A stretch of DNA of 64,000 nucleotides from NCBI GenBank assembly GCA_000002445.1, contig CH464491.1, positions 3,264,001 to 3,328,000 on the forward strand, read 5' to 3'. How positions within the stretch are numbered: position 1 is the stretch's first letter; the number at the start of each line of letters is the position of its first letter. Below the pieces are notes generated by a model, which was not told the origin of the DNA, did not search any database, and saw nothing but the letters and a program-made list of their open reading frames with translations. Source of the DNA: Trypanosoma brucei (lineage: Eukaryota). A program made the position numbers and the translations under genes. Below are positions 1 through 64,000 of the stretch, piece by piece.

Positions 1-7
1 CGGAAGT

Positions 8-811
8 GTGCCAGCTTGTGCGTACAGGGGCGTTGTTGAAGATACCGATGCCCATCTGTACCTTGAAAGCAGCAAAATCCCCTCGAGGCAAGAGCTGCTT
101 GCAATTGGGGGGCGCATTCACGCCCTGGGCTCAGCAGCCAGTCAAAACAGCAGGAACCCTAACAGTCGTCGACGACGCTCTAACAATGGGTCCTCGGAGC
201 AATCGCTTCAGCAACCGGAGTGGATGCCAAAGGAACAACAGATGGCGATACCCAGGATCTCGAGTGGAAATGGCGCTACTTTGGGCTCTATCGCGGGGAT
301 GCAGGACTACAGCGCTTTTATGGCAAATCCTACTGGAGGTGCAGGACCTCAAAACGGTGCTAACTTCAATCATACTAACAGCGATCCCTTGCCATCGACG
401 GCGGGAGTTACAGAAGGGACCAACGAGCCCTCATTATTCGTTGAGCCGACAACGCCGCGGCCCGCGTCGGCGACAGAGCAGGAGCTAGATCTCCCGTCAA
501 GACATCAAATCCGGCAAGACATTCTCAACAAACTGAATCACCGTAGTGTTGTCTTCCCGCAAAACATCGACGAATTAAAACTTTCACAGCTACGACTAGT
601 GGAGCGGGATATGATTGAGTACCTTGAGCACGTACGCGATGTTCTCTCAAGCAAACAGGAAAACTGTGTCGTTTGTTTGGACCATGTGCCCACCGTCATA
701 TCGCTACCGTGTCGCCACAAGGTACTATGCCGTCTCTGTGCGTCGGCGGTTAGCACCTGCCCTGTGTGTCGCAGTCACTTGTTTGAACTGTTTGAGCCCA
801 AAGAAATTTGA
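8..811 (+). CDS. C-terminal part of a RING-finger (C3HC4) protein, probable E3 ubiquitin ligase. The 5' end lies outside the window, and the ORF-track start at 8 is a GTG.
   Basis: ORF open from the window edge. C-terminal CVVCLDHVPTVISLPCRHKVLCRLCASAVSTCPVCRSH is a canonical C3HC4 RING at the extreme C-terminus. Confidence 0.6.
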   Translation: MPACAYRGVVEDTDAHLYLESSKIPSRQELLAIGGRIHALGSAASQNSRNPNSRRRRSNNGSSEQSLQQPEWMPKEQQMAIPRISSGNGATLGSIAGMQDYSAFMANPTGGAGPQNGANFNHTNSDPLPSTAGVTEGTNEPSLFVEPTTPRPASATEQELDLPSRHQIRQDILNKLNHRSVVFPQNIDELKLSQLRLVERDMIEYLEHVRDVLSSKQENCVVCLDHVPTVISLPCRHKVLCRLCASAVSTCPVCRSHLFELFEPKEI

Positions 812-2334
812 TGCAGGCCCTCCTAGAAGGTCGCCGCACATCATTTCTCTGTTTACCTTTGCTTCTTTTTCTGTTCTTCTTCCCTTTGTTTTACCTTCTC
901 TATATTCTTCAATGGCCCATCGTCTCTCTTCCCATTCCCATCCCCAATAAACCCCCTACACGCATACACACTTAACGGCCTTATTGTTTTGGTTGCTGTT
1001 GTCAGTCCTTTGTTTTATCCATTTTGTTTTCTGGCGTTTCTGCCGGACCTTGGTGCTTACAACGGCCGTTAGGCGGGTGGTGATGAGTGGGTAACATTAG
1101 AAGTGTTTGCGCATGTGCATCGAACTGTGGGGAAAAGAAAGGGCAGAGGAACGAGAAAAAGACAAAAAGGAGATGTGAAATAAGTAAACCAAGTAAACTT
1201 AAAAGAAAGACAAAAATGGGTAAAGTACCTTGTCAACATTGTGTGGAGCAATGCGAACGTGTGAATGGAAAAAGGAAGAACAAGGGAGTAAAATGCAAAA
1301 AAAAAAAAAGTCAAAAAGAGAAAGGGGAAAGAAACAAGTTGTGCCAATGGAACTGAGTAGATCTACACAGTGCCACGTTGCAGAGAGGACCCGCCTGTGT
1401 GATCTGTACATTTTCGTGTATATATATATATATACCAATATTTAAGACATGCATTTGTTTTTTTTATTGTTGTTCCTCTGGGGAGCCGATGTTGTTACCT
1501 ATAGCAATTTAGGGAACACTTTTCAATCTGTGCATGCCTGTGTTCGCTAGCGGTTCGCGTGGTTGGACCCCTTCTCTCGGACGTCAGATATACATTATTA
1601 TTATTATTTTCTTTCTTCTTTTGTCTGATTGTTTTTTGGTGTCACTCAATATATACTAGTATTGATGGCAAACGGGTTATCATGTTGAAAGGGAGGGGAT
1701 GCATTATTTTATTTTGTTTCCCTTCCCCTTGTTGGTGGATTGCTTGCGCACTTCGTGTATGAAGTGGCGGAAGTGAGGATGACAAGCCACATTATTTTGT
1801 CTGGAGGAGCAAAGTTTTCACGGGCACATTGTGCTGAAACCCACTTAAAAAGTAAGTAATCCGTAGGGAGCACCGAGAAACAGTTGAGTGTCGTTTTCTT
1901 TCATAACATTTTGGCACCTTTCCGGCGGATCGGCAATCGATGCGCTTCGCGTGGAACTGTTCGAGGGACGATTGATATTTATTTGGCTTGCCGTCTTGAC
2001 GTAAGGTCTTCTTTCCCACCGTAACATTGTTGTAATTAGCGGATGCATTGCATCCGTTTGTGCGCTATCACTGTCATCACTCAGGTTCTTTCGGTAGCGT
2101 TCATAAAACGAAAGGAAAGGTAGCGGGTAACTTCCATTATGGTGATGATTTAAAAGGTGTTGTGCACAGCGTTAAGGTTCAAAGAAGAAAAAAAATCATT
2201 TCCAATGAAAAGGTTGGGAAGGGCGAGTAGAGGGTTGCTACTCGCCGGGAGCATTTCTCCCCACGTGACAACTTGGCTTTGTGAGAACTAAGTGCACTGA
2301 ATGTATGGGTGTCCGTGCCATTACTTTGTATGTT

Positions 2335-2370
2335 CTCTTTCTCTCCAATATCTTTCATTATCTTCATAGC
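2335..2370 (+). promoter_or_regulatory. Polypyrimidine tract immediately upstream of the BBS8 start codon (2377)
   Basis: gttctctttctctccaatatctttcattatcttcatagc is pyrimidine-rich and lies inside the GTG-initiated ORF-track extension, which argues that the true start is the downstream ATG. Confidence 0.4.
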
Positions 2371-2376
2371 TTGCCA

Positions 2377-4011
2377 ATGGCTGAGATGACGGAGGCGCCA
2401 AGTACCGGTCACGCGAACCCGATAGAGGTTGATTCTGAGGCACCTCCAGGCATCGATCCGATGTACTATGCCCTAAGCCTTCTTCGCCGTCGCCGACTGG
2501 AGGAATGTGTTGCCATCTCTTCTCGCTCTCTCGCCACCCTTGTATCTAGTGGGAACTCAGCTGAGAAAAAGGTGTGTGGGCAAAGTCCAAACGATGGGCA
2601 CATTGAAAGGACCGTCACGCGATTTTGGTCCATACAAATGAAGGCGCTTGCGCAGCAAAACTGGTTTGAGGAAATTGATGTGGACGACGATGGCGTTAAC
2701 GACGTGCTCCTGGATGGCGAGCAAACCGTTCCATCGAATGCAACTGCGGTTGGTACATCACTTGGCGGAGGTCAGCCACCGGCGGCTGCGAATCCTGGAA
2801 AACCACCAAGCAGAATGTCTTGCGGTAAGGGTACAATGAGACCCCTTAGTAGCCGCTGCGGCTTTGCGCGACCGGGGACACACAGCGCTCGTCTGGGGAG
2901 TTCTTCCATGAGTCCTGTCACGGCACGACTTGCCCGTGTAGGGACGGCGTCGCTGCAATCGGTTCCGGGTGGAACACACCTAGACTTGCAGAAGCTGGAC
3001 GTGGTAAAGTACGTACAGGACAAACCCATAGTAGCGAAACTGCTTTGTGATTATCTTTTGCATGTGGCCCACCGGCCACGAATGGTTCTGGAATTATGTA
3101 ATTATATTCTTTCACAAGAAGAACAGCGGAACTGGTGGTGGCTATCCCGTCTTGGGCAGGCGCATTATCGTTTAGGACAGCTTCGCGAGGCAGAGCAGCA
3201 ATTCAAGTCCGCCCTTGCATTGCAGGAGAACGTAATGGATGTATTGCGGTTAGCGAAGGTTTTTGTCCGCATGGATCAACCCCTTAAAGCATTGGAGGTG
3301 TTGTCAGGTGCCTCCAGCAAAAATGTGACGGATCACCATCTGCGTATCGCCATGGCGCGGCTGTACGAAGAGTTGCAGGATAAAGAGAAGTCCTGCGACA
3401 TGTATCGTCGCGTGCTGCAACTAGACAGCACCAACGTAGAAGCAATTGCTTGTATTGCAGCACACCACTTTTATGAAAATCAGCAACCAGAAGTAGCCCT
3501 TCGTTTGTATCGCCGTTTACTGCAGATGGGAGTGCAGACAACAGAATTGTGGAATAACCTCGGTCTCTGCTGCTTTTACAGCTCACAATATGACATTGCT
3601 CTCAGCTGTCTCCAGCGGGCTGCAGCCGTCGCCCCCGATGACGAATCGCTGTCGGATGTATGGTTTAACATTGGGCACGTGGGAATTGCCACTGGGGACC
3701 TGTCCCTTGCCGAGCGCGCCTTTCGTGTTGCAGTGGCCGCCAACCCACAACGTGCCGAGGCACTAAATAACCTAGCGGTGTTGCAGCTACGAGCCGGGAA
3801 TGTGGAGGCAGCGTACAGCGACATTACCATGGCACTCGCCGTGCAGCCCCTGCAACTTGAGTCCCTTTACAACGCAGCGCTTATTGCATACTCTTCGGGA
3901 TTCTTTGAACAGGCATACGCACAGCTTCAGCGTGCGCTGGATGTGTGTCCCGATCACCCCGAGAGCGTTGGCCTTCAAGCAGAAATTCGAAAAATACTTG
4001 CGGCCCCCTAA
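2377..4011 (+). CDS. BBS8: BBSome subunit BBS8 (tetratricopeptide repeat protein 8), a TPR protein
   Basis: NWWWLSRLGQAHYRLGQLREAEQQFKSAL and VEAIACIAAHHFYENQQPEVALRLYRRLLQMG closely match the TTC8/BBS8 family signature regions I recall from memory (not checked against a database). Multiple TPR units follow. The first ATG after the polypyrimidine tract at 2335-2370 is 2377; the ORF-track start at 2281 is a GTG. Confidence 0.8.
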   Translation: MAEMTEAPSTGHANPIEVDSEAPPGIDPMYYALSLLRRRRLEECVAISSRSLATLVSSGNSAEKKVCGQSPNDGHIERTVTRFWSIQMKALAQQNWFEEIDVDDDGVNDVLLDGEQTVPSNATAVGTSLGGGQPPAAANPGKPPSRMSCGKGTMRPLSSRCGFARPGTHSARLGSSSMSPVTARLARVGTASLQSVPGGTHLDLQKLDVVKYVQDKPIVAKLLCDYLLHVAHRPRMVLELCNYILSQEEQRNWWWLSRLGQAHYRLGQLREAEQQFKSALALQENVMDVLRLAKVFVRMDQPLKALEVLSGASSKNVTDHHLRIAMARLYEELQDKEKSCDMYRRVLQLDSTNVEAIACIAAHHFYENQQPEVALRLYRRLLQMGVQTTELWNNLGLCCFYSSQYDIALSCLQRAAAVAPDDESLSDVWFNIGHVGIATGDLSLAERAFRVAVAANPQRAEALNNLAVLQLRAGNVEAAYSDITMALAVQPLQLESLYNAALIAYSSGFFEQAYAQLQRALDVCPDHPESVGLQAEIRKILAAP

Positions 4012-4215
4012 CTAAGCCAAGTTGGTGACCCTCAATATACGATCATACATGCATACTATAGATTATTATTCCAGCTGGTGCAAACTACCCTATCAGTTAT
4101 ACACAAATTTATATATATATATTTATTTGTACATATGTCCTTCCTTTTGTTTCTCCTTCCCTTCATGTGCTAGGTAACGTCGTATAGTCAAACAAAACTT
4201 GGCCCTTAGGAAATC

Positions 4216-4266
4216 TGTTTTTTTCTTTTGCACCCAATAATCTTTTCCTTTCCTCTATTCCTCCAA
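4216..4266 (+). promoter_or_regulatory. Polypyrimidine tract: probable SL-addition signal for the gene at 4466
   Basis: gtttttttcttttgcacccaataatcttttcctttcctctattcctcc lies 200 nt upstream of the ATG. Confidence 0.45.
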
Positions 4267-4465
4267 CAGACAAGGTAGGGCCGTGCGTGTAACACTGTTG
4301 AGTGCGTCCCACATAGATACATTGCCAAATATCGCACAGCTGAGTTAAACTTTTGACATAGACGCATACACATAGGGAGACGGTTAGAGCAGGGACCACT
4401 CCCGGTATCCATAAATCCCCTATCCATAGAAAGCAAAAAAAAAAAGCGAACGGTGCGGCTGAGAG

Positions 4466-7400
4466 ATGTTTTACGCCTCGGAGGAAGGGCTACGCACAGC
4501 TGAGTTAGCTGGTCGCATGTTCTACAACCTGGGTATCAATTCCCACGGTGAACTGCAAGACATACACCAACTTCATACGGGACACGTCGGTGGCGCCTGT
4601 CTTGACAATGATATAGAGGCGGCCTACTTGGGCGGTCGCAATAGGTCGTCCGCTTATCAGCCCTCAGGGCAGCGTTGCAAGGGCGATCCGAATGCGAATC
4701 TTGTTGTGGAGGTTGCGCGACGGGAGTCCGTCCTCAGGCAGGTGTACAATGACAAACTGCGGGGTAGCATTCAAGCCATTATCACCGCACTAGCTGATGA
4801 ACTACCTCGCGACCACATCTTCTTGCAACTTTTGAATGATGCGTCAACACAACAGTACTGTCGCGTTCGAGTCGGAGAAGTCGTTGAAGCATTCCTCTTC
4901 TCAGTTCAGGCCCACCAGTACCACAACTTGGCTTCGGAGCTCGCCAAACGCGAAGTGGAGCTGCTTGCACTCGCATCGCAGTTGGAGATGGCAGAAAAAC
5001 AACCACATGTGTCACTTACGCCGGGATCGGTTAAGTCAACACAAACTGAAAGCTACGAAGAAAGCAATGGTGTCACAGAGGAAAACACGCCGTCGTGTCG
5101 CGGCACGGTCGTCGGGGACGCGACCGACGCACAGGCCGAGCTGTTTGGGCTTCTTGATGAAATGACTAGAGAACATGAGCTTGCCAAGTTTCGCGAGTGC
5201 CTTTCAGCACCCACCTCATTACTAGAAACGGTGCAGGCCGTTGACAAGTATGCAGACAGGTACGAGTACCTTTCCGACATTGTTTCACACCTTTTTCGCT
5301 CCATTAGGTGCCTCGTTATGTACGCAGAGGGATCTCTTAATAGTATCTCTGCATTGCGTCGCGGATCTCATAACGTAAGGGGTGTTGGCGGGAGCCGCGG
5401 TGCGAGCGCGGGACGAGAGTCATCCTCACCCCAGTCGCCCGAACAACATACAACAGAAGAGTGGCAACCGCTCACTTTGGGAGGCTCTCCTCCTCAGAAG
5501 GAGCAGCGCGATTGGCAAAACGCAGAGGTACTCCGAGGGGAACGAAACAGACTAAGAACGCTGGTAGTCCGTCTGAAACACGCAGAGAGCCACTGCGGCA
5601 ATCTTATTCAAAGTATGTCCACTTGCCATATGGACCTGCGCAAGCGAAGCGAGGTGGTGAAGCAACAGACGCAGAGGCTGGCACCGGGAAGCATATTAAA
5701 TGTCTTCACCGACGTGTCAAGGGGAAATGAGGAGGTGCTGGAAAAACTGGATGGAAACATACATAAAACAATCGTGACAAGGCGTAACAAAGCTGATGAG
5801 TGCCACAAAGAGCAGCAAGAGCACCTCGTCCAATGCACTATTGAGCTTCAGGAGGCGCACAAATCGCTGGCGGTAGCAAGGCAGAGGCTGCAGGTAGAAA
5901 CGGAGAAGCGGGAGCTGACGGACCAAAGGCTACGGGATGCAGTGAAGCAATTGAAGTTGGTGGAGCAAGAGTTACAGTTGGAGAGGGAGGCACGGGCCGT
6001 CATGCAACAAAAGTCTCGTGAAAGTGAAGAGCTTCCCGTGAGGCAAGCACTTGAAGTGGCCGAAGAGATGGACAGGCTGCGAATGCAACTGCGCGCCGAA
6101 CGAGTCAGTGTTGTGAATCACCGCGCGGAAGCTGTGTGCGCGCAGCTTGAGTGTGCTGTACTGAAAGCGTATACCGCAAAAATGGACCTACTACAGCAAC
6201 ATGGTTACATGTGGGCAGTGTTAGAACAACGGCATGCAGTACTTTTGAGTCAAGAGGAACTCCGGCACACTCGGAATCAGGCTTCGTCGACCACGTTAAC
6301 TTTACGGGAACAGGAAGAGGTGATGCAACACTGTTGCGAGGACTTGTGTCAGCTGTTGAGGTGCATGCAGAGGGATGAAGATCAGGTGGAGTCAAGGCAG
6401 CGTGCTCTGGAAGACGGAACGGAGGCACGGAGACTGGCTATGGTCGTGCGTAGCGATCGGGGCGACGATGAGAACGGCAAAAAGAATGACAGTGAACAGG
6501 TCTCGCCCTCATGCGACAACATTGACGGCCAGCAGCGGGTGGAGGAGGACCACGAGGAAGGGCAAGAGGCCGTATGGCGCCGCTACCGTACGCCCAAAAC
6601 ACTTCCGGGCGTGGTGGCAGGGCTTCAGATCACCTACAGCGCGTTGCAGCGTCGTCACCTAGACGTCCAGTCTATTGCAGATGCCGCACAGAGCTGTGTA
6701 CAGCAGCAACGTGAAGAGCTCGCCTCGCTTCACGCTCAATTGAGAAATCTTGCCACCGATTACGGCAGGCAGCGAGAGGAACTGAAGCAGTTGTGGGACA
6801 AACAGGCTGAGTGGTCACAACAAGACACGCTGAAAGGCCTGCTTGCGAAACAAAAGTCTCTTCTTGCTGCAGTTGATAAAGAGCGCGAGGAACTCCATCG
6901 TCGGTGGGCGGCACTTAACGAGGAGTATCAAACATTAGAAAGGCGCAACTCGCAGTTGCATGAGCGATGTGCCGTAAAAGAGGTAGAAAATGCTCGACTT
7001 ATGGGTGTCCTGCGTGTGAAGCACATAGCCCCCTCTACATCCTCGATTGGAAGCGATAGCACTTGTAATGACTGCTTCACTTCACAAACTGCCGATACTC
7101 TGCGCCCGTTACATATTTCGTCGCCTTTTAGACCTTCTGTAGTTGTGCCAACGGCGCCTTCTACGGATAATACTGGGTCGCCGGAGGCCTGTGGAGGTTC
7201 CGCGTCCCAAACACCACAAAAGAGAACAAGCGGAATCGTGACGGTTGCTACGACACCACTGAATGATCGACACGATGAACCGGTCCCGCTATGCGAAAAG
7301 CATCCACAAGTGCTCGGGACACCAGATTGGTCAAACAACGTTAGGAAAGTGCCCTCTAGGGTCACTGATGCTGGAAATGTGGTTGGAGAGGGCAGAATGG

Positions 7401-7546
7401 TCCTGCCGCAGCAAGAACAAGAAGTAGTGCGGCACGGCGCTGAGGCAATCCATAGTTGTGGAGGTTCCCCACCAGCCTGCCCGAATCCGTTAGCCGAGGG
7501 GTTAGGTGGTGGGACTGGCAACATGCGCAGGGGAGTGGTCGCTTGA
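4466..7546 (+). CDS. Large coiled-coil hypothetical protein (about 1026 aa)
   Basis: Long ATG-initiated ORF downstream of a polyY tract at 4216-4266. Central region is heptad-like, rich in E/Q/R/L (LKLVEQELQLEREARAVMQQ). Confidence 0.7.
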   Translation: MFYASEEGLRTAELAGRMFYNLGINSHGELQDIHQLHTGHVGGACLDNDIEAAYLGGRNRSSAYQPSGQRCKGDPNANLVVEVARRESVLRQVYNDKLRGSIQAIITALADELPRDHIFLQLLNDASTQQYCRVRVGEVVEAFLFSVQAHQYHNLASELAKREVELLALASQLEMAEKQPHVSLTPGSVKSTQTESYEESNGVTEENTPSCRGTVVGDATDAQAELFGLLDEMTREHELAKFRECLSAPTSLLETVQAVDKYADRYEYLSDIVSHLFRSIRCLVMYAEGSLNSISALRRGSHNVRGVGGSRGASAGRESSSPQSPEQHTTEEWQPLTLGGSPPQKEQRDWQNAEVLRGERNRLRTLVVRLKHAESHCGNLIQSMSTCHMDLRKRSEVVKQQTQRLAPGSILNVFTDVSRGNEEVLEKLDGNIHKTIVTRRNKADECHKEQQEHLVQCTIELQEAHKSLAVARQRLQVETEKRELTDQRLRDAVKQLKLVEQELQLEREARAVMQQKSRESEELPVRQALEVAEEMDRLRMQLRAERVSVVNHRAEAVCAQLECAVLKAYTAKMDLLQQHGYMWAVLEQRHAVLLSQEELRHTRNQASSTTLTLREQEEVMQHCCEDLCQLLRCMQRDEDQVESRQRALEDGTEARRLAMVVRSDRGDDENGKKNDSEQVSPSCDNIDGQQRVEEDHEEGQEAVWRRYRTPKTLPGVVAGLQITYSALQRRHLDVQSIADAAQSCVQQQREELASLHAQLRNLATDYGRQREELKQLWDKQAEWSQQDTLKGLLAKQKSLLAAVDKEREELHRRWAALNEEYQTLERRNSQLHERCAVKEVENARLMGVLRVKHIAPSTSSIGSDSTCNDCFTSQTADTLRPLHISSPFRPSVVVPTAPSTDNTGSPEACGGSASQTPQKRTSGIVTVATTPLNDRHDEPVPLCEKHPQVLGTPDWSNNVRKVPSRVTDAGNVVGEGRMVLPQQEQEVVRHGAEAIHSCGGSPPACPNPLAEGLGGGTGNMRRGVVA

Positions 7547-8154
7547 GAGCGGCAGGCACGGCTCGAATATGTGGGCGGTGCGCTTACTTCAGTTGTAGGC
7601 TAGTACCACGTTGAAGGCGGTATGTCATGAGGTGCACCTTCGGGAAGATGTGGTGTCTGCCGCCAAAAAAGTGCGCTCGCGACGCGCAGTCAAGACTGAG
7701 GTGGGTTCAAAGTTTGAGTGGGTCTCCTGACCCCGTCAGTGGCCGTATTTCAGCTTTATTTCTTGTTTTTGTTTGTCCCATGTCTTTGCAGTGTGGCTGT
7801 CACCTCGTGCAGTTATTCATTAGAATTTACTTTATTTTTGCGATTCAAATCCTCTCCGCGAAGGGACACGTTACTCTCCACTTCTCGCCTTGATTCTGAC
7901 TCTTTTCTTTTTACTTTTCGTCCACTTAGCCTCTTTCCCACCCAACGCAAAAGGGTAAAAAAGCAACAATAGGAAGAACGTTGCACCGTTTACTGCATTT
8001 GCATACTTTTTTGCAACGTTCCCGTTTACGGAAGGAACCACCCACGAATAGTCGACGGGGGGTCGCATAGCAAAGAATTAGCTGAAATTTACCGACCTTT
8101 CTGCGTTAACCAACACACGCAAAATAAGCGGCAGCGTGTTCTTTTCAAAGCGAA

Positions 8155-8166
8155 TTTTTTTTTTTT
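8155..8166 (+). promoter_or_regulatory. T12 tract: probable polyY/SL-addition signal for the gene at 8220
   Basis: cgaattttttttttttactgaaacccc, with the ATG 54 nt downstream. Confidence 0.45.
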
Positions 8167-8219
8167 ACTGAAACCCCGAATATCGTCGCTGAGTCTTTGT
8201 GTCCAAGACTAACCACTAA

Positions 8220-11200
8220 ATGAGCTCGGGCCGCAATACATCGGAGGACACCGATGGGGCAGCACCGAGGAAGCGGATTCTCAGTTCGTCATCCCCTCCC
8301 TCGAGTTCGACGCTGGTGGTGGTGGTTTTTCAGTCGAGTCTCGAGGAATTGATGCTTGAAGCCACCCGTCACCGTTCTCTGGTCCCCCTGCGGGACGCCA
8401 TCCACTACGCGCGCATGAATGGTCACGCAGCAGGTGACATCTTTCACGCGTTCGTACTTGCTTGTGATTCGCTGCATGGAATGCGGCAGAGCCGCCCGCT
8501 GCTTTTGCGGAGTCTAAAGGACTTGGCCAAGATGGCATCGCTCCAAATGATACCCATTACCCCCACCGTTGTGCAAGTTATCTGCAATCTTGTGCGTAAG
8601 ATGCTCGGAAGCGCGCTCCCCAACACCAACACGGCGGTTGCCACATCACAGGGTCCCCATAGTGCTTCCAAAGATAATCTACAACACGGAGTCGACAGCG
8701 CCACAGCCACTTCCAGTGCCCGGCACCGGAGTGCCTCAGAGGTACGAGTTGGTGCAGCAGCAACAGATTTTGAGAGACTGGGAAGTACAAAGTACGGCGC
8801 TAGTAATTCCTCCTTTCACGGCGGCGAAGCGGCTGGTGACCTTGTGCCGTCACCAGCAGCTGATGACGAGTTGCAGATCAGTATTTTGCAGATGCTCATG
8901 TCTTTTCTCTCCGTGTGTGAGCTAAGCAATGCAGGGCTTGCGGATCTTATGGGCGTAATTTTTACCATGTATATACAGTCCACGCCAGCGTCTGTAGTGG
9001 AGGCGTCCTGCGCCGCCACTATTGAGCAGCGTACAATTGCAGTACTTGAAAAACTTCAAAACATTGGAGGTGGGGATCCTATCCGAGGTTCCGGGGACGA
9101 CAACATTAGCGCTGGAAGTTCGGCAGTCCCACTACAAAAGGCCAAGTTGGACGTCACGGACACGAAGGAGAGGGACGATTTGTTTACTGCGCGGATACAG
9201 ATGGTAGCTTACGTGAAGGATATATGTGCGCTCTGTGCTGATACGGCGCCTAAATGGCTGAAGATTGGAATGCACTGCAGCAACAGTGCTGGTCAGGATA
9301 CAGAGGGCGGGGTTTCCGACGCTAGTTGGGCCGTAGCACCTTGGCGATTGCGCGTCTTGCTCCTCGAAACACTTATTAAGTACTTTGAAACTCACAAGGT
9401 TACATCCTCTCGTGATGTAACTATCTTCTTTGTGCAATGTCTTAATCAAGACATCGTGCCACTCGTTCTAAGACGCATGGACAGTTGCGACGGTTGCTCC
9501 GCCTCGCCTCAAATGCCCGGGCAGAAAGATGATGGAATTGTTGAACTTATCCCAGTGACAGACGATGATGAACATCAACTTATTCTCACACAGAAGCTGA
9601 GTGTGACACTCCTCTCAAATGCCCTTCCACTTTTACAAAACACCATGCATGCGATCCTTCGACACAACGTTTCTTGTGTGGCGCGCTGCCTGGGGGATGT
9701 GGATCGCAAGGTCGAAAATCATTGCGCGTTATCACTCTTGTCACTGTGGCGCAAGCAGGTCAGCAACTATAAGGTGCTGCAGCAACTGTTGTTGATCGCA
9801 CCGGAGAGCAATAGGTCCTTCACGGTGGTGAATGAGGATTCATCGTCCCAGCAAGAGTCACATAAATTTTGGCATGATGTGCACTTTAATCCAGACTCGG
9901 GGTGTGTCAGGTACGGCTCCACCACACTCAGCGACGGCATGGAACCATCGCGATCGTCTTCGCTTCAGTCCCAAGGGCCCGGTTATCCGCCTTTTGGTGA
10001 CTCTGAGAAGTTGCTTCAGCCCTTTGCAGAACTTGTTGCGGCGGCTTCACGACTACTCACGAGGATGATTACTGCTGTCGAAGATGGGGTGCTAGAAAGT
10101 GTCCGTGTGGATCCACTGCCCGAAGGATCAAAGAGCGTGGGTGAGCTGCTTCCGTCCCCCGTGACTACAGCTTCCTTTCTCAAATCTCATTTTAGAGCAG
10201 TCCTGCGGTCCCAAAGACTGTTGCAACAAAGAGTGTTCGGGAATGCCCAAGAAGGTGAGAACAGCGACCACGGTGCACCCAAGGTCCCCCCCGCCACTAC
10301 TGCTACAGATGCTCGTCCTTCCCACCCCAAAGTGACGGGGGCAAGAGATATATTGGATTTCCTTGCGATATTCACACAAACTCTCGCCCACATAGTGGAG
10401 GTGCTCACGCGGGAAAAAGATAGTGTCCCATTAGGGGAGATGAAATCTACCTTCATCAGTTTGCATCCTTTTCTTTTCCGTAGTTTCACCCTTTCGGCAC
10501 AAAAAATGAGAAGGGGCGGGGTCATCTACACTGTGATGAGGGGGATCACGAACATGGTGTATATTTCTTGCTTCTTGCGCCTTCCTGAAATACGAAACAG
10601 CTACCTTGGGGTGTTCCGTAAACTGCTTAGTCAAGAGCGTGGACAGGAGGAGGTGAGTGGGGTGGTAAGGCGCCAACAAGAGGGTGCAGAAAGGCACGCG
10701 CCCAGCACACAAGGGTTTGGTTCGGATGCCGACACCGTGGCGAAACTCGTGGACTGCTCCCTGGAAGTACTGGAGGAGAAACAGTATATTTTGAACTGTG
10801 TTGTATCTATAGCATTCAACATAGGTGGTGGTCTGGGTGACGGGTGGTGCGGCGTCGTGTCGTGTTTGCTCTTCACTCCGCAAGTTTTGCACGATCTTCA
10901 AAAAACCATTCAACGGCAACAACACGCCAACGTCCCGGCAAAGGAAGGAGTTTCTCGCGACACCGCACACGATGTGGAGTACTTACAGGATGCGCTGCGG
11001 GCCCTCTTCGTTAATTGTGCACTTTCCCCAAGTGGCGAATCCCTGTTGAATCTTCTGGCAAACTTCGTGAAGGAGGCCTGCAATAGCCTGCCCTTGGGTG
11101 CCGAAGGCTGCGAGGGAAATATCGGTGTCAGCACCAGCTATCTTTCATCGCTTCAACTTATATGTGAGTGCTGTTCATTGGCTCTGCTGGTGGGAGCGGG

Positions 11201-14200
11201 CCGCAGTGATGAGCTTCCCCCAAAGCTCTTTCTGCAGTTGTGGCGGCCGGTACGGGTGTTGTATCAACGATTGTTTAGCCCTCAGCACCTCATGCTATTG
11301 GTGAAAGCCTCCGCCACAGTTGAAGAGTTGAAGTCGGTACTTCGGGATATATTGGAAAACGTCGTAGTCGTTGCGGCGCAGCTTTGTCGCTATACCCATT
11401 GTGACGGAAAAGCTGAATATTACTTGATCCATAGAAAATGTGGAGCAGATGCCGTATTGGGTGGCGAACTGCTCGTTCAGCCCTTGACTTTAGGGCCGTT
11501 CGCCAACACAGGACTCGTGACTCTACTTTCCCGTCTCAGCAGTTTGTTGGGTCAGCCCCAATTGGCATTCCCAGAAGATAGCGAATCCTTTTCCAACATT
11601 AATTCTCACTGCGTGAGCACCGAAGGGAACAGTGCTGATGATGATACAAGGCCAAGGGTGTTGTCATCGGTGACAGAGTTGTTAGACACAATATACAGTA
11701 GTTTGCGCAAGTTACCGTTTGTGGCTCCAGCCGTAATTTCTACTGTTGGCGTTGGTGGCGGCACGAACACGGCATGTGACGACGTTGATGTGCTGAATAC
11801 ACTGTCGGGCGATCTGTCGCTGCTACTCCTCAAAGAGGTTTTAAAGCTTATTCAGGGATTTGGCGAAGATCTATGCGGCCTGCCGTGGGAACACCTTTTA
11901 CGTTTATTACGTCGGTCAGTCACTATGCACGATCCCGTTGAGTTAATGTCATCGTTATCGTCGAGCGAAGCCAGAGCGTTAGCAGGGTTGACGGAAGCAA
12001 CGTCAGTCAAATCTTTCCATGTGCCAACGGGTGTAAAGCAAGGTATCGGCGTGGCGTTTAGAACGCTGGAAACCGTCCAACACTCCCACATAACAAGTTT
12101 GAACGGCGCTGGATTGCGGGAATTAATTCGGTGTGGCGGGGCTTTCATGACGCACCGTTTGCCTCAGGGTGAGGAACAAAGGTTGAACATTAACCTCAGT
12201 GCCGTGCAACTGTTGTGGTCCATCGCCGACTACAGCGCCTCCTTAGGGCATCTACAGGATGGAGAGGCGGACGACAACGGTGGAAATGCTTCCACTTCCG
12301 ACAGTCAGTATGGTGGTGTAACTTATGACCTCTTGTGGTGCACACTGCTGCTGCAGCTGTATGACGGATGCCTCGACTTGAGGCCTGAGGTTCGGCAAAG
12401 CGCCCTCAAGACGCTTTTTTCACTTGTTCAGGCGCACAGCAATCGACTTTATGCGGATTCATGGCGCACATTCTTGCGCGAAGTGTTGGGTCCCCTAATG
12501 GACATTGTTTTGGAGGCAGCAAAAAGTTGCGCAGCGGCCCCTGACTTCTCAGCTGCACCAAGTGTCCCTCTACAGGGGGCCAGTGAGCCTGATGATACGG
12601 CGCACCTTCCAAAATCCAACCGTCAAAATAGTGAAGGCCATCGAGTGACACAGCTCTTGAAACATTTTAACGACACTCCAACATTCTTAGACGATGTCCG
12701 TGTGACAATAATGGATTCGGTATACCGGGTATTCATTTCGCACCACTCCGCGATGCACAAAGCACTTGTCACACAGGCCAAGGTGGAGAAGCAGCGCGTG
12801 GATGGAGAGCTTCTGCTACGCAAAACGTTGTCACATTTTATTGATGTTTGTGCGGCGTCTCGACTCGTGTCACGATCCACGTCCGGTGAGGTTGTTGCGC
12901 TCTCTGCTACAAGGGCATTGCACGGATTGATGGCTTCACTCAAATCATCAACATTAGCACCGGACCAGGTGCCTCTGCTTCTGAGGGAGGAGCGTGAGGC
13001 AGCGTGGTTGGCCGTCGAGGGTTTGATTCACCGCGACAGTGAGTCCCTTCACACAGCAAATGCACAGTGTACGCCTGCTGTTGTCAGCACCATTGTAAGT
13101 GCACTGGGCGATATTGTGGTTCTTCAGCGCAGCAATGCCTCGCAACCCACAACCCCGGGCTCATCTGGACAACAGGAAGAGGCCCCTGTTTTTGCTTCTT
13201 CATTGTTTGGTGCCCTGCGTCAGTCGTTTGCGAATGAACCACGGAGCGAAGAAAGTAAGGTAGATTCATATGATTATTTTCCTCGGTATCTTCAACTTTC
13301 AGAGGTATGCCTTCGGTCCCATGCAGTGACAGAAGCCTATTTTTTCCCCTCGAGGGTTCAAGTGGCCTTGCTTGATGTGTGGAAACGCTTGTGGATATTT
13401 CTAGGCGCGGAGGAGCGAGGTGCTGTCGTGGGCGTAGTGATGCGGCAGTTTCCCACAGAGGAAATTGTCATCACCTTCGTCGGCCAGAAATTACGCACAT
13501 CCCAAACTAAAAGGTCCAATGTGCTAGGCGGTGGTGCGGGGTTGGATGATCTTTTGGGTCAACAAGAGCCAATTTCCCTTCGCCGTACTTTCCCCCCCGG
13601 TGCGCACCCCAACTTTCTTATGGACCTCATGGGCTTTCTTTACTTCATCACCAATGACGAAGGCTCCGCGAAGCAAACTGAACGCTGTCAATCTTCTGGA
13701 AGTGTGAAGGACAGCTTGATAACTCCAATGATACCTGCAATAATTCGTGGAGTTGGTGTGCTTCTGTTATTAGAGTACGCTTCCCCAGATGTGCTTGCCA
13801 CACCGTGCCGCGGGTTATTGTACCATATCCCGAGCGAATTCTTTAACCGCGCAGAAAAGTGCCTTGAAATGCTCTTAGTGGATGTTTTGTGGAATGTCGA
13901 CAAACAGGACTCATCGGCAACAGCGATTACGACTGAGGGCGCGGAGAGCACCCTACACATAAGCCGCCGTGAAGGCCTTTTGGCGTTTTGCTCCTGTTTT
14001 GCTTCGCTGACGTCACTAGCACGCGTGATGGCGGCAGCTGTCGAAACTGGGGCGAGTAGCACGACTGAAGGGAAGTATCCAGAAAACCTTGTCAACGCAC
14101 TGCAGCGCCTCGAGCGGCTGGTTTCGCTGCTTGGAAAACTTATACCATATGTTATGCGCTACTCTACCGATGTGAGCGTGGTTACTGATGCCTTACAGGT

Positions 14201-14807
14201 ACTTGTGCCGGTTTCTTCTGCAGAATCATCGTTATTTGCCGGCGTGGCACGCCGCAGTCTGTGCCTTCTCCGACAGTGGTCCTTGTCGTCGCCGAGCGGT
14301 GGGCCGAGTTGTGAGAGGGAAAAACAAAAGGGTATTCCCCAGGAACTTCAAAAGAAGGAAGTTGGCACTGGTGAACTACAGTCTATTGAAGAGGGTGAAC
14401 TGACTGACAAAAGATTGCAGAGTATGGCGCGAGCTTCGATGGGCGCCCGCAACCGAGCAGTTTTCCGTCGTTTTCTCCACGATATTGGAAATGAGGAGGC
14501 ACGGCAAATGGCAAAAACATCTTTGCAGACAATAGCACTAATCCATCCGGTTCCGGAAGGGATTGAAAAGGCGGTGGAGGAGAGTGACAAGGGCTCAGCG
14601 GTCAGCAAACCGTACCCACAAGGTGCTTCTGATGCAACTCCAACCGATTGTGACCGCGGCGAAAGCGACACGACATCACTTAAGCGGACGTTGCTGCAGA
14701 TGGTGCGTCTCGTTGCACATACCGGGGATGATCCAGAGTTCAGCGCATTGCTGTCCAACGCTATTCTGGGTGTTTGCTCCTCACTGGGTCTAACCGAGCT
14801 TTCTTGA
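8220..14807 (+). CDS. Very large (2195 aa) conserved hypothetical protein, predicted alpha-helical repeat (HEAT/ARM-like) scaffold. A MON2/Dopey-like architecture is only speculative.
   Basis: Uninterrupted 6.6 kb ORF starting at ATG 8220, just after a T12 tract. Leucine-rich helical composition throughout. No catalytic motif recognised. Confidence 0.8.
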   Translation: MSSGRNTSEDTDGAAPRKRILSSSSPPSSSTLVVVVFQSSLEELMLEATRHRSLVPLRDAIHYARMNGHAAGDIFHAFVLACDSLHGMRQSRPLLLRSLKDLAKMASLQMIPITPTVVQVICNLVRKMLGSALPNTNTAVATSQGPHSASKDNLQHGVDSATATSSARHRSASEVRVGAAATDFERLGSTKYGASNSSFHGGEAAGDLVPSPAADDELQISILQMLMSFLSVCELSNAGLADLMGVIFTMYIQSTPASVVEASCAATIEQRTIAVLEKLQNIGGGDPIRGSGDDNISAGSSAVPLQKAKLDVTDTKERDDLFTARIQMVAYVKDICALCADTAPKWLKIGMHCSNSAGQDTEGGVSDASWAVAPWRLRVLLLETLIKYFETHKVTSSRDVTIFFVQCLNQDIVPLVLRRMDSCDGCSASPQMPGQKDDGIVELIPVTDDDEHQLILTQKLSVTLLSNALPLLQNTMHAILRHNVSCVARCLGDVDRKVENHCALSLLSLWRKQVSNYKVLQQLLLIAPESNRSFTVVNEDSSSQQESHKFWHDVHFNPDSGCVRYGSTTLSDGMEPSRSSSLQSQGPGYPPFGDSEKLLQPFAELVAAASRLLTRMITAVEDGVLESVRVDPLPEGSKSVGELLPSPVTTASFLKSHFRAVLRSQRLLQQRVFGNAQEGENSDHGAPKVPPATTATDARPSHPKVTGARDILDFLAIFTQTLAHIVEVLTREKDSVPLGEMKSTFISLHPFLFRSFTLSAQKMRRGGVIYTVMRGITNMVYISCFLRLPEIRNSYLGVFRKLLSQERGQEEVSGVVRRQQEGAERHAPSTQGFGSDADTVAKLVDCSLEVLEEKQYILNCVVSIAFNIGGGLGDGWCGVVSCLLFTPQVLHDLQKTIQRQQHANVPAKEGVSRDTAHDVEYLQDALRALFVNCALSPSGESLLNLLANFVKEACNSLPLGAEGCEGNIGVSTSYLSSLQLICECCSLALLVGAGRSDELPPKLFLQLWRPVRVLYQRLFSPQHLMLLVKASATVEELKSVLRDILENVVVVAAQLCRYTHCDGKAEYYLIHRKCGADAVLGGELLVQPLTLGPFANTGLVTLLSRLSSLLGQPQLAFPEDSESFSNINSHCVSTEGNSADDDTRPRVLSSVTELLDTIYSSLRKLPFVAPAVISTVGVGGGTNTACDDVDVLNTLSGDLSLLLLKEVLKLIQGFGEDLCGLPWEHLLRLLRRSVTMHDPVELMSSLSSSEARALAGLTEATSVKSFHVPTGVKQGIGVAFRTLETVQHSHITSLNGAGLRELIRCGGAFMTHRLPQGEEQRLNINLSAVQLLWSIADYSASLGHLQDGEADDNGGNASTSDSQYGGVTYDLLWCTLLLQLYDGCLDLRPEVRQSALKTLFSLVQAHSNRLYADSWRTFLREVLGPLMDIVLEAAKSCAAAPDFSAAPSVPLQGASEPDDTAHLPKSNRQNSEGHRVTQLLKHFNDTPTFLDDVRVTIMDSVYRVFISHHSAMHKALVTQAKVEKQRVDGELLLRKTLSHFIDVCAASRLVSRSTSGEVVALSATRALHGLMASLKSSTLAPDQVPLLLREEREAAWLAVEGLIHRDSESLHTANAQCTPAVVSTIVSALGDIVVLQRSNASQPTTPGSSGQQEEAPVFASSLFGALRQSFANEPRSEESKVDSYDYFPRYLQLSEVCLRSHAVTEAYFFPSRVQVALLDVWKRLWIFLGAEERGAVVGVVMRQFPTEEIVITFVGQKLRTSQTKRSNVLGGGAGLDDLLGQQEPISLRRTFPPGAHPNFLMDLMGFLYFITNDEGSAKQTERCQSSGSVKDSLITPMIPAIIRGVGVLLLLEYASPDVLATPCRGLLYHIPSEFFNRAEKCLEMLLVDVLWNVDKQDSSATAITTEGAESTLHISRREGLLAFCSCFASLTSLARVMAAAVETGASSTTEGKYPENLVNALQRLERLVSLLGKLIPYVMRYSTDVSVVTDALQVLVPVSSAESSLFAGVARRSLCLLRQWSLSSPSGGPSCEREKQKGIPQELQKKEVGTGELQSIEEGELTDKRLQSMARASMGARNRAVFRRFLHDIGNEEARQMAKTSLQTIALIHPVPEGIEKAVEESDKGSAVSKPYPQGASDATPTDCDRGESDTTSLKRTLLQMVRLVAHTGDDPEFSALLSNAILGVCSSLGLTELS

Positions 14808-15271
14808 GGTGGCGGATGGGAGTGCAATCTCGTTTGTCTTCCTTATACGAATACATTTTTTTTTGCTCTCCATTCTTTGCACTCTGCACGGAGAACGCTG
14901 ATATGCAGGTACGCACATACATATGCCACAACCTGTTCATATAATATACAAAACTATGGAACGATGGAAATAGAGTTCAATGATGTTTCTTATCTTGTGG
15001 ACTCTAGTTCTGTGTGATGTTGTCTTCTTTCGCCTGGTGTGTGCTTTTTATTCTCTACCCCATTATTCTTCGCAAGCACTCTAGTTAACTATTTTTTATT
15101 TCTTTTTTTTACGTCTCTGGGGACGGCAGGGACGTTTTGTGCGTTGCTGTCGTATTGAGTCTTAACACAGAGACCAAGAAAGAGGGACAATAGCCGCAAT
15201 CTATACAGTATTTGTTGCCCAGATACGAGCGAGGGCCGGGAGAATATACATACTGGCATATAGGCGGAGCG

Positions 15272-17185
15272 ATGTCATCGTCAGAAGCGGTGAAGGCGCT
15301 TGCATCCCTGACGAAGGAAGAGCTCATGCAGCGCGTGTTAGAGCTGCAAGGGAAGAATGCGGAGTTGTACGACGAGGTAGAACAGTTGCGGCAGCGCCTC
15401 TCGCAAAACAGGATTCCGGACGTCAGCAACCCTCGTGTTTCGATTCGCCATTCGTGTGATGTCGGTTCGTGTTCGCCCAGCAGGTTCAGTACGCTGGCAA
15501 GTAGCGTGGGGGGACAATACGGGAGCTACACTGTTTCGCTCTCCGTTCTCGTAATCGAGAACGGTAACTCCATGACTGTGCCACTCTCTTCTATTCTGGA
15601 CAAAAGCTACAAGCGGCCGGACATGCGCGAACCGGATACCCCTGCCGTTTCCATGTCAGCAATGCGCGATGAGTCCGACCCGCACGGGCGCTTTTCCGCA
15701 GACCACTGTGACATCATTCGTTCCCCAAGTATGGGAATTGATGGGCCTGCTGGCGGTGGTGCAGAGCTGCGTGGTGTCACGTTCGGTGCTGCTGCTGCAG
15801 CGGCTGTTTCCGCCACCTCAGGTTGTGGGGGTTGCAGACCGTCCATAATGGTTGGTTTCAGTCGGGCCGACGACCAGAGCGAGCCCCCTCCTCGCGATCC
15901 TAGTTCGTGTCGGCCGCCGATGTCCGTGCAACCGATATCTGCGAGCCTTGATGCACCTCGTCATGATATCCAGCGGTTTAGTAGTGGACGACCGCTCGGT
16001 GTGCGCGAGGGCTCCTTAGCATCAGATGGCCTGGTGTCCCACAGGACGCTACGTACCTTTAACCAACAAGTTATTGACGGCTATAGTGCACCCTCACCCA
16101 TGTCTTCTCGAGGTAGTGCGGTGTTTCATTACATCGTGAGAAACTTTACGCTGAATAATGAGTGCAGGCACAACTCCGACGACGTGGAGGGTTTTGGTCG
16201 GGCACTTTGCAGTCTTTGCGAAGAGGTTAAGCGGGTGTTGAAAAGCGAACCACGCCATGGAAGCAGTTATTCTCCGTGCTATGTCTTTGGCGACATCCAC
16301 GGAAACTTCATTGATCTTTTCTATTTTCTGGACAACCTAATTTCGTTTCAGGACCTTCGTTACACGCCGCATCGCTTTGTGTTCCTTGGGGATTACGTTG
16401 ACCGTGGCCCCTTCAGTGTAGAAGTCGTTGCCTACCTTTTTGCCATGAAGGTATTGGCCCCGGACAAGGTACTTCTCCTTCGTGGAAACCACGAAGACAG
16501 TCTCGTAAGCGGTGATATCGCAGGTTATGGTCACACGAGCTTCCGTGCACAATGCCGTGAGTTGTTTGGATTCACATTAGGTGAGGAAGTGTGGAACTGC
16601 GTGAGCGATACCTTCGCCTATCTCCCACTCACCGCAAATATTGATGGAAAGATATTCTGTACGCACGGGGGTATTCCGCGATATAGCGGTGGTGCAGACG
16701 ATCGGTTGTCACAGCTGAGCCGTGGGGATTTCCCTGTGATGCGGACCTTGTTCCAGGCGCCTGCCGATGAAACGCCTCAGCAGAGACAACTGCGGCAACT
16801 TGCAATGGACACCTGTTGGGCGGACCCTGCGGAGGATGAAACTCAACTCGACCGGTGGGGTTTCGGCGACAACCCCCGCGGCCGGGGTGTCATCCTTTTT
16901 GGTAGTAAAGCCGTTGACGACTTCTTAGGCAACCATAACTACGAATACATTTTTCGTGCTCACCAGGAGAAGTCGGATGGGCTGAAGCTCAGCAAGAACG
17001 CAAGAGTGTTCACAATCTTCAGTACCAGTGCTTACGTAGGACACGAGAATGGGGCGGGAGTAGTATTGGTGGCAGATGGGAAAATTAGGTTGATTATAAA
17101 AAATGCGGACAGTATCGAAATGGACCCGGAAACCAACGTTCGCACAGCTCACGGAAACGAGGAACTGGAAAACGGGCCGCGGTGA
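15272..17185 (+). CDS. PPP-family serine/threonine protein phosphatase with a ~330-aa low-complexity N-terminal extension
   Basis: Catalytic motifs in order: GDIHGNF (GDxHG), GDYVDRG (GDxVDRG), RGNHE (GNHE), THGGIP (HGG), PRGRG (RG), IFRAHQ (H). The ORF-track start at 15212 is TTG; the first ATG is 15272. Confidence 0.8.
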   Translation: MSSSEAVKALASLTKEELMQRVLELQGKNAELYDEVEQLRQRLSQNRIPDVSNPRVSIRHSCDVGSCSPSRFSTLASSVGGQYGSYTVSLSVLVIENGNSMTVPLSSILDKSYKRPDMREPDTPAVSMSAMRDESDPHGRFSADHCDIIRSPSMGIDGPAGGGAELRGVTFGAAAAAAVSATSGCGGCRPSIMVGFSRADDQSEPPPRDPSSCRPPMSVQPISASLDAPRHDIQRFSSGRPLGVREGSLASDGLVSHRTLRTFNQQVIDGYSAPSPMSSRGSAVFHYIVRNFTLNNECRHNSDDVEGFGRALCSLCEEVKRVLKSEPRHGSSYSPCYVFGDIHGNFIDLFYFLDNLISFQDLRYTPHRFVFLGDYVDRGPFSVEVVAYLFAMKVLAPDKVLLLRGNHEDSLVSGDIAGYGHTSFRAQCRELFGFTLGEEVWNCVSDTFAYLPLTANIDGKIFCTHGGIPRYSGGADDRLSQLSRGDFPVMRTLFQAPADETPQQRQLRQLAMDTCWADPAEDETQLDRWGFGDNPRGRGVILFGSKAVDDFLGNHNYEYIFRAHQEKSDGLKLSKNARVFTIFSTSAYVGHENGAGVVLVADGKIRLIIKNADSIEMDPETNVRTAHGNEELENGPR

Positions 17186-18042
17186 CATAAAGCAGGTAAT
17201 GCTGCCGAAAGATGGTGGATGATTTTCATGCCGTCAGACAACATCATGTGGGGAGTGAGTGACAAGGTAAGCTTACATCTTTTCACCACCCTACAACCTC
17301 ATGACCTTTTCGCAGCTTTGAAATATGAGCAAGGGCGTGCGAACGAAATCGGCGTGCCTCCACAAAAATGTGCAAGCTCTGCTGGTGGGAGAACACATCA
17401 GTAGTTTGTGAACAGCATATCTACAAGTTGGTGGTAAGAAGCGCTGGTTTTACTATGTGGAGGATGGAGGGATGTTTCGTTAAAAGAAGAAGAAGGGGGA
17501 TGAAGGAAGCGCGTCTGCGTCTTCCTCGCTGCATTCTCGCTCACGTGTGAACAGACCACCGCAGGAGGACACTGCGCCCGGTAGTTGTTGTCCAGTGTAT
17601 GCAGTGAACTCGGGGGTTAAGATGGAGAGCGTGCGGTTCCCAACTAGAGAGCAGATATTTAACCTTTTTTGTCATCTTTTTGAGGATAACATAAATGCGC
17701 CGTGCAACCACTTTTGGTACTATTTCATATCTCTCCTTCAACTATTCCCACATCCATATTCCTCCTTCACGCAGTTACCTTCATTCTTCTGTGCCTGATT
17801 CTCTCTCTCTCTCCTTCTTTCACTGGTTTAAGTCGCTGGGCGTGTGTCATTCGTGCCGGAATTGGCCGTCCCATCTTTTGTGGAGGAGTACACCCGTTGT
17901 CCCACATCCCTCCGCATATACAAAACCTTAGATTGTTGAAGTGAGCTACGACGAACGGGAAAGCATATGGGCATCAAACCATGAAATATGGCTCATTGCC
18001 CTTTTTCTCCACCCTTCTTCACATTACACTTGCATTCCATGT

Positions 18043-18068
18043 ATATATATATATATATATATATATAT
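18043..18068. repeat. (TA)13 microsatellite in an intergenic region
   Basis: Direct read: gtatatatatatatatatatatatatattc. Confidence 0.9.
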
Positions 18069-18362
18069 TCTGCTTTACCGTAATTGCTTTTCCTCACTTT
18101 TTTTCTTTGTCGTGGGCGCTAGCGTTTCGAGAGAAGCTGCATCTAATAAGTGGCTCCAACTGAAGCAGGTGGCACCTGTCGAAGGCAAAGAATTCATCAA
18201 GTGGCCCACGGTTTTTATTTTTTGAAGACACACTCGTAGGTGCGGCAGAAAAGGCGAGGCTGCGAACATTCACACATACAACCAAAGGAAGTAAGTGCGG
18301 TCAGTCGGGGCCGGTGCTACTCGCATAATATATTGTGTTTACCGTTTAACTATTCCTCTTTT

Positions 18363-20024
18363 ATGAGCTCCAGGATGTCACAGAAACTTCGTGGCCACTC
18401 ACTTGCGCCCAAACGGCAGAAGCCCTTGGTGAATCCCGAATTACTTCTGGCCTCACCGACGGACTCGACACGAGGTGGGAGTAAACAGTTTGTTCGTGCT
18501 TTTAATGATGACGGATGTCTTTCCACTCGTGAAGTGGGCGTGCGGTGGTTTAACTTTGCGTTGCTATCCATCTTCTACACACTTCGTTCGCAACCGTGGT
18601 CATTACTAATCACGTACACAATTCTATTGTACGTTGGAATACTATTCGTGTTCTCTGCAGCGTATGTTGTGTGGGCCCGTGGGTGTGGTGCCCAAGACGG
18701 CTCAACGTGGGTGTCCGCTCTGTATTTCACCGTTGTTAGCTTTGCGGCTAACGGTGGTTATGTTGGTGAGCAGCAAGACACCATGCTCGATCCGCATCAC
18801 GTGTGCTTTACCGGACGTACGCTCATTGTAACACTGCTTTCTTTTGGGAACATCATATTCGTCGGACTTGTTGCCGCACTCGTCGTTGGAAAGGCGGCGT
18901 ATGGCGAGGAGTTAGGTCACCGCATAGTCTTCAGTGACTTTTGCTCGCTGGCAATGGCCCCGGGTACAAAAGATCGAGACTGCTGGGACCTCACTTTTCG
19001 CATGGCTAACAGCAGTTCAAGCAAGGCACTCGCACATGGTCAGCTGCGGCTCTTCATTGTAACATCAGAGCCAACAGACAACTCAAGGCATCAACGCAAG
19101 AGGCGTAAGAGTTCAGTGGATAGAACGGAGACACGACGGCACGCCACTAGTAGTCATCATCACATTGATGACAAGAGTAAGCGATCGGGCCAGTTATCGA
19201 AACATTTGGAACACCATATAAGCGACGGTACCGTTCAGACAGAAACCCATCCGCATAGACGCGAGGGAGAACTTGATGATGTAACGAGGATGGATCGCGA
19301 ATCGAGGGAGTGGGCGGACGCCGAGTCGCATATTGTAGAGGTGTTGGCAGAGGAACACCTGAAACGGAAACGAGGTCGTGAACACACCTCTAAACGCCAA
19401 GTACTGTCGTCGCCTGCCACGAGTTCATGTAGCAGTGATGCGGATGGCGGGGCCAGTTTTGGCGGGGCTACGGGGTCGGGGTGTTCATACGTTCCCATCA
19501 ACTCACCTGAGAGTGCCCTGAAGCAAGTGTCCATTCAAGTTGAGGAATTAAGATGGACATGTTCTGGGGAGAAGCACCTCGATGGGCGGGACGGTAGACT
19601 ACTGTTATGGTTCCCAGTGGACATCACGCACACGATTAACCGTTACAGCCCGCTCTACCGCTATGTAAAGCATAATATGACTAATAGTCTTTGCACGCTG
19701 AATTCTCTGCAGGTGGCATCTCCCGCGATCCCGCAGGAAGCGATATCCGAGGAAGAGGGGGGACCAGCCGCTACCGCAGCGTTTCCCTGCTCATTTCAGC
19801 TTGTGGTAATTTTTGACGCAACTGAAATGGAAAGCGGTAGACACATTTCTGCTCGGCACACATATGCCGCGGACGACATAATAAAGCACTACAGGTTTTC
19901 CAATAAGGTGGTGCGCATGTCCCCGGAAAAGAGGGAGGTACTTGTTGACTATCACTATTTTAATGAAATGCTCTCAGATGTCGTGTCGCCTTTGCACCGT
20001 ACGGAGCGTGTTCGCACACGTTAG
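18363..20024 (+). CDS. Inward-rectifier (Kir)-like K+ channel homolog with a non-canonical selectivity filter
   Basis: Kir-like order of elements: QFVRAFNDDGC (Kir RFVxKxGxCNV-like), an outer helix, a pore region WVSALYFTVVSFAANGGYVG in place of TxGYG, an inner helix, then a cytoplasmic domain beginning VFSDFCSLAMAPGTKD (Kir VFSxxAVIA-like). The first ATG after the polyY is 18363; the ORF-track start at 18240 is a GTG. Confidence 0.65.
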   Translation: MSSRMSQKLRGHSLAPKRQKPLVNPELLLASPTDSTRGGSKQFVRAFNDDGCLSTREVGVRWFNFALLSIFYTLRSQPWSLLITYTILLYVGILFVFSAAYVVWARGCGAQDGSTWVSALYFTVVSFAANGGYVGEQQDTMLDPHHVCFTGRTLIVTLLSFGNIIFVGLVAALVVGKAAYGEELGHRIVFSDFCSLAMAPGTKDRDCWDLTFRMANSSSSKALAHGQLRLFIVTSEPTDNSRHQRKRRKSSVDRTETRRHATSSHHHIDDKSKRSGQLSKHLEHHISDGTVQTETHPHRREGELDDVTRMDRESREWADAESHIVEVLAEEHLKRKRGREHTSKRQVLSSPATSSCSSDADGGASFGGATGSGCSYVPINSPESALKQVSIQVEELRWTCSGEKHLDGRDGRLLLWFPVDITHTINRYSPLYRYVKHNMTNSLCTLNSLQVASPAIPQEAISEEEGGPAATAAFPCSFQLVVIFDATEMESGRHISARHTYAADDIIKHYRFSNKVVRMSPEKREVLVDYHYFNEMLSDVVSPLHRTERVRTR

Positions 20025-21062
20025 AGGCGATCCGGGGAGAGGAGTGGCAAAAAGCGAACCTGCAAGTAGTCTACAAGGAAATCGCTTGTTGGCGCACGAC
20101 GAAAGAGTAGCCGAGTCAAAATGTGGGCGGGTGTACCGCGTGAACGAAGAGGTGGCAGCGTCTTATAAGAACTGTAGTTGCGGCTCTATACGTGTACACC
20201 TGTTAAGTTGGTGCCAGATATTGCATTGGCACTGGTCATTCCGTGAACTTCCAAAACAGGTTTAAACGATGATGTCGGCGACCGTCCGGTTGGCCACTTT
20301 GGATAGCAAACGCCTATGTCTTGGATGAGGGTGACGGCTACCCTCGGTTTCATGACGGCGAATACATTGCGGCCGGTAATGATTCACTTAAAATCCATCA
20401 GTAACCTTTGTTTTTCTGGTGTCAGTAGAGTCCCATATGTATCGATGTGCTTCTATGACAAAGACACGTCGCTCTCGCTCCGATCATACTGTTTGGCGTA
20501 ACCTTTTCCAGCGGGTTAATCAGGTATGCGGTACTACATGTCTTTTTTTTCTTTTACAGCATCACTTTCCCCCTTTTTTTTTCTGTTTTTTATTGTTCTT
20601 TACGCTGCCCAGTACCCTCAGGTGGCGTCAAACGCCCTCCGCACACGCCGACGGTTGCAGGAGCAACAACTCACCTGGTGTTTTGAATGGCTAGTGGTTT
20701 AATTCTGCATGAGTTGAAATGATAGCTGCGGCACTTACCCTCTCTTCGCACAGTGTCGCGGGGATATGGGATGTTGGTGCACGGGGGCGTGGGCACCACA
20801 CGGACGTCTCCGCTCCTTTCGTTTAACGAACTGTCGATGTAAATTCAATTTGTTCCCGGTGATATAACGTCTGTTCGTGGAATTGCACCTACCACTAGTT
20901 ATATATTTTTTTCTTATGTTTTGTTATATTTCTTGAGTGGTCGGTGTGTTGCGACGTCAACTGATTGTGGCGTGCTTCCCGCAAAAGTTCACTAGGTTTC
21001 GTAAATAATACTTTTGAGGTGTGAGAGGGGGCAAACCGTGTTATTGGTGATCTCAATGCAAT

Positions 21063-22118
21063 ATGGAGAAGTACAGGAAGTTTGGTGATGCCGCCACCGG
21101 CATCAATCCTTTCATCTCCATGAAAACTCCAACAGCATTTTCCACCCTGTTTGCCGCAGTTCTATTTCCCGTACGCTGCGTCATTGCGGTTGTCATAATG
21201 TCGCTATTGTTTTTGGTGGATACATTCAATTACTTGTTTTACCTTTTGCCGGGCCTTTCGTCTCTGTCGCATTTGTTGTTCGGAGGGCTGCAGCGTGGGC
21301 TGCTGCGTGGCCTCCTATTCTCCCTCGGTAACGTTTCCATTGCGCGCGTGCCAACCAGCGGCTCTTTGTCACCTTCCGCTGGGGATGTGGTGGTCGCTAA
21401 TCTTCAGTCTGTTTGGGACATGTGTGTTATTGAAGTGGCGGAGCAGATTCCACTCTTCGTCGCAGCCTTCTACGGTGGCAAAGCCGGATCTTCCCCGGAA
21501 AAGAGCAAAAAAGATGAAGATGGTACCCTCTTTGTGATGAAACCGTCGCCTCTGCAGCGGTGGCGGGTGTGGTGGCACATTTACAATACCGGAACCTCTA
21601 CCTTTCTTTCTACAGTGGCAGACGATAGCAGTAATGCCCACAGTGGTGAGGCGCTGCCGATCGACATTACTTTGCTTCAACGTCGCTGTCACCGCCTTGG
21701 CGTACCACTGGTGCTCTTCGCAGAGGGAAGCTGTACCAATGGGAAAGGTATGCTAAATATTTCCCCAATTCGAGTGGGCGTTACACCCGCGCGCTTGCTA
21801 GTAAGTGCTCTGAGTTATGACACAGCGGCCCTCCATACTGTCGTGCGACCCCATAGCGTTCTCTCGTATCTCTTCTCTATGAGCGCTTCACTTTATGGGA
21901 GCCGCGACCCCGCGTGGTACAGTCCGCAGTTTCCTACGGCCACCGCACGCCTGGCATCCGTGGGAACCGACCCCCCGGCGGAAGCAGTGGAGGGAGTTGT
22001 GGTGGTTGAAGGCACAAAAGTGCGTCAAGTGCTTTGTGGGATCTCTCGCCCACGATGTGCGTTGAACGTTGGACTTCGTGAGAAACGTCGTTTCGTTGAG
22101 GTTTTCATGGCTCAGTAA
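21063..22118 (+). CDS. Multi-pass transmembrane hypothetical protein, with weak resemblance to the acyltransferase motif III (FAEGSCTNGKG)
   Basis: ATG-initiated ORF. Hydrophobic N-terminal helices (FSTLFAAVLFPVRCVIAVVIMSLLFLV). No clear HxxxxD motif. Confidence 0.55.
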   Translation: MEKYRKFGDAATGINPFISMKTPTAFSTLFAAVLFPVRCVIAVVIMSLLFLVDTFNYLFYLLPGLSSLSHLLFGGLQRGLLRGLLFSLGNVSIARVPTSGSLSPSAGDVVVANLQSVWDMCVIEVAEQIPLFVAAFYGGKAGSSPEKSKKDEDGTLFVMKPSPLQRWRVWWHIYNTGTSTFLSTVADDSSNAHSGEALPIDITLLQRRCHRLGVPLVLFAEGSCTNGKGMLNISPIRVGVTPARLLVSALSYDTAALHTVVRPHSVLSYLFSMSASLYGSRDPAWYSPQFPTATARLASVGTDPPAEAVEGVVVVEGTKVRQVLCGISRPRCALNVGLREKRRFVEVFMAQ

Positions 22119-22320
22119 GTGGGCATGTCCTGGTGGTAGTGGCGGAGCAACCGGATAGAGAGGAAGGGACGATGTTGAATCTTGCAAAGGTTACATAATC
22201 GGTGAACATTGAATCTGCTAAAGTGGAGCACGCAACCTCTCTTGGAAACTGTAGCTGGGATATATTCAAAGGAAACTAAAAAAGAGTGAAGAACATATTT
22301 GATGCGCCCAACAAACTTAC

Positions 22321-22375
22321 ATTTCTCCCCCTTCCTCCGTCTCTTGCAAACCTTTCCATCTCTCTTTGCTGTTTC
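22321..22375 (+). promoter_or_regulatory. Polypyrimidine tract plus downstream AG (22402): probable trans-splicing (spliced-leader) acceptor region for the gene starting at 22432
   Basis: atttctcccccttcctccgtctcttgcaaacctttccatctctctttgctgtttcg is almost pure pyrimidine, and the first ATG lies about 55 nt downstream. This is the established kinetoplastid mRNA processing signal. Confidence 0.5.
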
Positions 22376-22431
22376 GTACACATTTATGTTTGGCTCGTTT
22401 CAGCAAGGACGAAGGGAGGTGTAGCTCCAAC

Positions 22432-24939
22432 ATGACGAGTGTTAAGGAAACAAAGGAGCCAAAGCCCTCTATAAATCGTGCACGAGATTTGCCATGGTGG
22501 AAGCGGCTCGTGCTCGACCCTTCCTATAGGAAACGTGTCCGGCGGATAGCAACAGAGTGCTACCGTAAGGAGATGAGCGTGGTGCGCGACTTCCCAGAGA
22601 AGTTGTTTTCAGCCGAGCGCGAATATGGAGTTCCCCTCGTTTCTTCTTCGCAGTACGTACAACTGGAGGGTGAAAGCAAGTGGGCCACCAGGCACCCATC
22701 GACTATCATGAAAACTTCCTCCTTGAAGACGCTGCGGGATTCGGCAACAACCACGGTTCTTCCCGTTTTTGGACAGGACCACGAGTCCCGCGTTGACGAT
22801 GAAATAAAGAGGCTGTTTCAGCAGGAGAAAGCAGACAATCGGCTTTACGGTCTTTCATACATTTGGGACGAACAGCTCCCGCCGATGGGGTTTATTAGAC
22901 AGTGGCCTCCACCGCATCAGGGTATGTGGCCCACCGGTTGTGTGCACAGACAGTTGCAAAAGGTGCAACTTCCATCAGATAGGAAGGCGCGAGAAGCTCT
23001 AGCACATAACCCCTTGTTTGTTCATATCTACCGGCAGGGTGGCGAGTTTCTTGGAGTATGGCGTCAGAGTCTTCTGTTGCTGAGGTACAAAATAATATGT
23101 TGTGCTCTCCATGAGGAGGCTCTCGGAAGTCGCAACCCTAACGGTGAAAAAAAAAGTTCCACCAGAAGGGCACATCTGATGTACGTGCCAGAGTTCACGT
23201 CTCCGCTGTTGCGCCTCCAGGGTGATACGACAGTTAGCGTAATGGAGGGAAGGGTGAATGTTGAAACTATTTCGCCACCAACTACTTGGGAGGGGCTCGC
23301 ACCCTCACCGTCTAAAGTTCACGTGGATCAGGGTTACCTGAATTGGTGTGCCTTCCACAACAGCTCCCCAATGGTGCGGCAGTCGGTTCGGGACGTATAC
23401 AACATGCTGCCGCACGACGAAGATGGTCGGTTGACAAAGGATGTGTTCGTTGAATTCGTGCTAGACCTACTGAATCTGTTTTTCCCCCTGAATAACTCCG
23501 CATCAAATATTGCGATCGCCGAAGAGGAGTGGGCGTTCCGCGGGACATCAGAGCTGGTGTCATTTGATACCTTCTTCGAAAAGTTCTTTAGTTTCCCATT
23601 TATATTTCTCCGAAACTTCGAGGAGGTGACGCGCGACATGTATGTAGAGGTGTGGTGTTTGATTCGCATCTGTCTGCTGGAGACAGAACACACCATCCAC
23701 TCTAGTTCACGTGGCATCACAACCAACGTGACGGAGGTGCTGAAACAGAGGTTGGAACAGGACTACGAGCAAACCGCAACGCGTACGCTCCATCGAATTC
23801 CAAAACAGCGAAGTTTCACCCTTAATGGTGGCAACAGCAATGCGAATTTGGACTTTCAGATGGTGCCGAAGCCGAAGATAGCACCCCTCCATAGCAAGGG
23901 TCGTCCCCCTCCACAACAACCGAGGGATATTCCTGCTCTGATAAGCGGGATCAACGGCTTCACGGCAGAGGATGTGATTAACCTGGGGTGTACTGACTTC
24001 CACAACACCGACAATTATAAGACGTATGCAATGAAGCGCAGGATCCTCGAGGAGTGCGAAGATGCACCGTACAAAATCCCATCGTCGCGGCAGGTGCTTT
24101 TCGCTCACAAGAAGGCTGAACGACTGCTGGCAGAGGACAGAGAAGCCAACCAACTCGAGTCACCACAGATTTTTCTGGAGGTTGAAGAAGCTAATGATTC
24201 GCTGGGTACATATGTATTGGGGTCCCCCAGTTCTTCTACTACTGGCTCCGTTAAGTCGCACAATAATCGCATGGAAAGCATGAAAAAGCGTCGAGATGCA
24301 CTAGAGGAGCTTGAAAATCGGCACACAATCGAAAAGTTGTTAGCTACCTCTTACTGGTACAGAAGGCGGCGGCAGCAGCGGAAAAAGGCACTTAACGACG
24401 CCCACACGCTGGTTTCTCGTTGTCATACCTCATGGGAAATGTTCCAGTACGATGTTTATGAAATACCAGAGGAGAACCCAACGGAAGTGGACGACCTGAT
24501 CGCCTTTGTCCTCGACTTACCCGATGATTTCTTTGTGGTGGATACATCACTGCGTATGCGTAACACCGTTTATAGGGTTCATGAAAGTGTTCGTGAAAGC
24601 CGCTTGCCGAAGGTTCGCAAGGTTGATGAGCTTCAACTATTTGAGGAAAGGATTAAAAAGGAAGCAGAATCCCTGTGGCGCGAGCGCTTATATGGTACAG
24701 AAAAACAGTCTGTAAAGGAGGGCGATTCCGAAGCAGCACAACCTGAGGGGTCGTCAACAACTGTGGACGATGAAGTGCCCCCACGTTTGCCAGCAAAGAG
24801 TAACGTGGTTTACCAGCCCCAAGTGTGGAGCCTCACCGAGCTCTCCCAGGCAACGACCAGGAGAAACTGGTCGGTTGCGTCCGCTCTTAAGTGCGCTGTC
24901 AAAGTCCCCTCCACGGCTGGACACAACGGCTTTAGTTGA
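22432..24939 (+). CDS. Hypothetical protein (about 835 aa)
   Basis: Long ORF. The first ATG at 22432 follows a strong polypyrimidine tract (22321-22375) and an AG at 22402; the ORF-track start at 22366 is TTG. Confidence 0.7.
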   Translation: MTSVKETKEPKPSINRARDLPWWKRLVLDPSYRKRVRRIATECYRKEMSVVRDFPEKLFSAEREYGVPLVSSSQYVQLEGESKWATRHPSTIMKTSSLKTLRDSATTTVLPVFGQDHESRVDDEIKRLFQQEKADNRLYGLSYIWDEQLPPMGFIRQWPPPHQGMWPTGCVHRQLQKVQLPSDRKAREALAHNPLFVHIYRQGGEFLGVWRQSLLLLRYKIICCALHEEALGSRNPNGEKKSSTRRAHLMYVPEFTSPLLRLQGDTTVSVMEGRVNVETISPPTTWEGLAPSPSKVHVDQGYLNWCAFHNSSPMVRQSVRDVYNMLPHDEDGRLTKDVFVEFVLDLLNLFFPLNNSASNIAIAEEEWAFRGTSELVSFDTFFEKFFSFPFIFLRNFEEVTRDMYVEVWCLIRICLLETEHTIHSSSRGITTNVTEVLKQRLEQDYEQTATRTLHRIPKQRSFTLNGGNSNANLDFQMVPKPKIAPLHSKGRPPPQQPRDIPALISGINGFTAEDVINLGCTDFHNTDNYKTYAMKRRILEECEDAPYKIPSSRQVLFAHKKAERLLAEDREANQLESPQIFLEVEEANDSLGTYVLGSPSSSTTGSVKSHNNRMESMKKRRDALEELENRHTIEKLLATSYWYRRRRQQRKKALNDAHTLVSRCHTSWEMFQYDVYEIPEENPTEVDDLIAFVLDLPDDFFVVDTSLRMRNTVYRVHESVRESRLPKVRKVDELQLFEERIKKEAESLWRERLYGTEKQSVKEGDSEAAQPEGSSTTVDDEVPPRLPAKSNVVYQPQVWSLTELSQATTRRNWSVASALKCAVKVPSTAGHNGFS

Positions 24940-26059
24940 ATCGCCGTGTCGGAACGGAGGATGCGAAACCCCGAAGCCCGATCGCGTCACGGCTCGCCGC
25001 CGTCGGGAGGAACTGGAGGAGGAAGAACGAATACTGCAGAAGAAGGAGGAGCGGGTATTGGGAATGCGGCTAAGGCTAAAAGAGAGAATGGATGCCGAGT
25101 ATATGAGGCGAGTGAAGCTGAAATCCCAGCGCCGCTCCATTCCTCTTGTTATTAGAGCGGCGCAAAGAAAAAATGTAGATTAAAAGAAGTAATGTATGTA
25201 TCTCCGTATGTGTGGAACAAGGAAGCTCAGACAACTCATGCGAAAGTGTACTGATGGGGAGAGAGTACACGCCGATGGGTAACTCTCGTCATTGGTGTCG
25301 CGTATCCCCTTTATTTCCCGCCGTCTGTTCGTTACTGGGCAACCCGATGTTGCCAGGACAGTTGTACAGGCGATGAAGGGGTGGGAAAAGGTTGTTATTC
25401 TGATCATTGCTGCTGAGCCTTTAACCTGAGCCTTCCTACTTGAATTATTATTAACAGAAGAGTGCCATTTTCTACATTTAGGAGCATCTGCAGGTGCGGT
25501 AAGCAACCGCCGGGGTCGTTCAGTTTGACTACGTCTGTGCAGTGCTATGTGCATTGCTGGAATGTGCTTTTGGTTGGGTCACGTGTGTGTCCAAGCCGGA
25601 TTTAACGGGAGCAGGGGCTTGGGGAAAAGGAAAAATGCAGTCCCCACCCGCTCGATCTTGCTGAGTGGTACTAGAGAAGATGTGGGGCTCTTGCCCAACA
25701 GCGTTTTCCCCTCATTTCATTACGTGACAGGCTGGCACGTAGGACGTGAAGTGAAGGGAAGGTTTTTGTCTTCTTAATTAGCACCATTTTTGGCTAGTTG
25801 AGAGATAGAAACTGAGCCTGAATGCCCGTAAGCCTCTGTACTCTGATCATCAACGGGCCACTACTCACAGAAAAGAAGAATTGTGTTGTATTGAATAACT
25901 TCTTCCTACTGGCGGTGCGTCCCAGACATTATGGTTTCCCCCTGTATGCTCGTGCACTTTTATGCGCCTTCAGAGTGCTTGTATTTCTTTTCTTCTCACT
26001 TTATTTCTTTTAATACATTTTAACTAGCCGCCACAACCACCAGCACATCGATCAGGAAT

Positions 26060-27067
26060 ATGACTGCTGGTGGAGGCAACGCACTGACACCCCTTACCAC
26101 AGGGTTACAAACCATTAAACTGCGCTCGCGGCTAGTCATCGGTATTCGCTTGTACGGATCCCTCGTTGCCCCGCATCCCCGTGTCTCCACGCAAATAAAG
26201 TGCCGACCCTTTCTTCAGTATTTCGGCGAAACACTAAGACGCCTCCGCTGCGACGTAACACTCTTCGCTCCGTTCCCAAACTGTGACTCCGATGGAAAGT
26301 TGCTCAACGTAAAGGAGTTTCCATGCGAGTACCGTATGGTACACGACCCTACGTCTGGATCAGCGGGGAATCGAAATAACATGTACAGAGGAAGGAAACC
26401 GAGCGCCGCCGCTCGTAGCAATTTTCAAGACTACCTCAATGAAGTGGCCTCTGAGTTGAATGCCCCTCCCAAGCGCATTCTTTTTATAGATGCCGAGATA
26501 AATTATCGTTTTTCCCCCGTCCAAACATTAGTACTGGAGGCATTTGAGCCGAGGCGACCACGGTTTTGTCACCCACACCAGCGGAGCGAAGCGCCAAGTG
26601 ACATCACCGTGGCGGCTGAGGGTAGCACGCGTGCGCAACGGCAAGCTGCCATGCTTGAAGCAGAGTTTGAGTGGACACAAAGACAACAGCTGCAGTCGCG
26701 GCGTTGTGCTCCCTTCTCGCCAGATCTCTATCAGGAGAAGTCAACCCCTGTAAGTGACAGTGAGGTGCGGGAAGCCGCGCTGGCCGTCAAGCGTGAAGAT
26801 TACACACTTGTGGCTCTCGCCGGTATGTTGGTGGAGCTTGCTGCGACGGACGCAAGTGTTGCGGATTTCCTGCGGGTGGAGCCTTTAGTTGAAAAGCTCC
26901 GTGTACCCTTCCACGGCAACGTGAATTATCTACCGATCGAGAACTGTGATGACATGATGTTTTGGGACTGGAATGCTGTGGAAGTGCGGGAGGCGGAGTC
27001 TATGGCGACAGCGGCTGAAACTCCGGAGGTGGAAGAGCGGGAGGAGCATCAGCACATGTTCAAGTGA
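26060..27067 (+). CDS. Hypothetical protein (335 aa)
   Basis: ATG-initiated ORF in the same orientation as the transcription unit. No recognisable domain. Confidence 0.55.
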   Translation: MTAGGGNALTPLTTGLQTIKLRSRLVIGIRLYGSLVAPHPRVSTQIKCRPFLQYFGETLRRLRCDVTLFAPFPNCDSDGKLLNVKEFPCEYRMVHDPTSGSAGNRNNMYRGRKPSAAARSNFQDYLNEVASELNAPPKRILFIDAEINYRFSPVQTLVLEAFEPRRPRFCHPHQRSEAPSDITVAAEGSTRAQRQAAMLEAEFEWTQRQQLQSRRCAPFSPDLYQEKSTPVSDSEVREAALAVKREDYTLVALAGMLVELAATDASVADFLRVEPLVEKLRVPFHGNVNYLPIENCDDMMFWDWNAVEVREAESMATAAETPEVEEREEHQHMFK

Positions 27068-27749
27068 TGTCCCCCAACAACTCCTCTGCCCTTCTGCTTT
27101 TCATCTCTTCCTCCCATGCTGCAGGTTTTTCCCTCGATAGGACGTCATGCCAATTTGTGAACACGCTTAAGGTGTCCAATTTTAGTGGTGGTAATCACAC
27201 TGCTCAACTAACAACGGATATGCAACAGAAAGCTCAGAGGAAGTGGCGTGGATAAGCCGGTCTGTCACCCTGAAGTCGAACTTCAGTGTAACACCACTTC
27301 ACCTTTATTTTATGACCATTTTTTTGCTTGTGTGCACTTGCTCTCCTCACCAACTGTTATTCACATCGCATTAACATGCCACAAATGTTCATGTTCCTTG
27401 GGCGGCATCCTGACACTACCATACTAACCTTACCGGTTTTGACCGACCAACCGTCTCTCTGTTTAGTCACGCGCTTATTTGTCCATATCTCCGTTTCTAT
27501 TTTGCTCCGACCTTTTCCTCCATTTATCCATTTATCATTTTCAATAGAGGGCACGTTTCCCCCGAGGGAAATCCTGTTTTAACTTTATCAACTGAATTAT
27601 CTTAGTTTCATCAAGTGTTTTTTTTTAGAACTGGAATTTGTTACAAAAGCTACGGGAGAAATAGAGAGAGGACAGTGAAACATATAAAGGGAGAGGGTAG
27701 GAAAGGAACTCCATCTTGCGGTACTGTTTTCAAGGGCTGAGGATCCGAA

Positions 27750-30170
27750 ATGAGCACATCTTTAGTAACGCTTGCCAGTGTTTTGGCTTCGGATTGCACG
27801 CATTACGCGGGGGACCCCAATTTGCTCAAAGCTGACCGATATGCAGACCGCGTGATGAAGTTACTGCAGTCTGAGCAAGCGGATCTCCTTGCGGTGCGCG
27901 TTGCCATTCATGCACAGTTGAGGGATGCTTTCAGGGACGACAGTGTTCAGAAGATGTTGAGGCCATACCTCCGCAGCGACGAAAACATTGCCGACCTTAT
28001 TGAGGATCCCAAAGCACGGGCCAAATTCTTCATGAATAAGCAGCAGGAACTACAGGCCGTTGTGATGGACAGTGCTGAGCAAGTGGCACTGAGAGACGCG
28101 CACCGCGAACTGGCAATATGGGAACGTGAAAATGCAGTGCTGCTTCGCCACCAAATGTTTATGCCTTACAAACCCTCACTCGCGCTCCTATTGGAGAGCG
28201 CTGCCACAATTGCTCTCTACCGTCAGTATGCCACTCTTGAAGAAGGACACTGCTCTAGCGACAGCAGTAGCGGGGAGGTACCGGAACAGCTCGTGAAGAT
28301 GGGAGGCGTGCCACTCTTCACATTGAAATCTGAACAGAAACCGTTCGAGGTGGACGAACACACAAAGATGTATTCCCAGCAGGTGCTACAAAACAAACGT
28401 GTAGAGTACGAAGAGAAGCGGGGGTTGGTAGCGCGTCACCGTAAGGCACTGGAGGAATGCCCATCGCTTTTCCGTTTGCAGGAGTTTATCAACGTTCGCA
28501 ATGAAATTATGCGAAAATTTGGTATCGACCGGCTTGTGTCCCTTCGCGCACGCAGGGATAAGGCACTGGCCGAACCATTTGAGGGTGGTGAGGATGTCAG
28601 CACGCGCGGCCTCCCTGCTGACAACGAAATCGTCAAGAGTCGCCGCGTTGCGCAGTATTCTTTGCCAAAAATTGTTCAGCAATGTCACAAGAACTACGTC
28701 ACAATTGTAGGGGGCGGGCCGTCAGACACAGAAGAGGGGGGAGTTCAAGTCTCCGGTGCCATAGCAACCAAGAGTGCCGCAGGCCCGCTGAAGGACTTGG
28801 AGGTGTTCCGTTACTGGTTCCTTGCCTGCATTACGGCAGATGCGCCACAAATCGGGCCCAACAAGCTCGTGGGGAAGACCTTTCCAACACTTGAAGAATA
28901 TAAGAAGATGTGGCAAGTCCAGAAGACCAGCTATGTGCCGTCTCTCAACACAACTCATAGGCAAAGCTTCGTGAAGAATGTTGCAGAACAACGTGGGCTT
29001 CCGCACATTGTCGTCCTCTCCCCGGTCACTTATTCGTACATGCAGAATAACAGTCGAGACACCGTTGTGAAGGGAGAACTTGACATGATTGTTTACGACG
29101 CTACGAATGAGAAGGTTCTTCTTATGGTTGCTGACTCTCACGATGACCGACGCCCGAGAACAGCGTTCTTAAATGCACAAGAGGAGCGCTACCGTTTTGC
29201 AGCAGTCATCCGCGCAGCGATCGTAAATGACAACGAACTTCATGACTTTCAATGTGAGGGTGTACTTGCTGAGTACTTTTTCGATCCGGATTCGGGGTCT
29301 GAAGAGAACTATTACACAATCATGGCTCCAACCAAGATCTCGCAGAAGGTAGGAACGAAAATAAACGTCCCCTTAAAGGCTCTGCAACCCTTTACCACGT
29401 GCCCGCCGCGGTACTTTATCCTCGGCTCCAACTGGGGCGTCAGCTCGGGAAATAGCAAAAATCCCCACGCCATGTCTTTTTCCCACGCTAAGTTAAACGA
29501 AGAAGCCATCTCCCTGCAGTCGCACATCCCGGAGGGCTTCATTAAGAAGAATGTGATGCCGAAGTTACTCTCGCGCAAAGAAGGACTGGAGTTGCTCGAG
29601 AACGCCAAAAGGCAACGTATAAAGGAACAGCAGCTGCAGAAATATCAGCAGCAGCAGCAACAGCAACTCAACTCCGCGCGTCCAGCGGGAGGGGCCCAAT
29701 CCACTTCGCGGCTCACTCGTTCCGTAACGAATACACCGCGCCCTACCAGTGACCTCGAAGCCGCTGCCGCAGCGGAGCTTCAGGAAGAGGAGAACGGCAT
29801 CTTGCCTGAGGAGGAGGATCCGCTGGGTCCCGTCGTCCCCGAGGATGTACTGCACCCTGTTCGCGATCTTTTACTGAGCAAACGCTTCCTTCAACCAGAT
29901 TTTTTGCAGCGCCGCTCAAAGGACCCGGAGGTGCACCAGTTGCCCGCAACGAAGGATGGGAAAATACGGACACCACTGACTGTATTTAACGAATTGATAA
30001 AATCCCGTTTCGGAGAAGAACCACCAAAGGCCTCACCTCAAACGTTGGCGGGACGCCGCGGTAGCACAAGCAACAGTGGGATTGCGGCACAGGGGCGAGC
30101 ATCGCCGTACACCCGTGCAGCTTCACTACAAAGCGATAGACTGACTTCGAGGGCGCAACGCCGGCAATAA
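27750..30170 (+). CDS. Hypothetical protein (806 aa) with a short polyQ stretch
   Basis: Long ATG-initiated ORF. QKYQQQQQQQLN tract. No catalytic motif recognised. Confidence 0.7.
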   Translation: MSTSLVTLASVLASDCTHYAGDPNLLKADRYADRVMKLLQSEQADLLAVRVAIHAQLRDAFRDDSVQKMLRPYLRSDENIADLIEDPKARAKFFMNKQQELQAVVMDSAEQVALRDAHRELAIWERENAVLLRHQMFMPYKPSLALLLESAATIALYRQYATLEEGHCSSDSSSGEVPEQLVKMGGVPLFTLKSEQKPFEVDEHTKMYSQQVLQNKRVEYEEKRGLVARHRKALEECPSLFRLQEFINVRNEIMRKFGIDRLVSLRARRDKALAEPFEGGEDVSTRGLPADNEIVKSRRVAQYSLPKIVQQCHKNYVTIVGGGPSDTEEGGVQVSGAIATKSAAGPLKDLEVFRYWFLACITADAPQIGPNKLVGKTFPTLEEYKKMWQVQKTSYVPSLNTTHRQSFVKNVAEQRGLPHIVVLSPVTYSYMQNNSRDTVVKGELDMIVYDATNEKVLLMVADSHDDRRPRTAFLNAQEERYRFAAVIRAAIVNDNELHDFQCEGVLAEYFFDPDSGSEENYYTIMAPTKISQKVGTKINVPLKALQPFTTCPPRYFILGSNWGVSSGNSKNPHAMSFSHAKLNEEAISLQSHIPEGFIKKNVMPKLLSRKEGLELLENAKRQRIKEQQLQKYQQQQQQQLNSARPAGGAQSTSRLTRSVTNTPRPTSDLEAAAAAELQEEENGILPEEEDPLGPVVPEDVLHPVRDLLLSKRFLQPDFLQRRSKDPEVHQLPATKDGKIRTPLTVFNELIKSRFGEEPPKASPQTLAGRRGSTSNSGIAAQGRASPYTRAASLQSDRLTSRAQRRQ

Positions 30171-30969
30171 AGGGGAGGGGAAGTTGAGGTCAGCGACTCA
30201 GCTCATGGTTGAGTGAATGCCACTTTTTTGTATTATTTTTCAGTACCACAATCCAATGTGCAACTTAACCATTTGTTCGTGGAGGGGAAAAGGGGGAAAA
30301 AATCACCGCTGCGGCACAAACGGGGGAAGGGGGTAGGATCTGATACGTAATGATGGTGTTCAGCGCGTTTGTTTCTGGACGCAACGTGGTAGACGAAACA
30401 ACCATCAACCGATTAGGTATTTGAATTAGAGGAAACTTCTTGTTACGAAAGGGAGGAAATGTGGGGGCGGGCGGTGGGGAGATGCACACCATTGGAATTA
30501 ACAAAGGAATACAGAGGGAAGAAAAGTAGGAAATTGCCTGGGGACAAGACGGGGAAGTAGTCGTGGGGTACTCGTGTAAGGGGAAAAAAAATCCAGATTT
30601 ATTCTGTTTTCCCCCGTGCAGGTGGTTAGTTTGGCGGTACCTATGTGCCTACATGAAAGAGGAGAACGAATGACAGGACCGACCTCGTATAAATACGCTC
30701 GGCTTTTCTTTTTGTTTTGTTTTGCAGTGCTTCATGATAAGCATCTTATCCCTGACTTCTCTCACCTTTTCGGCACTAATTGTCAATGGAGGTACCGAGG
30801 TTGTTTTGACTCTTCTTGCCAACGCAACCAATTTCTCTACGTATGAGTTCGCACCCTTCATTTTGTGCTGGTGAACCACCGCCTATGCTGATGCTACATT
30901 TTCCTTGTCTAAGTTTTTCTGTTGCTGTTGACGTTGTTATTTTCGTTTTCGTTGTTGTTCCCATATAAT

Positions 30970-30981
30970 GGGGGGGGGGGG
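30970..30981. repeat. G12 homopolymer in an intergenic region
   Basis: Direct read: ataatggggggggggggcgtactgg. Confidence 0.9.
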
Positions 30982-31469
30982 CGTACTGGCAGGCGCATTG
31001 TCGTGCTTCGTTGTAGAAGACGTTTGTTATGTATCTAAAGAATGTGGATTGAAAGAGAGGACAAAAGGCAAGGAAGGATGGGGGAGACTTTAAAGTGCTC
31101 ATATGTACGGTTTGTGTGACAGCTAACGCCCCCGTAGTATTCTTAGTGGTCATTGTCCGACACCATGAAAAGCACTTCCAAGAGAAAAAGGGTGTTTTCC
31201 CCAAGTTGTTCTCGTAGAGTAATGGTGAGAACGCTTCTCCAACATCTGTGGTTAGCGCCTACGTCCTCCGGTACATCATTACTCTGCACTGTTTCTACTT
31301 TTTTTCTCAGACCACAAATAGAATAAAACTGTACCTTATCAGAGGCAGGCTCACGTAGTAATTCAGAAGCAAAAAAAACGCTGTTTTTCTTTTGCTAGTT
31401 TGGCTCCCTGTTCTTCAGTTCAAAGCCGCTACCTCACCATCATCACCCCGCCTCACTGACGGGGAAGCA

Positions 31470-32648
31470 ATGTCGGCGGTTGCAACCGATCCCTCTGTGC
31501 CGACGGGAAAGTCTGAAAGTGAGGCGTTAGTGGCCCAGCGAGAATGTACGTGGAAAGTTGTCAAAGCCGGAGAGGGTTTAGAACGACAACAAACATGGGA
31601 AAAGTCTTCCACACATGAAAGTACCGGCTGTCCAACACTCCCAACTGTGCGCTCAGCATCACAAGGGGGGAAAGAGGTTGAGGATACGATGAGCTCCTCA
31701 AGACGCCTAAGGTGGGGTCACCTGAGCAATGCTTCGGTGCCGGCGTTAGAGAGTGCTGCGCCGAAGGCGGGGCTAGAGGAACAAGCGCATGCCTCGGAAG
31801 TTAAGAAACCGGCTGTTCCCTGCCGTATTTCTCCAAGTGGCATTCCGGTGGAGCGTTACCGTCAAAAATTAGAGGAATGTGCTTCTCTACATCACCAGCT
31901 CCAGGAAATGGTGTCGGCACACTGCGTAACGCAGGAGCAACTTTGCGGTGTTCGAGCAGAGTGCGACTGCCTCAAGAACGAAATTGTGCGGCTTCGGGAC
32001 CTGCTAGCGACAACCACGAGCGAGTTAGGCATTCAGCAGCAGCATGTTGTTGAGCTCGAGCGAGAAAACTTGAAATTACGTGAGGAGTTGCGTGAAAAGC
32101 AAGTGGAGGGTATGACAAGCCAGAGAAAGATGAACTACATACTGTCAAATTCCACTGTGTCGCCCCAGGGTGGTGGGGTCGCGACATATACCCGCTATTC
32201 ACCGCGCCCGTCACCGGCGACATTGGTTTTGCCGGTCACTCCAACACTAATGGTGCAACCGGGTTTGACAGGGGCAAAAAATGTCTTAGATGCGGTAGAG
32301 CTATACGTGAGGGAGTGTTTTCGCACGAATGTTCTGCCACACGTAGAACTTATCCACAGTTTGTACGACGGTGGTCGTCTCGCAGCCGTTGATCCCCCTC
32401 TGACACATGCCCAGTTGAAAGCGCTTCAAAGGGTTCTTGCCGACGTTAAGTGGGAAGTGGAAGTTAGCGGAATACCCGTGGAAACCTACGTCAGTAGGAA
32501 ACCTAGGTTGCAGGGGAGAAGCCAGCGCCTGAAGGATCCAGACGGGTCGTATCCTCTGTGGTTTAATAAGTTGGAGACTCTGACATTTCGTAGCGAAAGT
32601 TGGCGTACATGTCTGGGGTTTGATTGTAGAAGATCGTACGTTCCCTGA
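31470..32648 (+). CDS. Coiled-coil hypothetical protein. It is in frame with the next ORF and separated from it by a single TGA.
   Basis: The first ATG at 31470 follows a polyY tract (31381-31460). Central heptad-rich region (VELERENLKLREELREKQVEG). The ORF-track start at 31392 is TTG. Confidence 0.55.
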   Translation: MSAVATDPSVPTGKSESEALVAQRECTWKVVKAGEGLERQQTWEKSSTHESTGCPTLPTVRSASQGGKEVEDTMSSSRRLRWGHLSNASVPALESAAPKAGLEEQAHASEVKKPAVPCRISPSGIPVERYRQKLEECASLHHQLQEMVSAHCVTQEQLCGVRAECDCLKNEIVRLRDLLATTTSELGIQQQHVVELERENLKLREELREKQVEGMTSQRKMNYILSNSTVSPQGGGVATYTRYSPRPSPATLVLPVTPTLMVQPGLTGAKNVLDAVELYVRECFRTNVLPHVELIHSLYDGGRLAAVDPPLTHAQLKALQRVLADVKWEVEVSGIPVETYVSRKPRLQGRSQRLKDPDGSYPLWFNKLETLTFRSESWRTCLGFDCRRSYVP

Positions 32649-32696
32649 AATCTGCCCGGGTACTTGGAGTTATTCGGCATTAGCGATGCTTCCACC

Positions 32697-34631
32697 ATGC
32701 AGCAACTTGCTGAAACACTCATCATGGAGCAGCATGTGGAGGCGTTGTCGCTGCCAGAAGTGGAGTTGGATGATGAGGGCCTTATTACGCTCTTTACACT
32801 CATAACACGACGTGATCACTTGGGTTCACCAAATACCAATTGGGAAACGTGCGACAACGAAAACCAGGCGTTACAGGAATCAGGCCCCGCAGCAGCTTCT
32901 GAAGCCGCTCCTAATGATGCACAGACGGAAAATAAAGAATCGGCGTCGCCGGAAGCAGGCGCTGCATTAACGCCAGTCGGTAAATCATCCCCAACTAAGA
33001 CCTTGTGGTTTGGAGTGCGCTGTCTAGACCTCAGCCGATGCAAGGTAACCGACCCCACGAATGTATTCAGTTTGTTTCGTTGCCCGGTACTTGAAGTTCT
33101 CGTGCTACCTCCTAGTAACCAGTTGGGTGATGTTCACCTGCGTGGTATTCTAGAAGGGTGTCCCCACCTGCACACGATCGATATTTCGGGTAACACAGCG
33201 TTGACTACTGCATGCGTAAAGTACATTGGCCGACACAGCACCATTAAAGTGCTCCGCCTTGAGAACTGCCCCGGAATCGACCAATTGGATTTGCCCAACG
33301 TTGAGGTGCTTTTCTCCTCCCTTTCCTACGTCATAAAACTCCATGCCCCTGAGCTTCGTCGGTTGCCTGTGCCGGTTGTCCATTCTCGCGTTTTGTTTAA
33401 CTTTAAGGCTCCAAGATTGCGGGAGATCACACTGAAGGGAATTGTTGTGGACCGTGGTACACTTGACTCCTTAAAGGAAACCGCGGGGGAGGATAGTGCT
33501 TGTGAGCCGAAGCTTGCCCGAAGTGTTCTCTCCTCGTGTGATAAGTCCGCGTACTCGGACGGACAGAAACAGAGCACTGCGGCAACAATGCAGCTCCTTT
33601 GTGCCGGTTTCATAGATTGCACGTTTACTGCTGAAAGTGAAGTGAGAGAGTTCACCAAGAAACAAAAAGCACTGTTGCGGTTCAGTCTTCACGGTTGCAA
33701 GGGCGTCGTAGATGCAAACCTTACGCGCCTTCCTGCTACGTTAATGGACCTTGATGTAAGTGACGCTGCACGATTGACTAACAGAGGCTTAGAAATAATT
33801 GCCACCACGCTACCACAGCTCATACGACTGAACCTCAAGAACGCTGGCCCACAGATCAGTAACGAGGGAATACGACTTCTGCGCGGACTTGTCAATCTGG
33901 AAGTGCTGAATCTGCTTCGCCTACCGCAAATTCTGCCGGAGGTGGTATCTGCCGTTGCGAACGACCTTCCTTGGTTGCGCAAGTTATACCACGAGACGGC
34001 CGTGGTGGGACCACGTAGTGTGGTGGCAGCAACTTCCGCACCCGTGCATCTCGACGTGTTGAGAGAAGATGATGAAGATACGACACGAAACGCTGTCGGA
34101 GAGTGTGCGAAGGAGTTGCTACAACTGCGCAATGAAACCGCACTCGCGTTTTGGATGGATGCACAACTTCCGAAACCCACGTCACTTATCCCACCGCGTA
34201 CTGCAGCAGCGGACAGCATCGATTTGAATGCGCCAAACCCGCCGCTAACAGCAAACACAACATTTTACGAAGCGGCCTGTCGTAAACTTTCGAGGAGCGG
34301 CAACGGAAGTGCATTTGGCTCTCAAAGGCGGGCAATCACTCCTCGCAACGCAGACGCTGCTGCTAACCAGAACGAGGAAAGCGAGAAGGTCAACGTATTG
34401 GTGGTTAGTAGTGGAGACGACTCGCCTCTAATGGCATCAATGTCAGGCGGTGTAGAGGGTGTGAATGCAGACTGCGGTGATGTAGATGATAAATCCTTCT
34501 CTACCGCACCAGATCAACTCAGGGCAATGGAGAATGCACTGGACGAAAAGAACAGACTAGTAATAGAAAAAAAGCCCTTGGGTCCATGGGATGAGGAAGA
34601 CCTTGTGGAGAAACACCGGAGGATCGCCTGA
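32697..34631 (+). CDS. Leucine-rich-repeat protein (F-box/LRR-like architecture)
   Basis: Repeated LxxLxLxxCxxI/L units (LRLENCPGIDQLDL, LNLKNAGPQISNEGIRLL, LEVLNLLRLPQI). The first ATG is 32697, but there is no good polyY upstream and it is in frame with the upstream ORF. Confidence 0.6.
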   Translation: MQQLAETLIMEQHVEALSLPEVELDDEGLITLFTLITRRDHLGSPNTNWETCDNENQALQESGPAAASEAAPNDAQTENKESASPEAGAALTPVGKSSPTKTLWFGVRCLDLSRCKVTDPTNVFSLFRCPVLEVLVLPPSNQLGDVHLRGILEGCPHLHTIDISGNTALTTACVKYIGRHSTIKVLRLENCPGIDQLDLPNVEVLFSSLSYVIKLHAPELRRLPVPVVHSRVLFNFKAPRLREITLKGIVVDRGTLDSLKETAGEDSACEPKLARSVLSSCDKSAYSDGQKQSTAATMQLLCAGFIDCTFTAESEVREFTKKQKALLRFSLHGCKGVVDANLTRLPATLMDLDVSDAARLTNRGLEIIATTLPQLIRLNLKNAGPQISNEGIRLLRGLVNLEVLNLLRLPQILPEVVSAVANDLPWLRKLYHETAVVGPRSVVAATSAPVHLDVLREDDEDTTRNAVGECAKELLQLRNETALAFWMDAQLPKPTSLIPPRTAAADSIDLNAPNPPLTANTTFYEAACRKLSRSGNGSAFGSQRRAITPRNADAAANQNEESEKVNVLVVSSGDDSPLMASMSGGVEGVNADCGDVDDKSFSTAPDQLRAMENALDEKNRLVIEKKPLGPWDEEDLVEKHRRIA

Positions 34632-36151
34632 GAAGGTTTGTGGTAGAGCAGGCGTGAGCGCGGCATCGGCACTTTGGTTAGTGCTGTGGTAAGCAAGGGA
34701 AAAGGAGACATGAAAAAGTAGGTGAACAAAGGAATGAATTGTTGGAGGAAATTTTCCTGGTAACCAAGGAGGGGGGAAAAGAAGAGGAGGTGTCGAAGGT
34801 AAAAACACGTTGCATATAACCCCAAGGTAACGAACTTACCCGAGGGCAGTTTACACGTGAGCCAAGGGAGCCCGTGGGTTCTGCGGAAAGGGATATTTGG
34901 GCTCCAAGTAATGCCGCACTTGCATGAAATGTAAGTATAATGTAACAGTGTGGATATCGTCAACAGCTAGCGACGACGTCTCAGAGTTTGCCTCATACGC
35001 TCCAAGTCACGGGGGTGGGCTCTCAAGTGCAGCGGCGAATGCCAAAACATGCCGCTGCGGTTAGCCAGGGATGGTGTTTCCCGTTCATGTGTTATCCCTT
35101 CATATCTTCATATTTCTCTACGGTTGACTCCCGAGTGCATATGTACGCTTCTGGGGGGAAAGTGAACAGGCAGGGAGGAAACCCGTGACATATATATATA
35201 TGTACCTGTATGTATGTGTTTATGTGTATTTTTTTTTTGCGAGGATTTGACGGTAAGTTTGTAAATATGTAGATAATTACGTTATGATGAAAGTAAATAG
35301 ACAACGAGCAAATATCTAATACGGGGGAAAGGGAGAAAATGGGAAGAAGGAATAGTGGAAGAGAGAGAGAGAGCAGCTCGGGCGACACTTTCTCGGTGTG
35401 AGCTATCATGTTTAGTGGAAGGGAAACAAATGAACGAATTGTTCCAGCGACCTACGTAAGTTTTCATCGGGTGAGCCGATGTGCCGTAAGTCACATTTCG
35501 TATGATGAATCTTTTCTCCGATAGGAAAGGGAAAGACGGGAAAGTGTCGCACACTTTTTTGCGTTGGTGCTGGTCTGGCTGGTTTCTTTTTTTCGTTTAT
35601 GTGTTTCTCTTCTGCGGAGTGCACTCCGTTTCCCATGTGCTATGTTGAGTGTATATTAAGCAGAGGTACTGGCGGCGGTGAGGAGAAAGCCCGCGATAAA
35701 GCCGTTTCGCAACTTCCGTTCTGCATGCAGCGGATGGAATTTTATTTCTTCAGGCATATATTCGCAGTTTAAGGGACAAAAGAATGAAAAGGAAATACAT
35801 CATAAGTACGTAAGCCAGTGGTGGATTCCCCGATGTCAATATTTGATTCTCCCTCCCTGAGACACGCGTTAATTCCACCATTTCTCACCCTACCTTTTTC
35901 CCACCCATACCTCATATTTAATGTAGAGCGTGTCACTACTCAGTAGTAGAAGCCATTGTGAATTGCGCTGAGGGCATTTTTGGGCCTGCGTCAGGTCAAT
36001 ACCAACCGAGAAAATCCACTGTGGGAATTGCCTACAGGTGTCATATAAATACAAGCATCGGTGTTTATAATCACTGAGGCATAAAGAGTAGTATAGCAAA
36101 ATTTTCGCCGAGGGGCCTTTTGCTGTTCAGTGCAGGGAATAATCATATACG

Positions 36152-38506
36152 ATGGACGTGGAGGAATCAGAGCAGGGTGTCAATCCTTTGTGTGATTGGG
36201 TGGCGGAACCTCCTGCAAGGGAGCAGGAAAAGGAGCAAGCTGAAGGTGCTGAAGAGATTGGACCTGAAGAACTTGACGAGTGCCATGGTGGAAATATTGA
36301 CGGAACTGTCGAAGAGGTTGTCCCCGAAAAAGAGGGCGTCGGCCCCGGTAAACATGAAAGCAGTTATATTGAAGAGCAGCCCTCTCACGGAGCAGCTGAG
36401 CATCACGAAGCGGCCGAGCACCGCGTCACAGCCGCGGCCTGCGAGGATGAAGGAATGCCGTCGTTGGCCGTTCCCGAGCCACCCAAAACCCCCACCATGA
36501 CAACCTCAGCTCGCAACCGCCGCTCGAGGACTAACGTTGGTATGCCACCGATTGCCGCAGCCAAACCAAGGGCACAGGAAGGCAAGAACGACGGTGGCAA
36601 AGCTGACAAATGTAGTGGAGGGAGGAGCGCTAGAGGCAGGTTAATTCCCAAGCAGCCGGCTCGAAACACGAGTGCAAGGCAAGGGAAGCCCCCTCTTCTG
36701 TCGCCGAGGTGGGTGAAAGAGAGGGAAACACAATATAGGATTGTGTATGGGAAGCCACAGCACCGTTACCGCGTCAAGAGAAATGTTTGTCAACATCACC
36801 CGGCGGCATGCGGTGGCACACAAAGTGGTTTGGCAGAAGATGACGCGGCACTATCTTTCTCGGGTCACATCCACAATGTGGAAAAGCAACTGCACAAGTA
36901 CCTTTGCTCATTTAATACCCAGTGCGAGGAATGTACCGAGGCAGGGCCGCTGTCAAGCTACAAAACTGTATATGGGACCAAGAAAGCTTCGACCCTCAAG
37001 GCGAAATGTGGAGAAAGTCAACCCCCATTCATCCTTGGGGATTCACCTAGGGTTTCCAACGACCCTTTGTGGAGCGTCAACCGCCAGTTGTCCGAGTACA
37101 CTAACCGTCAGCGCCTCAGCGACAGAGGTAATCCAATGGCTAACACTGAACATGACCGTTCAAGTTCAAGGGGAGTGCCTTCTGATGGCGGGTGCACGTG
37201 GAGGACGAAATCCCCTTCCACGATGTCACAGCCCCAGCAACTAGAGTACGAAACCCGGGACGAGCTTCAACATTGTGCCCGACTCTTCCTCGATCGTTTT
37301 GGCGGCTCCAGCGAACGGCGCGACCTTGGCTATAGCTATCGTTGTATCCTTTTGGGGAAGCAGAAACAACAGTGGCTCTCAGGGTCAACGAAGGGGCTCC
37401 CTGGGGTACGGTGGGCGACGAAGAAAGACTCATCTCCCCCAAGACCACCGTTTAGGCACCGCGCGCACGACAGGCGTGTATTCCAAAATGATAAGGTTCG
37501 GACAAATGCCAGCACCTCGGCAAGATCAAAAGGGGGCCGCACTGGCGAAACCAGTGCGCAAAAGCAGGCGACCAGCCCTCACCATCCAGCGGCAGACACG
37601 ACCACGTACGTCAGAGAAGACTGGGTTGCGGAGCGGGGTGCCGCAATTACACTTGAAGCTTCAAAAAGCGACGTGGAAATTCTGAGAGGTGGACCAGAGG
37701 TGAGAGAAGCAGGAACGGAGCTGTTTCCATGTGAGGGGGCTGTGGAAGAACCAGCTGGTTGCTACAAAGTTGAGGGTGAGGAGTTGATGGGCCGCCCTGA
37801 TGCTGTGGGTGTGGAGTTGGTGAGCGGCTCCGAAACCGATCGTGGAGGGATGGAAAGCCGAACTGAGACTGTGGGGGCGGCTTTGGTGAGCCGCACCGAA
37901 ACTGATTGCGAGGAACTTGGAAGCCATGGTGTAATTGAACTTGTGCAACCTTCGGGTGAGGCCGACATTGATGGAGGGGAACAGGAGGGTCACAGCAAGG
38001 TTGCGAGTGAGGGGTTGGCTAGCCAAGCTGGAGCTGACGGCGAGGAACTTGGAAGCCATGATGTAATTGAACTTGTGCAACCTTCGGGTGAGGCCGACAT
38101 TGATGGAGGGGAACCGGAGGGTCACAGCAAGGTTGCGAGTGAGGGGTTGGCTAGCCAAGCTGGAGCTGACGGCGAGGAACTTGGAAGCCATGATGTAATT
38201 GAACTTGTGCAACCTTCGGGTGAGGCCGACATTGATGGAGGGGAACAGGAGGGTCACAGCAAGGTTGCGAGTGAGGGGTTGGCTAGCCAAGCTGGAGCTG
38301 ACGGCGAGGAACTTGGAAGCCATGATGTAATTGAACTTGTGCAACCTTCGGGTGAGGCCGACATTGATGGAGGGGAACCGGAGGGTCACAGCAAGGTTGC
38401 GAGTGAGGGGTTGGCTAGCCAAGCTGGAGCTGACGGCGAGGAACTTGGAAGCCATGATGTAATTGAACTTGTGCAACCTTCGGGTGAGGCCGACAACGGT
38501 TGCTAG
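36152..38506 (+). CDS. Acidic hypothetical protein ending in about five tandem 44-aa repeats (GADGEELGSHDVIELVQPSGEADIDGGE[Q/P]EGHSKVASEGLASQA)
   Basis: ATG 36152. The 132-bp units recur with the same phase at 37919, 38051, 38183, 38315 and 38447 and are near-identical at the nucleotide level. Confidence 0.7.
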   Translation: MDVEESEQGVNPLCDWVAEPPAREQEKEQAEGAEEIGPEELDECHGGNIDGTVEEVVPEKEGVGPGKHESSYIEEQPSHGAAEHHEAAEHRVTAAACEDEGMPSLAVPEPPKTPTMTTSARNRRSRTNVGMPPIAAAKPRAQEGKNDGGKADKCSGGRSARGRLIPKQPARNTSARQGKPPLLSPRWVKERETQYRIVYGKPQHRYRVKRNVCQHHPAACGGTQSGLAEDDAALSFSGHIHNVEKQLHKYLCSFNTQCEECTEAGPLSSYKTVYGTKKASTLKAKCGESQPPFILGDSPRVSNDPLWSVNRQLSEYTNRQRLSDRGNPMANTEHDRSSSRGVPSDGGCTWRTKSPSTMSQPQQLEYETRDELQHCARLFLDRFGGSSERRDLGYSYRCILLGKQKQQWLSGSTKGLPGVRWATKKDSSPPRPPFRHRAHDRRVFQNDKVRTNASTSARSKGGRTGETSAQKQATSPHHPAADTTTYVREDWVAERGAAITLEASKSDVEILRGGPEVREAGTELFPCEGAVEEPAGCYKVEGEELMGRPDAVGVELVSGSETDRGGMESRTETVGAALVSRTETDCEELGSHGVIELVQPSGEADIDGGEQEGHSKVASEGLASQAGADGEELGSHDVIELVQPSGEADIDGGEPEGHSKVASEGLASQAGADGEELGSHDVIELVQPSGEADIDGGEQEGHSKVASEGLASQAGADGEELGSHDVIELVQPSGEADIDGGEPEGHSKVASEGLASQAGADGEELGSHDVIELVQPSGEADNGC
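37880..38506 (+). repeat. Tandem array of a 132-bp unit (about 4.7 copies, alternating Q/P variant) inside the CDS 36152-38506
   Basis: Identical strings ggaagccatgatgtaattgaacttgtgcaaccttcgggtgaggccgacattgatgg recur at a 132-nt period. Degenerate partial copies lie just upstream (about 37790-37918). Confidence 0.9.
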
Positions 38507-39048
38507 GGTGTGGTTAGTCCCACTGAGACCGGGCACGGTGGGAAAGAAGGTCTGTTTGAACGACGGTAAGGCGGGTGTCACCCACGAGGCACTAGGCGGT
38601 GCAAAAAAGCAGTCACTCACGTGTGGTCTGTTATCTCGGTTGAGCATCCGGTGAGGGGGGAAAGACTGCAGGAGAACCAAAGGGAGAAAGGGGTGTCGAA
38701 AAATTGTACCACCTACAGCTTCCAGGTAGACGGGCTGCGGGTGCGGTTTTCAAATCCTTTTGCTTCTGAACTTCACCCACACGAGAAACTGCGTTAAGGG
38801 TAAATGTGCAAAAGTTTCTGGAAATCGTGCTCGTCTTACCTCTCCCTCCCCTACGAGCACGTGCGTGGTACCACTCCAACGCGTAGAGTGTTTTGCCAAT
38901 GATTCGGTGTTATCTCTTTACACCAATCTTCTTTGACAAAGAGATGGGTATGTACATAAAAAATCATATTATCCCCCTGTATGGCGTAAAGCGTTAGAAG
39001 TGTAAGAGGGAACGGAAGGGAACAAAACGACTAGGAGAAAAGTGAAAG

Positions 39049-39072
39049 TATATATATATATATATATATATG
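39049..39072. repeat. (TA)12 microsatellite, with a (GT)n tract at about 39499-39513 in the same intergenic region
   Basis: Direct read of tatatatatatatatatatatatg and cgtgtgtgtgtgtgtat. Confidence 0.9.
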
Positions 39073-39877
39073 CATCCGTCGTTTTTATGTGTATTTGAGT
39101 GTCGTGTCGTTAGGCAGCCGGATGCTGTCTTATTTATTGTCTTCGTGTGTGCGCTTTGGTGCACCCTCCTTATCCTGTACTACATTTCTTTTTTCCTCCT
39201 GCAGCTTCGCCGCGGGGAGGTGCTGTGTACACACAAAGAGTAAATAAACAAATATAAAACAATATTTTCATTTTTTCCCCCATGTGGTAGCCTACGCAGT
39301 GGCAGCCTGCGAAACCCTGTAATTTTCATGTACAGTAGAGAGAGACAGCGAGAACTGTTTTGCGGGGTACTTGGTTTGTGTAAAGGGTTCACAAGCATGG
39401 GCGTCGCAAAGGGTGAGAAGGAGGGCGATGCGCATAAGCAGTCTCGGCTTTCATCTCCTTCCGCGTCATCTCTTTCTGCGTGTGACGGATGAATAAAACG
39501 TGTGTGTGTGTGTATGGGGAAGCGGAGTGCCGAGCATATTTCATGTCACATACGTCTCTTCTATCTCTTTTCTTTCCAACCTCAAGGTTGCCTCATGGAC
39601 TAATATCCGTGTTTTCCTGACAAATTCATCCGATACCGGTTTTATAATTCCCTTCGATTACCTGTAACAGCTTTTGGAAGTTGTTGTTTGCTTTGTTTTC
39701 GCTCCATTTCTGCTCCCCAACATTCCCCAGGCTTGTATTTGGCTTCCCTTTATATTTTGTACCATACTGTTTTCTCTATGCCTGCTTTATTTATTCCCCT
39801 CTTCAGTTCCCTTCTCCCTCTCCTATCCTACGCTCCTTCCGTGGTAGTAGGGGCCAGGGAAGAGGGCGAGAAAAGGA

Positions 39878-40720
39878 ATGCAGCTAAAGGAGCGCCTTCA
39901 GCAGTGGCGAGAACGGGGACTGCAGGGAGCGGATGTGGACCCACCAGTGCAGAGGCCACGCAGTTTCCGTCCTAGCTGTATAGTTCCGCGTTTGTACTTG
40001 GGCGCGGCAAAAGACGTGCAGGATGTGCGGACACTACGCAGCCGGCTTCTGCCTGACAAGTTGCTGATGGTTGTCTCCACTTGCGACCCGTCGGACCCAC
40101 CGAGGATGGAGCTTCGCCAGATTGCGCCCACGAAGGGGACCGCATACACCGTGAAGCGGTTGGCAGTGTGCTCGTGGGAGGAACTTGAGAAACGCGTTGT
40201 AACCTCCTCTTTTTGTTGCAGATTACCCCGAAATGAGGTCATGGTTGCGACGGCCGAATGGTTGAAAGAGGTCCTCAAAACAAAGTCTTTACCCCCTGTT
40301 TCTTTAGAAGAGTGCCGCGACGTGCAGAAAGGAGAAACCGACGGGAAAGTGTCTGAGGTGTTTGAGGAGGGGCTGTACCTTAAGCTCTGCTTGCCCTGGA
40401 AGGATGAAAGTAACTTCACAGTACGGCCGTACTTTGCGGTGGCGACGGCGCTTATACACGCCACCATGGATGGCATACAAGGTGCTGTCGTGTGCTACTG
40501 TATGGCGGGTAAGTCACGCTCCGCCACACTCACCTGTGCATTGTTGCTGTACTGCTGCTATGACAATGTAGGACGGCCGAAGGACGAGGAAGAATGCTCA
40601 GCTTATAAGGCAGTGCAGGCAGTCGTTGAGTTTGTGCGGGAGGTACGGCTTTGTGTTAGTCCCAACGAAGGGTTTATAGAGCAGCTGAGGGACTACGCAA
40701 GTGATTTGTTGGCGGTCTGA
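39878..40720 (+). CDS. Dual-specificity protein phosphatase (Cys-based, CX5R)
   Basis: Active-site loop VVCYCMAGKSRSATL matches CxxGxxRS of DUSP/PTP enzymes. ATG-initiated. Confidence 0.75.
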   Translation: MQLKERLQQWRERGLQGADVDPPVQRPRSFRPSCIVPRLYLGAAKDVQDVRTLRSRLLPDKLLMVVSTCDPSDPPRMELRQIAPTKGTAYTVKRLAVCSWEELEKRVVTSSFCCRLPRNEVMVATAEWLKEVLKTKSLPPVSLEECRDVQKGETDGKVSEVFEEGLYLKLCLPWKDESNFTVRPYFAVATALIHATMDGIQGAVVCYCMAGKSRSATLTCALLLYCCYDNVGRPKDEEECSAYKAVQAVVEFVREVRLCVSPNEGFIEQLRDYASDLLAV

Positions 40721-41078
40721 TTGTCGGTTGTCGATGTTGTGTCGTATTGGTACGCTCTACGTTATTTACAGTGGTTTTGCGCTGGTGTTTTGGCATAGGT
40801 GTTTCTGTTGCTTTCCATCGCGGACATCTGTGCATAGCCAAAAGGAACGTGTTGACGCTCGTTTGTTGATGCCATTTTTATTGTTGTGGGAGCTATGTTC
40901 CCTTCCACGACCGTGTGCGCCTGCGGGACTCGCTTTTCCCTTCACCCTGTTAACAAATTTCCTTTTCCAGCGCGAGGGCTCACGTGTCTCACGTTGGTTA
41001 CGCACAACACTGTAAAGGGAAGGGGTGTTTACCTCCTCCGTGCAGGAACCTGTGCAAAATTCTCAAGCAAACAAAGCG

Positions 41079-42260
41079 ATGGGTGCCAACAACATAAGGG
41101 AAGGGAGTGGTACCCCACGGGCCAAATCAAACGCGACGGAAAGTAAGGGCGGTGAAACAGTTTCAGAAGACCTGATTTCCGTGCTCCTCTGCGGGACGTG
41201 CAGGGCGCCTATCACGGACCATAACAACATTCTTGGGTGCCGTGAGGAATCCGTGTGGGCTCAGCAGGCCTTTGCGTACGAGGTAGATCTCTTTGCTGAT
41301 TGTCCGCCGCTGTGGTGCTACTCCGCTACCAACCCACAAGGCCGACGCTTTGACATCATACGCTGCACTGCGACTGCGGTAAATCGCTACCGCACGGTGA
41401 CACTGAGCGGACCGTGGTCGGGTGAACATTCCTTTTTCGTGGGTCACAAGTGGTGCTACGCTTCCTGCAATACATGTAGCAGCTTTTTGGGTTGGGCCTT
41501 CTGTAGGGCAAGTGAAGCCCTTAGCTTTAGTGGAGGTAGCACCGAGGACAATGATATCCAAATCGATGGGGGCGGTTGCGGCAGCAAAACCACTGATGAT
41601 GATGATGATAACGTGGATGAAGAAAGTATAGTCACCGTCGGGGGTAATAACAGCAACAATGTGAGCCTTCAAAGGGACGGGGCAAGTGATGATGACGGCA
41701 CTGTGGGTTTTGATCCCTCTGTTCTTTCCTTCCTCGGACTCATCGTGACTAACTGTGTGGGACGCAGCGGTTATTCGCTCAGACAGTACAATGAGCTGAT
41801 GAACGCGGACCCCCTTTTGCGACGGCGATTTGTAGGAAATTCACCGCTCGAAGACCTTCACAGTGGAGAGGACGGCAACTACTTCGTGTCGGCAACACAT
41901 TTTCTGGGACCATCCAGAGATGACCACAGCAGATTATTTGTTGGCATAGGCAGACATCGACAACTGCAGTCTTTCTTGGATGTTGTCCGAACATCTTTGC
42001 TGCCTGTTAACGCAGTCATTGGGACTGAAAGCCAGGATGGAGATGGGGAAACTTCCGAAGATGAAGCAAACAACTCGACGGCTCCCCGCACAAGCTCGCA
42101 CCGCAGTGACTCGAGCGGAGATGGTTCTGAAGATGGCGAAAATATGGGTACATCTCCGTCCTTCACTAACATTCCACCCCATTGTTTCGGCTGTGGGGAT
42201 ATGGCCGACTCCATCGATGAAGATGTTTCTTCAACTGAAGGCAGCGATAAGTCGGATTAG
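41079..42260 (+). CDS. Yippee/CULT-type zinc-binding domain protein with a long acidic, Ser/Asp-rich C-terminal extension
   Basis: Two CxxC pairs with Yippee-like spacing: CGTCRAPITDHNNILGC ... CYASCNTCSSFLGWAF (Yippee C..C...LGW signature). The ORF-track start at 41025 is GTG; the first ATG is 41079. Confidence 0.7.
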   Translation: MGANNIREGSGTPRAKSNATESKGGETVSEDLISVLLCGTCRAPITDHNNILGCREESVWAQQAFAYEVDLFADCPPLWCYSATNPQGRRFDIIRCTATAVNRYRTVTLSGPWSGEHSFFVGHKWCYASCNTCSSFLGWAFCRASEALSFSGGSTEDNDIQIDGGGCGSKTTDDDDDNVDEESIVTVGGNNSNNVSLQRDGASDDDGTVGFDPSVLSFLGLIVTNCVGRSGYSLRQYNELMNADPLLRRRFVGNSPLEDLHSGEDGNYFVSATHFLGPSRDDHSRLFVGIGRHRQLQSFLDVVRTSLLPVNAVIGTESQDGDGETSEDEANNSTAPRTSSHRSDSSGDGSEDGENMGTSPSFTNIPPHCFGCGDMADSIDEDVSSTEGSDKSD

Positions 42261-42640
42261 TGGATAAGCAGGGCAAACCAATGCGTCACTGGTGCTTTAC
42301 CCCACCCCTGTTACGAAGAAACGAATGGGCGCGGCTCCATTCATATGGTCGTTCGTCCCTGTCGACTGTGTTACCTTCCTCTTTCGATTGTTTTAATGGC
42401 ATATCCTTTCGTTTTCTTTTGTTTTTTCTCTCCTTGTGCTACCATTCACATGCACGCATGAACAAACATTACCGTTCAGATGAAACCCCGACGGCACCAC
42501 ACGCTGCCGGCGCTTGGATAAGGCGTGACTACACGAGCCACAAAGGAAGCATGTGGATAATGCACAGCCCACAAAATGTCTGTCACTGATGCGGGCGCAT
42601 CGTTGTGACTTCATTTTGCGCACATGAGAAACTGGCAGCT

Positions 42641-42661
42641 CCCCCCCCCCCCTCCTCCCCC
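42641..42661. repeat. C12 homopolymer followed by tcctccccc (C-rich tract) in an intergenic region
   Basis: Direct read: agctcccccccccccctcctcccccaaaa. Confidence 0.9.
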
Positions 42662-43580
42662 AAAACTCGGACGGAAAGGAGGAAAGCAAAAAAAAATAGT
42701 AGTGCGTGCAGCTACTAGGCTAGGGCGCGTTGACCGCACTGTTGCAGACACAACTCCCTCTTCCTCGTCATGTCACCTCTTTTTTCCTTTTTTGAGCTTG
42801 CGACAAAACAAGTTGCAGATCATACGTTTTAGTTTTACTGTCAACACCATCTTTAATGTCCCGTTTTTTGTTCGGTTGTTTGGGAGTGGTGGTGGTGGTG
42901 TTTCCGCTGCCAGGGTCATGCCGTGAGTCGCGTGCGGTCTCCACGACTGTAGAGGGGAGAATTTGCTAGTTGGAGGGTCCCTGCCAAATTCATGGTGAGG
43001 TCCAGCTGCAAAGACGTTTGCTATGGCGCGGAGAAAATCGTCACCCCTCTGTGTTTGTTTTCACTGGGTAGGTTTAAAAAAAAAAAAATGAAGACAGCGC
43101 CGGCATTGGTGTCGTTTTAGGTAGGCATGAGGAATAAGAAAAGAGGAAACGACCCATTTTCGGCTTGGTGTTTCTTGAAAGCTGGAAACCAGAGTCTAAC
43201 TACCACCGCCCTCAACTCCATGTCTTTTCCTGCTGCTCCTCCCTCACAACCCCTGCAATGTGTAGGAATTGTGGAGCTGATCTTTTCACGACTGTTTGAT
43301 CTAAATAACCCTATATATGTACACATTTATACCAATGGCTATGGGGCTTGCCTTTTCACGTTTCTTCTTTAACATCGTTTTTTGAGTGTGGGGGTTGTAG
43401 AGAAGTTTCGCGGGTGTGGGCGGCAGGAAGAGTTTTTTCTTTTCTTTTCTTCGGAAAGAACAAGGTCTAAGTTATAAAGGGATAGAAAAGAGGGGGAACA
43501 ACAGGGAGCTATCAGCACATTTAGTTCTGTACATTGCTATCACATAGAGAGAGGGTTCGCTCCCTCTCCTCCCTTGGAAC

Positions 43581-44342
43581 ATGGCCCAAAGCTTTGATGA
43601 CTGGCTGCAGAGTTTGAATCCCGTAACGAAAGGCGTGTTCGCCGCCGCAGTCCTCCTGACGGCAGCCATTTCCATGCATATTGCACCTTATACATACTTT
43701 ACTTTGGATACCTCTGCGATTATGGGGCTGCAATTGTGGCGACCTTTCACGGCTGCACTTTTCTTTGGTAAGTTCTCCTTCCCATGGTTAATTGCGATGG
43801 CAATGTTTGTTTCCTACCTCAAGTATAACGAGGAATACGACTACCAAGGGAAAACAGCAGATTTTGCGTGGATGCTTATTCTTGTTGTTATTGGACTGAC
43901 AGCAGGTGGGTTGTTGCTTGGGTTGCCCATCGTTAGTGGTGCTCTGCTAATGGCACTGTGCTGGGTTTTTTGTAAGCGTCACCCGCAGCTGCGCATGAAA
44001 TTGTATAGCTTCGAGTTCGATGCGAAGACGTTTCCATGGGTGTTGGCCCTGTTTCACTTTATTCTCGGTCAAAACATTCTTGAGGATGCGCTTGGTATCG
44101 TTGTGGGTCACCTCTTCTTTTTTCTTAACGATCTGATACCTTTGAAGCACGGAACAAACCCAATTGCGACACCCTCGTGGTTTGTGCGTCTCACAGGGCT
44201 TGAAAATGGCGGCGTGCGCTTTGGTGGCGTGCACGCGGGAGGACAGGCGTTTGCTGCTCGATTCGCGCGGCAACCACCACCAGCTGCCGCGGGCGGGCGG
44301 CCGCACCATTGGGGACCAGGTCACCGGCTTGGCACAACTTAA
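43581..44342 (+). CDS. Derlin (Der1-like, ER-associated degradation membrane protein)
   Basis: N-terminal WLQSLNPVTKGVFAAAVLLT and LQLWRPFTAALFFG resemble the Der1 family signatures (WY..IPPVTR / LQLWRLxTxFxFFG). Four predicted TM helices. Confidence 0.8.
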   Translation: MAQSFDDWLQSLNPVTKGVFAAAVLLTAAISMHIAPYTYFTLDTSAIMGLQLWRPFTAALFFGKFSFPWLIAMAMFVSYLKYNEEYDYQGKTADFAWMLILVVIGLTAGGLLLGLPIVSGALLMALCWVFCKRHPQLRMKLYSFEFDAKTFPWVLALFHFILGQNILEDALGIVVGHLFFFLNDLIPLKHGTNPIATPSWFVRLTGLENGGVRFGGVHAGGQAFAARFARQPPPAAAGGRPHHWGPGHRLGTT

Positions 44343-44835
44343 CTGGACCCCCTCGCCTTCCCCCTCCTTTTTTCTTCCTCGCACGGGAACTGTGACTATT
44401 GTACATCCGTGTGGTTAGTGTTGGGAATTTCCTGGGTATCCAAGCAACGCATGAGGAAAGTGGTGTGGGAACAAAAATTTGTGGACAATTGCCCCAGCAA
44501 CAGCCCACTCAACACATCTGTTCCCTCTATGTTATCTTGCGCGGTTGCTTCGGGTCTTAAGTTGGAATCGTATCTCCTTCTTTTTGTTGGCGTTACAGCC
44601 CTTTACTCTGTGTTCCTTAAGAAAGCTCTGATTTTTTCTTTATTCTTCTCCCCAAATTGCAGTCTTGACTTACCTGGTGCAGGAAAAAAGTGGGAAGGTG
44701 CCAAAAGCAGTTGAGGGTACGGTTGAGTCAACGACAGTAATAGGGAAAGCAGTTCACTCCGCAGGCGTCCGTGACTACACGCGCTCGCTTCAAATCAACA
44801 GTTTTATTTAGTATCACAGTTGCCACCACGCACCG

Positions 44836-47367
44836 ATGGAGCACGAACAAAGGGTTTCAGAAGCGGGAGCGAAACTAAAGCAACCAGACGTGTGGCCAGT
44901 GGAAATCGAACAAATACTCTCAGCACTTGACAACTCTCAACGCGTGGCAGTGTGTGAAAACCCTTCCCAGCCACTTCTAATCATTGCTGGTGCAGGAAGT
45001 GGGAAAACACTCACAATGGCCAGTCGCATCGCCTTTCTAATTTTAAACAACGTGGCGCCGCAAAATATACTTGGTCTGTGCTTTTCACGGCAAGCGGCAG
45101 AGACCCTACGTGGCCGGGTGGCCTCTGTGCTTCCACCCGCCATGGCTGGGTTGGCCCAGAAACTGAAATTAAAAACGTTTCATGCCTTTGGCCTTGAGTG
45201 CTTGCGGCGTTACGCTTGTATCGAACTCACAACGGAAGTTTATGATGCTCGACGCCAACGGGACCTTGCATTCACCGTGGTGGAGAAACACGCTCAATAC
45301 TACAAAGGTGTGGAGGCTGTCGTGACGCTTATTGATTACGTAAATAAGGCCAAGACGAAGAAAGATATGAGGGCAGGAACAGAGTTGGATCCCTCACGAC
45401 AGCCGGCGTACCTTTTCCGCTTCTACGAGTCAATGCTGCACGAAGAACTCAACGCAGTCGACTTCGGTGACTTGGAGCAGAGGTTTCTTAAAGCGCTCCG
45501 CCCAGTGAGACAGCGAAACGATGCCACCAGTGAGGGTAACAACAACAGCAACAGCAGCAGTTACAGCATTTCTGCTGACGCGTCGAGCACTTTACAACTG
45601 TCACCAATGGCCATTCAGCTGCGGTCGCAATACACCCATTTTGTTGTTGACGAGTTTCAGGACTTGAACGAGGTGCAGCTGGAGTGTCTCGCACTTCTTG
45701 CGGGTGACGAGTGTCGTGTTACTTGCGTCGGAGACCCTAACCAGTGTATCTATGCGTGGCGTGGTGCAACAGCCGAGAGCTTTAACCTTTGGCGCAGCCG
45801 GTTCCCACGAAGTGTGATAATGAAACTCGAAACAAATTACCGCAGTTCAGCAGAGATAGTGTGCGCCGTTAACCAAGTTACACATTTGGAGCAAAGCAGT
45901 CATAAGGGTCAGTCAGGTACAAATATAACTTTAGTGAAGTGCAAATATGCGTGGGAGCAGTTAAAGCTCATACCACGTATCATCGAACGGTTACGTGGCC
46001 GTGATCGATCCCTTCCTTACGGCTCCATCGCCGTACTCTGTCGTACCCACCGCACTGTGCGCGAGCTCGTAACTGCGCTTGAGAACGATGGTATCCCTGT
46101 CACGGAGCTAAGGCGAGGAGCTCCAAATTCTGTTGCTCTTGTACGCGCCCTACTATCTTACCTTCGGTTGTGTATTCACCCTCATTCCAACGTTGATGTG
46201 GAGTGTGTCATACGTGACGCTCCCAACCACTTTGCCGCACCGTCGGCGACAAAGTTTATATTCGCTTTACAAGCAGAAGCCCTTACTCGTCGACTGCATT
46301 TGACGACGGAACAACAGCTCGAAGGGCATTACAAGTGCTCCTATTATACCATATTGCGCGAATTGGTTCACAATGGGTTTGCTACATCGAGCGACAGGCT
46401 GCGTACAACGAAGCCACAGCAAAAACTCCTTCGCACAATTATTGAAGTGACCGCTGCTGCACACGAAGCACTCAGCAGATTCTACTGCAACATCGAGGAT
46501 GTGGTGCGCAGTGTGGCGGAACGCGCTGGATTTGATGATGGGAGCGCGGGTGGTGCGAAGATAAGGCACAAGGTAAACAATGGCATGGCGGGAGGCGGTT
46601 TCAACGGTATTAAAAGGGCTAAGCGGCCTCGCTGTGCACCCCGTGTGGCGGCTCACCTGACGGACTCAGTGGACGTGTGGGAGGACGTTATGAACGAAGG
46701 TGAGGAAATAATGTCGTCAATACCACAGTTGCTTCTTGGCGCTTGCGAGGCTGTTCAGGAGCAGATAATCGCGGAGCAGAGTGCTGTTGAGGCCGATGCG
46801 ATTAATGGTGATGTGCTTGGTTTTAGCGACAACAGGAGCGTGGTGAAAGCTGAGCCTGACGAGAGAAGTGTTGGAACGCATCCAGACGTCCCAGCTGCAC
46901 AACCAAGATATGACCCCTACACCGTACTGCAGCGAGTTATTGACGAGTTCCTTCAGCTCTTGCCAAGTGATGATTTTGGTCCAATGAAGGGTCCGGAAGC
47001 TCTAAAACCCGAGGAAAGGACAGTTACTGTGACCACTGTGCATCAGGCGAAGGGAAAAGAGTGGCCAGCTGTCATTATACCGTGCTGCTATGAAGGTGAG
47101 TTCCCGATAGACACGCGAAAGGCTGAGGAAAAGCGGGTCTTCTACGTTGCAATGAGTCGTGCGATGGAGAGCCTCGTATTTCTGACGGCTGAACAGGGGC
47201 CGCCAACAAACGCGTCAGGGCGAACAGCTGACGGGGACCACGCTCTGGATTCCACCGGGACGGAACAGCAATATGTGCAGCTGCAGATGACACCGTACCT
47301 GCGGCCCATCTTGCATCAAGTTAAAGTGATAACCATGTCTGCAGAAAGTGAAGGGCAGCAAGAGTGA
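44836..47367 (+). CDS. UvrD/Rep/PcrA/Srs2-family superfamily-1 DNA helicase
   Basis: Motif I LIIAGAGSGKT, motif II VVDEFQDLNEVQ, motif III GDPNQCIYAWRGA, motif IV LETNYRS, motif V/VI TVHQAKGKEW and YVAMSRA. Confidence 0.85.
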   Translation: MEHEQRVSEAGAKLKQPDVWPVEIEQILSALDNSQRVAVCENPSQPLLIIAGAGSGKTLTMASRIAFLILNNVAPQNILGLCFSRQAAETLRGRVASVLPPAMAGLAQKLKLKTFHAFGLECLRRYACIELTTEVYDARRQRDLAFTVVEKHAQYYKGVEAVVTLIDYVNKAKTKKDMRAGTELDPSRQPAYLFRFYESMLHEELNAVDFGDLEQRFLKALRPVRQRNDATSEGNNNSNSSSYSISADASSTLQLSPMAIQLRSQYTHFVVDEFQDLNEVQLECLALLAGDECRVTCVGDPNQCIYAWRGATAESFNLWRSRFPRSVIMKLETNYRSSAEIVCAVNQVTHLEQSSHKGQSGTNITLVKCKYAWEQLKLIPRIIERLRGRDRSLPYGSIAVLCRTHRTVRELVTALENDGIPVTELRRGAPNSVALVRALLSYLRLCIHPHSNVDVECVIRDAPNHFAAPSATKFIFALQAEALTRRLHLTTEQQLEGHYKCSYYTILRELVHNGFATSSDRLRTTKPQQKLLRTIIEVTAAAHEALSRFYCNIEDVVRSVAERAGFDDGSAGGAKIRHKVNNGMAGGGFNGIKRAKRPRCAPRVAAHLTDSVDVWEDVMNEGEEIMSSIPQLLLGACEAVQEQIIAEQSAVEADAINGDVLGFSDNRSVVKAEPDERSVGTHPDVPAAQPRYDPYTVLQRVIDEFLQLLPSDDFGPMKGPEALKPEERTVTVTTVHQAKGKEWPAVIIPCCYEGEFPIDTRKAEEKRVFYVAMSRAMESLVFLTAEQGPPTNASGRTADGDHALDSTGTEQQYVQLQMTPYLRPILHQVKVITMSAESEGQQE

Positions 47368-47780
47368 GCGTAATAACTATTGTGGGGAGAATAAAAGTAT
47401 CGACCCACTGGGGAGGGGGCGTACAATTGGAGATACTCTGCGATCTGATAATATGTCTTGCGATATAATGAGAAACGGGATTCCGTTTTGTACCTCTGTA
47501 GAGGGGCGTACTGATTTCATGTCTAATAATTGAAGCAGTTGTTTACCCTTCATTGCCGCGAAGCATACACAGGAAAAGCGCACGAACGCACTACGTTACA
47601 CACGCCCTATCATCGTCGATTTATTGTACTTTGTTACTTGCGGCCAGTCACTTCCCCTCCCACCGTTTTGAATTTTTCTTTGTACTGCTAATGGAATACT
47701 CTCAGTTTCCTGCAAGCCCGCCTAGCGGCTCCACATTCCACCGTGTATAAAACTATATACGAACTTTACTGAAACATACC

Positions 47781-47798
47781 ATATATATATATATATAT
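47781..47798. repeat. (AT)9 microsatellite in an intergenic region
   Basis: Direct read: ccatatatatatatatatatattt. Confidence 0.9.
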
Positions 47799-48087
47799 TT
47801 GTACATGCGCACATATACATATAGGCATATATACATATATACACCCCAAGAACCGGTAGGAATAGTTGTTGGTTTCTTTTTGTTCGTTTGTTTGGAGTAC
47901 GGATGCACATACAGAGGGAAAGGGCATGTGTGCCCTGTTTGACCTTTATCCTTTTGGAACTAAATTTTGTTTTACCGCTTTCACATACACACTGTTTCCC
48001 CTTCTTTCTATCCGTCTGCGTTTTATCGACATAACGTCCGCACACTGCTTCGCGTACGTGTTAGGGCGCACTACATCTTGTAGCACG

Positions 48088-49092
48088 ATGATGACAAACT
48101 TGAATGTGCGGACCATTAAGGGCTGCTTCCCCGGTTCCTTACCTGATGCACTCAACGACATGTCCGTCATCGATCACATTCTTTCCCTGACTGGACGCTT
48201 CGACGAGGGTCAGGCTGCGCTGGCGTCAACTGTCAACGTGGTTTATGTTGGTACCGCGGTCTACGATATTCCACGCTATCGTGAAGAGTACACGAAGAAT
48301 TTCATAGCGCGCGGTTGCGGAATAAGTGAGGTTTGCGTTGCAGAAGCGCGGTCGACCGGAGCGACACCGTGTGCAGCTGCTACCATGGTTACGCCAGACC
48401 AGCTTCAGCACTTAGCGGAGGCACATATCATTTTACTACCGGAGGGTAACACCCTTTTCGCTATACGACGCTGGGAGGAAACGGGCCTCGATGCGTGTCT
48501 CCGGGCAAGTGCAGCTCGTGGTGTTGTCTTAGTGGGGGGTGGTTGCTGCTTCAGGGCTGAACACAGCGACTCGGCAAACCCCAAAACATGCGCACAGTAC
48601 ATGTTGTCGCGGGAAAATGAAGCGGATTCAGGGCAGCCGGTGGAAATGGAGGAAGGGGGTGCGAAGTGGGAGTACCTATGCGTTCACGGCCTCAGTGTGT
48701 TGCCGGGTATATTCTGCCCCCAGCACAGCTCGCGTGACGCCACGGGTTTACTCTTGAATGAAAGCTTTAGTAAGATGCTGAAACGGCATCCAACTGAGCG
48801 AGGGATTGGTGTCGACTGCAGGGCGGTGCTTCTGCTGATGGGTGACGGTCGGTACCAGGTGCTGACGATAGCCAATAGAGAGGGAAGAACTGCCTCCGTT
48901 AAGGACATAAACATCCAAATAAAGGATGTTGTCGAGGGAAATGTGCAGACAACCACAATTCAACAACAGGGAAGCGTAGAAGAACTGCTTCGAAAACCGT
49001 GTGGACCTGTCGTACGAGACCCCTTTGAGGCGTACTATGCAATGGCCAACCCAACTGCGCTAACAGAAAAGCTACTATGTGCACCCAGGTGA
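48088..49092 (+). CDS. Hypothetical protein. A resemblance to the peptidase S51/class-I glutamine amidotransferase-like fold is only tentative.
   Basis: The first ATG is 48088 after a pyrimidine-rich tract (47995-48035); the ORF-track start at 47866 is TTG. VVYVGTAVYD...GC...LLPEGNT pattern is weakly S51-like. Confidence 0.5.
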   Translation: MMTNLNVRTIKGCFPGSLPDALNDMSVIDHILSLTGRFDEGQAALASTVNVVYVGTAVYDIPRYREEYTKNFIARGCGISEVCVAEARSTGATPCAAATMVTPDQLQHLAEAHIILLPEGNTLFAIRRWEETGLDACLRASAARGVVLVGGGCCFRAEHSDSANPKTCAQYMLSRENEADSGQPVEMEEGGAKWEYLCVHGLSVLPGIFCPQHSSRDATGLLLNESFSKMLKRHPTERGIGVDCRAVLLLMGDGRYQVLTIANREGRTASVKDINIQIKDVVEGNVQTTTIQQQGSVEELLRKPCGPVVRDPFEAYYAMANPTALTEKLLCAPR

Positions 49093-49569
49093 TATTGGAA
49101 GAGCCAGCTGTTTCGTTAGGCCCCGGTGTACGGACATTTTGGTAGCAGTGTCGTTTGAACGTGCGTTGGTGAAGAGGTAACGTTGGCGTTCCCAGATGCA
49201 CGATAGTGTTGTTTGGAATCGACACATGTGCGCGCGTTCGTCAACATGTGAATAGGAATTTTTTTTTGATCCAACCCTTTGGAAAGCGATACATATCTAC
49301 AGAGGTATATGTCTGTGCTGCGGGAGCACCCACTGGGATCGGGGGTCTGCGTGCAGGTGTGTAGATAAAGAAATATATATTCATATTTCACATAGTTTTC
49401 TTCTTTCCCTCTCTATTGCAACCATGTATAGTTACGACACCATTGCCACTTGCTGAGAACACAGCACATTAAAGGAAGTGCAACTAAGGCACAAGAAATA
49501 TTTCCTTCACGATCAACTGCACCCCAGCTAGGGCATTCATCGCTCTCGCTGTGTCTCTGCGATTTTGCA

Positions 49570-51840
49570 ATGAGAGAACGAAACGCTTCCGTGTCGAGGC
49601 ACCCTGACGGGAAACACAGTAATGAGCGGCGGAACCCAGAAAAGGATTTTTCAATCCCATCACGAGAAAGTGAATGCGGCGCCCTTTTTTGGATTGCAGC
49701 GGCAGTTGTTGTTGCAGCCCTGTCGTGCACAAGTGTCTTGGTGTTGACATCCACAAAACCCTCAAGCGAGCGGCGGGGGGAACGTCGTGAAGATGCCGTT
49801 GCACACAAGGGGGCGCAACTGGCTCCACCACCCCCGCAGGGAGTCACATATTATGAGGGAAAGGCGAGCCCAACGCAGAAGGAACAACGGGCTGGAGAAT
49901 GGTCATGCTACACAATGGAGGAATACAGTTTGAAGTTTATTGGGGGTTTGCGTGAAATGCGCCATTCTTCACTGAGATCGAAGAACCAGAGCGGCCCGCA
50001 GTATTTTTTTCGCTGTGGTATACGAATCATCGACACGGAAACGGAGCAGAATCACACGAAGGTGAAGCAGTGTGCGGCAGCAGCGCACGGCGAGACGTCA
50101 TTTCCAACGTTACGCGTGTATTTGTCGAGTGGTATGGAAGAACGCCTGCACAAGAAGCAAAAGAAAAACTTTGCCGCCCAACACATCCTGCTTGAACGTC
50201 TCAACGATGATTACTGTGACTGTTTGGACGGAACAGATGAACTAACAACGAATGCCTGTAGCATGTCTGGTGTTGTGGCACCGCTCGCCCGTAAACGGTG
50301 GAGACAATTCCTGACGTCCAATGAGCACGTGCGCCTGTACGAAGACGAAGAGATGATGTCGAAAGAGCACGCGGAACGGTTGCTAACACGAGTCGGTGGA
50401 CGGGTGCTGCCATTCCGTTGCAAGAATGATCAGGGTGTCCTGCTGACCCCCTCAATGATGAATGACGGAATAGTGGACTGCTGTGACGGGAGCGACGAAG
50501 TGGACCAGGTGCGGAGGGACGAGTGGGCCACACGTGTGGGGCAGTTGGAGCCATTACTTGACAAAAGCAGCGGTCCGGAAAGCAATTTGCGTGTCGGTGA
50601 TCACAATACCGTAGCGCAGATGTTGATGCGAACTGGCCAGAATGGGCTCATGACTTGTGACCGTATGAAAAGGGAGCGGCTGCGTGAGGCTAAAGCGCTT
50701 TACACGCTTGTGGAGCGGGGTCACGCAACGTGGAAGGAGCGTGTAGCAGATGGATGGGAAAAGTACGGCAGCGAATTCCTGGACCGTCGTGTCGAAGTGC
50801 AACGGAAGTTTAACGATACGGCCGCTTTGTTCACAGAGGTCCGCACGCGTATCAAGAAGCGCATGCAGGAACTCGGGGTGCAGACGCCGCTCGCCCCTGG
50901 GGTGCCTCACCAAGAAGTACAGCGCGCTGAAGAGCTCGCTGCAACCCTTGGCCGTCTAAACATGCAACTGCGTCACATGCAGCTTGTTTTGGATCTGGGT
51001 GTCCTCGGGGACAGCTTTGAGTATAGTGTTATTGCTTCGAGAAGCTATTCAGTGGCACAACAACGGTTATGGAACCCCATTCAGGGACGATCGACGCACA
51101 CACAACAACAACTATATGATGAAGGTCAATACGATGGTAACTCTCCTGTTGGCACATCACCAGAGAACTTGCCATTGCATGTTGACAATGTCTCCTTCAC
51201 TGGTTTCTCAGTGGACCCATTTGCGCATATAAATGGTTGGGTCAGGGTGATGGATAAAGGAAAAAGGGCCCGTTTATACGGTGATGAAAATAGCCTTAAT
51301 GATAATGCTACGGGAAACAGTACCTCAGCAGATATTGACAGTGAACCGATTGTTATTGGCTTCTGGGTTCCCCTCCCCGCTTCCCCGCTGACAAGTCAAA
51401 TGTCTTCAATCAATCCCCCCACCGGGGATGGTGCACTCTGGCGACGTTTGTTCTCTACAAAGCTGGCACCTTCGAAGGGTGGTTTCGACAAAATTTTGAG
51501 CGAGAGACAAATAGGCAAAAAGAGGTTACGTGAACTGGGCGACAAGCAGCCTCATGGCGCACCGTCGGAGCCTGTTGTGCATGTGTTTAGCGGCGGAATC
51601 CCATGTCAAGACAATGGGGCAGCGGAACCAATGTACAGTCATGGCTGGCTGGTTTTTGTTTGCGCTGATACGGACGGTGTGCTCGAGTGGCATCGAAATG
51701 GAAAGTGCGAACACCAGATTGTATTTGGTACAACCAGCGCCTGCTCAGTGCGGGTGATGGAAGAGGCTGCTACGCGGCTCCAGCATGCGGAGGCCTCCGT
51801 GAGGGAGAGCATAAACCCAAGAAGGGAAGTGGGGGAGTGA
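49570..51840 (+). CDS. Glucosidase II beta-subunit-like protein (PRKCSH-like): N-terminal signal anchor, two LDLa-type Cys-rich modules, coiled-coil region, C-terminal MRH-like domain
   Basis: DDYCDCLDGTDELTTNAC and NDGIVDCCDGSDE match the GII-beta N-terminal modules. The C-terminal GWLVFVC...WHRNGKCEHQIVFGTTSAC is MRH-like. The ORF-track start at 49450 is TTG; the first ATG is 49570 (MRERN...), followed by a hydrophobic stretch. Confidence 0.6.
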   Translation: MRERNASVSRHPDGKHSNERRNPEKDFSIPSRESECGALFWIAAAVVVAALSCTSVLVLTSTKPSSERRGERREDAVAHKGAQLAPPPPQGVTYYEGKASPTQKEQRAGEWSCYTMEEYSLKFIGGLREMRHSSLRSKNQSGPQYFFRCGIRIIDTETEQNHTKVKQCAAAAHGETSFPTLRVYLSSGMEERLHKKQKKNFAAQHILLERLNDDYCDCLDGTDELTTNACSMSGVVAPLARKRWRQFLTSNEHVRLYEDEEMMSKEHAERLLTRVGGRVLPFRCKNDQGVLLTPSMMNDGIVDCCDGSDEVDQVRRDEWATRVGQLEPLLDKSSGPESNLRVGDHNTVAQMLMRTGQNGLMTCDRMKRERLREAKALYTLVERGHATWKERVADGWEKYGSEFLDRRVEVQRKFNDTAALFTEVRTRIKKRMQELGVQTPLAPGVPHQEVQRAEELAATLGRLNMQLRHMQLVLDLGVLGDSFEYSVIASRSYSVAQQRLWNPIQGRSTHTQQQLYDEGQYDGNSPVGTSPENLPLHVDNVSFTGFSVDPFAHINGWVRVMDKGKRARLYGDENSLNDNATGNSTSADIDSEPIVIGFWVPLPASPLTSQMSSINPPTGDGALWRRLFSTKLAPSKGGFDKILSERQIGKKRLRELGDKQPHGAPSEPVVHVFSGGIPCQDNGAAEPMYSHGWLVFVCADTDGVLEWHRNGKCEHQIVFGTTSACSVRVMEEAATRLQHAEASVRESINPRREVGE

Positions 51841-51925
51841 CCGATACATGAGATTGCAGGTAAGATATATAGCCGTGATAAACGAAACAACACCATGGGG
51901 AGTTTGTGTTGGTGTGTCATTAATG

Positions 51926-51944
51926 TATATATATATATATATAT
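51926..51944. repeat. (TA)n microsatellite in an intergenic region
   Basis: Direct read: gtatatatatatatatatatatta. Confidence 0.9.
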
Positions 51945-53267
51945 TAGATAGGTGCGGTCATCGTGCGCACGTGAACGGCACAACCCTGAGGGATTATATG
52001 AAAGGGGAAAATGCCTTGAATATCACTAACCCTTGAGGGTAACATGACGGCTTATGTTGTACTTGCGAGAGAGTGGGTACATGCGGTCACAAGGCAGCAC
52101 GCACGTTGGGGTCACAAAAAACACATATACTTGCATCTGTATCGGTGTGTATGCATTTATTTATTTACTTGGTACTGCTGTTATTTAAGTATTTTTTTTG
52201 TTTTTTTATTCAACTTCTAAACTATGGCCACTAGGCATACTTCACGAGGTTGCGCCCTCGAACCCATCATTGTCACATCTTGAGGGTAGAAGCTTCAAGA
52301 ACATGGGTAAAGGAAGAAAAAGAGAAAAAATCTCGCGGCGCAGCAGCGCCCAAAGTTTTCACCTCCCCACCTTTTTGTTATCCCTTTCTAATTTACACAC
52401 AAGACAAAACGTCTGATATACTCACCCATCTCCTGATAATTCCGGCCTCTTTGTTACACCTACAAGGCTTACATCCTCGTTTTTCTTTTCTTGTTGTGTA
52501 GTTCTATTTTTTTTTTTTAATGGCTCGTATCCCGAAAATCATAACTTTGTAATAGCTCAACCTTGATTTATTTTTGTTTTGTTGCGTACACGTGTATCTT
52601 GGATATTGTACTGTTAAGAGAGAAAATAAGGAGCTTTATATGGAATTGTTTACTTCATTGTGTATCTTACTTTTTTTTCTGACTTTCCATTGTGTAATTC
52701 GCGGCAGCAGTGCAGTTCTATGGTCACATAATTGAGGATATCAGCTCCCCGATTGTGATGCGTCTTGGGTGATTTTCCTAAAAGAAAAGAGAGCAGCTGA
52801 AGAAGCGAAATGAAGTTCTAAGCGTCATGATTAGTAGTAGTACTAGTGGGGATAGAGTTAGATGATTTACTCCACTTATCTTATTTTTTGTCTTATTTTC
52901 TGTTTGCCGAGTGTCTCGTTCGAACAAAATGAAAAAGAGAGAGGATAACATGTTTGTGAACATTTGTAGTTGACGTCTCTACACACTGCACCGCCTCCTT
53001 CACCCACACCTACATACTTCTTTTTTCTTATGTGACAATTTTGTTGAAGGGTTTCGCATCTTTTGAAGGAAGCGAGCAGAAGCAGAGGTGGGATAAGCTT
53101 GCTGCAGGTTAAGAAAGAAAAAAAAGGAGCAACCTCGCACATACGCACATTAGTGGTGGTGATTCACAGCAGCCTGTGGGGGAAAACGTGTGCGTGACCG
53201 AAGGAAAGACGCAGATACGTTTTGCGACAATTAAAATTAAAGCACGACAGCATAAACGGAAAGGGAA

Positions 53268-54848
53268 ATGACCGTTCCGGTTAGGCAGGCGCGCATTGTC
53301 GTAGTAGAGCCGCCAACCAATAGCGGCGGTGCTGTCGGTGAGGTTCCTCAAGGGCAGAAAGTTAAAAACGAACAGCGACCCCCAGACATGTTCGTTGCTT
53401 GCTTCGAGGCTGCTCTAAACGAAGAACTTCGGGAAAAAACAATCTCGAACGATCTCCGATCATGTTTTGAACAAATAAGCTCACCTTATGGCTTCATCCG
53501 GAATGAAGGATTGCGTGGAGCACTGCAATGGTTATGCGACGTGTCAGTGGAGGCAGCAAGGGAAGGAGCAGCCTCCACAGAGTGTGGTGATGGCAGTAGT
53601 GGGGCACATGTGCCATATGATGCCATACGCTCCTCTGTTATGAAGCGGAGCTCGGGGGAACTCCATGGGCCTCAAACGATAGGAAAGGCAAAACTATGCC
53701 ACAGTGACTCGTGGGACCGAGTGCAGAGGGCCTTGCGCGGGGCGCATTACACATCGTCTGTGTTCCTTCGTGTGCTTGTGCCGCGCGTAGATGGTGGGCG
53801 GCCATACTATGGTCCCAGTGGGCCTGTTAACGTAGAGTTATCGGAGGAGGAAGCGCTGACGTGGAACACGCTAAGCCATGCGCGACAGTCTACTTCACTA
53901 AGTGCATCCAGTCCCCATGCAGTAGCTTCACCAAATGCGTGCAAAAGAAAGCCTCTTGACGTCGCTCTGACGGAGGTGACGTACCAAGAGCAGGAACTTG
54001 CATTGAGACTTCTACAGGGACTTAGCCTCACCATTTATGATCAGCGCAGAATGATTGCAGAGGGGCGGTTAATCCCATTCGCAATTGAGGTATGGCAGTG
54101 TTGTCTGCAGCACGCAGGGGCACTCTTCACACGGCAACGTCGCCGTGCGGCGGTGAAAAAGGCCCAAACTGCCGATGGGTTCACCGGTGCTGTTACTCTT
54201 AGCGAGTCGGTACCCATGGCCCAATCCACAACTGATGAGGGGGGACCCGTGCGGTTGGATCGGGGATTAGAGAACGTTGTGATTGCATGCATTGATGCAG
54301 TGGAAGCGGTGTGTCACTACAATCCACTTGCACTCACTCGCATTGTGCAGCAGGGAGGTGTCCGCGCATTGCTGGATTTGGGCTTGTGCCCCTACGCCCC
54401 ACGTGATATTCGTTGCTCCGTGTTCGATACCATCAGTGTGCTTATGCAGGAGGTGGCTCCGTTCCGGTGCGCAGTGGCAGCTGGAGCGGCAGGAGCTGCA
54501 GCCCGTGGTGGAGCGCGGGGTGATGAAGATTCACTAATCCATACAATGATACAAAACGCCATGAGTGGCAATAACATTAGCTGTCAGGAGGTACCACTTC
54601 CTTATCTTATGGACCGTGCCAGTGCATCAAAGTTTGACTCGGCCGTGCGTGAGTGGTTTAGTCAAAAAGGATTAAGCCACGTAGTGTCGGCTGTAATGGA
54701 ATTGCGCAATGTTCGTGGCACACCGATAGTTGTGAAGTCGAAGAAGAAGGTCGAAGTGGCCCGTACTGTCCAGCGGATGGAACAAATTCATGAGAAGCGC
54801 CTCCATGCGTTGCTGGAGGCGGTGGATGGCAAGCGTGCCGCGTTATAA
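53268..54848 (+). CDS. Hypothetical protein (526 aa)
   Basis: ATG-initiated long ORF. Helical, with a GA-rich stretch (AAGAAGAAARGGARG). No motif recognised. Confidence 0.65.
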   Translation: MTVPVRQARIVVVEPPTNSGGAVGEVPQGQKVKNEQRPPDMFVACFEAALNEELREKTISNDLRSCFEQISSPYGFIRNEGLRGALQWLCDVSVEAAREGAASTECGDGSSGAHVPYDAIRSSVMKRSSGELHGPQTIGKAKLCHSDSWDRVQRALRGAHYTSSVFLRVLVPRVDGGRPYYGPSGPVNVELSEEEALTWNTLSHARQSTSLSASSPHAVASPNACKRKPLDVALTEVTYQEQELALRLLQGLSLTIYDQRRMIAEGRLIPFAIEVWQCCLQHAGALFTRQRRRAAVKKAQTADGFTGAVTLSESVPMAQSTTDEGGPVRLDRGLENVVIACIDAVEAVCHYNPLALTRIVQQGGVRALLDLGLCPYAPRDIRCSVFDTISVLMQEVAPFRCAVAAGAAGAAARGGARGDEDSLIHTMIQNAMSGNNISCQEVPLPYLMDRASASKFDSAVREWFSQKGLSHVVSAVMELRNVRGTPIVVKSKKKVEVARTVQRMEQIHEKRLHALLEAVDGKRAAL

Positions 54849-55277
54849 AGTGATACTGGTGCCTATCGCCGTGTTCTGCGGGTCATTGTTACCAAGTAAA
54901 ACGGGACCCCAGTGATGGTGTGCGCATACCTCACCATCCTGTGTTTTCTACCACTCTTTTTATTTCGTTTTTGTGTCCCCAATTCCTATCTTTCACGCCC
55001 CTCCCTTCTCTCGCTCTCTGTTTTGTTTTTGTTTTCTCGTTTTTTTTTTCCACTGTGACGCTCCAAAGACAAAGGTGTCGTCAAAGGGAGTGATATCAGG
55101 CTGGTCATACAATACCTAGTAGCACATATTACGTCACCGGCCGCGTGCATTTTTCTGTGAATTTGCTATCGCGACCGGTTTATCGCCGCCAGCAAGGGGG
55201 CACAGATTGCATACTTAACAAAGCGTAACGTGAACTTTTTCACTTGAGTAGAGACGGCAGAGAGGCGAACACTTCCT

Positions 55278-58202
55278 ATGAGCTCTGCGGTTTCAGCACT
55301 CACCGCAACCATCGGCGTACTCAGGCGCCTCTTGAATGAAGAGAAAACGGACCTCGAGCAACTAACTTATGTGGTTCAGTGCATCCACGACCCTATATTA
55401 GAGTGCTACAACTCACCAAACGATGGAAAACAAGGTCAATGGTTGTTTGAAACCCCAAATGTGGCATCCATTTTAACTGCAACTGAGCACCGGGATATCT
55501 TTGGGAATATATTTGCGCTTTACAATAAGCATAAATGGATTGTGAGCAGACTTGAGTCAGCACTCCGAGAACCCAATAGGAAACAGGAAAATGGAGCTGA
55601 AGCGACTGGACAAAGTAGCTCCAACGCAAAAGAAAATGCAGAGGCAGCCGCGCTTCGTGATGTGGTAGAGCTCTTTTGCTCCAACGAAATGCAGCAGTTC
55701 ATCACCGAGCACCTAAAGTATTCCTTAAGTTACAGTAGCACAATTGCGCCGAAAATTCTTGGCTTGTGGCATCGGTGCTGCCCCACGCACGCTAAAAATG
55801 CCACTGGCAAGTTAAGTCTAGATAGTGGTTTCATACGGGTCGTCGACAAACGGGGTGAACTCAGTTTCCGCAAGAGGTTTTTGTGCTTCCTCTGGTGGAC
55901 GTTAGGTGAACGAAGTGGTGTGCCCATGGATCCACGCGCGGTGCGGGTTCGACTTCCCGACTCTCTTTCTCCAGCAACGGCACCGCCTGCATCAACCGGT
56001 CAAGGCCATCCCTGCGCATCTCCCCCTTTGAAAAGTAACGCTGGCGAGGGCCACTCCAACGGGCGTCCTGGAAGTGTCTCTAATGCAATTAAGATGACTT
56101 TTTCCAGTCCCTCAGCAGGTTGGGAAGAGTCACTTATTCCCCCCACATGGCAGGGTTTTGAAACTTTGCTTGCCCTCCTTGCCACGCCACTCCCCTCTCT
56201 TCGCCGGTATGTTCATGTCGCTTGTTGTATTGTCAACACGCACTGCCTGCAGAGGTCCATACGGCAACAACTGCAGTTCAACTTCGTCACTTTGGCAAGG
56301 CAGCGAATGGCGGAAGAAAATTGTATGGTATTGAATGAGTTAATCAAGCAGGACACCGGACATATTACATCCCTTATTGATGGTGCCGGGGCAGCATCTG
56401 CAGATAAAGCAAAGGCTGCTGCTCTTCTCCCCGGATATACTGCAAAAAAATTTGCACGCGTTGACCCTGATAAGGATGGTTGCCGAGTGCTCATTCATTA
56501 CGGGCGCCTTACAAAGAAATTTCGCCGTGGGCGCCATGAACGGTTGGTGTTCTTATTTAACGACTGGTTTTGCTACGGTGAGGAACACGTGAACAATCAA
56601 CTGCTCCTCCGGGCGTCACTTTCACTCGACGGACTAAAGGTGGTGGACCACAGCAATGTGGAGGATGGGGATAACAGCTTCGATGTGGTCACGCAAAAGA
56701 TGCGCTTTTCCTTCATCGCACCGACACAAGAACAGAAACGGCAGTGGGTCGACGCCCTTCTCAACACTGTACGCTTGTATGAAAAGAGGTTGTCGAAGCC
56801 CCAGCAACCCAGCAACTCTTCAGGGGGGGATAGCAAGCTGGCAGTAAGGAAAACAGTCAGCGTGCTACCGACGAAATCTGTGAGACTTACAAGGAACTCA
56901 CGACTGGTTCGCCAACAGCGTGTGGACCGTTTAGTGCAGGGACAGCTGAGCATGCGGCGGGCAGCGAGCGCCACCCAAGGTGCTGTTTCTGATGAAGAGG
57001 CTGTTGGACCCGTGGCCATGCAAGATACATTGGTTGCACCAGATGATGTTGGTGGCCTGCAGGACATCGAATCCCCACTGCAGCAGGAAGAAGTTGAAGT
57101 GGAGAAGGATGCAGCTGATGGAAATGTTGTTTCAGATGATGGTGAATGGGCTGAGAGGGAACAGGTTGACGTCGCCGCTGAGGTTGAAAGTGATGACAGT
57201 GGCGATATTGTTGGCCACGAGGGCCGCAGTTCTGCAGAAGGAGAGGGTGAGGGTGGACCGGATGCGCACCGGACGCTGGGTCGCTGTACCGAAGAGCTGC
57301 GGGACGAAAGCAGTGGGAATAGCAAGGAAGTAAGTGGAACATTACAAGGGGGGGAGGCCTCAACGTCGCTAGAAGACACTGGAGGTACGACCCCGCTTCC
57401 AAAGCATGATTCAGGGGAGCCGAACGACAGCTACCACAGAACTAATGAAGAACCGGGCGTAACGCAACCGAGGGAGCTGCCGGTCGAGCGCCGTGGGGGC
57501 AACTTGGGTGTAAATAAGGAGTTGGGGACGAGTGGCCATGAGGGGAGAGGAAGTGAACACGAGAATGACAAAGAGCAATCAAATGGGGATGTGAAGGGCA
57601 GCGACGTAAAGCGGTGTAAGACTGAGGGGAGAGAAAACAGGGAGGAAGTAGAGGAACGGAGATGCGAAAGCGAAGACGAGGAAGAGGAAGAGGAACTTTG
57701 CGAAAGCTCTGAAGGTGACAACAAGGGAAAGGGAGGCGAGGACGAGCGAAGGAATGATGAGGAGGGCGGTGGTCCTACAAATGTAGGGGATATGGAGGAA
57801 GTGGAACGGAAGGAGGTGGTGGTAGAGGGGGAGGAACAAGTGGAAGTGGAAGAAAAAACAGAAGAAGGCTGTGAGGAGGCCCAGGACCTCCCACCGCCAC
57901 CGGCATACACGATTGAATGCGTCGCATCGTCAGAGAATGAAGCTTCCGGTCCCCCGTGTTCCGCAGATGAAAGCGATGATGTTGTCAACGCAACAAAGGA
58001 AGTAGCAAAAAATAATGACGAAGGCATCCCCAACGGAGGAGAAACTGTTAAGCAGGAGTCAAATCGGTCAAGTGGATGCGATAAAATTTGCGCTGATGGC
58101 AGCAAACCAACAAAGGCCGCCCCCGAGGAAATGGAAAAATCACGAACTGACGAAGCAAAGCCACAGGCAGCCAGAGCTGAGGAAAAGGAGTTGAATGAAT
58201 GA
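55278..58202 (+). CDS. PH-domain-containing protein with an extremely acidic (E/D/G-rich) C-terminal third
   Basis: RVLIHYGRLTKKFRRGRHERLVFLFNDWFCYGEE...FDVVTQKMRFSFIAPTQEQKRQWVDALLNTV has a PH-domain-like pattern ending in the conserved Trp helix. The C-terminus is low-complexity and acidic. Confidence 0.7.
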   Translation: MSSAVSALTATIGVLRRLLNEEKTDLEQLTYVVQCIHDPILECYNSPNDGKQGQWLFETPNVASILTATEHRDIFGNIFALYNKHKWIVSRLESALREPNRKQENGAEATGQSSSNAKENAEAAALRDVVELFCSNEMQQFITEHLKYSLSYSSTIAPKILGLWHRCCPTHAKNATGKLSLDSGFIRVVDKRGELSFRKRFLCFLWWTLGERSGVPMDPRAVRVRLPDSLSPATAPPASTGQGHPCASPPLKSNAGEGHSNGRPGSVSNAIKMTFSSPSAGWEESLIPPTWQGFETLLALLATPLPSLRRYVHVACCIVNTHCLQRSIRQQLQFNFVTLARQRMAEENCMVLNELIKQDTGHITSLIDGAGAASADKAKAAALLPGYTAKKFARVDPDKDGCRVLIHYGRLTKKFRRGRHERLVFLFNDWFCYGEEHVNNQLLLRASLSLDGLKVVDHSNVEDGDNSFDVVTQKMRFSFIAPTQEQKRQWVDALLNTVRLYEKRLSKPQQPSNSSGGDSKLAVRKTVSVLPTKSVRLTRNSRLVRQQRVDRLVQGQLSMRRAASATQGAVSDEEAVGPVAMQDTLVAPDDVGGLQDIESPLQQEEVEVEKDAADGNVVSDDGEWAEREQVDVAAEVESDDSGDIVGHEGRSSAEGEGEGGPDAHRTLGRCTEELRDESSGNSKEVSGTLQGGEASTSLEDTGGTTPLPKHDSGEPNDSYHRTNEEPGVTQPRELPVERRGGNLGVNKELGTSGHEGRGSEHENDKEQSNGDVKGSDVKRCKTEGRENREEVEERRCESEDEEEEEELCESSEGDNKGKGGEDERRNDEEGGGPTNVGDMEEVERKEVVVEGEEQVEVEEKTEEGCEEAQDLPPPPAYTIECVASSENEASGPPCSADESDDVVNATKEVAKNNDEGIPNGGETVKQESNRSSGCDKICADGSKPTKAAPEEMEKSRTDEAKPQAARAEEKELNE

Positions 58203-58687
58203 GTGTTCCTCCTCCTCATTACCCACCACATTAAAAACGTTCAAACTCGCACGTTACGGGTACAGTATAATTGCTCAAAAAGTGGAAAGGGAATTCAAAA
58301 AGTAGAATAACTGAGACGTTGAAACGGTACACAGGGATAGGAATGACAATCGAAAAAGCGGAAGGAATGGGTGCTAATAATAAGTGAAATGTCATTTTCT
58401 TTTGCCATCGCTACGGCCGTATCTGGCACTTTTTGCTTGTTTTATACATCAACGTTAACTGTAACTATACGCATGCCTGTGCATACACTGTTGGGTTTAG
58501 CCTCGGTTTGTTCGTTTGTTCTTGCAGAGTGTGACTTCCCCCCCCAAAAAAAAAAAAGTGTGTCTTCTCTTCTTTTTTCTTTTGTTTTGTTTTTCATTTG
58601 GTATGAATTGCTACTAGCCCTAGTACTGATCACAGCAGCTGAGGACGGCGAAACTACCCTTCATATTGGTTCCCAGTGGCTGACAAA

Positions 58688-60046
58688 ATGGAATCGTTCG
58701 GCCCTCTTGCGGTCGTTTCGGCCACTATTCTTTCTGTAATCGCTGTTTTTTATATCGGTATCATGGGGCCTTCACGTTACCACCGTAACGGCGTTGTTGG
58801 GTGGTTATACCGAGGCATGGTGAAGCTCCCACATGCGTGCGTCAGTTGCTGTTGTTGCCGTAGTGGAACCAGCGGTGGGTTATTCAGCTGCTTCATGAAA
58901 ACCCGGTGTGGTCGTTGTTTCCACTACCTTATGAATGAGCGTCATTGGGGTTTAGTTATTCTCTACATCATCCTCGTATGGCCTGTGGAGATTGCATATT
59001 TAGCACTGGTTGCCATGCGACTCAAGGCATCACTTCTCTCCAAAATGGTTAGTTGGGGGCTCGTCCTTTTCTCTGAAGTTGTTTACTTCGCTGCCGTCTT
59101 TTCAGACCCGGGGACTGTCACATCGCGGTCGGAAAAGGACGCTCAAAAGCGTGCATTTGCCACAGCTGGTGGAGCAAAGCCACAGATGAAAAAGGGTCAT
59201 GAAGCAACAAGAAAGGGCGAGGAGCGAATGCAATATCGGAAGTTTTTACTTTCCCCTCGTGCAGAAGAGGAGCAGGGTCAGCGCTACGTTGTGGATGGGA
59301 TCCTTTACGGAAAGGATAGCACCCGCGGTTGTGGAGTTGAGTGCCCCACCTGTAATGTCCCCCGCCCCAGCCGTAGCAAACACTGTCGGATGTGTAACCG
59401 CTGTGTTCGGCGCTATGATCATCATTGCCCGTGGATAAACAACGACGTGGCGGAGGGTAACCACCGTTGGTTCTTGCTGTTTCTCCTAATACACATCATC
59501 GAATGTATATGGGGACTCTGGGATTTGTACACAATGGTGGTGCAGTTTCTAACAGCGCAAGGTTTGTGGGTGTCGGCCATCAGGTTCGCTAACGGATACA
59601 CATACCGCATAACAAATATCCATCGCCTCTTTGCAATCGCGACGATGCATCCTTTGGTGCTCTTCTTGATTATTTTTGCCGCTCCCATCACTGTTGTTCT
59701 AGCGGTTTTTTGGCTGCAGCAAATGTCATTTGTGGTGTCAAACGTTACCATCAACGACATGAACAAAATAGACACAACAATAGACTTTATCACCACTTTA
59801 CCTACAGCGACAGATGTGTACGAGGAGGCGCAAAACGTGCGTTCCGTGCTTGAAAATGTCGCAGCGCGACCACCCCGACGGCTGAGGGCGCTGAAAAGGC
59901 CATCGGCAGAGGCGATTGTTGTGGGAAGCAAAAAGGATAAGGCATACCGTAAAGAGGTGAGTAAGATGCTGATGAGCGACCTAAAGGGGTTGTTTAACCG
60001 TGGGGTATGGAATAATCTGAAGGAGGTGATGTTTCCCTACAGTTGA
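58688..60046 (+). CDS. zDHHC-type protein S-palmitoyltransferase
   Basis: [44 protein letters not shown] is the DHHC Cys-rich domain, flanked by TM helices. The ORF-track start at 58676 is GTG; the first ATG is 58688. Confidence 0.85.
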
Positions 60047-61071
60047 ATTTATTCTTTTTGTGTGCGCCTCATTGGTGCTTCTGAGTGGTGAACCGGGTAC
60101 TTTTCACTGGCACTTCTCGCCTTTCCGATCCCAGCATGGGGGGGGGGAGGAAAACGAGAAGAAATGCAGTCAACAAGTCCCTTCAATCTCTTTTCTGTTG
60201 TTTAAGCAAAGGGGAGAAGGGGAAGGTCGGTGCGCGGAGTGGAGAAGGGCATGGAAAGAAGCATATTTAATAATGGAATAAATAGAGATATAATTTGCGT
60301 GGGTCCCACGATGTGCTGTTGTTTTCACACTGTAGCTGTTGTGTCCAGTAACTTTGGATGTTCTTTTCATCTACGCGTCATACGCATGGAGCTAACAGAA
60401 ACGTAAGCGTGGGGCGGGAGAAGGCTCTTGAAGGAAGCACAGGGGTGCCGCCCATGTGCTTTCCGATGTGTCATGAAGCTGACGCACATTTGAATTCTCG
60501 GTTTTTTCTCTCGCCTTTCTGTTTCTTTTTCTTTTTTAATCAATCCACCCGTCAAGATCCCTCTCATTGTTTCTTCTGCGGTTATGCTCCGTCCCCTCAC
60601 TCTCATCTCGTTCGTTAGCACCTCACCCTTCCACGTGTTTTACGCCGAGGATCTTATACATAATCCACCACACCCCAAAACCATTCGAGAAATGTTATCA
60701 CCCTGCCGTTTCATCCATGCTGGTGTCATCCGATCGTTCGCTTCTGGAACGGGGAAACACTTTGTTACTTGGTGTACGTAACGAAAAATAGCGTTCAAAA
60801 AAAAAAAGAAGAGGAAGATTGTTATGTGGGGTTCTCAATCTTTGACTGGTTGCGCGTATGCAGTCTTGCGCGCGCGGCCGCACTCCTTTATGTACGTGGG
60901 GTCTCGTTTTGTATTGCACGAGAACATAAGAAACAACTGTAAAGTGATTACTACGCACAGTTAAATGGCTCGACATTGTCTTGCACGCACACCGTTGTTT
61001 TATTTCACTTATTATACTGTTTGCACTAAAGGGAGGCAGAAAGGCCTCGGCAAAGGGATCAGGTAAAAGGT

Positions 61072-63432
61072 ATGAAAACCGAGGTGGAGACCAAGACTAA
61101 GACAACAGACGTGACAGAGGCTGCCTCACAGCATGCACGAGGGAGCACTACTGGGAATGGTTTTATTTCCCCACTGGAAGCCTCTCAGTGCTACCGCGCT
61201 GTGTGTGGTCCTTGCCACTTTGAAAACAGCGGGTGTCAGTCACATTCTACGTTGGCTGCAGCGATCGCCCACCCGGCCACAACTCAAATTCTTCAGGAGC
61301 TGATTCTATTTGCGTTTACGCCAGGGAGGCATTCCGGCGGCCCCCAGCAAATGGGAATGGTCAACTCAGTCATGGCGCGTAAGCCGTTTGGAGTGCCGCC
61401 CGAACACGCTCTAACGTGGTTAGATATAAAAAGGTCGCTTTTGTTCTGTGGCGTAAAGCAGCACCGCTGTCCCAAAGCGCTAAGGCTGCTGTGGGGGAGC
61501 CTCCTTGCTCTTTGCTGTAACTGCTCACAACATACCATCGATGAGAAAAAGGTGCCGGAGGGGACCACTTTGGACGATGGCAGTAGTATTCAGTGTAGTA
61601 GTCACTTTCCCGCCGCAGAAATTGCGATATTGGTCCGGCACGAAGATTTTCGTTGGGTCGCGCAATTACTGGCAGCTGGCGAAAGTTTGGGGAGCTGCAC
61701 CGTCGCGAGGGGAAAAGCGGTTCCCCTTGAGGACTTTGTGTCTACCATCGTTGATTTGCAGCATCACATAACTTCAACCGTGGCCGAAAGTTACCAGGTG
61801 CCACGCTCACAAACAAAATATGTTCTAATTGTCGATGCAGACAGCTTCCACTGCTGCATCAAGAGGTTTCTCGCACAGGAATTACGGGGAGAACACATTA
61901 CTCTCTCCCCACTCCCCCGGTGGAATGGAGCGCAGGCCATTGTCCAGCAGCGCCGCGCGCTTGTTGTATTTTGCGGTGGAACGAGTGGCTGTGGAAAGAG
62001 TACGCTATCCAGTCTCATTTCAACTCACCTGAGTATTTCCACGACTATTTCAACAGACACTATCCGACAAGCGCTTCGCCGGACGCTGCCAGGTGGCGAG
62101 TTCCCGGAACTCTTCACGTCTACATACGCCGCTCATTCAAACCCGGTAGCATCTCTTGAAGGCGGTGGGAATGCGTGTAACGGCAACCTTGACGGGGATG
62201 GACCTGAGCACGTTATCGCAGCGTATGAGAAACAGTGCGCGACGGTTCTTCCGGTGCTTGATCGCACACTGGAAAAGTTTGTTTCGCGCTATCAGACAGT
62301 GGTCGTTGAGGGTGTTCATTTGTTGCCGGATTACATGCATCGCAAGATGGTTGAGTTGCAAACACGGGGAGTGCTGTGCGTTTCCTTTCTAGTGTACATA
62401 AAGAAAAGGGAACGACATCTTGAGCGGTTCTGTACACGGGCCAAGTCCATGAGCCTCTCGCCGACGCGCAACAAATATGTGTCGAATTTCGAGAACATCC
62501 GAGTAATTCAGCAGCATCTACTCGAGCAGGCGGCACGTCTTGACGTGAACCTTATAAACAACACGAATGTTGACAAGTCTCTAATGATGGTTCATACGCG
62601 TCTGTTAGACAGAGTGCATCATTTCAATGTCGCCCCGGGGTTTCAGCAGCACGTGGGTGTCGGTGAAGAAACTTCCACTGCAAGAGCCCAAGTCGGTACC
62701 AATTCAGGTATCGACCGCCGGGACGATGAAACAGAAGTAACTAGTGCCGCACACCTCTACAATATGCCTTATTCGAACGTTAGCGGCAAACACATGCTTG
62801 CTTTGCTTCTTCATCGGCGAAACGAGAAAAAGCACCGAATGCATAACAGTCTGTTTTCTCGTTGCCACTGTTGTGAGCGCAACTCCTTGGTCACACAGGT
62901 TAGGCGGTCCCGATCAGCAGAATCTCTTACAACACTGAAACTTAGTTCACTTCAAGTGTGTACAGACGAATGGGACGGACGAGATAACTCACTTCTTGTG
63001 CCACATAAACAAAGTGAGGAACCGACAACCAATTCCAGTGAATGTGGATGTATCACCAACGCCATGGTCGCTGGGACTTCCCTTATCGGAATAGACTGTC
63101 AGAATAGGAACACTGATGCAGATGATGCAAATGTTGATGATTACCACGACCCTACGTCAATGCAAGCCCTTGAGGCAGGACACACAACCCGAAGCATGCG
63201 GTCGTCAAGCGCCTTCACGCACTTCGCTCCGATTTCTCCGTCGGTGCGCTCAGCGAGCGCGGATACGGAGCGCCTCGGGGGAAGGATGTGCAAGCGGAGC
63301 CGTGGGTGGGCTGCAATTCAATTGTCCATCTCCAATAGGGCGGAGCAGGGAAGGAATGAAAACGATGAGGAGATGAAGTCTCTATGGGGAGACAACTTCT
63401 CCAGCGAAACGCCATCCCTCACTTGCTGTTGA
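61072..63432 (+). CDS. P-loop NTPase with a 2-phosphoglycerate-kinase-like Walker A region (VFCGGTSGCGKSTLSSLIS) and a long Ser-rich C-terminal extension
   Basis: ATG-initiated 786-aa ORF. Walker A GG.SG.GKST as in 2PGK-like proteins, plus downstream VVVEGVHLLPD (Walker B-like). Confidence 0.65.
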   Translation: MKTEVETKTKTTDVTEAASQHARGSTTGNGFISPLEASQCYRAVCGPCHFENSGCQSHSTLAAAIAHPATTQILQELILFAFTPGRHSGGPQQMGMVNSVMARKPFGVPPEHALTWLDIKRSLLFCGVKQHRCPKALRLLWGSLLALCCNCSQHTIDEKKVPEGTTLDDGSSIQCSSHFPAAEIAILVRHEDFRWVAQLLAAGESLGSCTVARGKAVPLEDFVSTIVDLQHHITSTVAESYQVPRSQTKYVLIVDADSFHCCIKRFLAQELRGEHITLSPLPRWNGAQAIVQQRRALVVFCGGTSGCGKSTLSSLISTHLSISTTISTDTIRQALRRTLPGGEFPELFTSTYAAHSNPVASLEGGGNACNGNLDGDGPEHVIAAYEKQCATVLPVLDRTLEKFVSRYQTVVVEGVHLLPDYMHRKMVELQTRGVLCVSFLVYIKKRERHLERFCTRAKSMSLSPTRNKYVSNFENIRVIQQHLLEQAARLDVNLINNTNVDKSLMMVHTRLLDRVHHFNVAPGFQQHVGVGEETSTARAQVGTNSGIDRRDDETEVTSAAHLYNMPYSNVSGKHMLALLLHRRNEKKHRMHNSLFSRCHCCERNSLVTQVRRSRSAESLTTLKLSSLQVCTDEWDGRDNSLLVPHKQSEEPTTNSSECGCITNAMVAGTSLIGIDCQNRNTDADDANVDDYHDPTSMQALEAGHTTRSMRSSSAFTHFAPISPSVRSASADTERLGGRMCKRSRGWAAIQLSISNRAEQGRNENDEEMKSLWGDNFSSETPSLTCC

Positions 63433-64000
63433 GATTATAAACTCGCGGGGTCTGTTTGGAGCTATTTTGTTATTATTATTATTATTGTTATTTGCATTCT
63501 ATCCCTATATTGGAAGTTGGGGCGCGAAGGTTGCATAGTAGCAAAGACGAAGACGGATACGTAAAAGAAGGTGGGGACTTTAGAAACCGTGCGATGATTA
63601 TCAGCTTAGCACATTGCACAAGTGCCATTCACAACGGCTAGTAAGTGCAGGGTTGGTTGGTTTGAACCCACTAAGTCACTCATTTTATCGATTTGATGAA
63701 ACGACTATGTAAGTACTTCTGCTGCTGCTGCCGCTGTATCATTGTCATTGTTTCTGTTGTTGGAGATTGCAAAGTGTGAAACCCCTTTTTGGCCATTTTA
63801 TTCCGTGGCGTGTCCCGTGTGATTGCAATGGTGTGGGGGAACTGTTGCACTTGTGCTTCAGGGTGGGCAGACACGCAGAATTAAAACCTCCTCTAAGACG
63901 AAGTTGCCCTTGCTTTTTTAAGGAGGGAAAGGAGAGCGAAAAAAGAACGGTTCACGAAAACACACAGTCCCCTCCCCCGAGGTCTTTAATTACCATTTTC

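What the first reader, a model, noticed from the sequence alone, without database searches (positions are those of the whole stretch)
18363..20024. Kir-type potassium channel homolog with the GYG signature replaced by AANGGYVG
The protein has the Kir order of elements: N-terminal cytoplasmic RFV...G.C motif, outer helix, pore helix plus filter, inner helix, then a cytoplasmic domain beginning VFSxxA. The filter reads VVSFAANGGYVG instead of T-x-G-Y-G. Inward-rectifier channels are uncommon outside metazoa and bacteria. My recollection is that a signature-free Kir-like channel (TbIRK) was reported in acidocalcisomes of T. brucei. This gene may be that gene or its ortholog. The unusual filter raises the question of what confers ion selectivity.
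Basis: partly seen in the sequence, partly recalled or inferred. Interest (0 to 1): 0.55.

Follow-up and report, generated by a model that had tools for sequence, protein, structure and literature searches.

The report
TbIRK, the known trypanosome potassium channel

Summary
The ORF at 18363-20024 (+) is real and encodes 553 aa with FTVVSFAANGGYVGE between two hydrophobic helices. It has no differences from T. b. brucei TREU927 XP_829311.1. The glycines G131, G132 and G135, and all four primers published for Tb927.11.12490 (TbIRK; Steinmann et al. 2017, PMC5429665), match the window at exactly the stated CDS positions. So this is TbIRK itself.

Kir-superfamily membership holds:
- Pfam IRK_C scores above its curated cut-off.
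- hhalign of the N-terminal and transmembrane core against canonical Kir-like proteins gives 98.3% probability.
- The AlphaFold model shows slide helix, TM1, pore helix, TM2 and a beta-rich C-terminal domain.
- The 50 best Foldseek PDB hits listed are all Kir/KirBac.
- The Pfam transmembrane model PF01007 does not hit.

According to the paper, the channel rectifies inwardly, has PK/PNa of about 7-10, is blocked by Cs+ and is insensitive to Ba2+. G132A abolishes selectivity. The tagged protein sits in acidocalcisomes.

Three modest additions:
- N-G-G-Y-x-[G/S]-E is found in every stronger hit with a pore region except two variants, including syntenic genes on metagenome contigs, beyond the TriTryps.
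- The D172 equivalent is Val and the PIP2 basic cluster is absent.
- The canonical filter Thr is Ala.

Novelty: already known.

The parts
18363..20024 (+). TbIRK coding sequence (Tb927.11.12490), 553 aa plus stop
   Evidence: No differences from XP_829311.1. Published primers and residue numbers match exactly.
18486..18518 (+). N-terminal cytoplasmic motif QFVRAFNDDGC, aligned to the Kir 'RLVxKxGxC' motif
   Evidence: The hhalign alignment pairs it with KRLVDKQGAC of a canonical Kir-like protein. G51 is invariant among 21 orthologues.
18555..18590 (+). Slide (interfacial) helix, aa 65-76
   Evidence: AlphaFold secondary structure H65-76. Aligned to the Kir slide-helix region 'DIFTT'. F71 and R75 are invariant.
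18597..18683 (+). Outer transmembrane helix TM1, aa 79-107
   Evidence: AlphaFold H79-107 with pLDDT 75-94. Hydropathy peak centred at aa 87-97.
18684..18686 (+). Invariant turret cysteine C108
   Evidence: Invariant in 21 orthologues. hhalign aligns it to a turret cysteine of the canonical Kir-like template. The match to Kir2.1 C122 is from my own knowledge.
18708..18743 (+). Pore helix, aa 116-127 (WVSALYFTVVSF)
   Evidence: AlphaFold H116-127 with pLDDT about 85. Aligned to Kir 'ALLFSIETQ'. The Kir pore-helix glutamate is Val here.
18744..18770 (+). Selectivity-filter stretch AANGGYVGE, aa 128-136, in place of T-T-I-G-Y-G
   Evidence: A128, A129, N130, G131, G132, Y133, G135 and E136 are invariant in 21 trypanosomatid orthologues. 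N-G-G-Y-x-[G/S]-E is found in every stronger hit (E<=1e-20) that has a pore region; the only departures are two related proteins, P0057 (N-G-A-F-T-G-E) and one L004 paralogue (N-G-S-Y-T-G-E). The G131A, G132A and G135A mutants were tested in PMC5429665.
18801..18914 (+). Inner helix TM2, aa 147-184, including invariant C148 (nt 18804-18806), pore-facing N163, and V167 at the Kir2.1 D172 position
   Evidence: AlphaFold H147-184. Hydropathy peak at aa 160-173. hhalign column pairing. Invariant residues.
18921..19073 (+). First half of the Kir cytoplasmic beta domain, aa 187-237, beginning RIVFSDF
   Evidence: hhalign aligns RIVFSDFCSLA / FRMAN to Kir TIKFSHEAVIA / FRIGD. Beta strands at 189-198, 208-215 and 224-237.
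19074..19526 (+). Lineage-variable, low-complexity insertion that splits the cytoplasmic domain, aa 238-388
   Evidence: pLDDT below 50 over aa 253-384. Not alignable among orthologues and variable in length. 41% charged or His residues and 23% Ser/Thr. Much shorter in the 408-aa metagenomic orthologue P0029.
19527..19976 (+). Second half of the Kir cytoplasmic domain, aa 389-538
   Evidence: Pfam PF17655 IRK_C, E=2.1e-8, 34.4 bits against a cut-off of 22.5, best stretch aa 477-538. The PDB profile search aligns LLLWFPVDITHTI..SPLY and FQLVVIFDATE..G..ISAR.TY to GIRK1/GIRK2.

Best explanation
The gene is TbIRK (Tb927.11.12490) of Trypanosoma brucei brucei. It is a two-transmembrane, pore-loop, Kir-superfamily cation channel.

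Shown experimentally by others:
- It carries an inwardly rectifying, moderately K+-selective current (PK/PNa about 7-10).
- The current is blocked by Cs+ and is insensitive to Ba2+.
- The tagged protein resides in the acidocalcisome membrane.

Inferred here:
- Four subunits presumably form a Kir-like pore, each made of slide helix, TM1, pore helix, filter, TM2 and a beta-rich cytoplasmic domain.
- The narrow part of the pore is lined by backbone carbonyls of A-N-G-G-Y-V-G.
- Relative to T-I-G-Y-G, this stretch has the innermost Thr replaced by Ala and, in the hhalign register, two one-residue insertions (N130 and V134).
- Losing the Thr hydroxyl ring (site S4 of canonical channels) and changing the filter length would leave fewer contiguous K+ sites. 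That fits the weak selectivity.
- It would also remove the classical Ba2+ site, which fits the lack of Ba2+ block.
- In the cell the channel most likely moves K+ across the acidocalcisome membrane as a counter-ion for the electrogenic H+ pumps and for polyphosphate storage.
For: Identity:
- No amino-acid differences from XP_829311.1.
- G131, G132 and G135 and four primers match the window at the published CDS positions.

Family:
- Pfam IRK_C is above its curated cut-off in 21 of 21 orthologues.
- The orthologue profile hits mainly Kir/KirBac chains in the PDB, in several collinear stretches.
- hhalign of the N-terminal and transmembrane core against canonical Kir-like proteins gives 98.3% probability, E=2.4e-14, over 177 columns.
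- The AlphaFold model has pLDDT 85-94 over most of the membrane domain, dipping to 69 over the filter block aa 131-140, and shows the Kir order of elements.
- The 50 best Foldseek PDB hits listed are all Kir/KirBac, with E down to 1.4e-7.
- There are only two hydrophobic segments.

Filter importance:
- AANGGY.GE is invariant in 21 trypanosomatids.
- NGGYx[G/S]E is present in every stronger hit with a pore region. Two related proteins carry variants: P0057 with NGAFTGE and one L004 paralogue with NGSYTGE.

Function, from PMC5429665:
- Oocyte currents, PK/PNa 7.3-10.2, Cs+ IC50 0.74 mM, no block by 10 mM Ba2+.
- G132A raises Na+ conductance.
- Colocalisation with TbVP1.
- Independently, the L. 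tarentolae orthologue was found by VTC proximity labelling of acidocalcisomes (PMC13375126).
Against: - The Pfam transmembrane model PF01007 gives no hit.
- The filter register is ambiguous. hhalign inserts N130 and V134. The HMMER profile alignment, which stops at N130 paired with V, and my own ungapped comparison with P0049 extend instead to TxGYG = ANGGY.
- The model is a monomer. Its mean pLDDT is 54 and it is only 69 across aa 131-140, so it says nothing reliable about filter geometry.
- Tetramer formation was not tested.
- The residue that controls strong rectification in Kir2.1 (D172) aligns to the invariant V167, so the basis of the reported rectification is unexplained.
- The protein was absent from an acidocalcisome proteome, RNAi gave no growth phenotype in procyclic forms, and the C-terminally tagged protein was partly in the ER.
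- The counter-ion role is inference only.
Confidence: 0.93

Rival explanations
1. It is a Kir-fold protein that is effectively a non-selective cation channel, like the bacterial NirBac channels. On this view the K+ preference measured in oocytes is marginal or arises partly from endogenous conductances.
For: - There is no TxGYG, and the filter Thr and the pore-helix Glu are both lost.
- PK/PNa is only about 7-10, against hundreds or more for canonical K+ channels.
- NMDG currents were larger than expected in expressing oocytes.
- NirBacs show that the Kir scaffold tolerates unrelated, non-selective pore loops.
Against: - Water-injected controls gave PK/PNa of 1.3 against 7.3 in expressing oocytes.
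- G132A moved the channel towards non-selectivity, which implies that the wild type does discriminate.
- The strict conservation of NGGYx[G/S]E across distant lineages argues for a tuned filter.
Confidence: 0.12
2. It works in the cell mainly as a subunit of a heteromeric or regulated complex, or in the ER or another compartment, rather than as a homotetrameric acidocalcisome K+ channel.
For: - The C-terminally tagged protein was partly in the ER in bloodstream forms.
- It was not found in the acidocalcisome proteome.
- A 150-aa disordered, charged and Ser/Thr-rich insertion in the cytoplasmic domain could be a regulatory or interaction platform.
Against: - The paper's Pfam IRK screen of the T. 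brucei proteome found this gene as the only hit, so there is no obvious partner subunit.
- Expression of the gene alone gives currents in oocytes.
- Colocalisation with TbVP1 has Pearson coefficients of about 0.7-0.78.
- The L. tarentolae orthologue is labelled by VTC-BirA*.
Confidence: 0.1
3. The ORF is a chance open frame or a pseudogene remnant.
For: None found.
Against: - The 553-codon frame is conserved across Trypanosoma, Leishmania, Leptomonas, Angomonas, Phytomonas and metagenomic relatives, with about 80 invariant residues.
- mRNA was quantified by qPCR, and the cRNA gives currents.
Confidence: 0.01

Closest known systems
TbIRK, Tb927.11.12490 (Steinmann, Schmidt, Butikofer, Maser, Sigel 2017, Sci Rep 7:656; PMC5429665)
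   Same: It is the same gene. The protein is 553 aa. GGYVG sits at residues 131-135. Primer sites are at nt 733-752, 877-896, 869-888 and 1260-1279 of the CDS. The protein has no differences from the TREU927 protein.
   Different: Nothing differs. The only link not directly checked is the mapping of the TriTrypDB identifier to XP_829311.1, which I infer from the exact primer positions and residue numbering.
Eukaryotic Kir channels (Kir2.x, Kir3.x/GIRK, Kir6.x, Kir7.1)
   Same: - The order of elements is the same: N-terminal xFVxxxGxC-type motif, slide helix, TM1, turret Cys, pore helix, filter, second Cys, TM2, VFS, and an immunoglobulin-like beta cytoplasmic domain.
- hhalign gives 98.3% probability.
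- The best Foldseek hits include GIRK2, Kir2.2, Kir6.2 and Kir7.1.
- Both pore-flanking cysteines align with those of the canonical template.
   Different: - The filter is AANGGYVG, not TxGY(F)G.
- The pore-helix Glu is Val.
- The D172 position is V167.
- The basic cluster after TM2 ('RPKKR') is 'YGEEL'.
- A 150-aa disordered insertion splits the cytoplasmic domain.
- The channel is insensitive to Ba2+ and weakly selective.
- It is located in an organelle.
KirBac1.1 / KirBac3.1 (prokaryotic Kir)
   Same: They are the best Foldseek hits (7n9l, E=1.4e-7). The profile search also hits their TM1 and pore-helix region.
   Different: KirBacs have a canonical TVGYG filter. They have no long cytoplasmic insertion. 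They lack the pore-flanking cysteine pair (my own knowledge).
NirBac channels (Zubcevic et al. 2015, PMC4607889)
   Same: They combine a Kir/KirBac scaffold with a non-canonical pore loop, which shows that the filter is a replaceable module.
   Different: NirBacs are bacterial, functionally non-selective, and their pore loops are unrelated to any known filter. TbIRK keeps a G-Y-x-G remnant and a measurable preference for K+.
Weakly selective P-loop channels with altered filters (HCN 'CIGYG', NaK 'TVGDG'); TMEM175
   Same: The functional analogy is that a filter departing from TVGYG goes with reduced K+/Na+ discrimination. The paper itself cites TMEM175 as another K+ channel without the signature sequence. 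The HCN and NaK comparison is from my own knowledge.
   Different: The families and architectures differ. None of them has an N-G-G-Y-x-G-E filter.

Membership tests
TbIRK / Tb927.11.12490 (identity with the published gene) | The published primer sequences lie at the stated CDS coordinates: qPCR product 733-896 and RNAi fragment 869-1279. | tested here: met
   All four gene-specific primer parts match the window exactly, at CDS nt 733-752, 877-896, 869-888 and 1260-1279 (primers).
TbIRK / Tb927.11.12490 (identity with the published gene) | GGYVG with glycines at residues 131, 132 and 135. | tested here: met
   GGYVG lies at aa 131-135 when counted from the ATG at 18363 (residue numbers).
TbIRK / Tb927.11.12490 (identity with the published gene) | The protein is identical to the T. 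b. brucei TREU927 reference protein. | tested here: met
   No differences from P0023 (XP_829311.1 / EAN80199.1). There are 2 differences from T. equiperdum and 6 from T. b. gambiense.
Kir (inward rectifier) superfamily | The Kir cytoplasmic C-terminal domain (Pfam PF17655, IRK_C). | tested here: met
   E=2.1e-8, 34.4 bits against a curated cut-off of 22.5. Present in 21 of 21 orthologues.
Kir (inward rectifier) superfamily | The Kir transmembrane domain as defined by the Pfam model PF01007 (IRK). | tested here: not met
   No hit at E<=10 for this protein and none at E<=1 in any of 21 orthologues. The 2017 paper reported E=5.8e-6 against the PF01007 model of that time. I believe that model covered the whole protein before it was split (my own knowledge).
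Kir (inward rectifier) superfamily | Homology of the N-terminus, slide helix, TM1, pore helix and TM2 region to canonical Kir, tested by profile-profile comparison. | tested here: met
   hhalign of A3 against A4 gives probability 98.3%, E=2.4e-14, over 177 aligned columns from the N-terminal motif to the first beta strands. The PDB profile search gives collinear Kir hits.
Kir (inward rectifier) superfamily | A two-transmembrane plus re-entrant pore-helix topology and an overall Kir fold. | tested here: met
   Two hydropathy peaks. AlphaFold helices at 65-76, 79-107, 116-127 and 147-184, followed by a beta domain. The 50 best Foldseek PDB hits listed are all Kir/KirBac. TM-scores are low (0.3-0.44) because of the disordered insertion and the orientation between domains.
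Kir (inward rectifier) superfamily | The K+ channel signature T-x-G-Y(F)-G in the pore loop. | tested here: not met
   The sequence is A-A-N-G-G-Y-V-G. The weaker relatives whose pore loop could be read carry T-I-G-[YF]-G, except P0061, which has T-L-G-Y-D.
Kir (inward rectifier) superfamily | An acidic 'rectification controller' in TM2 (Kir2.1 D172) for strong rectification. | tested here: not met
   hhalign pairs the template Asp with V167, which is invariant among trypanosomatids. This feature defines strong rectifiers only, not the family as a whole.
Kir (inward rectifier) superfamily | The PIP2-binding basic cluster after TM2 (Kir2.2 'KPKKR') and RWR at the start of TM1. | tested here: not met
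   'RPKKR' aligns to 'YGEEL', with only K177 and R187 kept. W79 is kept but is flanked by P and S. The residue roles are from my own knowledge of Kir2.2-PIP2 structures.
Kir (inward rectifier) superfamily | Tetrameric assembly and inwardly rectifying K+ current. | not testable with these tools
   Inward rectification and K+ preference are reported from oocyte recordings in PMC5429665. The oligomeric state has not been determined anywhere I could find.

The most novel reading that the evidence does not exclude
The N-G-G-Y-x-G-E pore loop defines an old, kinetoplastid-wide subfamily of Kir-fold channels, including uncultured free-living lineages with tandem paralogues. On this reading it is not a TriTryp oddity, and its filter has a K+-coordination geometry not seen in any solved channel: two one-residue insertions, no Thr ring, no pore-helix Glu-Arg bowstring. 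That geometry would give moderate K+ selectivity without a Ba2+ site, and rectification without the D172-type acidic residue. The gene itself is known. Only the breadth of the clade and the structural mechanism would be new.
Probability: 0.35. Interest if true: 0.45.

Novelty: already known. Interest (0 to 1): 0.15.

Why it matters
The gene matters as a rare natural case of a K+-preferring channel without the TxGYG signature. It is also the only K+ channel assigned to acidocalcisomes, which are organelles central to osmoregulation and polyphosphate storage in trypanosomatid parasites. All of that was published in 2017 and is carried in later reviews and organelle surveys, so this finding adds no discovery.

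What is still open:
- the structure of the filter;
- the basis of rectification without a D172-type residue;
- the basis of Ba2+ insensitivity;
- the physiological role, since RNAi in procyclic forms gave no growth phenotype and knock-down in bloodstream forms was inefficient.

The strictly conserved NGGYx[G/S]E core and the short-insert metagenomic orthologues found here, for example the 408-aa P0029, could be useful targets for structural work.

Tried and rejected
- Pfam PF01007 (IRK transmembrane model): no hit for this protein or any orthologue.
- Single-sequence phmmer against the PDB: only sub-threshold Kir hits, E of about 0.2-0.8. The orthologue profile was needed to reach E=1e-4.
I used synteny on metagenome contigs instead.
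- Search for follow-up papers on the filter (terms GGYVG, TcIRK, LmIRK, LtIRK): only the 2017 paper and the 2026 L. tarentolae BioID paper were relevant.
- Tandem repeats around the gene: only a (TA)13.5 microsatellite upstream.
- Chance ORF or pseudogene: rejected on conservation and published expression.
- I could not inspect model coordinates, so the C108-C148 distance and the filter geometry were not measured.
Full report
**1. The observation**

The ORF listing shows an open frame at 18240..20024 on the + strand. The first ATG is at 18363 and gives a 553-aa protein. The protein contains FTVVSFAANGGYVGE, with GGYVG at residues 131-135.

A Kyte-Doolittle scan finds only two strongly hydrophobic segments. 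They are centred at residues 87-97 and 160-173 and flank that loop. The described object is therefore real and lies at the stated coordinates.

- The N-terminal motif reads QFVRAFNDDGC.
- The cytoplasmic domain begins RIVFSDFCSLA.

**2. Identity**

A word-indexed search found a 553-aa hit listed at 100% identity, named as T. equiperdum TEOVI_000911000, plus orthologues across Trypanosoma, Leishmania, Leptomonas, Porcisia, Angomonas and Phytomonas. The same 90% cluster contains the T. b. brucei TREU927 protein XP_829311.1 and the T. b. gambiense protein XP_011780541.1.

A residue-by-residue comparison gives these differences:

| Compared protein | Differences from the window protein |
|---|---|
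| T. b. brucei TREU927 | 0 |
| T. equiperdum | 2 |
| T. b. gambiense | 6 |

The paper describing TbIRK (Steinmann et al. 2017, PMC5429665) names the gene Tb927.11.12490. It mutates glycines 131, 132 and 135 of GGYVG. It also lists a qPCR product at nt 733-896 and an RNAi fragment at nt 869-1279, with primer sequences. All four gene-specific primer parts occur exactly once in the window, at CDS nt 733-752, 877-896, 869-888 and 1260-1279 counted from 18363. The glycine numbering also matches.

The window gene is therefore TbIRK itself, not merely an orthologue.

**3. Family membership**

- Pfam gives PF17655 (IRK_C) at E=2.1e-8, 34.4 bits against a curated cut-off of 22.5. It hits all 21 orthologues.
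- The transmembrane model PF01007 gives nothing.
- A profile of the 21 orthologues searched against PDB sequences returns mainly Kir/KirBac chains. The best is the Kir3.1-KirBac chimera 2qks at E=1e-4, with collinear stretches over the N-terminus and TM1, the start of the cytoplasmic domain, and two C-terminal blocks.
- I extracted the N-terminal and membrane core (aa 40-240) of 12 orthologues (A3). I compared it by hhalign with an alignment of 11 canonical-filter Kir-like proteins recovered in the exhaustive search (A4). The result was probability 98.3%, E=2.4e-14, over 177 columns.
- The AlphaFold model built from the orthologue alignment is poor overall (mean pLDDT 54) because of disordered regions. 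It is confident over most of the membrane domain (pLDDT 85-94 for aa 80-180, dipping to 69 over aa 131-140).
- The model shows a slide helix (65-76), TM1 (79-107), a pore helix (116-127), TM2 (147-184) and then beta strands.
- The 50 best Foldseek PDB matches listed are all Kir or KirBac channels, with E down to 1.4e-7.

**4. Anatomy relative to canonical Kir (from the hhalign columns)**

- The pore helix aligns without gaps, YFTVVSFA to LFSIETQT. The conserved pore-helix Glu is V125.
- hhalign then pairs A129 with the filter Thr, treats N130 as an insertion, pairs G131-G132-Y133 with I-G-Y, treats V134 as an insertion, and pairs G135 with the last Gly.
- The HMMER profile alignment against 2qks stops at N130 paired with Val. 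My own ungapped comparison with P0049 (YFSLVTFATIGYG) extends that to a register in which TIGYG corresponds to ANGGY. The register is unresolved.
- In both registers the Thr whose hydroxyl forms the innermost K+ site is Ala.
- C108 and C148 are invariant among orthologues. They align to the two pore-flanking cysteines of the canonical template. In vertebrate Kirs these form a disulfide (my own knowledge).
- In TM2 the Asp of the template aligns to the invariant V167. That Asp is the D172-type rectification controller (my own knowledge).
- The basic RPKKR stretch after TM2 aligns to YGEEL.
- A 150-residue, charged and Ser/Thr-rich insertion (aa 238-388) splits the cytoplasmic domain. It has low confidence in the model and varies in length between lineages.

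**5. Conservation of the filter and breadth of the clade**

Among 21 trypanosomatid orthologues, V125, S126, A128, A129, N130, G131, G132, Y133, G135 and E136 are invariant. Only position 127 (Leu in the others, Phe in the T. brucei sequence) and position 134 vary.

An exhaustive HMMER search of 1.84 billion representative proteins gave 59 hits at E<=1e-3.
- Every hit at E<=1e-20 that includes the pore region carries N-G-G-Y-x-[G/S]-E.
- Two weaker hits do as well: P0056 has N-G-G-Y-T-G-E and P0057 has the variant N-G-A-F-T-G-E.
- The other weaker hits whose pore loop could be read carry canonical T-I-G-[YF]-G, apart from one with T-L-G-Y-D (P0061).
- The unnamed relatives come from metagenome and run assemblies.

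Two of these relatives sit on contigs that keep the gene order of the window.
- L001 carries Mon2-like, then Metallophos phosphoesterase, then IRK, as in window 8220-14807, 15212-17185 and 18363-20024. It also carries homologues of the two downstream window genes.
- L004 has the Metallophos homologue directly upstream of its IRK-like gene.
- BLASTP identities to the window Metallophos protein are 54% (L001) and 43% (L004).
- L004, from a groundwater sample, carries three tandem IRK-like paralogues with the filters ANGGYEGE, GNGSYTGE and SNGGYTGE.

All genes on these contigs lie on one strand, apart from a few short called ORFs. I therefore infer, but did not show, that the contigs come from uncultured kinetoplastids. 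The 2017 paper reported no reliable BLAST hits outside the TriTryps, so this is a modest extension.

**6. Function (published, not tested here)**

Recordings in Xenopus oocytes:
- The channel gives large inward and small outward K+ currents with no time dependence.
- PK/PNa is 7.3 by the GHK equation and 10.2 by another method.
- Cs+ blocks with an IC50 of 0.74 mM.
- There is no block by 10 mM Ba2+, TEA or Cd.
- G132A raises the relative Na+ current from 22% to 73%, reduces Cs+ block, and turns inward rectification into outward rectification.

Localisation and phenotype:
- HA-tagged protein colocalises with the acidocalcisome marker TbVP1.
- RNAi in procyclic forms (80% knock-down) gave no growth defect.
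- Later literature lists TbIRK among acidocalcisome channels.
- The L. tarentolae orthologue was detected by VTC proximity labelling.
- I found no structural or mechanistic follow-up.
- No close relative is in the PDB sequence set.

**7. Mechanism proposed**

Shown: this is a Kir-fold, two-transmembrane, pore-loop protein; the G-G-Y-x-G loop governs selectivity, as demonstrated by the published mutagenesis; and the tagged protein is in acidocalcisomes.

Inferred:
- The channel is a tetramer whose filter lacks the Thr hydroxyl ring and has a different length.
- That would leave fewer contiguous K+ sites than the four that high selectivity needs.
- It would also remove the inner site where Ba2+ binds in canonical channels. 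This would account for both the weak selectivity and the Ba2+ insensitivity.
- The link between the number of sites and selectivity, and the S4 location of Ba2+, are from my own knowledge of work on NaK/NaK2K, KcsA and MthK.
- The likely cellular role is K+ counter-flux across the acidocalcisome membrane, accompanying electrogenic H+ pumping and polyphosphate-cation storage.

Unexplained: how the channel rectifies without a D172-type residue, and whether it needs PIP2.

**8. Verdict**

The finding is an already characterised gene, so novelty is 'already known' and interest is low. What remains of interest is the unsolved filter structure and the wider NGGYx[G/S]E clade.

Noticed in passing
window 1-64000, + strand: All 23 non-overlapping ORFs of at least 200 aa lie on the + strand. 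The only long minus-strand ORFs overlap + strand ORFs. Cumulative GC skew rises almost steadily across the window. This fits a single trypanosomatid polycistronic transcription unit.
   Followed up: partly
window 8220-14807, 15212-17185, 21063-22118, 22366-24939; L001:393-16075: The gene order Mon2_C-domain protein, Metallophos phosphoesterase, IRK, 351-aa protein, 857-aa protein is kept on metagenome contig L001. L004 keeps the Metallophos-then-IRK adjacency. Metallophos identity to the window protein is 54% (L001) and 43% (L004). L001 has an extra 651-aa gene with no Pfam hit between IRK and the 357-aa homologue.
   Followed up: partly
L004:8001-12474: A groundwater metagenome contig carries three tandem IRK-like paralogues of 479, 439 and 426 aa. 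Their filters are ANGGYEGE, GNGSYTGE and SNGGYTGE. This is a local expansion not seen in T. brucei.
   Followed up: partly
window 18042-18068: A perfect (TA)13.5 dinucleotide microsatellite lies in the intergenic region about 300 nt upstream of the TbIRK start codon. Pyrimidine-rich tracts follow it and could serve as the trans-splicing signal.
   Followed up: no
L006:8001-9281 (P0048): This is the canonical-filter (TIGYG) protein that scores highest against the trypanosomatid IRK profile (E=4.7e-9). It lies on a 285-kb contig of same-strand, apparently intron-less genes, with no synteny to the window. It could be a canonical Kir paralogue from a related protist lineage.
   Followed up: no
window 18240-18362: The frame stays open for 41 codons upstream of the annotated ATG, back to a GTG, with a stop codon just before that. 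It holds no in-frame ATG, and the published residue numbering confirms 18363 as the start.
   Followed up: yes
P0006: The T. rangeli orthologue of TbIRK is named 'oligoribonuclease' in NCBI and UniRef. It carries the same IRK_C domain and the AANGGYFGE filter, so the name looks like an annotation error.
   Followed up: no

What the first reader, a model, noticed from the sequence alone, without database searches (positions are those of the whole stretch)
31470..34631. Coiled-coil ORF and LRR ORF are in the same frame, separated by a single TGA and only about 50 nt
ORF 31392-32648 and ORF 32664-34631 share frame 0. The only stop between them is TGA at 32646-32648. The 48-nt gap before the next ATG (32697) has no convincing polypyrimidine tract or room for polyadenylation and SL-addition signals. 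Genuinely separate kinetoplastid genes are normally hundreds of nt apart. Possible explanations are a single coiled-coil-plus-LRR protein with a sequencing error or strain-specific nonsense mutation (a pseudogene in this isolate), or programmed stop-codon readthrough. Alternatively the LRR gene may use a more downstream ATG while the upstream gene has an unusually short 3' UTR.
Basis: seen in the sequence. Interest (0 to 1): 0.5.

Follow-up and report, generated by a model that had tools for sequence, protein, structure and literature searches.

The report
One gene split by three insertions
The two same-frame ORFs are one conserved trypanosome coiled-coil/leucine-rich-repeat gene, cut in two in the T. 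brucei TREU927 reference by three extra single bases within 44 nt, most likely sequencing errors; this is an annotation flaw, not new biology.

Summary
ORF1 (31470-32648) and ORF2 (ATG 32697-34631) share a frame, with one TGA (32646-32648) and a 48-nt gap between them.

The window is T. brucei brucei TREU927 chromosome 11. The ORFs are Tb11.01.4380/Tb927.11.12540 and Tb11.01.4390/Tb927.11.12550.

Every relative found encodes a single protein of 1051-1301 aa across this point: T. b. gambiense, two T. equiperdum genomes, T. congolense, T. vivax, T. rangeli, T. cruzi and T. theileri.

The lesion is not a nonsense substitution. TREU927 carries three private 1-nt insertions (32615 GGG>GGGG, 32630 A>AA, 32658 GG>GGG). 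They shift the frame twice and then restore it. The TGA is the out-of-frame reading of ancestral CTG AAA. Deleting the three bases gives an open 1052-aa ORF that differs from T. equiperdum at 2 residues.

Published RNA-seq and ribosome profiling report no spliced-leader site and no separate mRNA for ORF2, yet it carries abundant ribosome footprints.

Best reading: one gene and one mRNA, split by clustered base-calling errors (about 0.7). The main rival is a real TREU927 frameshift allele (about 0.25). Readthrough and two separate genes are both rejected. Interest is low.

The parts
31298..31398 (+). Candidate trans-splicing signals upstream of the real start codon: pyrimidine run 31298-31308 followed by AG at 31309-31310, and pyrimidine run 31384-31393 followed by AG at 31397-31398.
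   Evidence: Read directly from the sequence. The 1299-nt upstream intergenic region has an 11-nt pure pyrimidine run. Use as a spliced-leader acceptor is inferred, not shown here.
31470..32614 (+). 5' part of the single CDS, residues 1-382 up to ...WRTCL and the first two bases of Gly383. It holds a disordered N-terminus, a long helical/coiled-coil segment (about aa 126-227), a conserved block at 272-324, and the first strand-helix repeat from about aa 364. Annotated as Tb11.01.4380 / Tb927.11.12540.
   Evidence: ORF1 matches XP_829316 exactly. It is colinear with residues 1-383 of the single-chain orthologs. Secondary structure comes from a low-confidence AF2 model.
32615..32618 (+). Insertion 1: GGGG in TREU927 where three other Trypanozoon genomes have GGG. 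It moves the conserved coding sequence one base out of the window's frame 0.
   Evidence: DNA alignment A1 column 76. Listed as a window-private indel at 32615.
32630..32631 (+). Insertion 2: AA in TREU927 (GTAGAAGATC) where the others have A (GTAGAGATC). This is a second frame shift.
   Evidence: Alignment A1 column 91. Private indel at 32630.
32646..32648 (+). The TGA that ends annotated ORF1. It is the out-of-frame reading of ancestral ...TCC CTG AAA TCT... (Ser-Leu-Lys-Ser). These bases are identical in all four genomes.
   Evidence: Alignment A1. The three-frame translation shows GLIVE in frame 1 and IVRSLKSAR in frame 2.
32658..32660 (+). Insertion 3: GGG in TREU927 where the others have GG. 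It restores the original frame from TAC (Tyr397) at 32661.
   Evidence: Alignment A1 column 119. Private indel at 32658.
32697..32699 (+). Annotated start codon of Tb11.01.4390 / Tb927.11.12550. It is really internal Met409 of the full-length protein, inside the conserved motif ISDxxVMxQLAE.
   Evidence: Protein alignment A2 column 483. ORF2 matches XP_829317 exactly.
32661..34631 (+). 3' part of the single CDS, residues 397-1052. It holds the rest of the N-terminal repeat block, a variable acidic/Ser-rich linker, cysteine-containing LRR blocks (about aa 515-660 and 705-845), a conserved C-terminal region ending ...KPLGPWDEEDLVEKHRRIA, and the stop TGA at 34629-34631.
   Evidence: Pfam LRR_4/LRR_6 hits are below the curated cut-offs. 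A profile hit to the FBXL2 LRR domain has E = 1.6e-7.

Best explanation
Bases 31470-34631 are one gene for a conserved, trypanosome-wide protein of about 1052 aa (about 116 kDa). It has a disordered N-terminus, a coiled coil, and cysteine-containing leucine-rich repeats.

In the deposited TREU927 chromosome 11 sequence the gene looks like two ORFs because three extra single bases lie within 44 nt (32615, 32630, 32658). Each lengthens a short run. Together they push the frame out by one, then by two, then back, so a TGA that is normally out of frame (C|TGA|AA) becomes in frame.

The most likely origin is a short stretch of poor base-calling in the 2005 Sanger-era reference. On that reading, TREU927 cells make one trans-spliced mRNA from an acceptor upstream of 31470, and one full-length protein.

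Shown here:
- The single-gene ancestry.
- The exact nature of the lesion.
- The lack of intergenic signals in the gap.
- Published reports of no spliced-leader site or separate RNA for the downstream ORF, with ribosome footprints on it.

Inferred: that the three insertions are errors rather than a real allele.
For: 1. Identity. ORF1 and ORF2 are exact matches to TREU927 XP_829316 (392 aa) and XP_829317 (644 aa). The neighbours are TbIRK Tb927.11.12490 and FAZ3 Tb927.11.12530.

2. Orthologs are single chains. These are 1052 aa in T. b. gambiense DAL972 and in two T. equiperdum genomes, 1051 aa in T. congolense, 1078 aa in T. vivax, 1080 aa in T. rangeli, 1175 aa in T. cruzi and 1301 aa in T. 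theileri. Unnamed relatives of 1121-1556 aa also span the junction. The three Trypanozoon loci have the same neighbours: an 806-aa gene upstream and a 784-aa gene downstream (the downstream neighbour is seen in two of the three loci).

3. Nature of the lesion. There are three window-private 1-nt insertions. The bases around them are otherwise identical in all four genomes. Deleting them gives an open 1052-aa ORF with only 2 residue differences from T. equiperdum OVI.

4. Conservation at the break. The 13 residues lost from frame (LIVEIVRSLKSAR) lie in a block conserved as far as T. cruzi. The TREU927 in-frame reading FDCRRSYVP*NLPG matches nothing.

5. Clustering. These are the only internal CDS indels in about 6.3 kb of aligned coding sequence. 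Including the private substitution at 32545, 4 of the 7 private changes in this CDS fall within 114 nt. Across the aligned 9.2 kb there are only about 15 private changes.

6. No intergenic signals in the 48-nt gap.

7. Published RNA data.
- Kolev 2010 (PMC2936537) Table S2 lists Tb11.01.4390, but not 4380, among ORFs without a transcript of their own.
- Jensen 2014 (PMC4210626) Additional file 8 lists Tb927.11.12550 as 'no SL; no distinct RNA'. It nevertheless has 6473 CDS footprints against 1 in the 3' UTR, giving a ribosome release score of 159.

8. Selection. Across Trypanozoon the part downstream of the break shows 9 synonymous and 2 non-synonymous differences, so it is under purifying selection.
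Against: - No TREU927 reads independent of the reference could be examined, so error and real allele are not separated directly.
- The two-gene model was still present in the v5 assembly used in 2014.
- The Jensen footprint counts are pooled over six TREU927 libraries and three Lister 427 libraries. They do not prove translation of the LRR part in TREU927 itself.
- Kolev's data come from T. b. rhodesiense YTat 1.1, not TREU927.
- Finished Sanger BAC sequence usually has fewer than 1 error per 10 kb, so three errors in 44 nt requires a locally poor region.
Confidence: 0.72

Rival explanations
1. The three insertions are real in TREU927, on one or both alleles. The strain would carry a frameshift-disrupted copy of a conserved gene. 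That allele would make only a 392-aa coiled-coil fragment with 9 aberrant C-terminal residues. Any LRR-part protein would come from the other, intact allele.
For: - The sequence as deposited has the lesion, and it persisted into assembly v5.
- TREU927 is diploid and the reference is a haplotype mosaic (general knowledge).
- An intact second allele would still explain the footprints on the downstream ORF.
Against: - Three independent +1 events in runs of only 1-3 bases within 44 nt are very unlikely, given that this lineage shows no other CDS indel in about 6.3 kb and only about 1.6 private changes per kb.
- Restoring the frame after a stop codon brings no selective benefit.
- The gene is conserved across Trypanosoma and is under purifying selection within Trypanozoon.
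Confidence: 0.24
2. Programmed stop-codon readthrough of the TGA at 32646-32648 yields a fused protein as a regulated event.
For: Only the shared frame, the single stop, and footprints on the downstream ORF.
Against: - The stop is absent from every ortholog.
- The 14 codons spanning it are out of frame with a conserved segment, so a readthrough product would carry a scrambled helix.
- Nothing around the stop is conserved as a readthrough signal, because the flanking DNA is ordinary coding sequence identical to that of strains lacking the stop.
Confidence: 0.01
3. These are two genuinely separate genes, with an unusually short 3' UTR and intergenic region, or with a downstream ATG used for the LRR gene.
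For: The current two-gene annotation.
Against: - The gap has no pyrimidine tract and is far too short compared with the other 20 gaps.
- Two independent studies found no spliced-leader site and no distinct RNA for the downstream ORF.
- ATG 32697 aligns with an internal conserved residue, and conserved coding sequence runs straight across the gap.
- The break lies inside a predicted strand-helix repeat.
Confidence: 0.01
4. The lesion is real and homozygous, and the LRR part is made by translation reinitiation at AUG 32697, 48 nt after ORF1 terminates on the same mRNA.
For: Footprints on the downstream ORF without its own spliced-leader site.
Against: - Reinitiation after a 392-codon ORF is very inefficient in eukaryotes (general knowledge).
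- The footprint counts include Lister 427 libraries.
- The product would lack the first strand and helix of the conserved repeat block.
Confidence: 0.02

Closest known systems
[quoted passage not shown]
   Same: - After the three bases are removed, the window protein is colinear with these over its full length.
- It differs from T. equiperdum OVI at 2 residues and from T. b. gambiense at 5.
- In T. b. gambiense and T. equiperdum the neighbours match: FAZ3 upstream and a 784-aa repeat protein downstream.
   Different: The TREU927 record has three extra bases and is therefore annotated as two genes (392 aa and 644 aa).
Annotation splits in reference genomes caused by clustered indel base-calling errors
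   Same: - The changes are private to one assembly.
- They sit in short homopolymer or dinucleotide contexts and are tightly clustered.
- The flanking sequence is otherwise identical.
- The gene is intact in every other genome, and expression data behave as for a single gene.
Unitary pseudogenes created by frameshift
   Same: A disabling frameshift with a premature stop in a gene that is otherwise conserved.
   Different: The rest of the ORF carries no further lesions. The frame is restored after 44 nt. There are three hits in 44 nt and none elsewhere.
Cysteine-containing (FBXL-type) LRR domains, for example human FBXL2 (6o60_C) and FBXL5 (6vcd_B)
   Same: Weak profile similarity of residues about 738-846 and 543-613 to these LRR domains. 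The repeats show a recurring ...LxLxxCxxhxD... pattern.
   Different: No F-box was detected by Pfam. The protein also has an N-terminal coiled coil and trypanosomatid-specific conserved regions, so it is not shown to be an SCF substrate adaptor.

Membership tests
Single orthologous LRRP gene of Trypanosoma | Full-length colinear homology across the junction within one polypeptide | tested here: met
   Alignment A2 covers seven single-chain orthologs. The window ORF1 and ORF2 abut on the same conserved block. Profile hits P0011, P0012 and P0014 each span the junction in one matched stretch.
Single orthologous LRRP gene of Trypanosoma | Conserved gene order in close relatives | tested here: met
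   The gene follows an 806-aa gene in L001, L002 and L003, and precedes a 784-aa gene in L002 and L003. The window has the same arrangement.
Programmed stop-codon readthrough | The stop codon is conserved in orthologs, with conserved in-frame coding sequence on both sides | tested here: not met
   No ortholog has the stop. The flanking 14 codons are frameshifted relative to the conserved sequence.
Independent kinetoplastid genes within a polycistron | An intergenic region with a polypyrimidine tract and AG acceptor, and room for a poly(A) site | tested here: not met
   The gap is 48 nt with a longest pyrimidine run of 5 nt. The other 20 gaps are at least 313 nt with runs of at least 11 nt.
Independent kinetoplastid genes within a polycistron | The downstream gene has its own spliced-leader site and a distinct mRNA | tested here: not met
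   Taken from the literature, not recomputed here. Kolev 2010 Table S2 lists Tb11.01.4390 as having no transcript of its own. Jensen 2014 Additional file 8 gives 'no SL; no distinct RNA' for Tb927.11.12550.
Reference base-calling error | Independent reads from the same strain lack the variant bases | not testable with these tools
   No TREU927 read data or second TREU927 assembly was reachable. The 90% identity cluster holds only the five NCBI sequences.
True frameshift pseudogene | The lesion is confirmed in the organism, and constraint is relaxed downstream | tested here: inconclusive
   Only one private substitution (synonymous, codon 517) lies downstream of the break, which is too few to test for relaxed constraint.
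F-box/LRR (FBXL) proteins | An F-box motif N-terminal to cysteine-containing LRRs | tested here: not met
   Pfam finds only LRR_4/LRR_6 hits below the cut-offs and no F-box. The PDB profile hits are confined to LRR regions.

The most novel reading that the evidence does not exclude
The three insertions are real and homozygous in TREU927, and the LRR part is still made from the single mRNA by efficient reinitiation at AUG 32697 after a 392-codon ORF. Alternatively, TREU927 is a viable, fly-transmissible natural knockout of an LRR protein conserved across all Trypanosoma.
Probability: 0.04. Interest if true: 0.45.

Novelty: not a real feature. Interest (0 to 1): 0.08.

Why it matters
The value is practical rather than conceptual.
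- Tb927.11.12540 and Tb927.11.12550 should be treated, and probably re-annotated, as one gene of about 1052 aa.
- RNAi, tagging, proteomic and expression data filed under the two IDs belong together.
- C-terminal tags placed on 12540, or N-terminal tags on 12550, would fall inside a conserved repeat unit of the real protein.
- The downstream ORF has been dropped from at least two genome-wide analyses as lacking its own transcript, although it is coding.

Nothing here points to recoding or to unusual gene packing in trypanosomes.

Tried and rejected
Literature look-ups that gave nothing:
- A full-text search for the old IDs Tb11.01.4380/4390 found 0 papers.
- A search for the new IDs found only FAZ3 in a review, which served as a positional anchor.
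- Siegel 2010 has no supplements held.
- The Nilsson 2010 supplements do not contain the IDs.
- The TrypTag supplements do not contain the IDs.
- Parsons 2015 (PMC4644489), the follow-up annotation paper, is not held.
- Jensen Additional files 3-7 are truncated, so per-library counts for Tb927.11.12540 could not be read.
- The GBE 2022 pseudogene paper and the ILRA preprint say nothing about this locus.

Searching for independent TREU927 sequence: the 90% identity cluster holds only five NCBI entries. No read-derived copy of this gene, repaired or not, exists in the protein collection.

Structure: the AF2 model of the full-length ortholog has mean pLDDT 43. I used it only for secondary-structure context and ran no fold search.

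Rejected interpretations:
- A nonsense substitution (it is a triple insertion).
- Programmed readthrough.
- Two genes with a short UTR.
- Use of a downstream ATG.
- Nuclear mRNA editing (not known for nuclear transcripts in kinetoplastids; general knowledge).
Full report
**Observation**

The window has + strand ORFs at 31392..32648 and 32664..34631 in the same frame. Translating 31470-34631 in one frame gives 1054 codons with a single internal stop, the TGA at 32646-32648. The next ATG is at 32697, 48 nt after that stop.

All 21 large genes in the window lie on the + strand, so they form one polycistron. The other 20 gaps between them are 313-1520 nt long. Each contains a pure-pyrimidine run of at least 11 nt and a 20-nt window that is at least 85% pyrimidine. 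The 48-nt gap has a run of only 5 nt, a best window of 60%, and coding-like GC of 0.52.

**Identity of the locus**

An exact-sequence look-up shows that the two ORFs are T. brucei brucei TREU927 XP_829316 (Tb11.01.4380, 392 aa, hypothetical) and XP_829317 (Tb11.01.4390, 644 aa, 'LRRP, putative').

- Kolev et al. 2010 place Tb11.01.4390 at chr11 v4 3296697-3298631. The window is therefore chr11 3264001-3328000.
- The TbIRK qPCR primer maps at 19095, so ORF 18363-20024 is Tb927.11.12490.
- FAZ3, Tb927.11.12530 (91 kDa), fits the 806-aa gene at 27750-30170.
- The downstream ORF is Tb927.11.12550, which makes the upstream ORF Tb927.11.12540.

**Orthologs are one protein**

A search with the fused translation found single proteins covering both halves:

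| Species | Length (aa) |
|---|---|
| T. equiperdum OVI | 1052 |
| T. b. equiperdum BoTat | 1052 |
| T. b. gambiense DAL972 | 1052 |
| T. congolense | 1051 |
| T. vivax | 1078 |
| T. rangeli | 1080 |
| T. cruzi | 1175 |

A profile search of 1.84 billion representative proteins added T. theileri (1301 aa) and unnamed relatives of 1121-1556 aa. Their matched stretches run across the junction. In the three Trypanozoon genomes the gene has the same neighbours as in the window.

**What the lesion is**

A DNA alignment of window 32540-32740 with the three Trypanozoon loci shows three single-base insertions private to the window:

- GGG to GGGG, at 32615-32618.
- GTAGAGATC to GTAGAAGATC, at 32630-32631.
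- CCCGGTAC to CCCGGGTAC, at 32658-32660.

Every other base from 32546 to the end of the aligned stretch is identical in all four genomes.

The conserved peptide ...CLG LIVE IVRSLKSAR YLELF... is read in the window in frame 0, then frame 1 (GLIVE), then frame 2 (IVRSLKSAR), then frame 0 again. The TGA is the out-of-frame reading of ancestral CTG AAA. Deleting the three bases gives an uninterrupted 1052-aa ORF. It differs from T. equiperdum OVI at 2 residues and from T. b. gambiense at 5.

The in-frame TREU927 reading FDCRRSYVP*NLPG has no counterpart in any ortholog. The displaced 13 residues lie in a block conserved as far as T. cruzi. ATG 32697 aligns with an internal conserved residue, Met409 in most species and Leu in T. 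cruzi.

A low-confidence AF2 model (mean pLDDT 43) predicts alternating strands and helices at residues 364-451, the best-scoring part of the model. The lesion falls in helix 378-391, between strands 370-375 and 397-401. More distant relatives start matching the profile at position 370. The split therefore cuts a folded, conserved unit and does not follow a domain boundary.

**Background rate**

I aligned 9.2 kb around the gene against the three other genomes. The three insertions are the only internal indels in about 6.3 kb of coding sequence; the remaining indel columns are alignment-end effects. The target CDS has just 4 private substitutions, one of them at 32545, 70 nt upstream of the first insertion. 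So 4 of the 7 private changes in this 3.2-kb CDS fall within 114 nt.

About 15 private changes occur over the whole 9.2 kb, so the expected number in 114 nt is about 0.2. This clustering of overcalled short runs is what a stretch of poor-quality Sanger sequence produces. It is very unlikely as three independent natural mutations.

Across the four genomes, the part downstream of the break shows 9 synonymous and 2 non-synonymous differences. The LRR half is therefore under purifying selection within Trypanozoon.

**Expression evidence from the literature**

- Kolev et al. 2010 (PMC2936537; strain YTat 1.1) list Tb11.01.4390, but not 4380, in Table S2. [quoted passage not shown]
- Jensen et al. 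2014 (PMC4210626) removed Tb927.11.12550 from their analysis as 'no SL; no distinct RNA'. Their table nevertheless gives it 6473 CDS ribosome footprints, 1 footprint in the 3' UTR, 7737 CDS mRNA reads, and a ribosome release score of 159.
- For comparison, most ORFs in the same table embedded in 3' UTRs and annotated 'unlikely' have tens of footprints and a score of 'bkg'.

The downstream ORF is therefore translated, and ribosomes release at its stop, although it has no 5' end of its own. This is as expected if it is the 3' two-thirds of one CDS.

One caveat applies. The counts are summed over six strain-927 libraries and three Lister 427 libraries. They do not prove translation in TREU927 itself.

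**Interpretation**

The claim that this is one gene, and that the TGA results from three 1-nt insertions private to the TREU927 record, is essentially established.

Whether the insertions are base-calling errors or a real TREU927 allele cannot be settled without reads from that strain. I favour error (about 0.7) for four reasons:

- The tight clustering of the changes.
- Their run-extension character.
- The absence of any other lesion in the ORF.
- The conservation of the gene across Trypanosoma.

A real allele (about 0.25) remains possible, particularly a heterozygous one.

Programmed readthrough is rejected because the stop is unique to this record and lies in a frameshifted segment. The two-gene model is rejected by the missing processing signals, the missing spliced-leader site and RNA, and the conserved coding sequence that crosses the gap.

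**The protein itself**

It is trypanosomatid-restricted at the level of full-length homology. Its features are:

- A disordered N-terminus.
- Cysteine-containing LRRs that hit Pfam LRR_4/LRR_6 only below the curated cut-offs.
- Weak resemblance to the LRR domains of FBXL2 and FBXL5, with no F-box detected.

Its cellular role was not determined here.

**Verdict**

This is an annotation artefact, or at most a strain-specific frameshift, in a known conserved gene. It has low interest beyond correcting the gene model.

Noticed in passing
window 37908-38495: The downstream gene (36152-38506, 784 aa, presumably Tb927.11.12560, no Pfam hit) ends in a 132-nt (44-aa) tandem repeat of 4.5 copies at 99% identity. 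This accounts for the strong positive GC skew there.
   Followed up: partly
window 35189 and 35228-35232: An AT dinucleotide microsatellite and a T-run in the 1.5-kb intergenic region downstream of the LRR gene differ in length among TREU927, T. equiperdum and T. b. gambiense. These are ordinary intergenic indels, unlike the clustered CDS insertions.
   Followed up: no
window 32545: A window-private T>G substitution (Val/Met359 to Gly) creates a GGG run 70 nt upstream of the first insertion. It may belong to the same low-quality stretch of the reference.
   Followed up: partly
window 18363-20024 and 27750-30170: The window contains two characterised genes that anchor its position on chr11. These are the acidocalcisome K+ channel TbIRK (Tb927.11.12490; published primer found at 19095) and, by size and order, the flagellum attachment zone protein FAZ3 (Tb927.11.12530).
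   Followed up: yes
window 30171-31469 and 34632-36151: The true gene is flanked by two of the longest intergenic regions in the window (1299 and 1520 nt), which implies long UTRs. The region just after the stop (34640-34800) is purine-rich and G-rich.
   Followed up: no
window 39878-47367: Other genes in the same polycistron include a dual-specificity phosphatase domain protein (39878-40720), a Der1-like protein (43581-44342) and a UvrD/REP-type helicase (44836-47367).
   Followed up: no

What the first reader, a model, noticed from the sequence alone, without database searches (positions are those of the whole stretch)
37790..38506. Near-perfect 132-bp (44-aa) tandem repeats forming the C-terminus of an acidic protein
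Five phase-locked copies at 37919, 38051, 38183, 38315 and 38447 are almost identical at the DNA level, with an alternating single Gln/Pro variant. That points to recent expansion, ongoing gene conversion, or a possibly collapsed assembly with the wrong copy number. Trypanosomatid tandem-repeat proteins are frequently immunodominant B-cell antigens and cytoskeleton/flagellum-associated. The reverse strand of the array is also open (ORF 37661-38680), which is an artefact of repeat periodicity.
Basis: seen in the sequence. Interest (0 to 1): 0.5.

Follow-up and report, generated by a model that had tools for sequence, protein, structure and literature searches.

The report
Tandem 44-residue repeats in trypanosome protein
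The repeat is real: four and a half near-identical 132-base units form the acidic tail of an expressed but uncharacterised Trypanosoma brucei protein, which makes it an ordinary coding minisatellite and not an assembly error or a new kind of element.

Summary
A 132-bp unit is repeated 4.45 times (37908-38495, 99% identity) at the 3' end of ORF 36152-38506 (+). A roughly 55%-identical older unit sits just upstream (37776-37907).

The window is T. brucei TREU927 chromosome 11. The ORF is exactly Tb11.01.4400 (XP_829318.1, probably Tb927.11.12550), annotated as a "T. brucei spp.-specific protein".

- **It is a real gene.** Substitutions among three subspecies are 12 synonymous to 2 non-synonymous outside the array (pN/pS 0.05). 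Published SILAC proteomics found 7 unique peptides in both life stages.
- **Copy number agrees.** T. b. gambiense and T. b. equiperdum assemblies have the same copy number, so collapse is unlikely.
- **The units evolve in concert.** Each strain has its own set of variants shared between units, sometimes in a two-unit register.
- **The gene is not truly brucei-specific.** Fast-evolving genes at the same position in T. vivax and T. grayi share a roughly 35-residue motif but lack this array.

The protein has no Pfam domain, signal peptide or membrane segment. It looks largely disordered, with an acidic-basic-acidic charge layout. Its function, localisation and antigenicity remain untested. This is an ordinary finding of low interest.

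The parts
36152..38506 (+). Coding sequence of Tb11.01.4400 (XP_829318.1; new-style ID probably Tb927.11.12550). It encodes 784 aa, 83.7 kDa, pI 4.96.
   Evidence: ORF. Exact-sequence look-up. Published location Tb927_11_01_v4:3300152-3302506(+) and 7 unique peptides in the Urbaniak 2012 SILAC table. pN/pS 0.05 among three subspecies. The new-style ID is inferred by counting from TbIRK = Tb927.11.12490 and FAZ3 = Tb927.11.12530, 91 kDa, which matches the 806-aa, 90.65-kDa ORF.
35860..35915 (+). Polypyrimidine-rich tract followed by AG dinucleotides, about 240 nt upstream of the ATG. Probably the trans-splicing signal of this mRNA.
   Evidence: Sequence read; TRF hit at 35881-35912. The function is inferred from general trypanosome mRNA processing and is not tested here.
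36152..36481 (+). Acidic N-terminal region, aa 1-110 (pI 4.1, net charge -26).
   Evidence: The T. grayi and T. vivax positional orthologues also start with an acidic stretch.
36482..37591 (+). Basic, Arg/Lys/Ser/Pro-rich central region, aa 111-480 (pI 10.2, net charge +34).
37253..37360 (+). The only segment conserved between species, aa 368-403 (TRDELQHCARLFLDRFGGSSERRDLGYSYRCILLGK). Two predicted helices.
   Evidence: BLASTP against the genes at the same position in T. grayi (E 3e-5) and T. vivax (E 5e-4). Alignment A2. Smith-Waterman scores exceed all 400 shuffles. Residues about 366-382, the first helix of this motif, are the only stretch of the AlphaFold2 model with pLDDT above 50. The motif is also present in a second T. 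vivax assembly.
37776..37907 (+). Old, degenerate repeat unit ('unit -1', aa 542-585), about 55% identical to the consensus and in register with the array.
   Evidence: Global DNA alignment score 1, against a null maximum of -5 in 500 shuffles. Blocks one and two periods further upstream are not significant. The best protein-level match of the unit is end-to-end at aa 542-585.
37908..38495 (+). Young array: 4.45 units of 132 bp (44 aa, net charge -10 per unit), 0-2 differences between full units.
38496..38506 (+). Non-repeat end of the ORF: Asn-Gly-Cys plus TAG stop.
37661..38680 (-). Spurious reverse-strand ORF (339 aa, TTG start) that is open only because the unit has no stop codon in that frame.
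   Evidence: Stop counts per frame. Only three of the 26 ORFs of at least 250 aa are on the - strand, and each lies opposite a longer + strand ORF.

Best explanation
**What is shown.**
- The feature is an in-frame coding minisatellite. It forms the acidic C-terminal tail of a genuine, expressed, fast-evolving and probably disordered T. brucei protein (Tb11.01.4400).
- A 44-residue module was duplicated at least twice in history. One old copy has decayed to about 55% identity.
- 4.45 young copies stay almost identical through recombination between units (gene conversion or unequal exchange), in one-unit and two-unit registers.
- Copy number and reading frame are the same in three subspecies.
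- The array is absent from the positional orthologues in T. vivax and T. grayi. T. congolense could not be examined, so the origin is placed after the T. vivax lineage split off, possibly only in the T. brucei lineage.

**What is inferred about function.**
- Each unit adds about -10 net charge to a flexible tail, and the array totals about -45.
- The protein also has a +34 basic centre.
- The most likely role of the tail is therefore electrostatic: it could shield or compete with the basic region, or bind basic partners, as the acidic tails of some nucleic-acid- or chromatin-binding proteins do.
- I put about 0.9 on the structural and evolutionary description and about 0.25 on this functional mechanism.
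For: - **Array and coordinates:**
- **Gene identity:** exact match to XP_829318.1 / Tb11.01.4400.
- **Purifying selection:** in codons 1-585, 12 synonymous against 2 non-synonymous variable sites among TREU927, equiperdum and gambiense. pN/pS is 0.05 and P = 1.3e-6 in the annotated frame. The other two forward frames give pN/pS of about 1.9 and 4.0.
- **Protein detected:** 7 unique peptides, 11.4% coverage, procyclic/bloodstream ratio 0.81 (Urbaniak 2012, PMC3344917 Table S1).
- **Same length in three assemblies:**
- **Concerted evolution.** Bases at units 0-4:
  - Unit position 26 (GTA/GTG) reads AGGGA in equiperdum and gambiense but AAAAA in TREU927.
  - Position 76 (CAG/CCG) reads ACAC in TREU927 but CCCC in the other two.
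  - Position 2 (GGC/GGT) reads CTCTC in equiperdum, CCCTC in gambiense and CCCCC in TREU927.
  - Position 20 (CAT/CAC) reads TCCTT in gambiense only.
- **Two-unit register:** two different sites alternate in two different strains, which points to a 264-bp dimer duplication or exchange.
- **Older unit:**
- **Synteny and homology:** the T. vivax 384-aa gene and the T. grayi 656-aa gene lie between the LRR-protein and DSP-phosphatase orthologues. They share the aa 368-403 motif but not the array.
- **Repeat gain recurs in this gene:** T. grayi carries unrelated repeats of its own elsewhere in the gene.
- **Disorder and charge layout:** mean pLDDT 37; 63% disorder-promoting residues and a maximum Kyte-Doolittle(19) value of 0.23; charge profile.
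Against: - Function is not demonstrated at all. There is no domain hit, no informative homologue in 1.8 billion representatives, and no localisation or phenotype data.
- The low pLDDT comes from a single-sequence prediction, which is often poor even for folded proteins.
- The detected peptides average about 13 residues, so they must come mostly from outside the array. The array's tryptic peptides are 31-44 residues long. Translation of the array itself is therefore inferred from the uninterrupted frame.
- Within the array, constraint is weak or unmeasurable when counted by independent mutational origins: 3 synonymous against 3 non-synonymous.
- The equiperdum assembly is mainly short-read with roughly 2x PacBio coverage and may be reference-guided. 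It is weaker support for copy number than the two Sanger assemblies.
- T. brucei is diploid, and allelic copy-number differences cannot be seen in a consensus assembly.
Confidence: 0.8

Rival explanations
1. Assembly artefact: the true locus has a different number of units (collapsed or over-expanded), and the alternating Gln/Pro pattern comes from mixing reads or alleles.
For: Near-identical 132-bp units are hard to assemble from short reads. The equiperdum assembly used 300-bp MiSeq reads plus only 7,508 PacBio reads. TREU927 is diploid, so alternating variants could in principle be a mosaic of alleles.
Against: Three assemblies from different projects give the same 2355-nt gene and 4.45 units, but with different internal variants, so they are not copies of one another. 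The array is only 588 bp. From my own knowledge, single Sanger reads and sequenced clones of the kind used for TREU927 and DAL972 can span that length.
Confidence: 0.07
2. The ORF is not a real gene: a non-coding minisatellite happens to extend a chance open reading frame in an intergenic stretch. This would fit a 'species-specific hypothetical' annotation.
For: There is no Pfam domain, no homologue found by sequence search, and the composition is low-complexity and biased.
Against: pN/pS is 0.05 with P = 1.3e-6, specific to the annotated frame among the forward frames. Seven unique peptides were detected by mass spectrometry. Homologous genes sit at the same position in T. vivax and T. grayi.
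Confidence: 0.02
3. The array's main significance is immunological or structural: like GM6, MARP and other trypanosomatid tandem-repeat proteins, this is a cytoskeleton- or flagellum-associated protein whose repeats form an immunodominant B-cell epitope.
For: Tandem-repeat proteins of trypanosomatids are generally highly antigenic, and GM6 repeats are used in serodiagnosis (PMC4303646). The TRF score is high at 1155. The protein is present in bloodstream forms. A FAZ protein gene (FAZ3) lies two genes upstream, although gene order carries no functional meaning in trypanosome polycistrons.
Against: No localisation or serology exists for this protein in anything I could search. There are only 4.45 units, few compared with the classical antigens (from my own knowledge, these have tens of copies). 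The protein has no coiled-coil or cytoskeletal domain. Antigenicity would be a side-effect of the repeats and would not explain why the parasite keeps them.
Confidence: 0.15
4. The repeat module is related to a 22-24-residue repeat of a bacterial or phage-like protein (P0010), for example by ancient common origin or transfer.
For: HMMER found P0010 at E = 9.7e-4 over query residues 592-780. The segments GEELGSHDVIELVQPSG and GESLGSHSITLAVAPSG look alike.
Against: The E-value sits at the reporting threshold and is inflated because repeat matches repeat. The periods differ (44 against about 22-24 residues). P0010 has no Pfam family. No other hit links the two proteins.
Confidence: 0.03

Closest known systems
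Trypanosomatid tandem-repeat (TR) proteins, e.g. GM6/ClpGM6 and the TR antigens catalogued by Goto and colleagues
   Same: In-frame, near-perfect long-period tandem repeats inside a large protein with no signal peptide or membrane segment, in a trypanosomatid. The Tandem Repeats Finder score is high, at 1155.
   Different: There are only 4.45 units. No cytoskeletal or calpain-type domain is present. Antigenicity and localisation are untested. The repeats are strongly acidic and sit at the extreme C-terminus of a protein whose centre is basic.
Coding minisatellites under concerted evolution (the general class)
   Same: The unit length is a multiple of three and inter-unit identity is 98-100%. 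The same substitution is spread over several units within a strain but not between strains. Edge units (0 and 4) are less homogenised than internal ones.
   Different: Copy number is identical in all three subspecies assemblies examined, whereas such arrays often vary in length. Only three assemblies were available.
Lineage-specific 'orphan' genes of T. brucei (the database label is 'T. brucei spp.-specific protein')
   Same: Sequence searches find nothing outside T. brucei, and this is the current annotation.
   Different: Genes at the same chromosomal position in T. vivax and T. grayi are demonstrably homologous over a short motif and share the charge layout. This is a fast-evolving conserved-position gene and not a true orphan. 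Only the repeat tail was found solely in T. brucei among the species I could examine.
Proteins with acidic disordered tails next to basic regions (e.g. the HMGB1 acidic tail, nucleoplasmin-type acidic tracts); a functional analogy from my own knowledge
   Same: An acidic, low-complexity, probably disordered tail lies in the same chain as a long basic region.
   Different: There is no sequence or domain relationship. Nuclear localisation is not shown, and the protein is absent from the parts of the nuclear proteome tables I could search. This is an analogy only.

Membership tests
Coding minisatellite / concerted-evolution tandem array | Head-to-tail copies of a unit whose length is a multiple of 3, keeping the reading frame open | tested here: met
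   The period is 132 = 44 x 3 with no indels. The frame is open through all units to the TAG at 38504-38506.
Coding minisatellite / concerted-evolution tandem array | Units resemble each other within a genome more than expected from divergence between genomes, with variants shared across units within a strain | tested here: met
   Variant table. For example, GTG occupies units 1-3 of equiperdum and gambiense but no unit of TREU927, and CAG occupies units 0 and 2 of TREU927 only.
Coding minisatellite / concerted-evolution tandem array | Copy-number polymorphism between strains or alleles | tested here: not met
   All three assemblies have 4.45 units. Only three consensus assemblies were available, so alleles and other strains are untested.
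Trypanosomatid tandem-repeat antigens | High-scoring in-frame tandem repeat in a protein-coding gene (from memory, catalogues used a TRF score cut-off of about 500) | tested here: met
   TRF score 1155. The gene is translated.
Trypanosomatid tandem-repeat antigens | Recognition of the repeat by sera from infected hosts | not testable with these tools
   No serological data were found for Tb11.01.4400 or Tb927.11.12550.
Trypanosomatid tandem-repeat antigens | Cytoskeletal or flagellar localisation (common but not universal) | not tested
   The TrypTag supplementary text held here contains no entry for the gene. No localisation was found.
T. brucei species-specific (orphan) gene | No homologue at the corresponding locus in other trypanosomes | tested here: not met
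   The T. vivax gene L003:7492-8646 and the T. grayi gene L005:6213-8183 lie between the same neighbours and are homologous. All three pairwise scores exceed 400 shuffles.
Intrinsically disordered protein | No stable predicted fold; composition biased towards disorder-promoting residues | tested here: inconclusive
   Mean pLDDT is 37, with 763 of 784 residues below 50, but the prediction used a single sequence. Disorder-promoting residues make up 63% and GRAVY is -0.84.

The most novel reading that the evidence does not exclude
The gene belongs to an unrecognised, fast-evolving family that keeps its chromosomal position across Trypanosoma. The family is defined by a short helical motif (C-x2-L-x-L-x-R ... 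L-G-Y-S-Y-x-C-I) and an acidic-then-basic charge layout. Different lineages repeatedly gain their own internal tandem repeats: a 132-bp acidic tail in T. brucei, and 75-bp and 87-bp repeats in T. grayi. On this reading, repeat gain would be an adaptive way of tuning the charge or valency of a disordered regulator, for example a nucleic-acid-binding or condensate-forming protein.
Probability: 0.12. Interest if true: 0.4.

Novelty: new member of a known kind. Interest (0 to 1): 0.2.

Why it matters
The practical value is modest.

- **Gene status.** A gene labelled 'hypothetical, T. brucei-specific' turns out to be a real, constrained and expressed gene with homologues at the same position in other trypanosomes. 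That corrects an orthology annotation.
- **Experimental handle.** The 35-residue conserved motif gives experimenters a defined target.
- **Recombination example.** The array is a clean, small case of concerted evolution in a diploid parasite. It could serve as a strain marker or as a model for recombination between repeats.
- **Diagnostics.** If the 44-mer proved antigenic, it might be a Trypanozoon-restricted serological marker, provided T. congolense also lacks it. That is untested.

Nothing here challenges current understanding.

Tried and rejected
- **Pfam** scans of the protein and of both positional orthologues found no family.
- **Word-indexed search** of 5.8 billion proteins with the full protein found only the T. 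brucei cluster.
- **Profile search** with the Tb/Tg/Tv alignment again found only the T. brucei cluster.
- **Exhaustive HMMER** against 1.84 billion representatives found only the protein itself plus P0010 at E = 9.7e-4. I regard P0010 as chance similarity between repeats.
- **T. congolense** could not be examined. Its DSP orthologue (P0005, TCIL3000_11_13140) has no contig on record.
- **Logan short-read contigs** carrying the T. brucei DSP gene start just upstream of that gene and do not reach the array.
- **Literature.** No main text mentions Tb11.01.4400 or Tb927.11.12550.
- **Supplementary files** of TrypTag, Dejung 2016, the nuclear proteome, the cell-cycle phosphoproteome and the structure-based annotation paper contain no entry in the text held here. 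Many of those files are truncated, so absence means little.
- **Two further papers** (the Urbaniak 2013 phosphoproteome and Alsford 2011 RIT-seq) are not held.
The single-sequence model is too poor for a fold search, so none was run.
- **My first guess at the new-style gene ID** (about Tb927.11.12780) was wrong; that ID is ribonucleotide reductase R2.
Full report
**1. The observation**

Tandem Repeats Finder reports a single strong array in this part of the window: 37908-38495, period 132, 4.5 copies, 99% matches, no indels, score 1155. It is the only long-period array in the whole 64 kb.

There is at most one mismatch, and no hit in 100 shuffled windows.

The fifth copy is truncated, so there are four full units plus about 0.45 of a unit. 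After the array only three codons (Asn-Gly-Cys) and TAG remain.

The alternating CAG/CCG (Gln/Pro) codon is real. Unit 0 also differs at one more codon, GGT against GAT.

The reverse ORF 37661-38680 exists. The unit is free of stop codons in just two of six frames: the coding frame and that one reverse frame.

Directly upstream, the 132 bp at 37776-37907 align in register with the consensus at about 55% identity. The score is 1, against a maximum of -5 in 500 shuffles. Blocks one and two periods further upstream do not align. At protein level, the best match of the unit to the rest of the protein is end-to-end on residues 542-585. The array therefore has one old, decayed unit and 4.45 young ones.

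**2. What the sequence is**

The ORF 36152-38506 (784 aa) is an exact match to XP_829318.1 / EAN80206.1, Tb11.01.4400 of T. brucei brucei TREU927. UniProt names it 'T. brucei spp.-specific protein'.

A published table places it at Tb927_11_01_v4:3300152-3302506(+), so the window is chromosome 11, 3264001-3328000.

All 23 non-overlapping ORFs of at least 250 aa are on the + strand, as expected for a trypanosome polycistron. The three - strand ORFs of that size each lie opposite a longer + strand ORF.

Neighbouring genes fix the new-style numbering:
- TbIRK (18240-20024) is Tb927.11.12490.
- FAZ3, 91 kDa, is Tb927.11.12530. It matches the 806-aa, 90.65-kDa ORF at 27750-30170.
- The old IDs Tb11.01.4380 and Tb11.01.4390 (LRRP) directly precede Tb11.01.4400.

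The target is therefore very probably Tb927.11.12550. This ID is inferred by counting and was not looked up.

**3. Is it a real gene?**

Yes, on three independent grounds.

- **Purifying selection.** I compared TREU927 with the T. b. equiperdum (L001) and T. b. gambiense (L002) loci. The 585 non-repeat codons carry 12 synonymous and 2 non-synonymous variable sites. pN/pS is 0.05 and P = 1.3e-6 against neutrality. The other two forward frames give pN/pS of about 1.9 and 4.0.
- **Protein detected.** Urbaniak et al. 2012 (PMC3344917, Table S1) identified the protein with 7 unique peptides and 11.4% coverage. The procyclic/bloodstream ratio was 0.81, so it is made in both life stages. The array's own tryptic peptides would be 31-44 residues long. 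The detected peptides must therefore come mostly from the non-repeat part, and translation of the array is inferred from the unbroken frame.
- **Homologues at the same position in other species** (section 5).

A pyrimidine-rich tract followed by AG lies about 240 nt upstream of the ATG. That is where a trans-splice signal would be expected (inference).

**4. Is the copy number right, and how does the array evolve?**

The gambiense and equiperdum genes are also 2355 nt with 4.45 units. They are not copies of the reference, because each has its own unit variants.

Bases at units 0-4, in the phase starting at 37908:

| Unit position | Codon | TREU927 | equiperdum | gambiense |
|---|---|---|---|---|
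| 2 | GGC/GGT | CCCCC | CTCTC | CCCTC |
| 20 | CAT/CAC | TTTTT | TTTTT | TCCTT |
| 22 | GGT/GAT | GAAAA | GAAAA | GAAAA |
| 26 | GTA/GTG | AAAAA | AGGGA | AGGGA |
| 54 | GCC/ACC | GGGGG | GGGGG | AGGGG |
| 76 | CAG/CCG | ACAC | CCCC | CCCC |

What this pattern shows:
- The same substitution in two or three units of one strain, and in none of another, is the signature of sequence exchange between units. Independent identical mutations are a far less likely cause.
- Two different sites alternate with a two-unit period in two different strains. This suggests that the last expansion or exchange involved a 264-bp dimer.
- The edge units (0 and 4) are the least homogenised, as is usual for such arrays.

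Assembly collapse is therefore unlikely. From my own knowledge, the 588-bp array is also within reach of single Sanger reads, the technology used for TREU927 and DAL972.

The equiperdum assembly is weaker support. It used MiSeq 2x300 reads plus only 7,508 PacBio reads (PMC6395869). Allelic variation in this diploid organism cannot be judged from consensus assemblies.

**5. Is it 'T. brucei-specific'?**

Sequence searches say so:
- only the T. brucei cluster in 5.8 billion proteins;
- only itself plus one borderline bacterial-type repeat protein in an exhaustive HMMER scan of 1.84 billion representatives;
- nothing new with a profile.

Gene order says otherwise. Using the downstream dual-specificity phosphatase as an anchor, I fetched the T. 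vivax and T. grayi loci.

In both species a gene with no Pfam family lies between the LRR-protein orthologue and the phosphatase. For T. vivax the LRR protein was confirmed at 48% identity. The genes are:
- T. vivax, 384 aa (L003:7492-8646);
- T. grayi, 656 aa (L005:6213-8183).

Both match the T. brucei protein at residues 368-403:

| Species | Motif region |
|---|---|
| T. brucei | TRDELQHCARLFLDRFGGSSERRDLGYSYRCILLGK |
| T. grayi | DAFRRCLQQLLERTNSSNNSGTTPELGYSYSCILSSK |
| T. vivax | SRGTFQSCIKLLLERDTAAEPTNLTFSYMCITALRHK |

The BLASTP E-values are 3e-5 and 5e-4 for the single comparisons. All three pairwise Smith-Waterman scores exceed every one of 400 shuffles.

The motif is unchanged in a second T. 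vivax assembly. It also overlaps the only stretch of the AlphaFold2 model with pLDDT above 50, residues about 366-382 at the start of two predicted helices.

All three proteins start with an acidic stretch followed by a basic body.

Neither orthologue has the acidic 44-residue array. T. grayi instead has two unrelated tandem duplications of its own: 75 bp x 2.1 and 87 bp x 2.0.

The gene is therefore a fast-evolving positional orthologue, and the array arose after the T. vivax lineage split off. T. congolense could not be examined, so it is not known whether the array is confined to the T. brucei lineage.

**6. The protein and a likely mechanism**

There is no Pfam domain, no signal peptide, no membrane segment (maximum Kyte-Doolittle(19) value 0.23) and no GPI-type C-terminus.

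The composition is 63% disorder-promoting residues, with GRAVY -0.84. The single-sequence AlphaFold2 model has mean pLDDT 37. This is consistent with disorder but not proof of it.

The charge is sharply partitioned:

| Residues | pI | Net charge |
|---|---|---|
| 1-110 | 4.1 | -26 |
| 111-480 | 10.2 | +34 |
| 481-784 | about 4.1 | -59 |
| Array only (586-784) | 4.05 | -45 |
| One unit | 4.05 | -10 |

My best mechanistic reading is that the array is a modular way of lengthening a flexible polyanionic tail. Such a tail could interact with, or compete for, the basic centre or basic partners. This is inference from charge layout only, and I give it about 0.25.

That rests on a true generalisation (PMC4303646) but on no data for this protein. 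With 4.45 units and no signal peptide or membrane segment, I give it about 0.15 as the main significance.

**7. Comparison with what is known, and verdict**

This is a coding minisatellite of the ordinary kind, inside an annotated but uncharacterised trypanosome gene. It joins the known class of trypanosomatid tandem-repeat proteins.

It does not meet the 'species-specific orphan' definition once gene position is considered.

The small new points are:
- evidence that the ORF is constrained;
- the conserved motif and the positional orthologues;
- the two-phase history and two-unit register of the array.

None of this is surprising to a specialist. Interest is 0.2, and the classification is a new member of a known kind.

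Noticed in passing
window 32580-32720 (LRRP gene, ORFs 31392-32648 and 32664-34631, same frame): TREU927 has three single-base insertions within about 45 bp (near 32615, 32630 and 32658, in short homopolymer runs) relative to both T. b. gambiense and T. b. equiperdum. The net +3 restores the frame, but the shifted stretch contains an in-frame TGA at 32646-32648. This splits what the other two subspecies annotate as one 1052-aa leucine-rich-repeat protein. It could be a reference sequencing error or a strain-specific lesion.
   Followed up: partly
window 40426-40571 (DSP phosphatase gene 39878-40720) versus L002:10272-10277: T. b. gambiense DAL972 lacks about 142-146 bp inside the dual-specificity phosphatase gene. 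The deletion removes the CYCMAGKSRS (CX5R) active-site loop and shifts the frame, giving an annotated product of 219 aa instead of 280 aa. T. b. equiperdum is intact. It may be a real pseudogenisation or an assembly defect.
   Followed up: partly
L005:6306-6472 and L005:7141-7317 (T. grayi positional orthologue): The T. grayi gene at the same position carries two tandem duplications of its own: 75 bp x 2.1 in the acidic N-terminus and 87 bp x 2.0 in the middle. They are unrelated to the T. brucei unit, and an ambiguous base lies in the second one. Repeat gain seems to recur in this gene.
   Followed up: partly
P0010 (670 aa, source unknown) versus window protein residues 592-780: This is the only non-trypanosome hit in 1.84 billion representatives, at E = 9.7e-4. 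It is a protein made of 22-24-residue repeats of the type SPTGIASLEALGTHxI, whose GESLGSHSITLAVAPSG resembles GEELGSHDVIELVQPSG. It has no Pfam family. I judge it a chance similarity amplified by repeats.
   Followed up: partly
window 41025-42260 (+): The 411-aa ORF downstream of the phosphatase gives a weak Yippee/Mis18 zinc-binding match (E 1.7e-4, 22.1 bits, below the 26.6-bit gathering score).
   Followed up: no
window 56597-57379 (-) and 57431-58231 (-), opposite ORF 55278-58202 (+): Two long reverse-strand ORFs (260 and 266 aa) lie opposite the 974-aa PH-domain gene. The region has unusually high GC skew (0.19) and AT skew (0.18). They are probably another composition-driven artefact of a purine-rich coding stretch.
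   Followed up: no
window 18042-18068: A perfect (TA)13.5 microsatellite lies about 170 bp upstream of the TbIRK (Tb927.11.12490) ORF.
   Followed up: no
bioRxiv 10.1101/2021.12.10.472056: In one section this preprint writes the oligopeptidase B gene ID as Tb927.11.12580 in places and Tb927.11.12850 in others. By my count Tb927.11.12580 would be the DER1-like gene in this window (43581-44342), so 12580 is probably a typo there.
   Followed up: no
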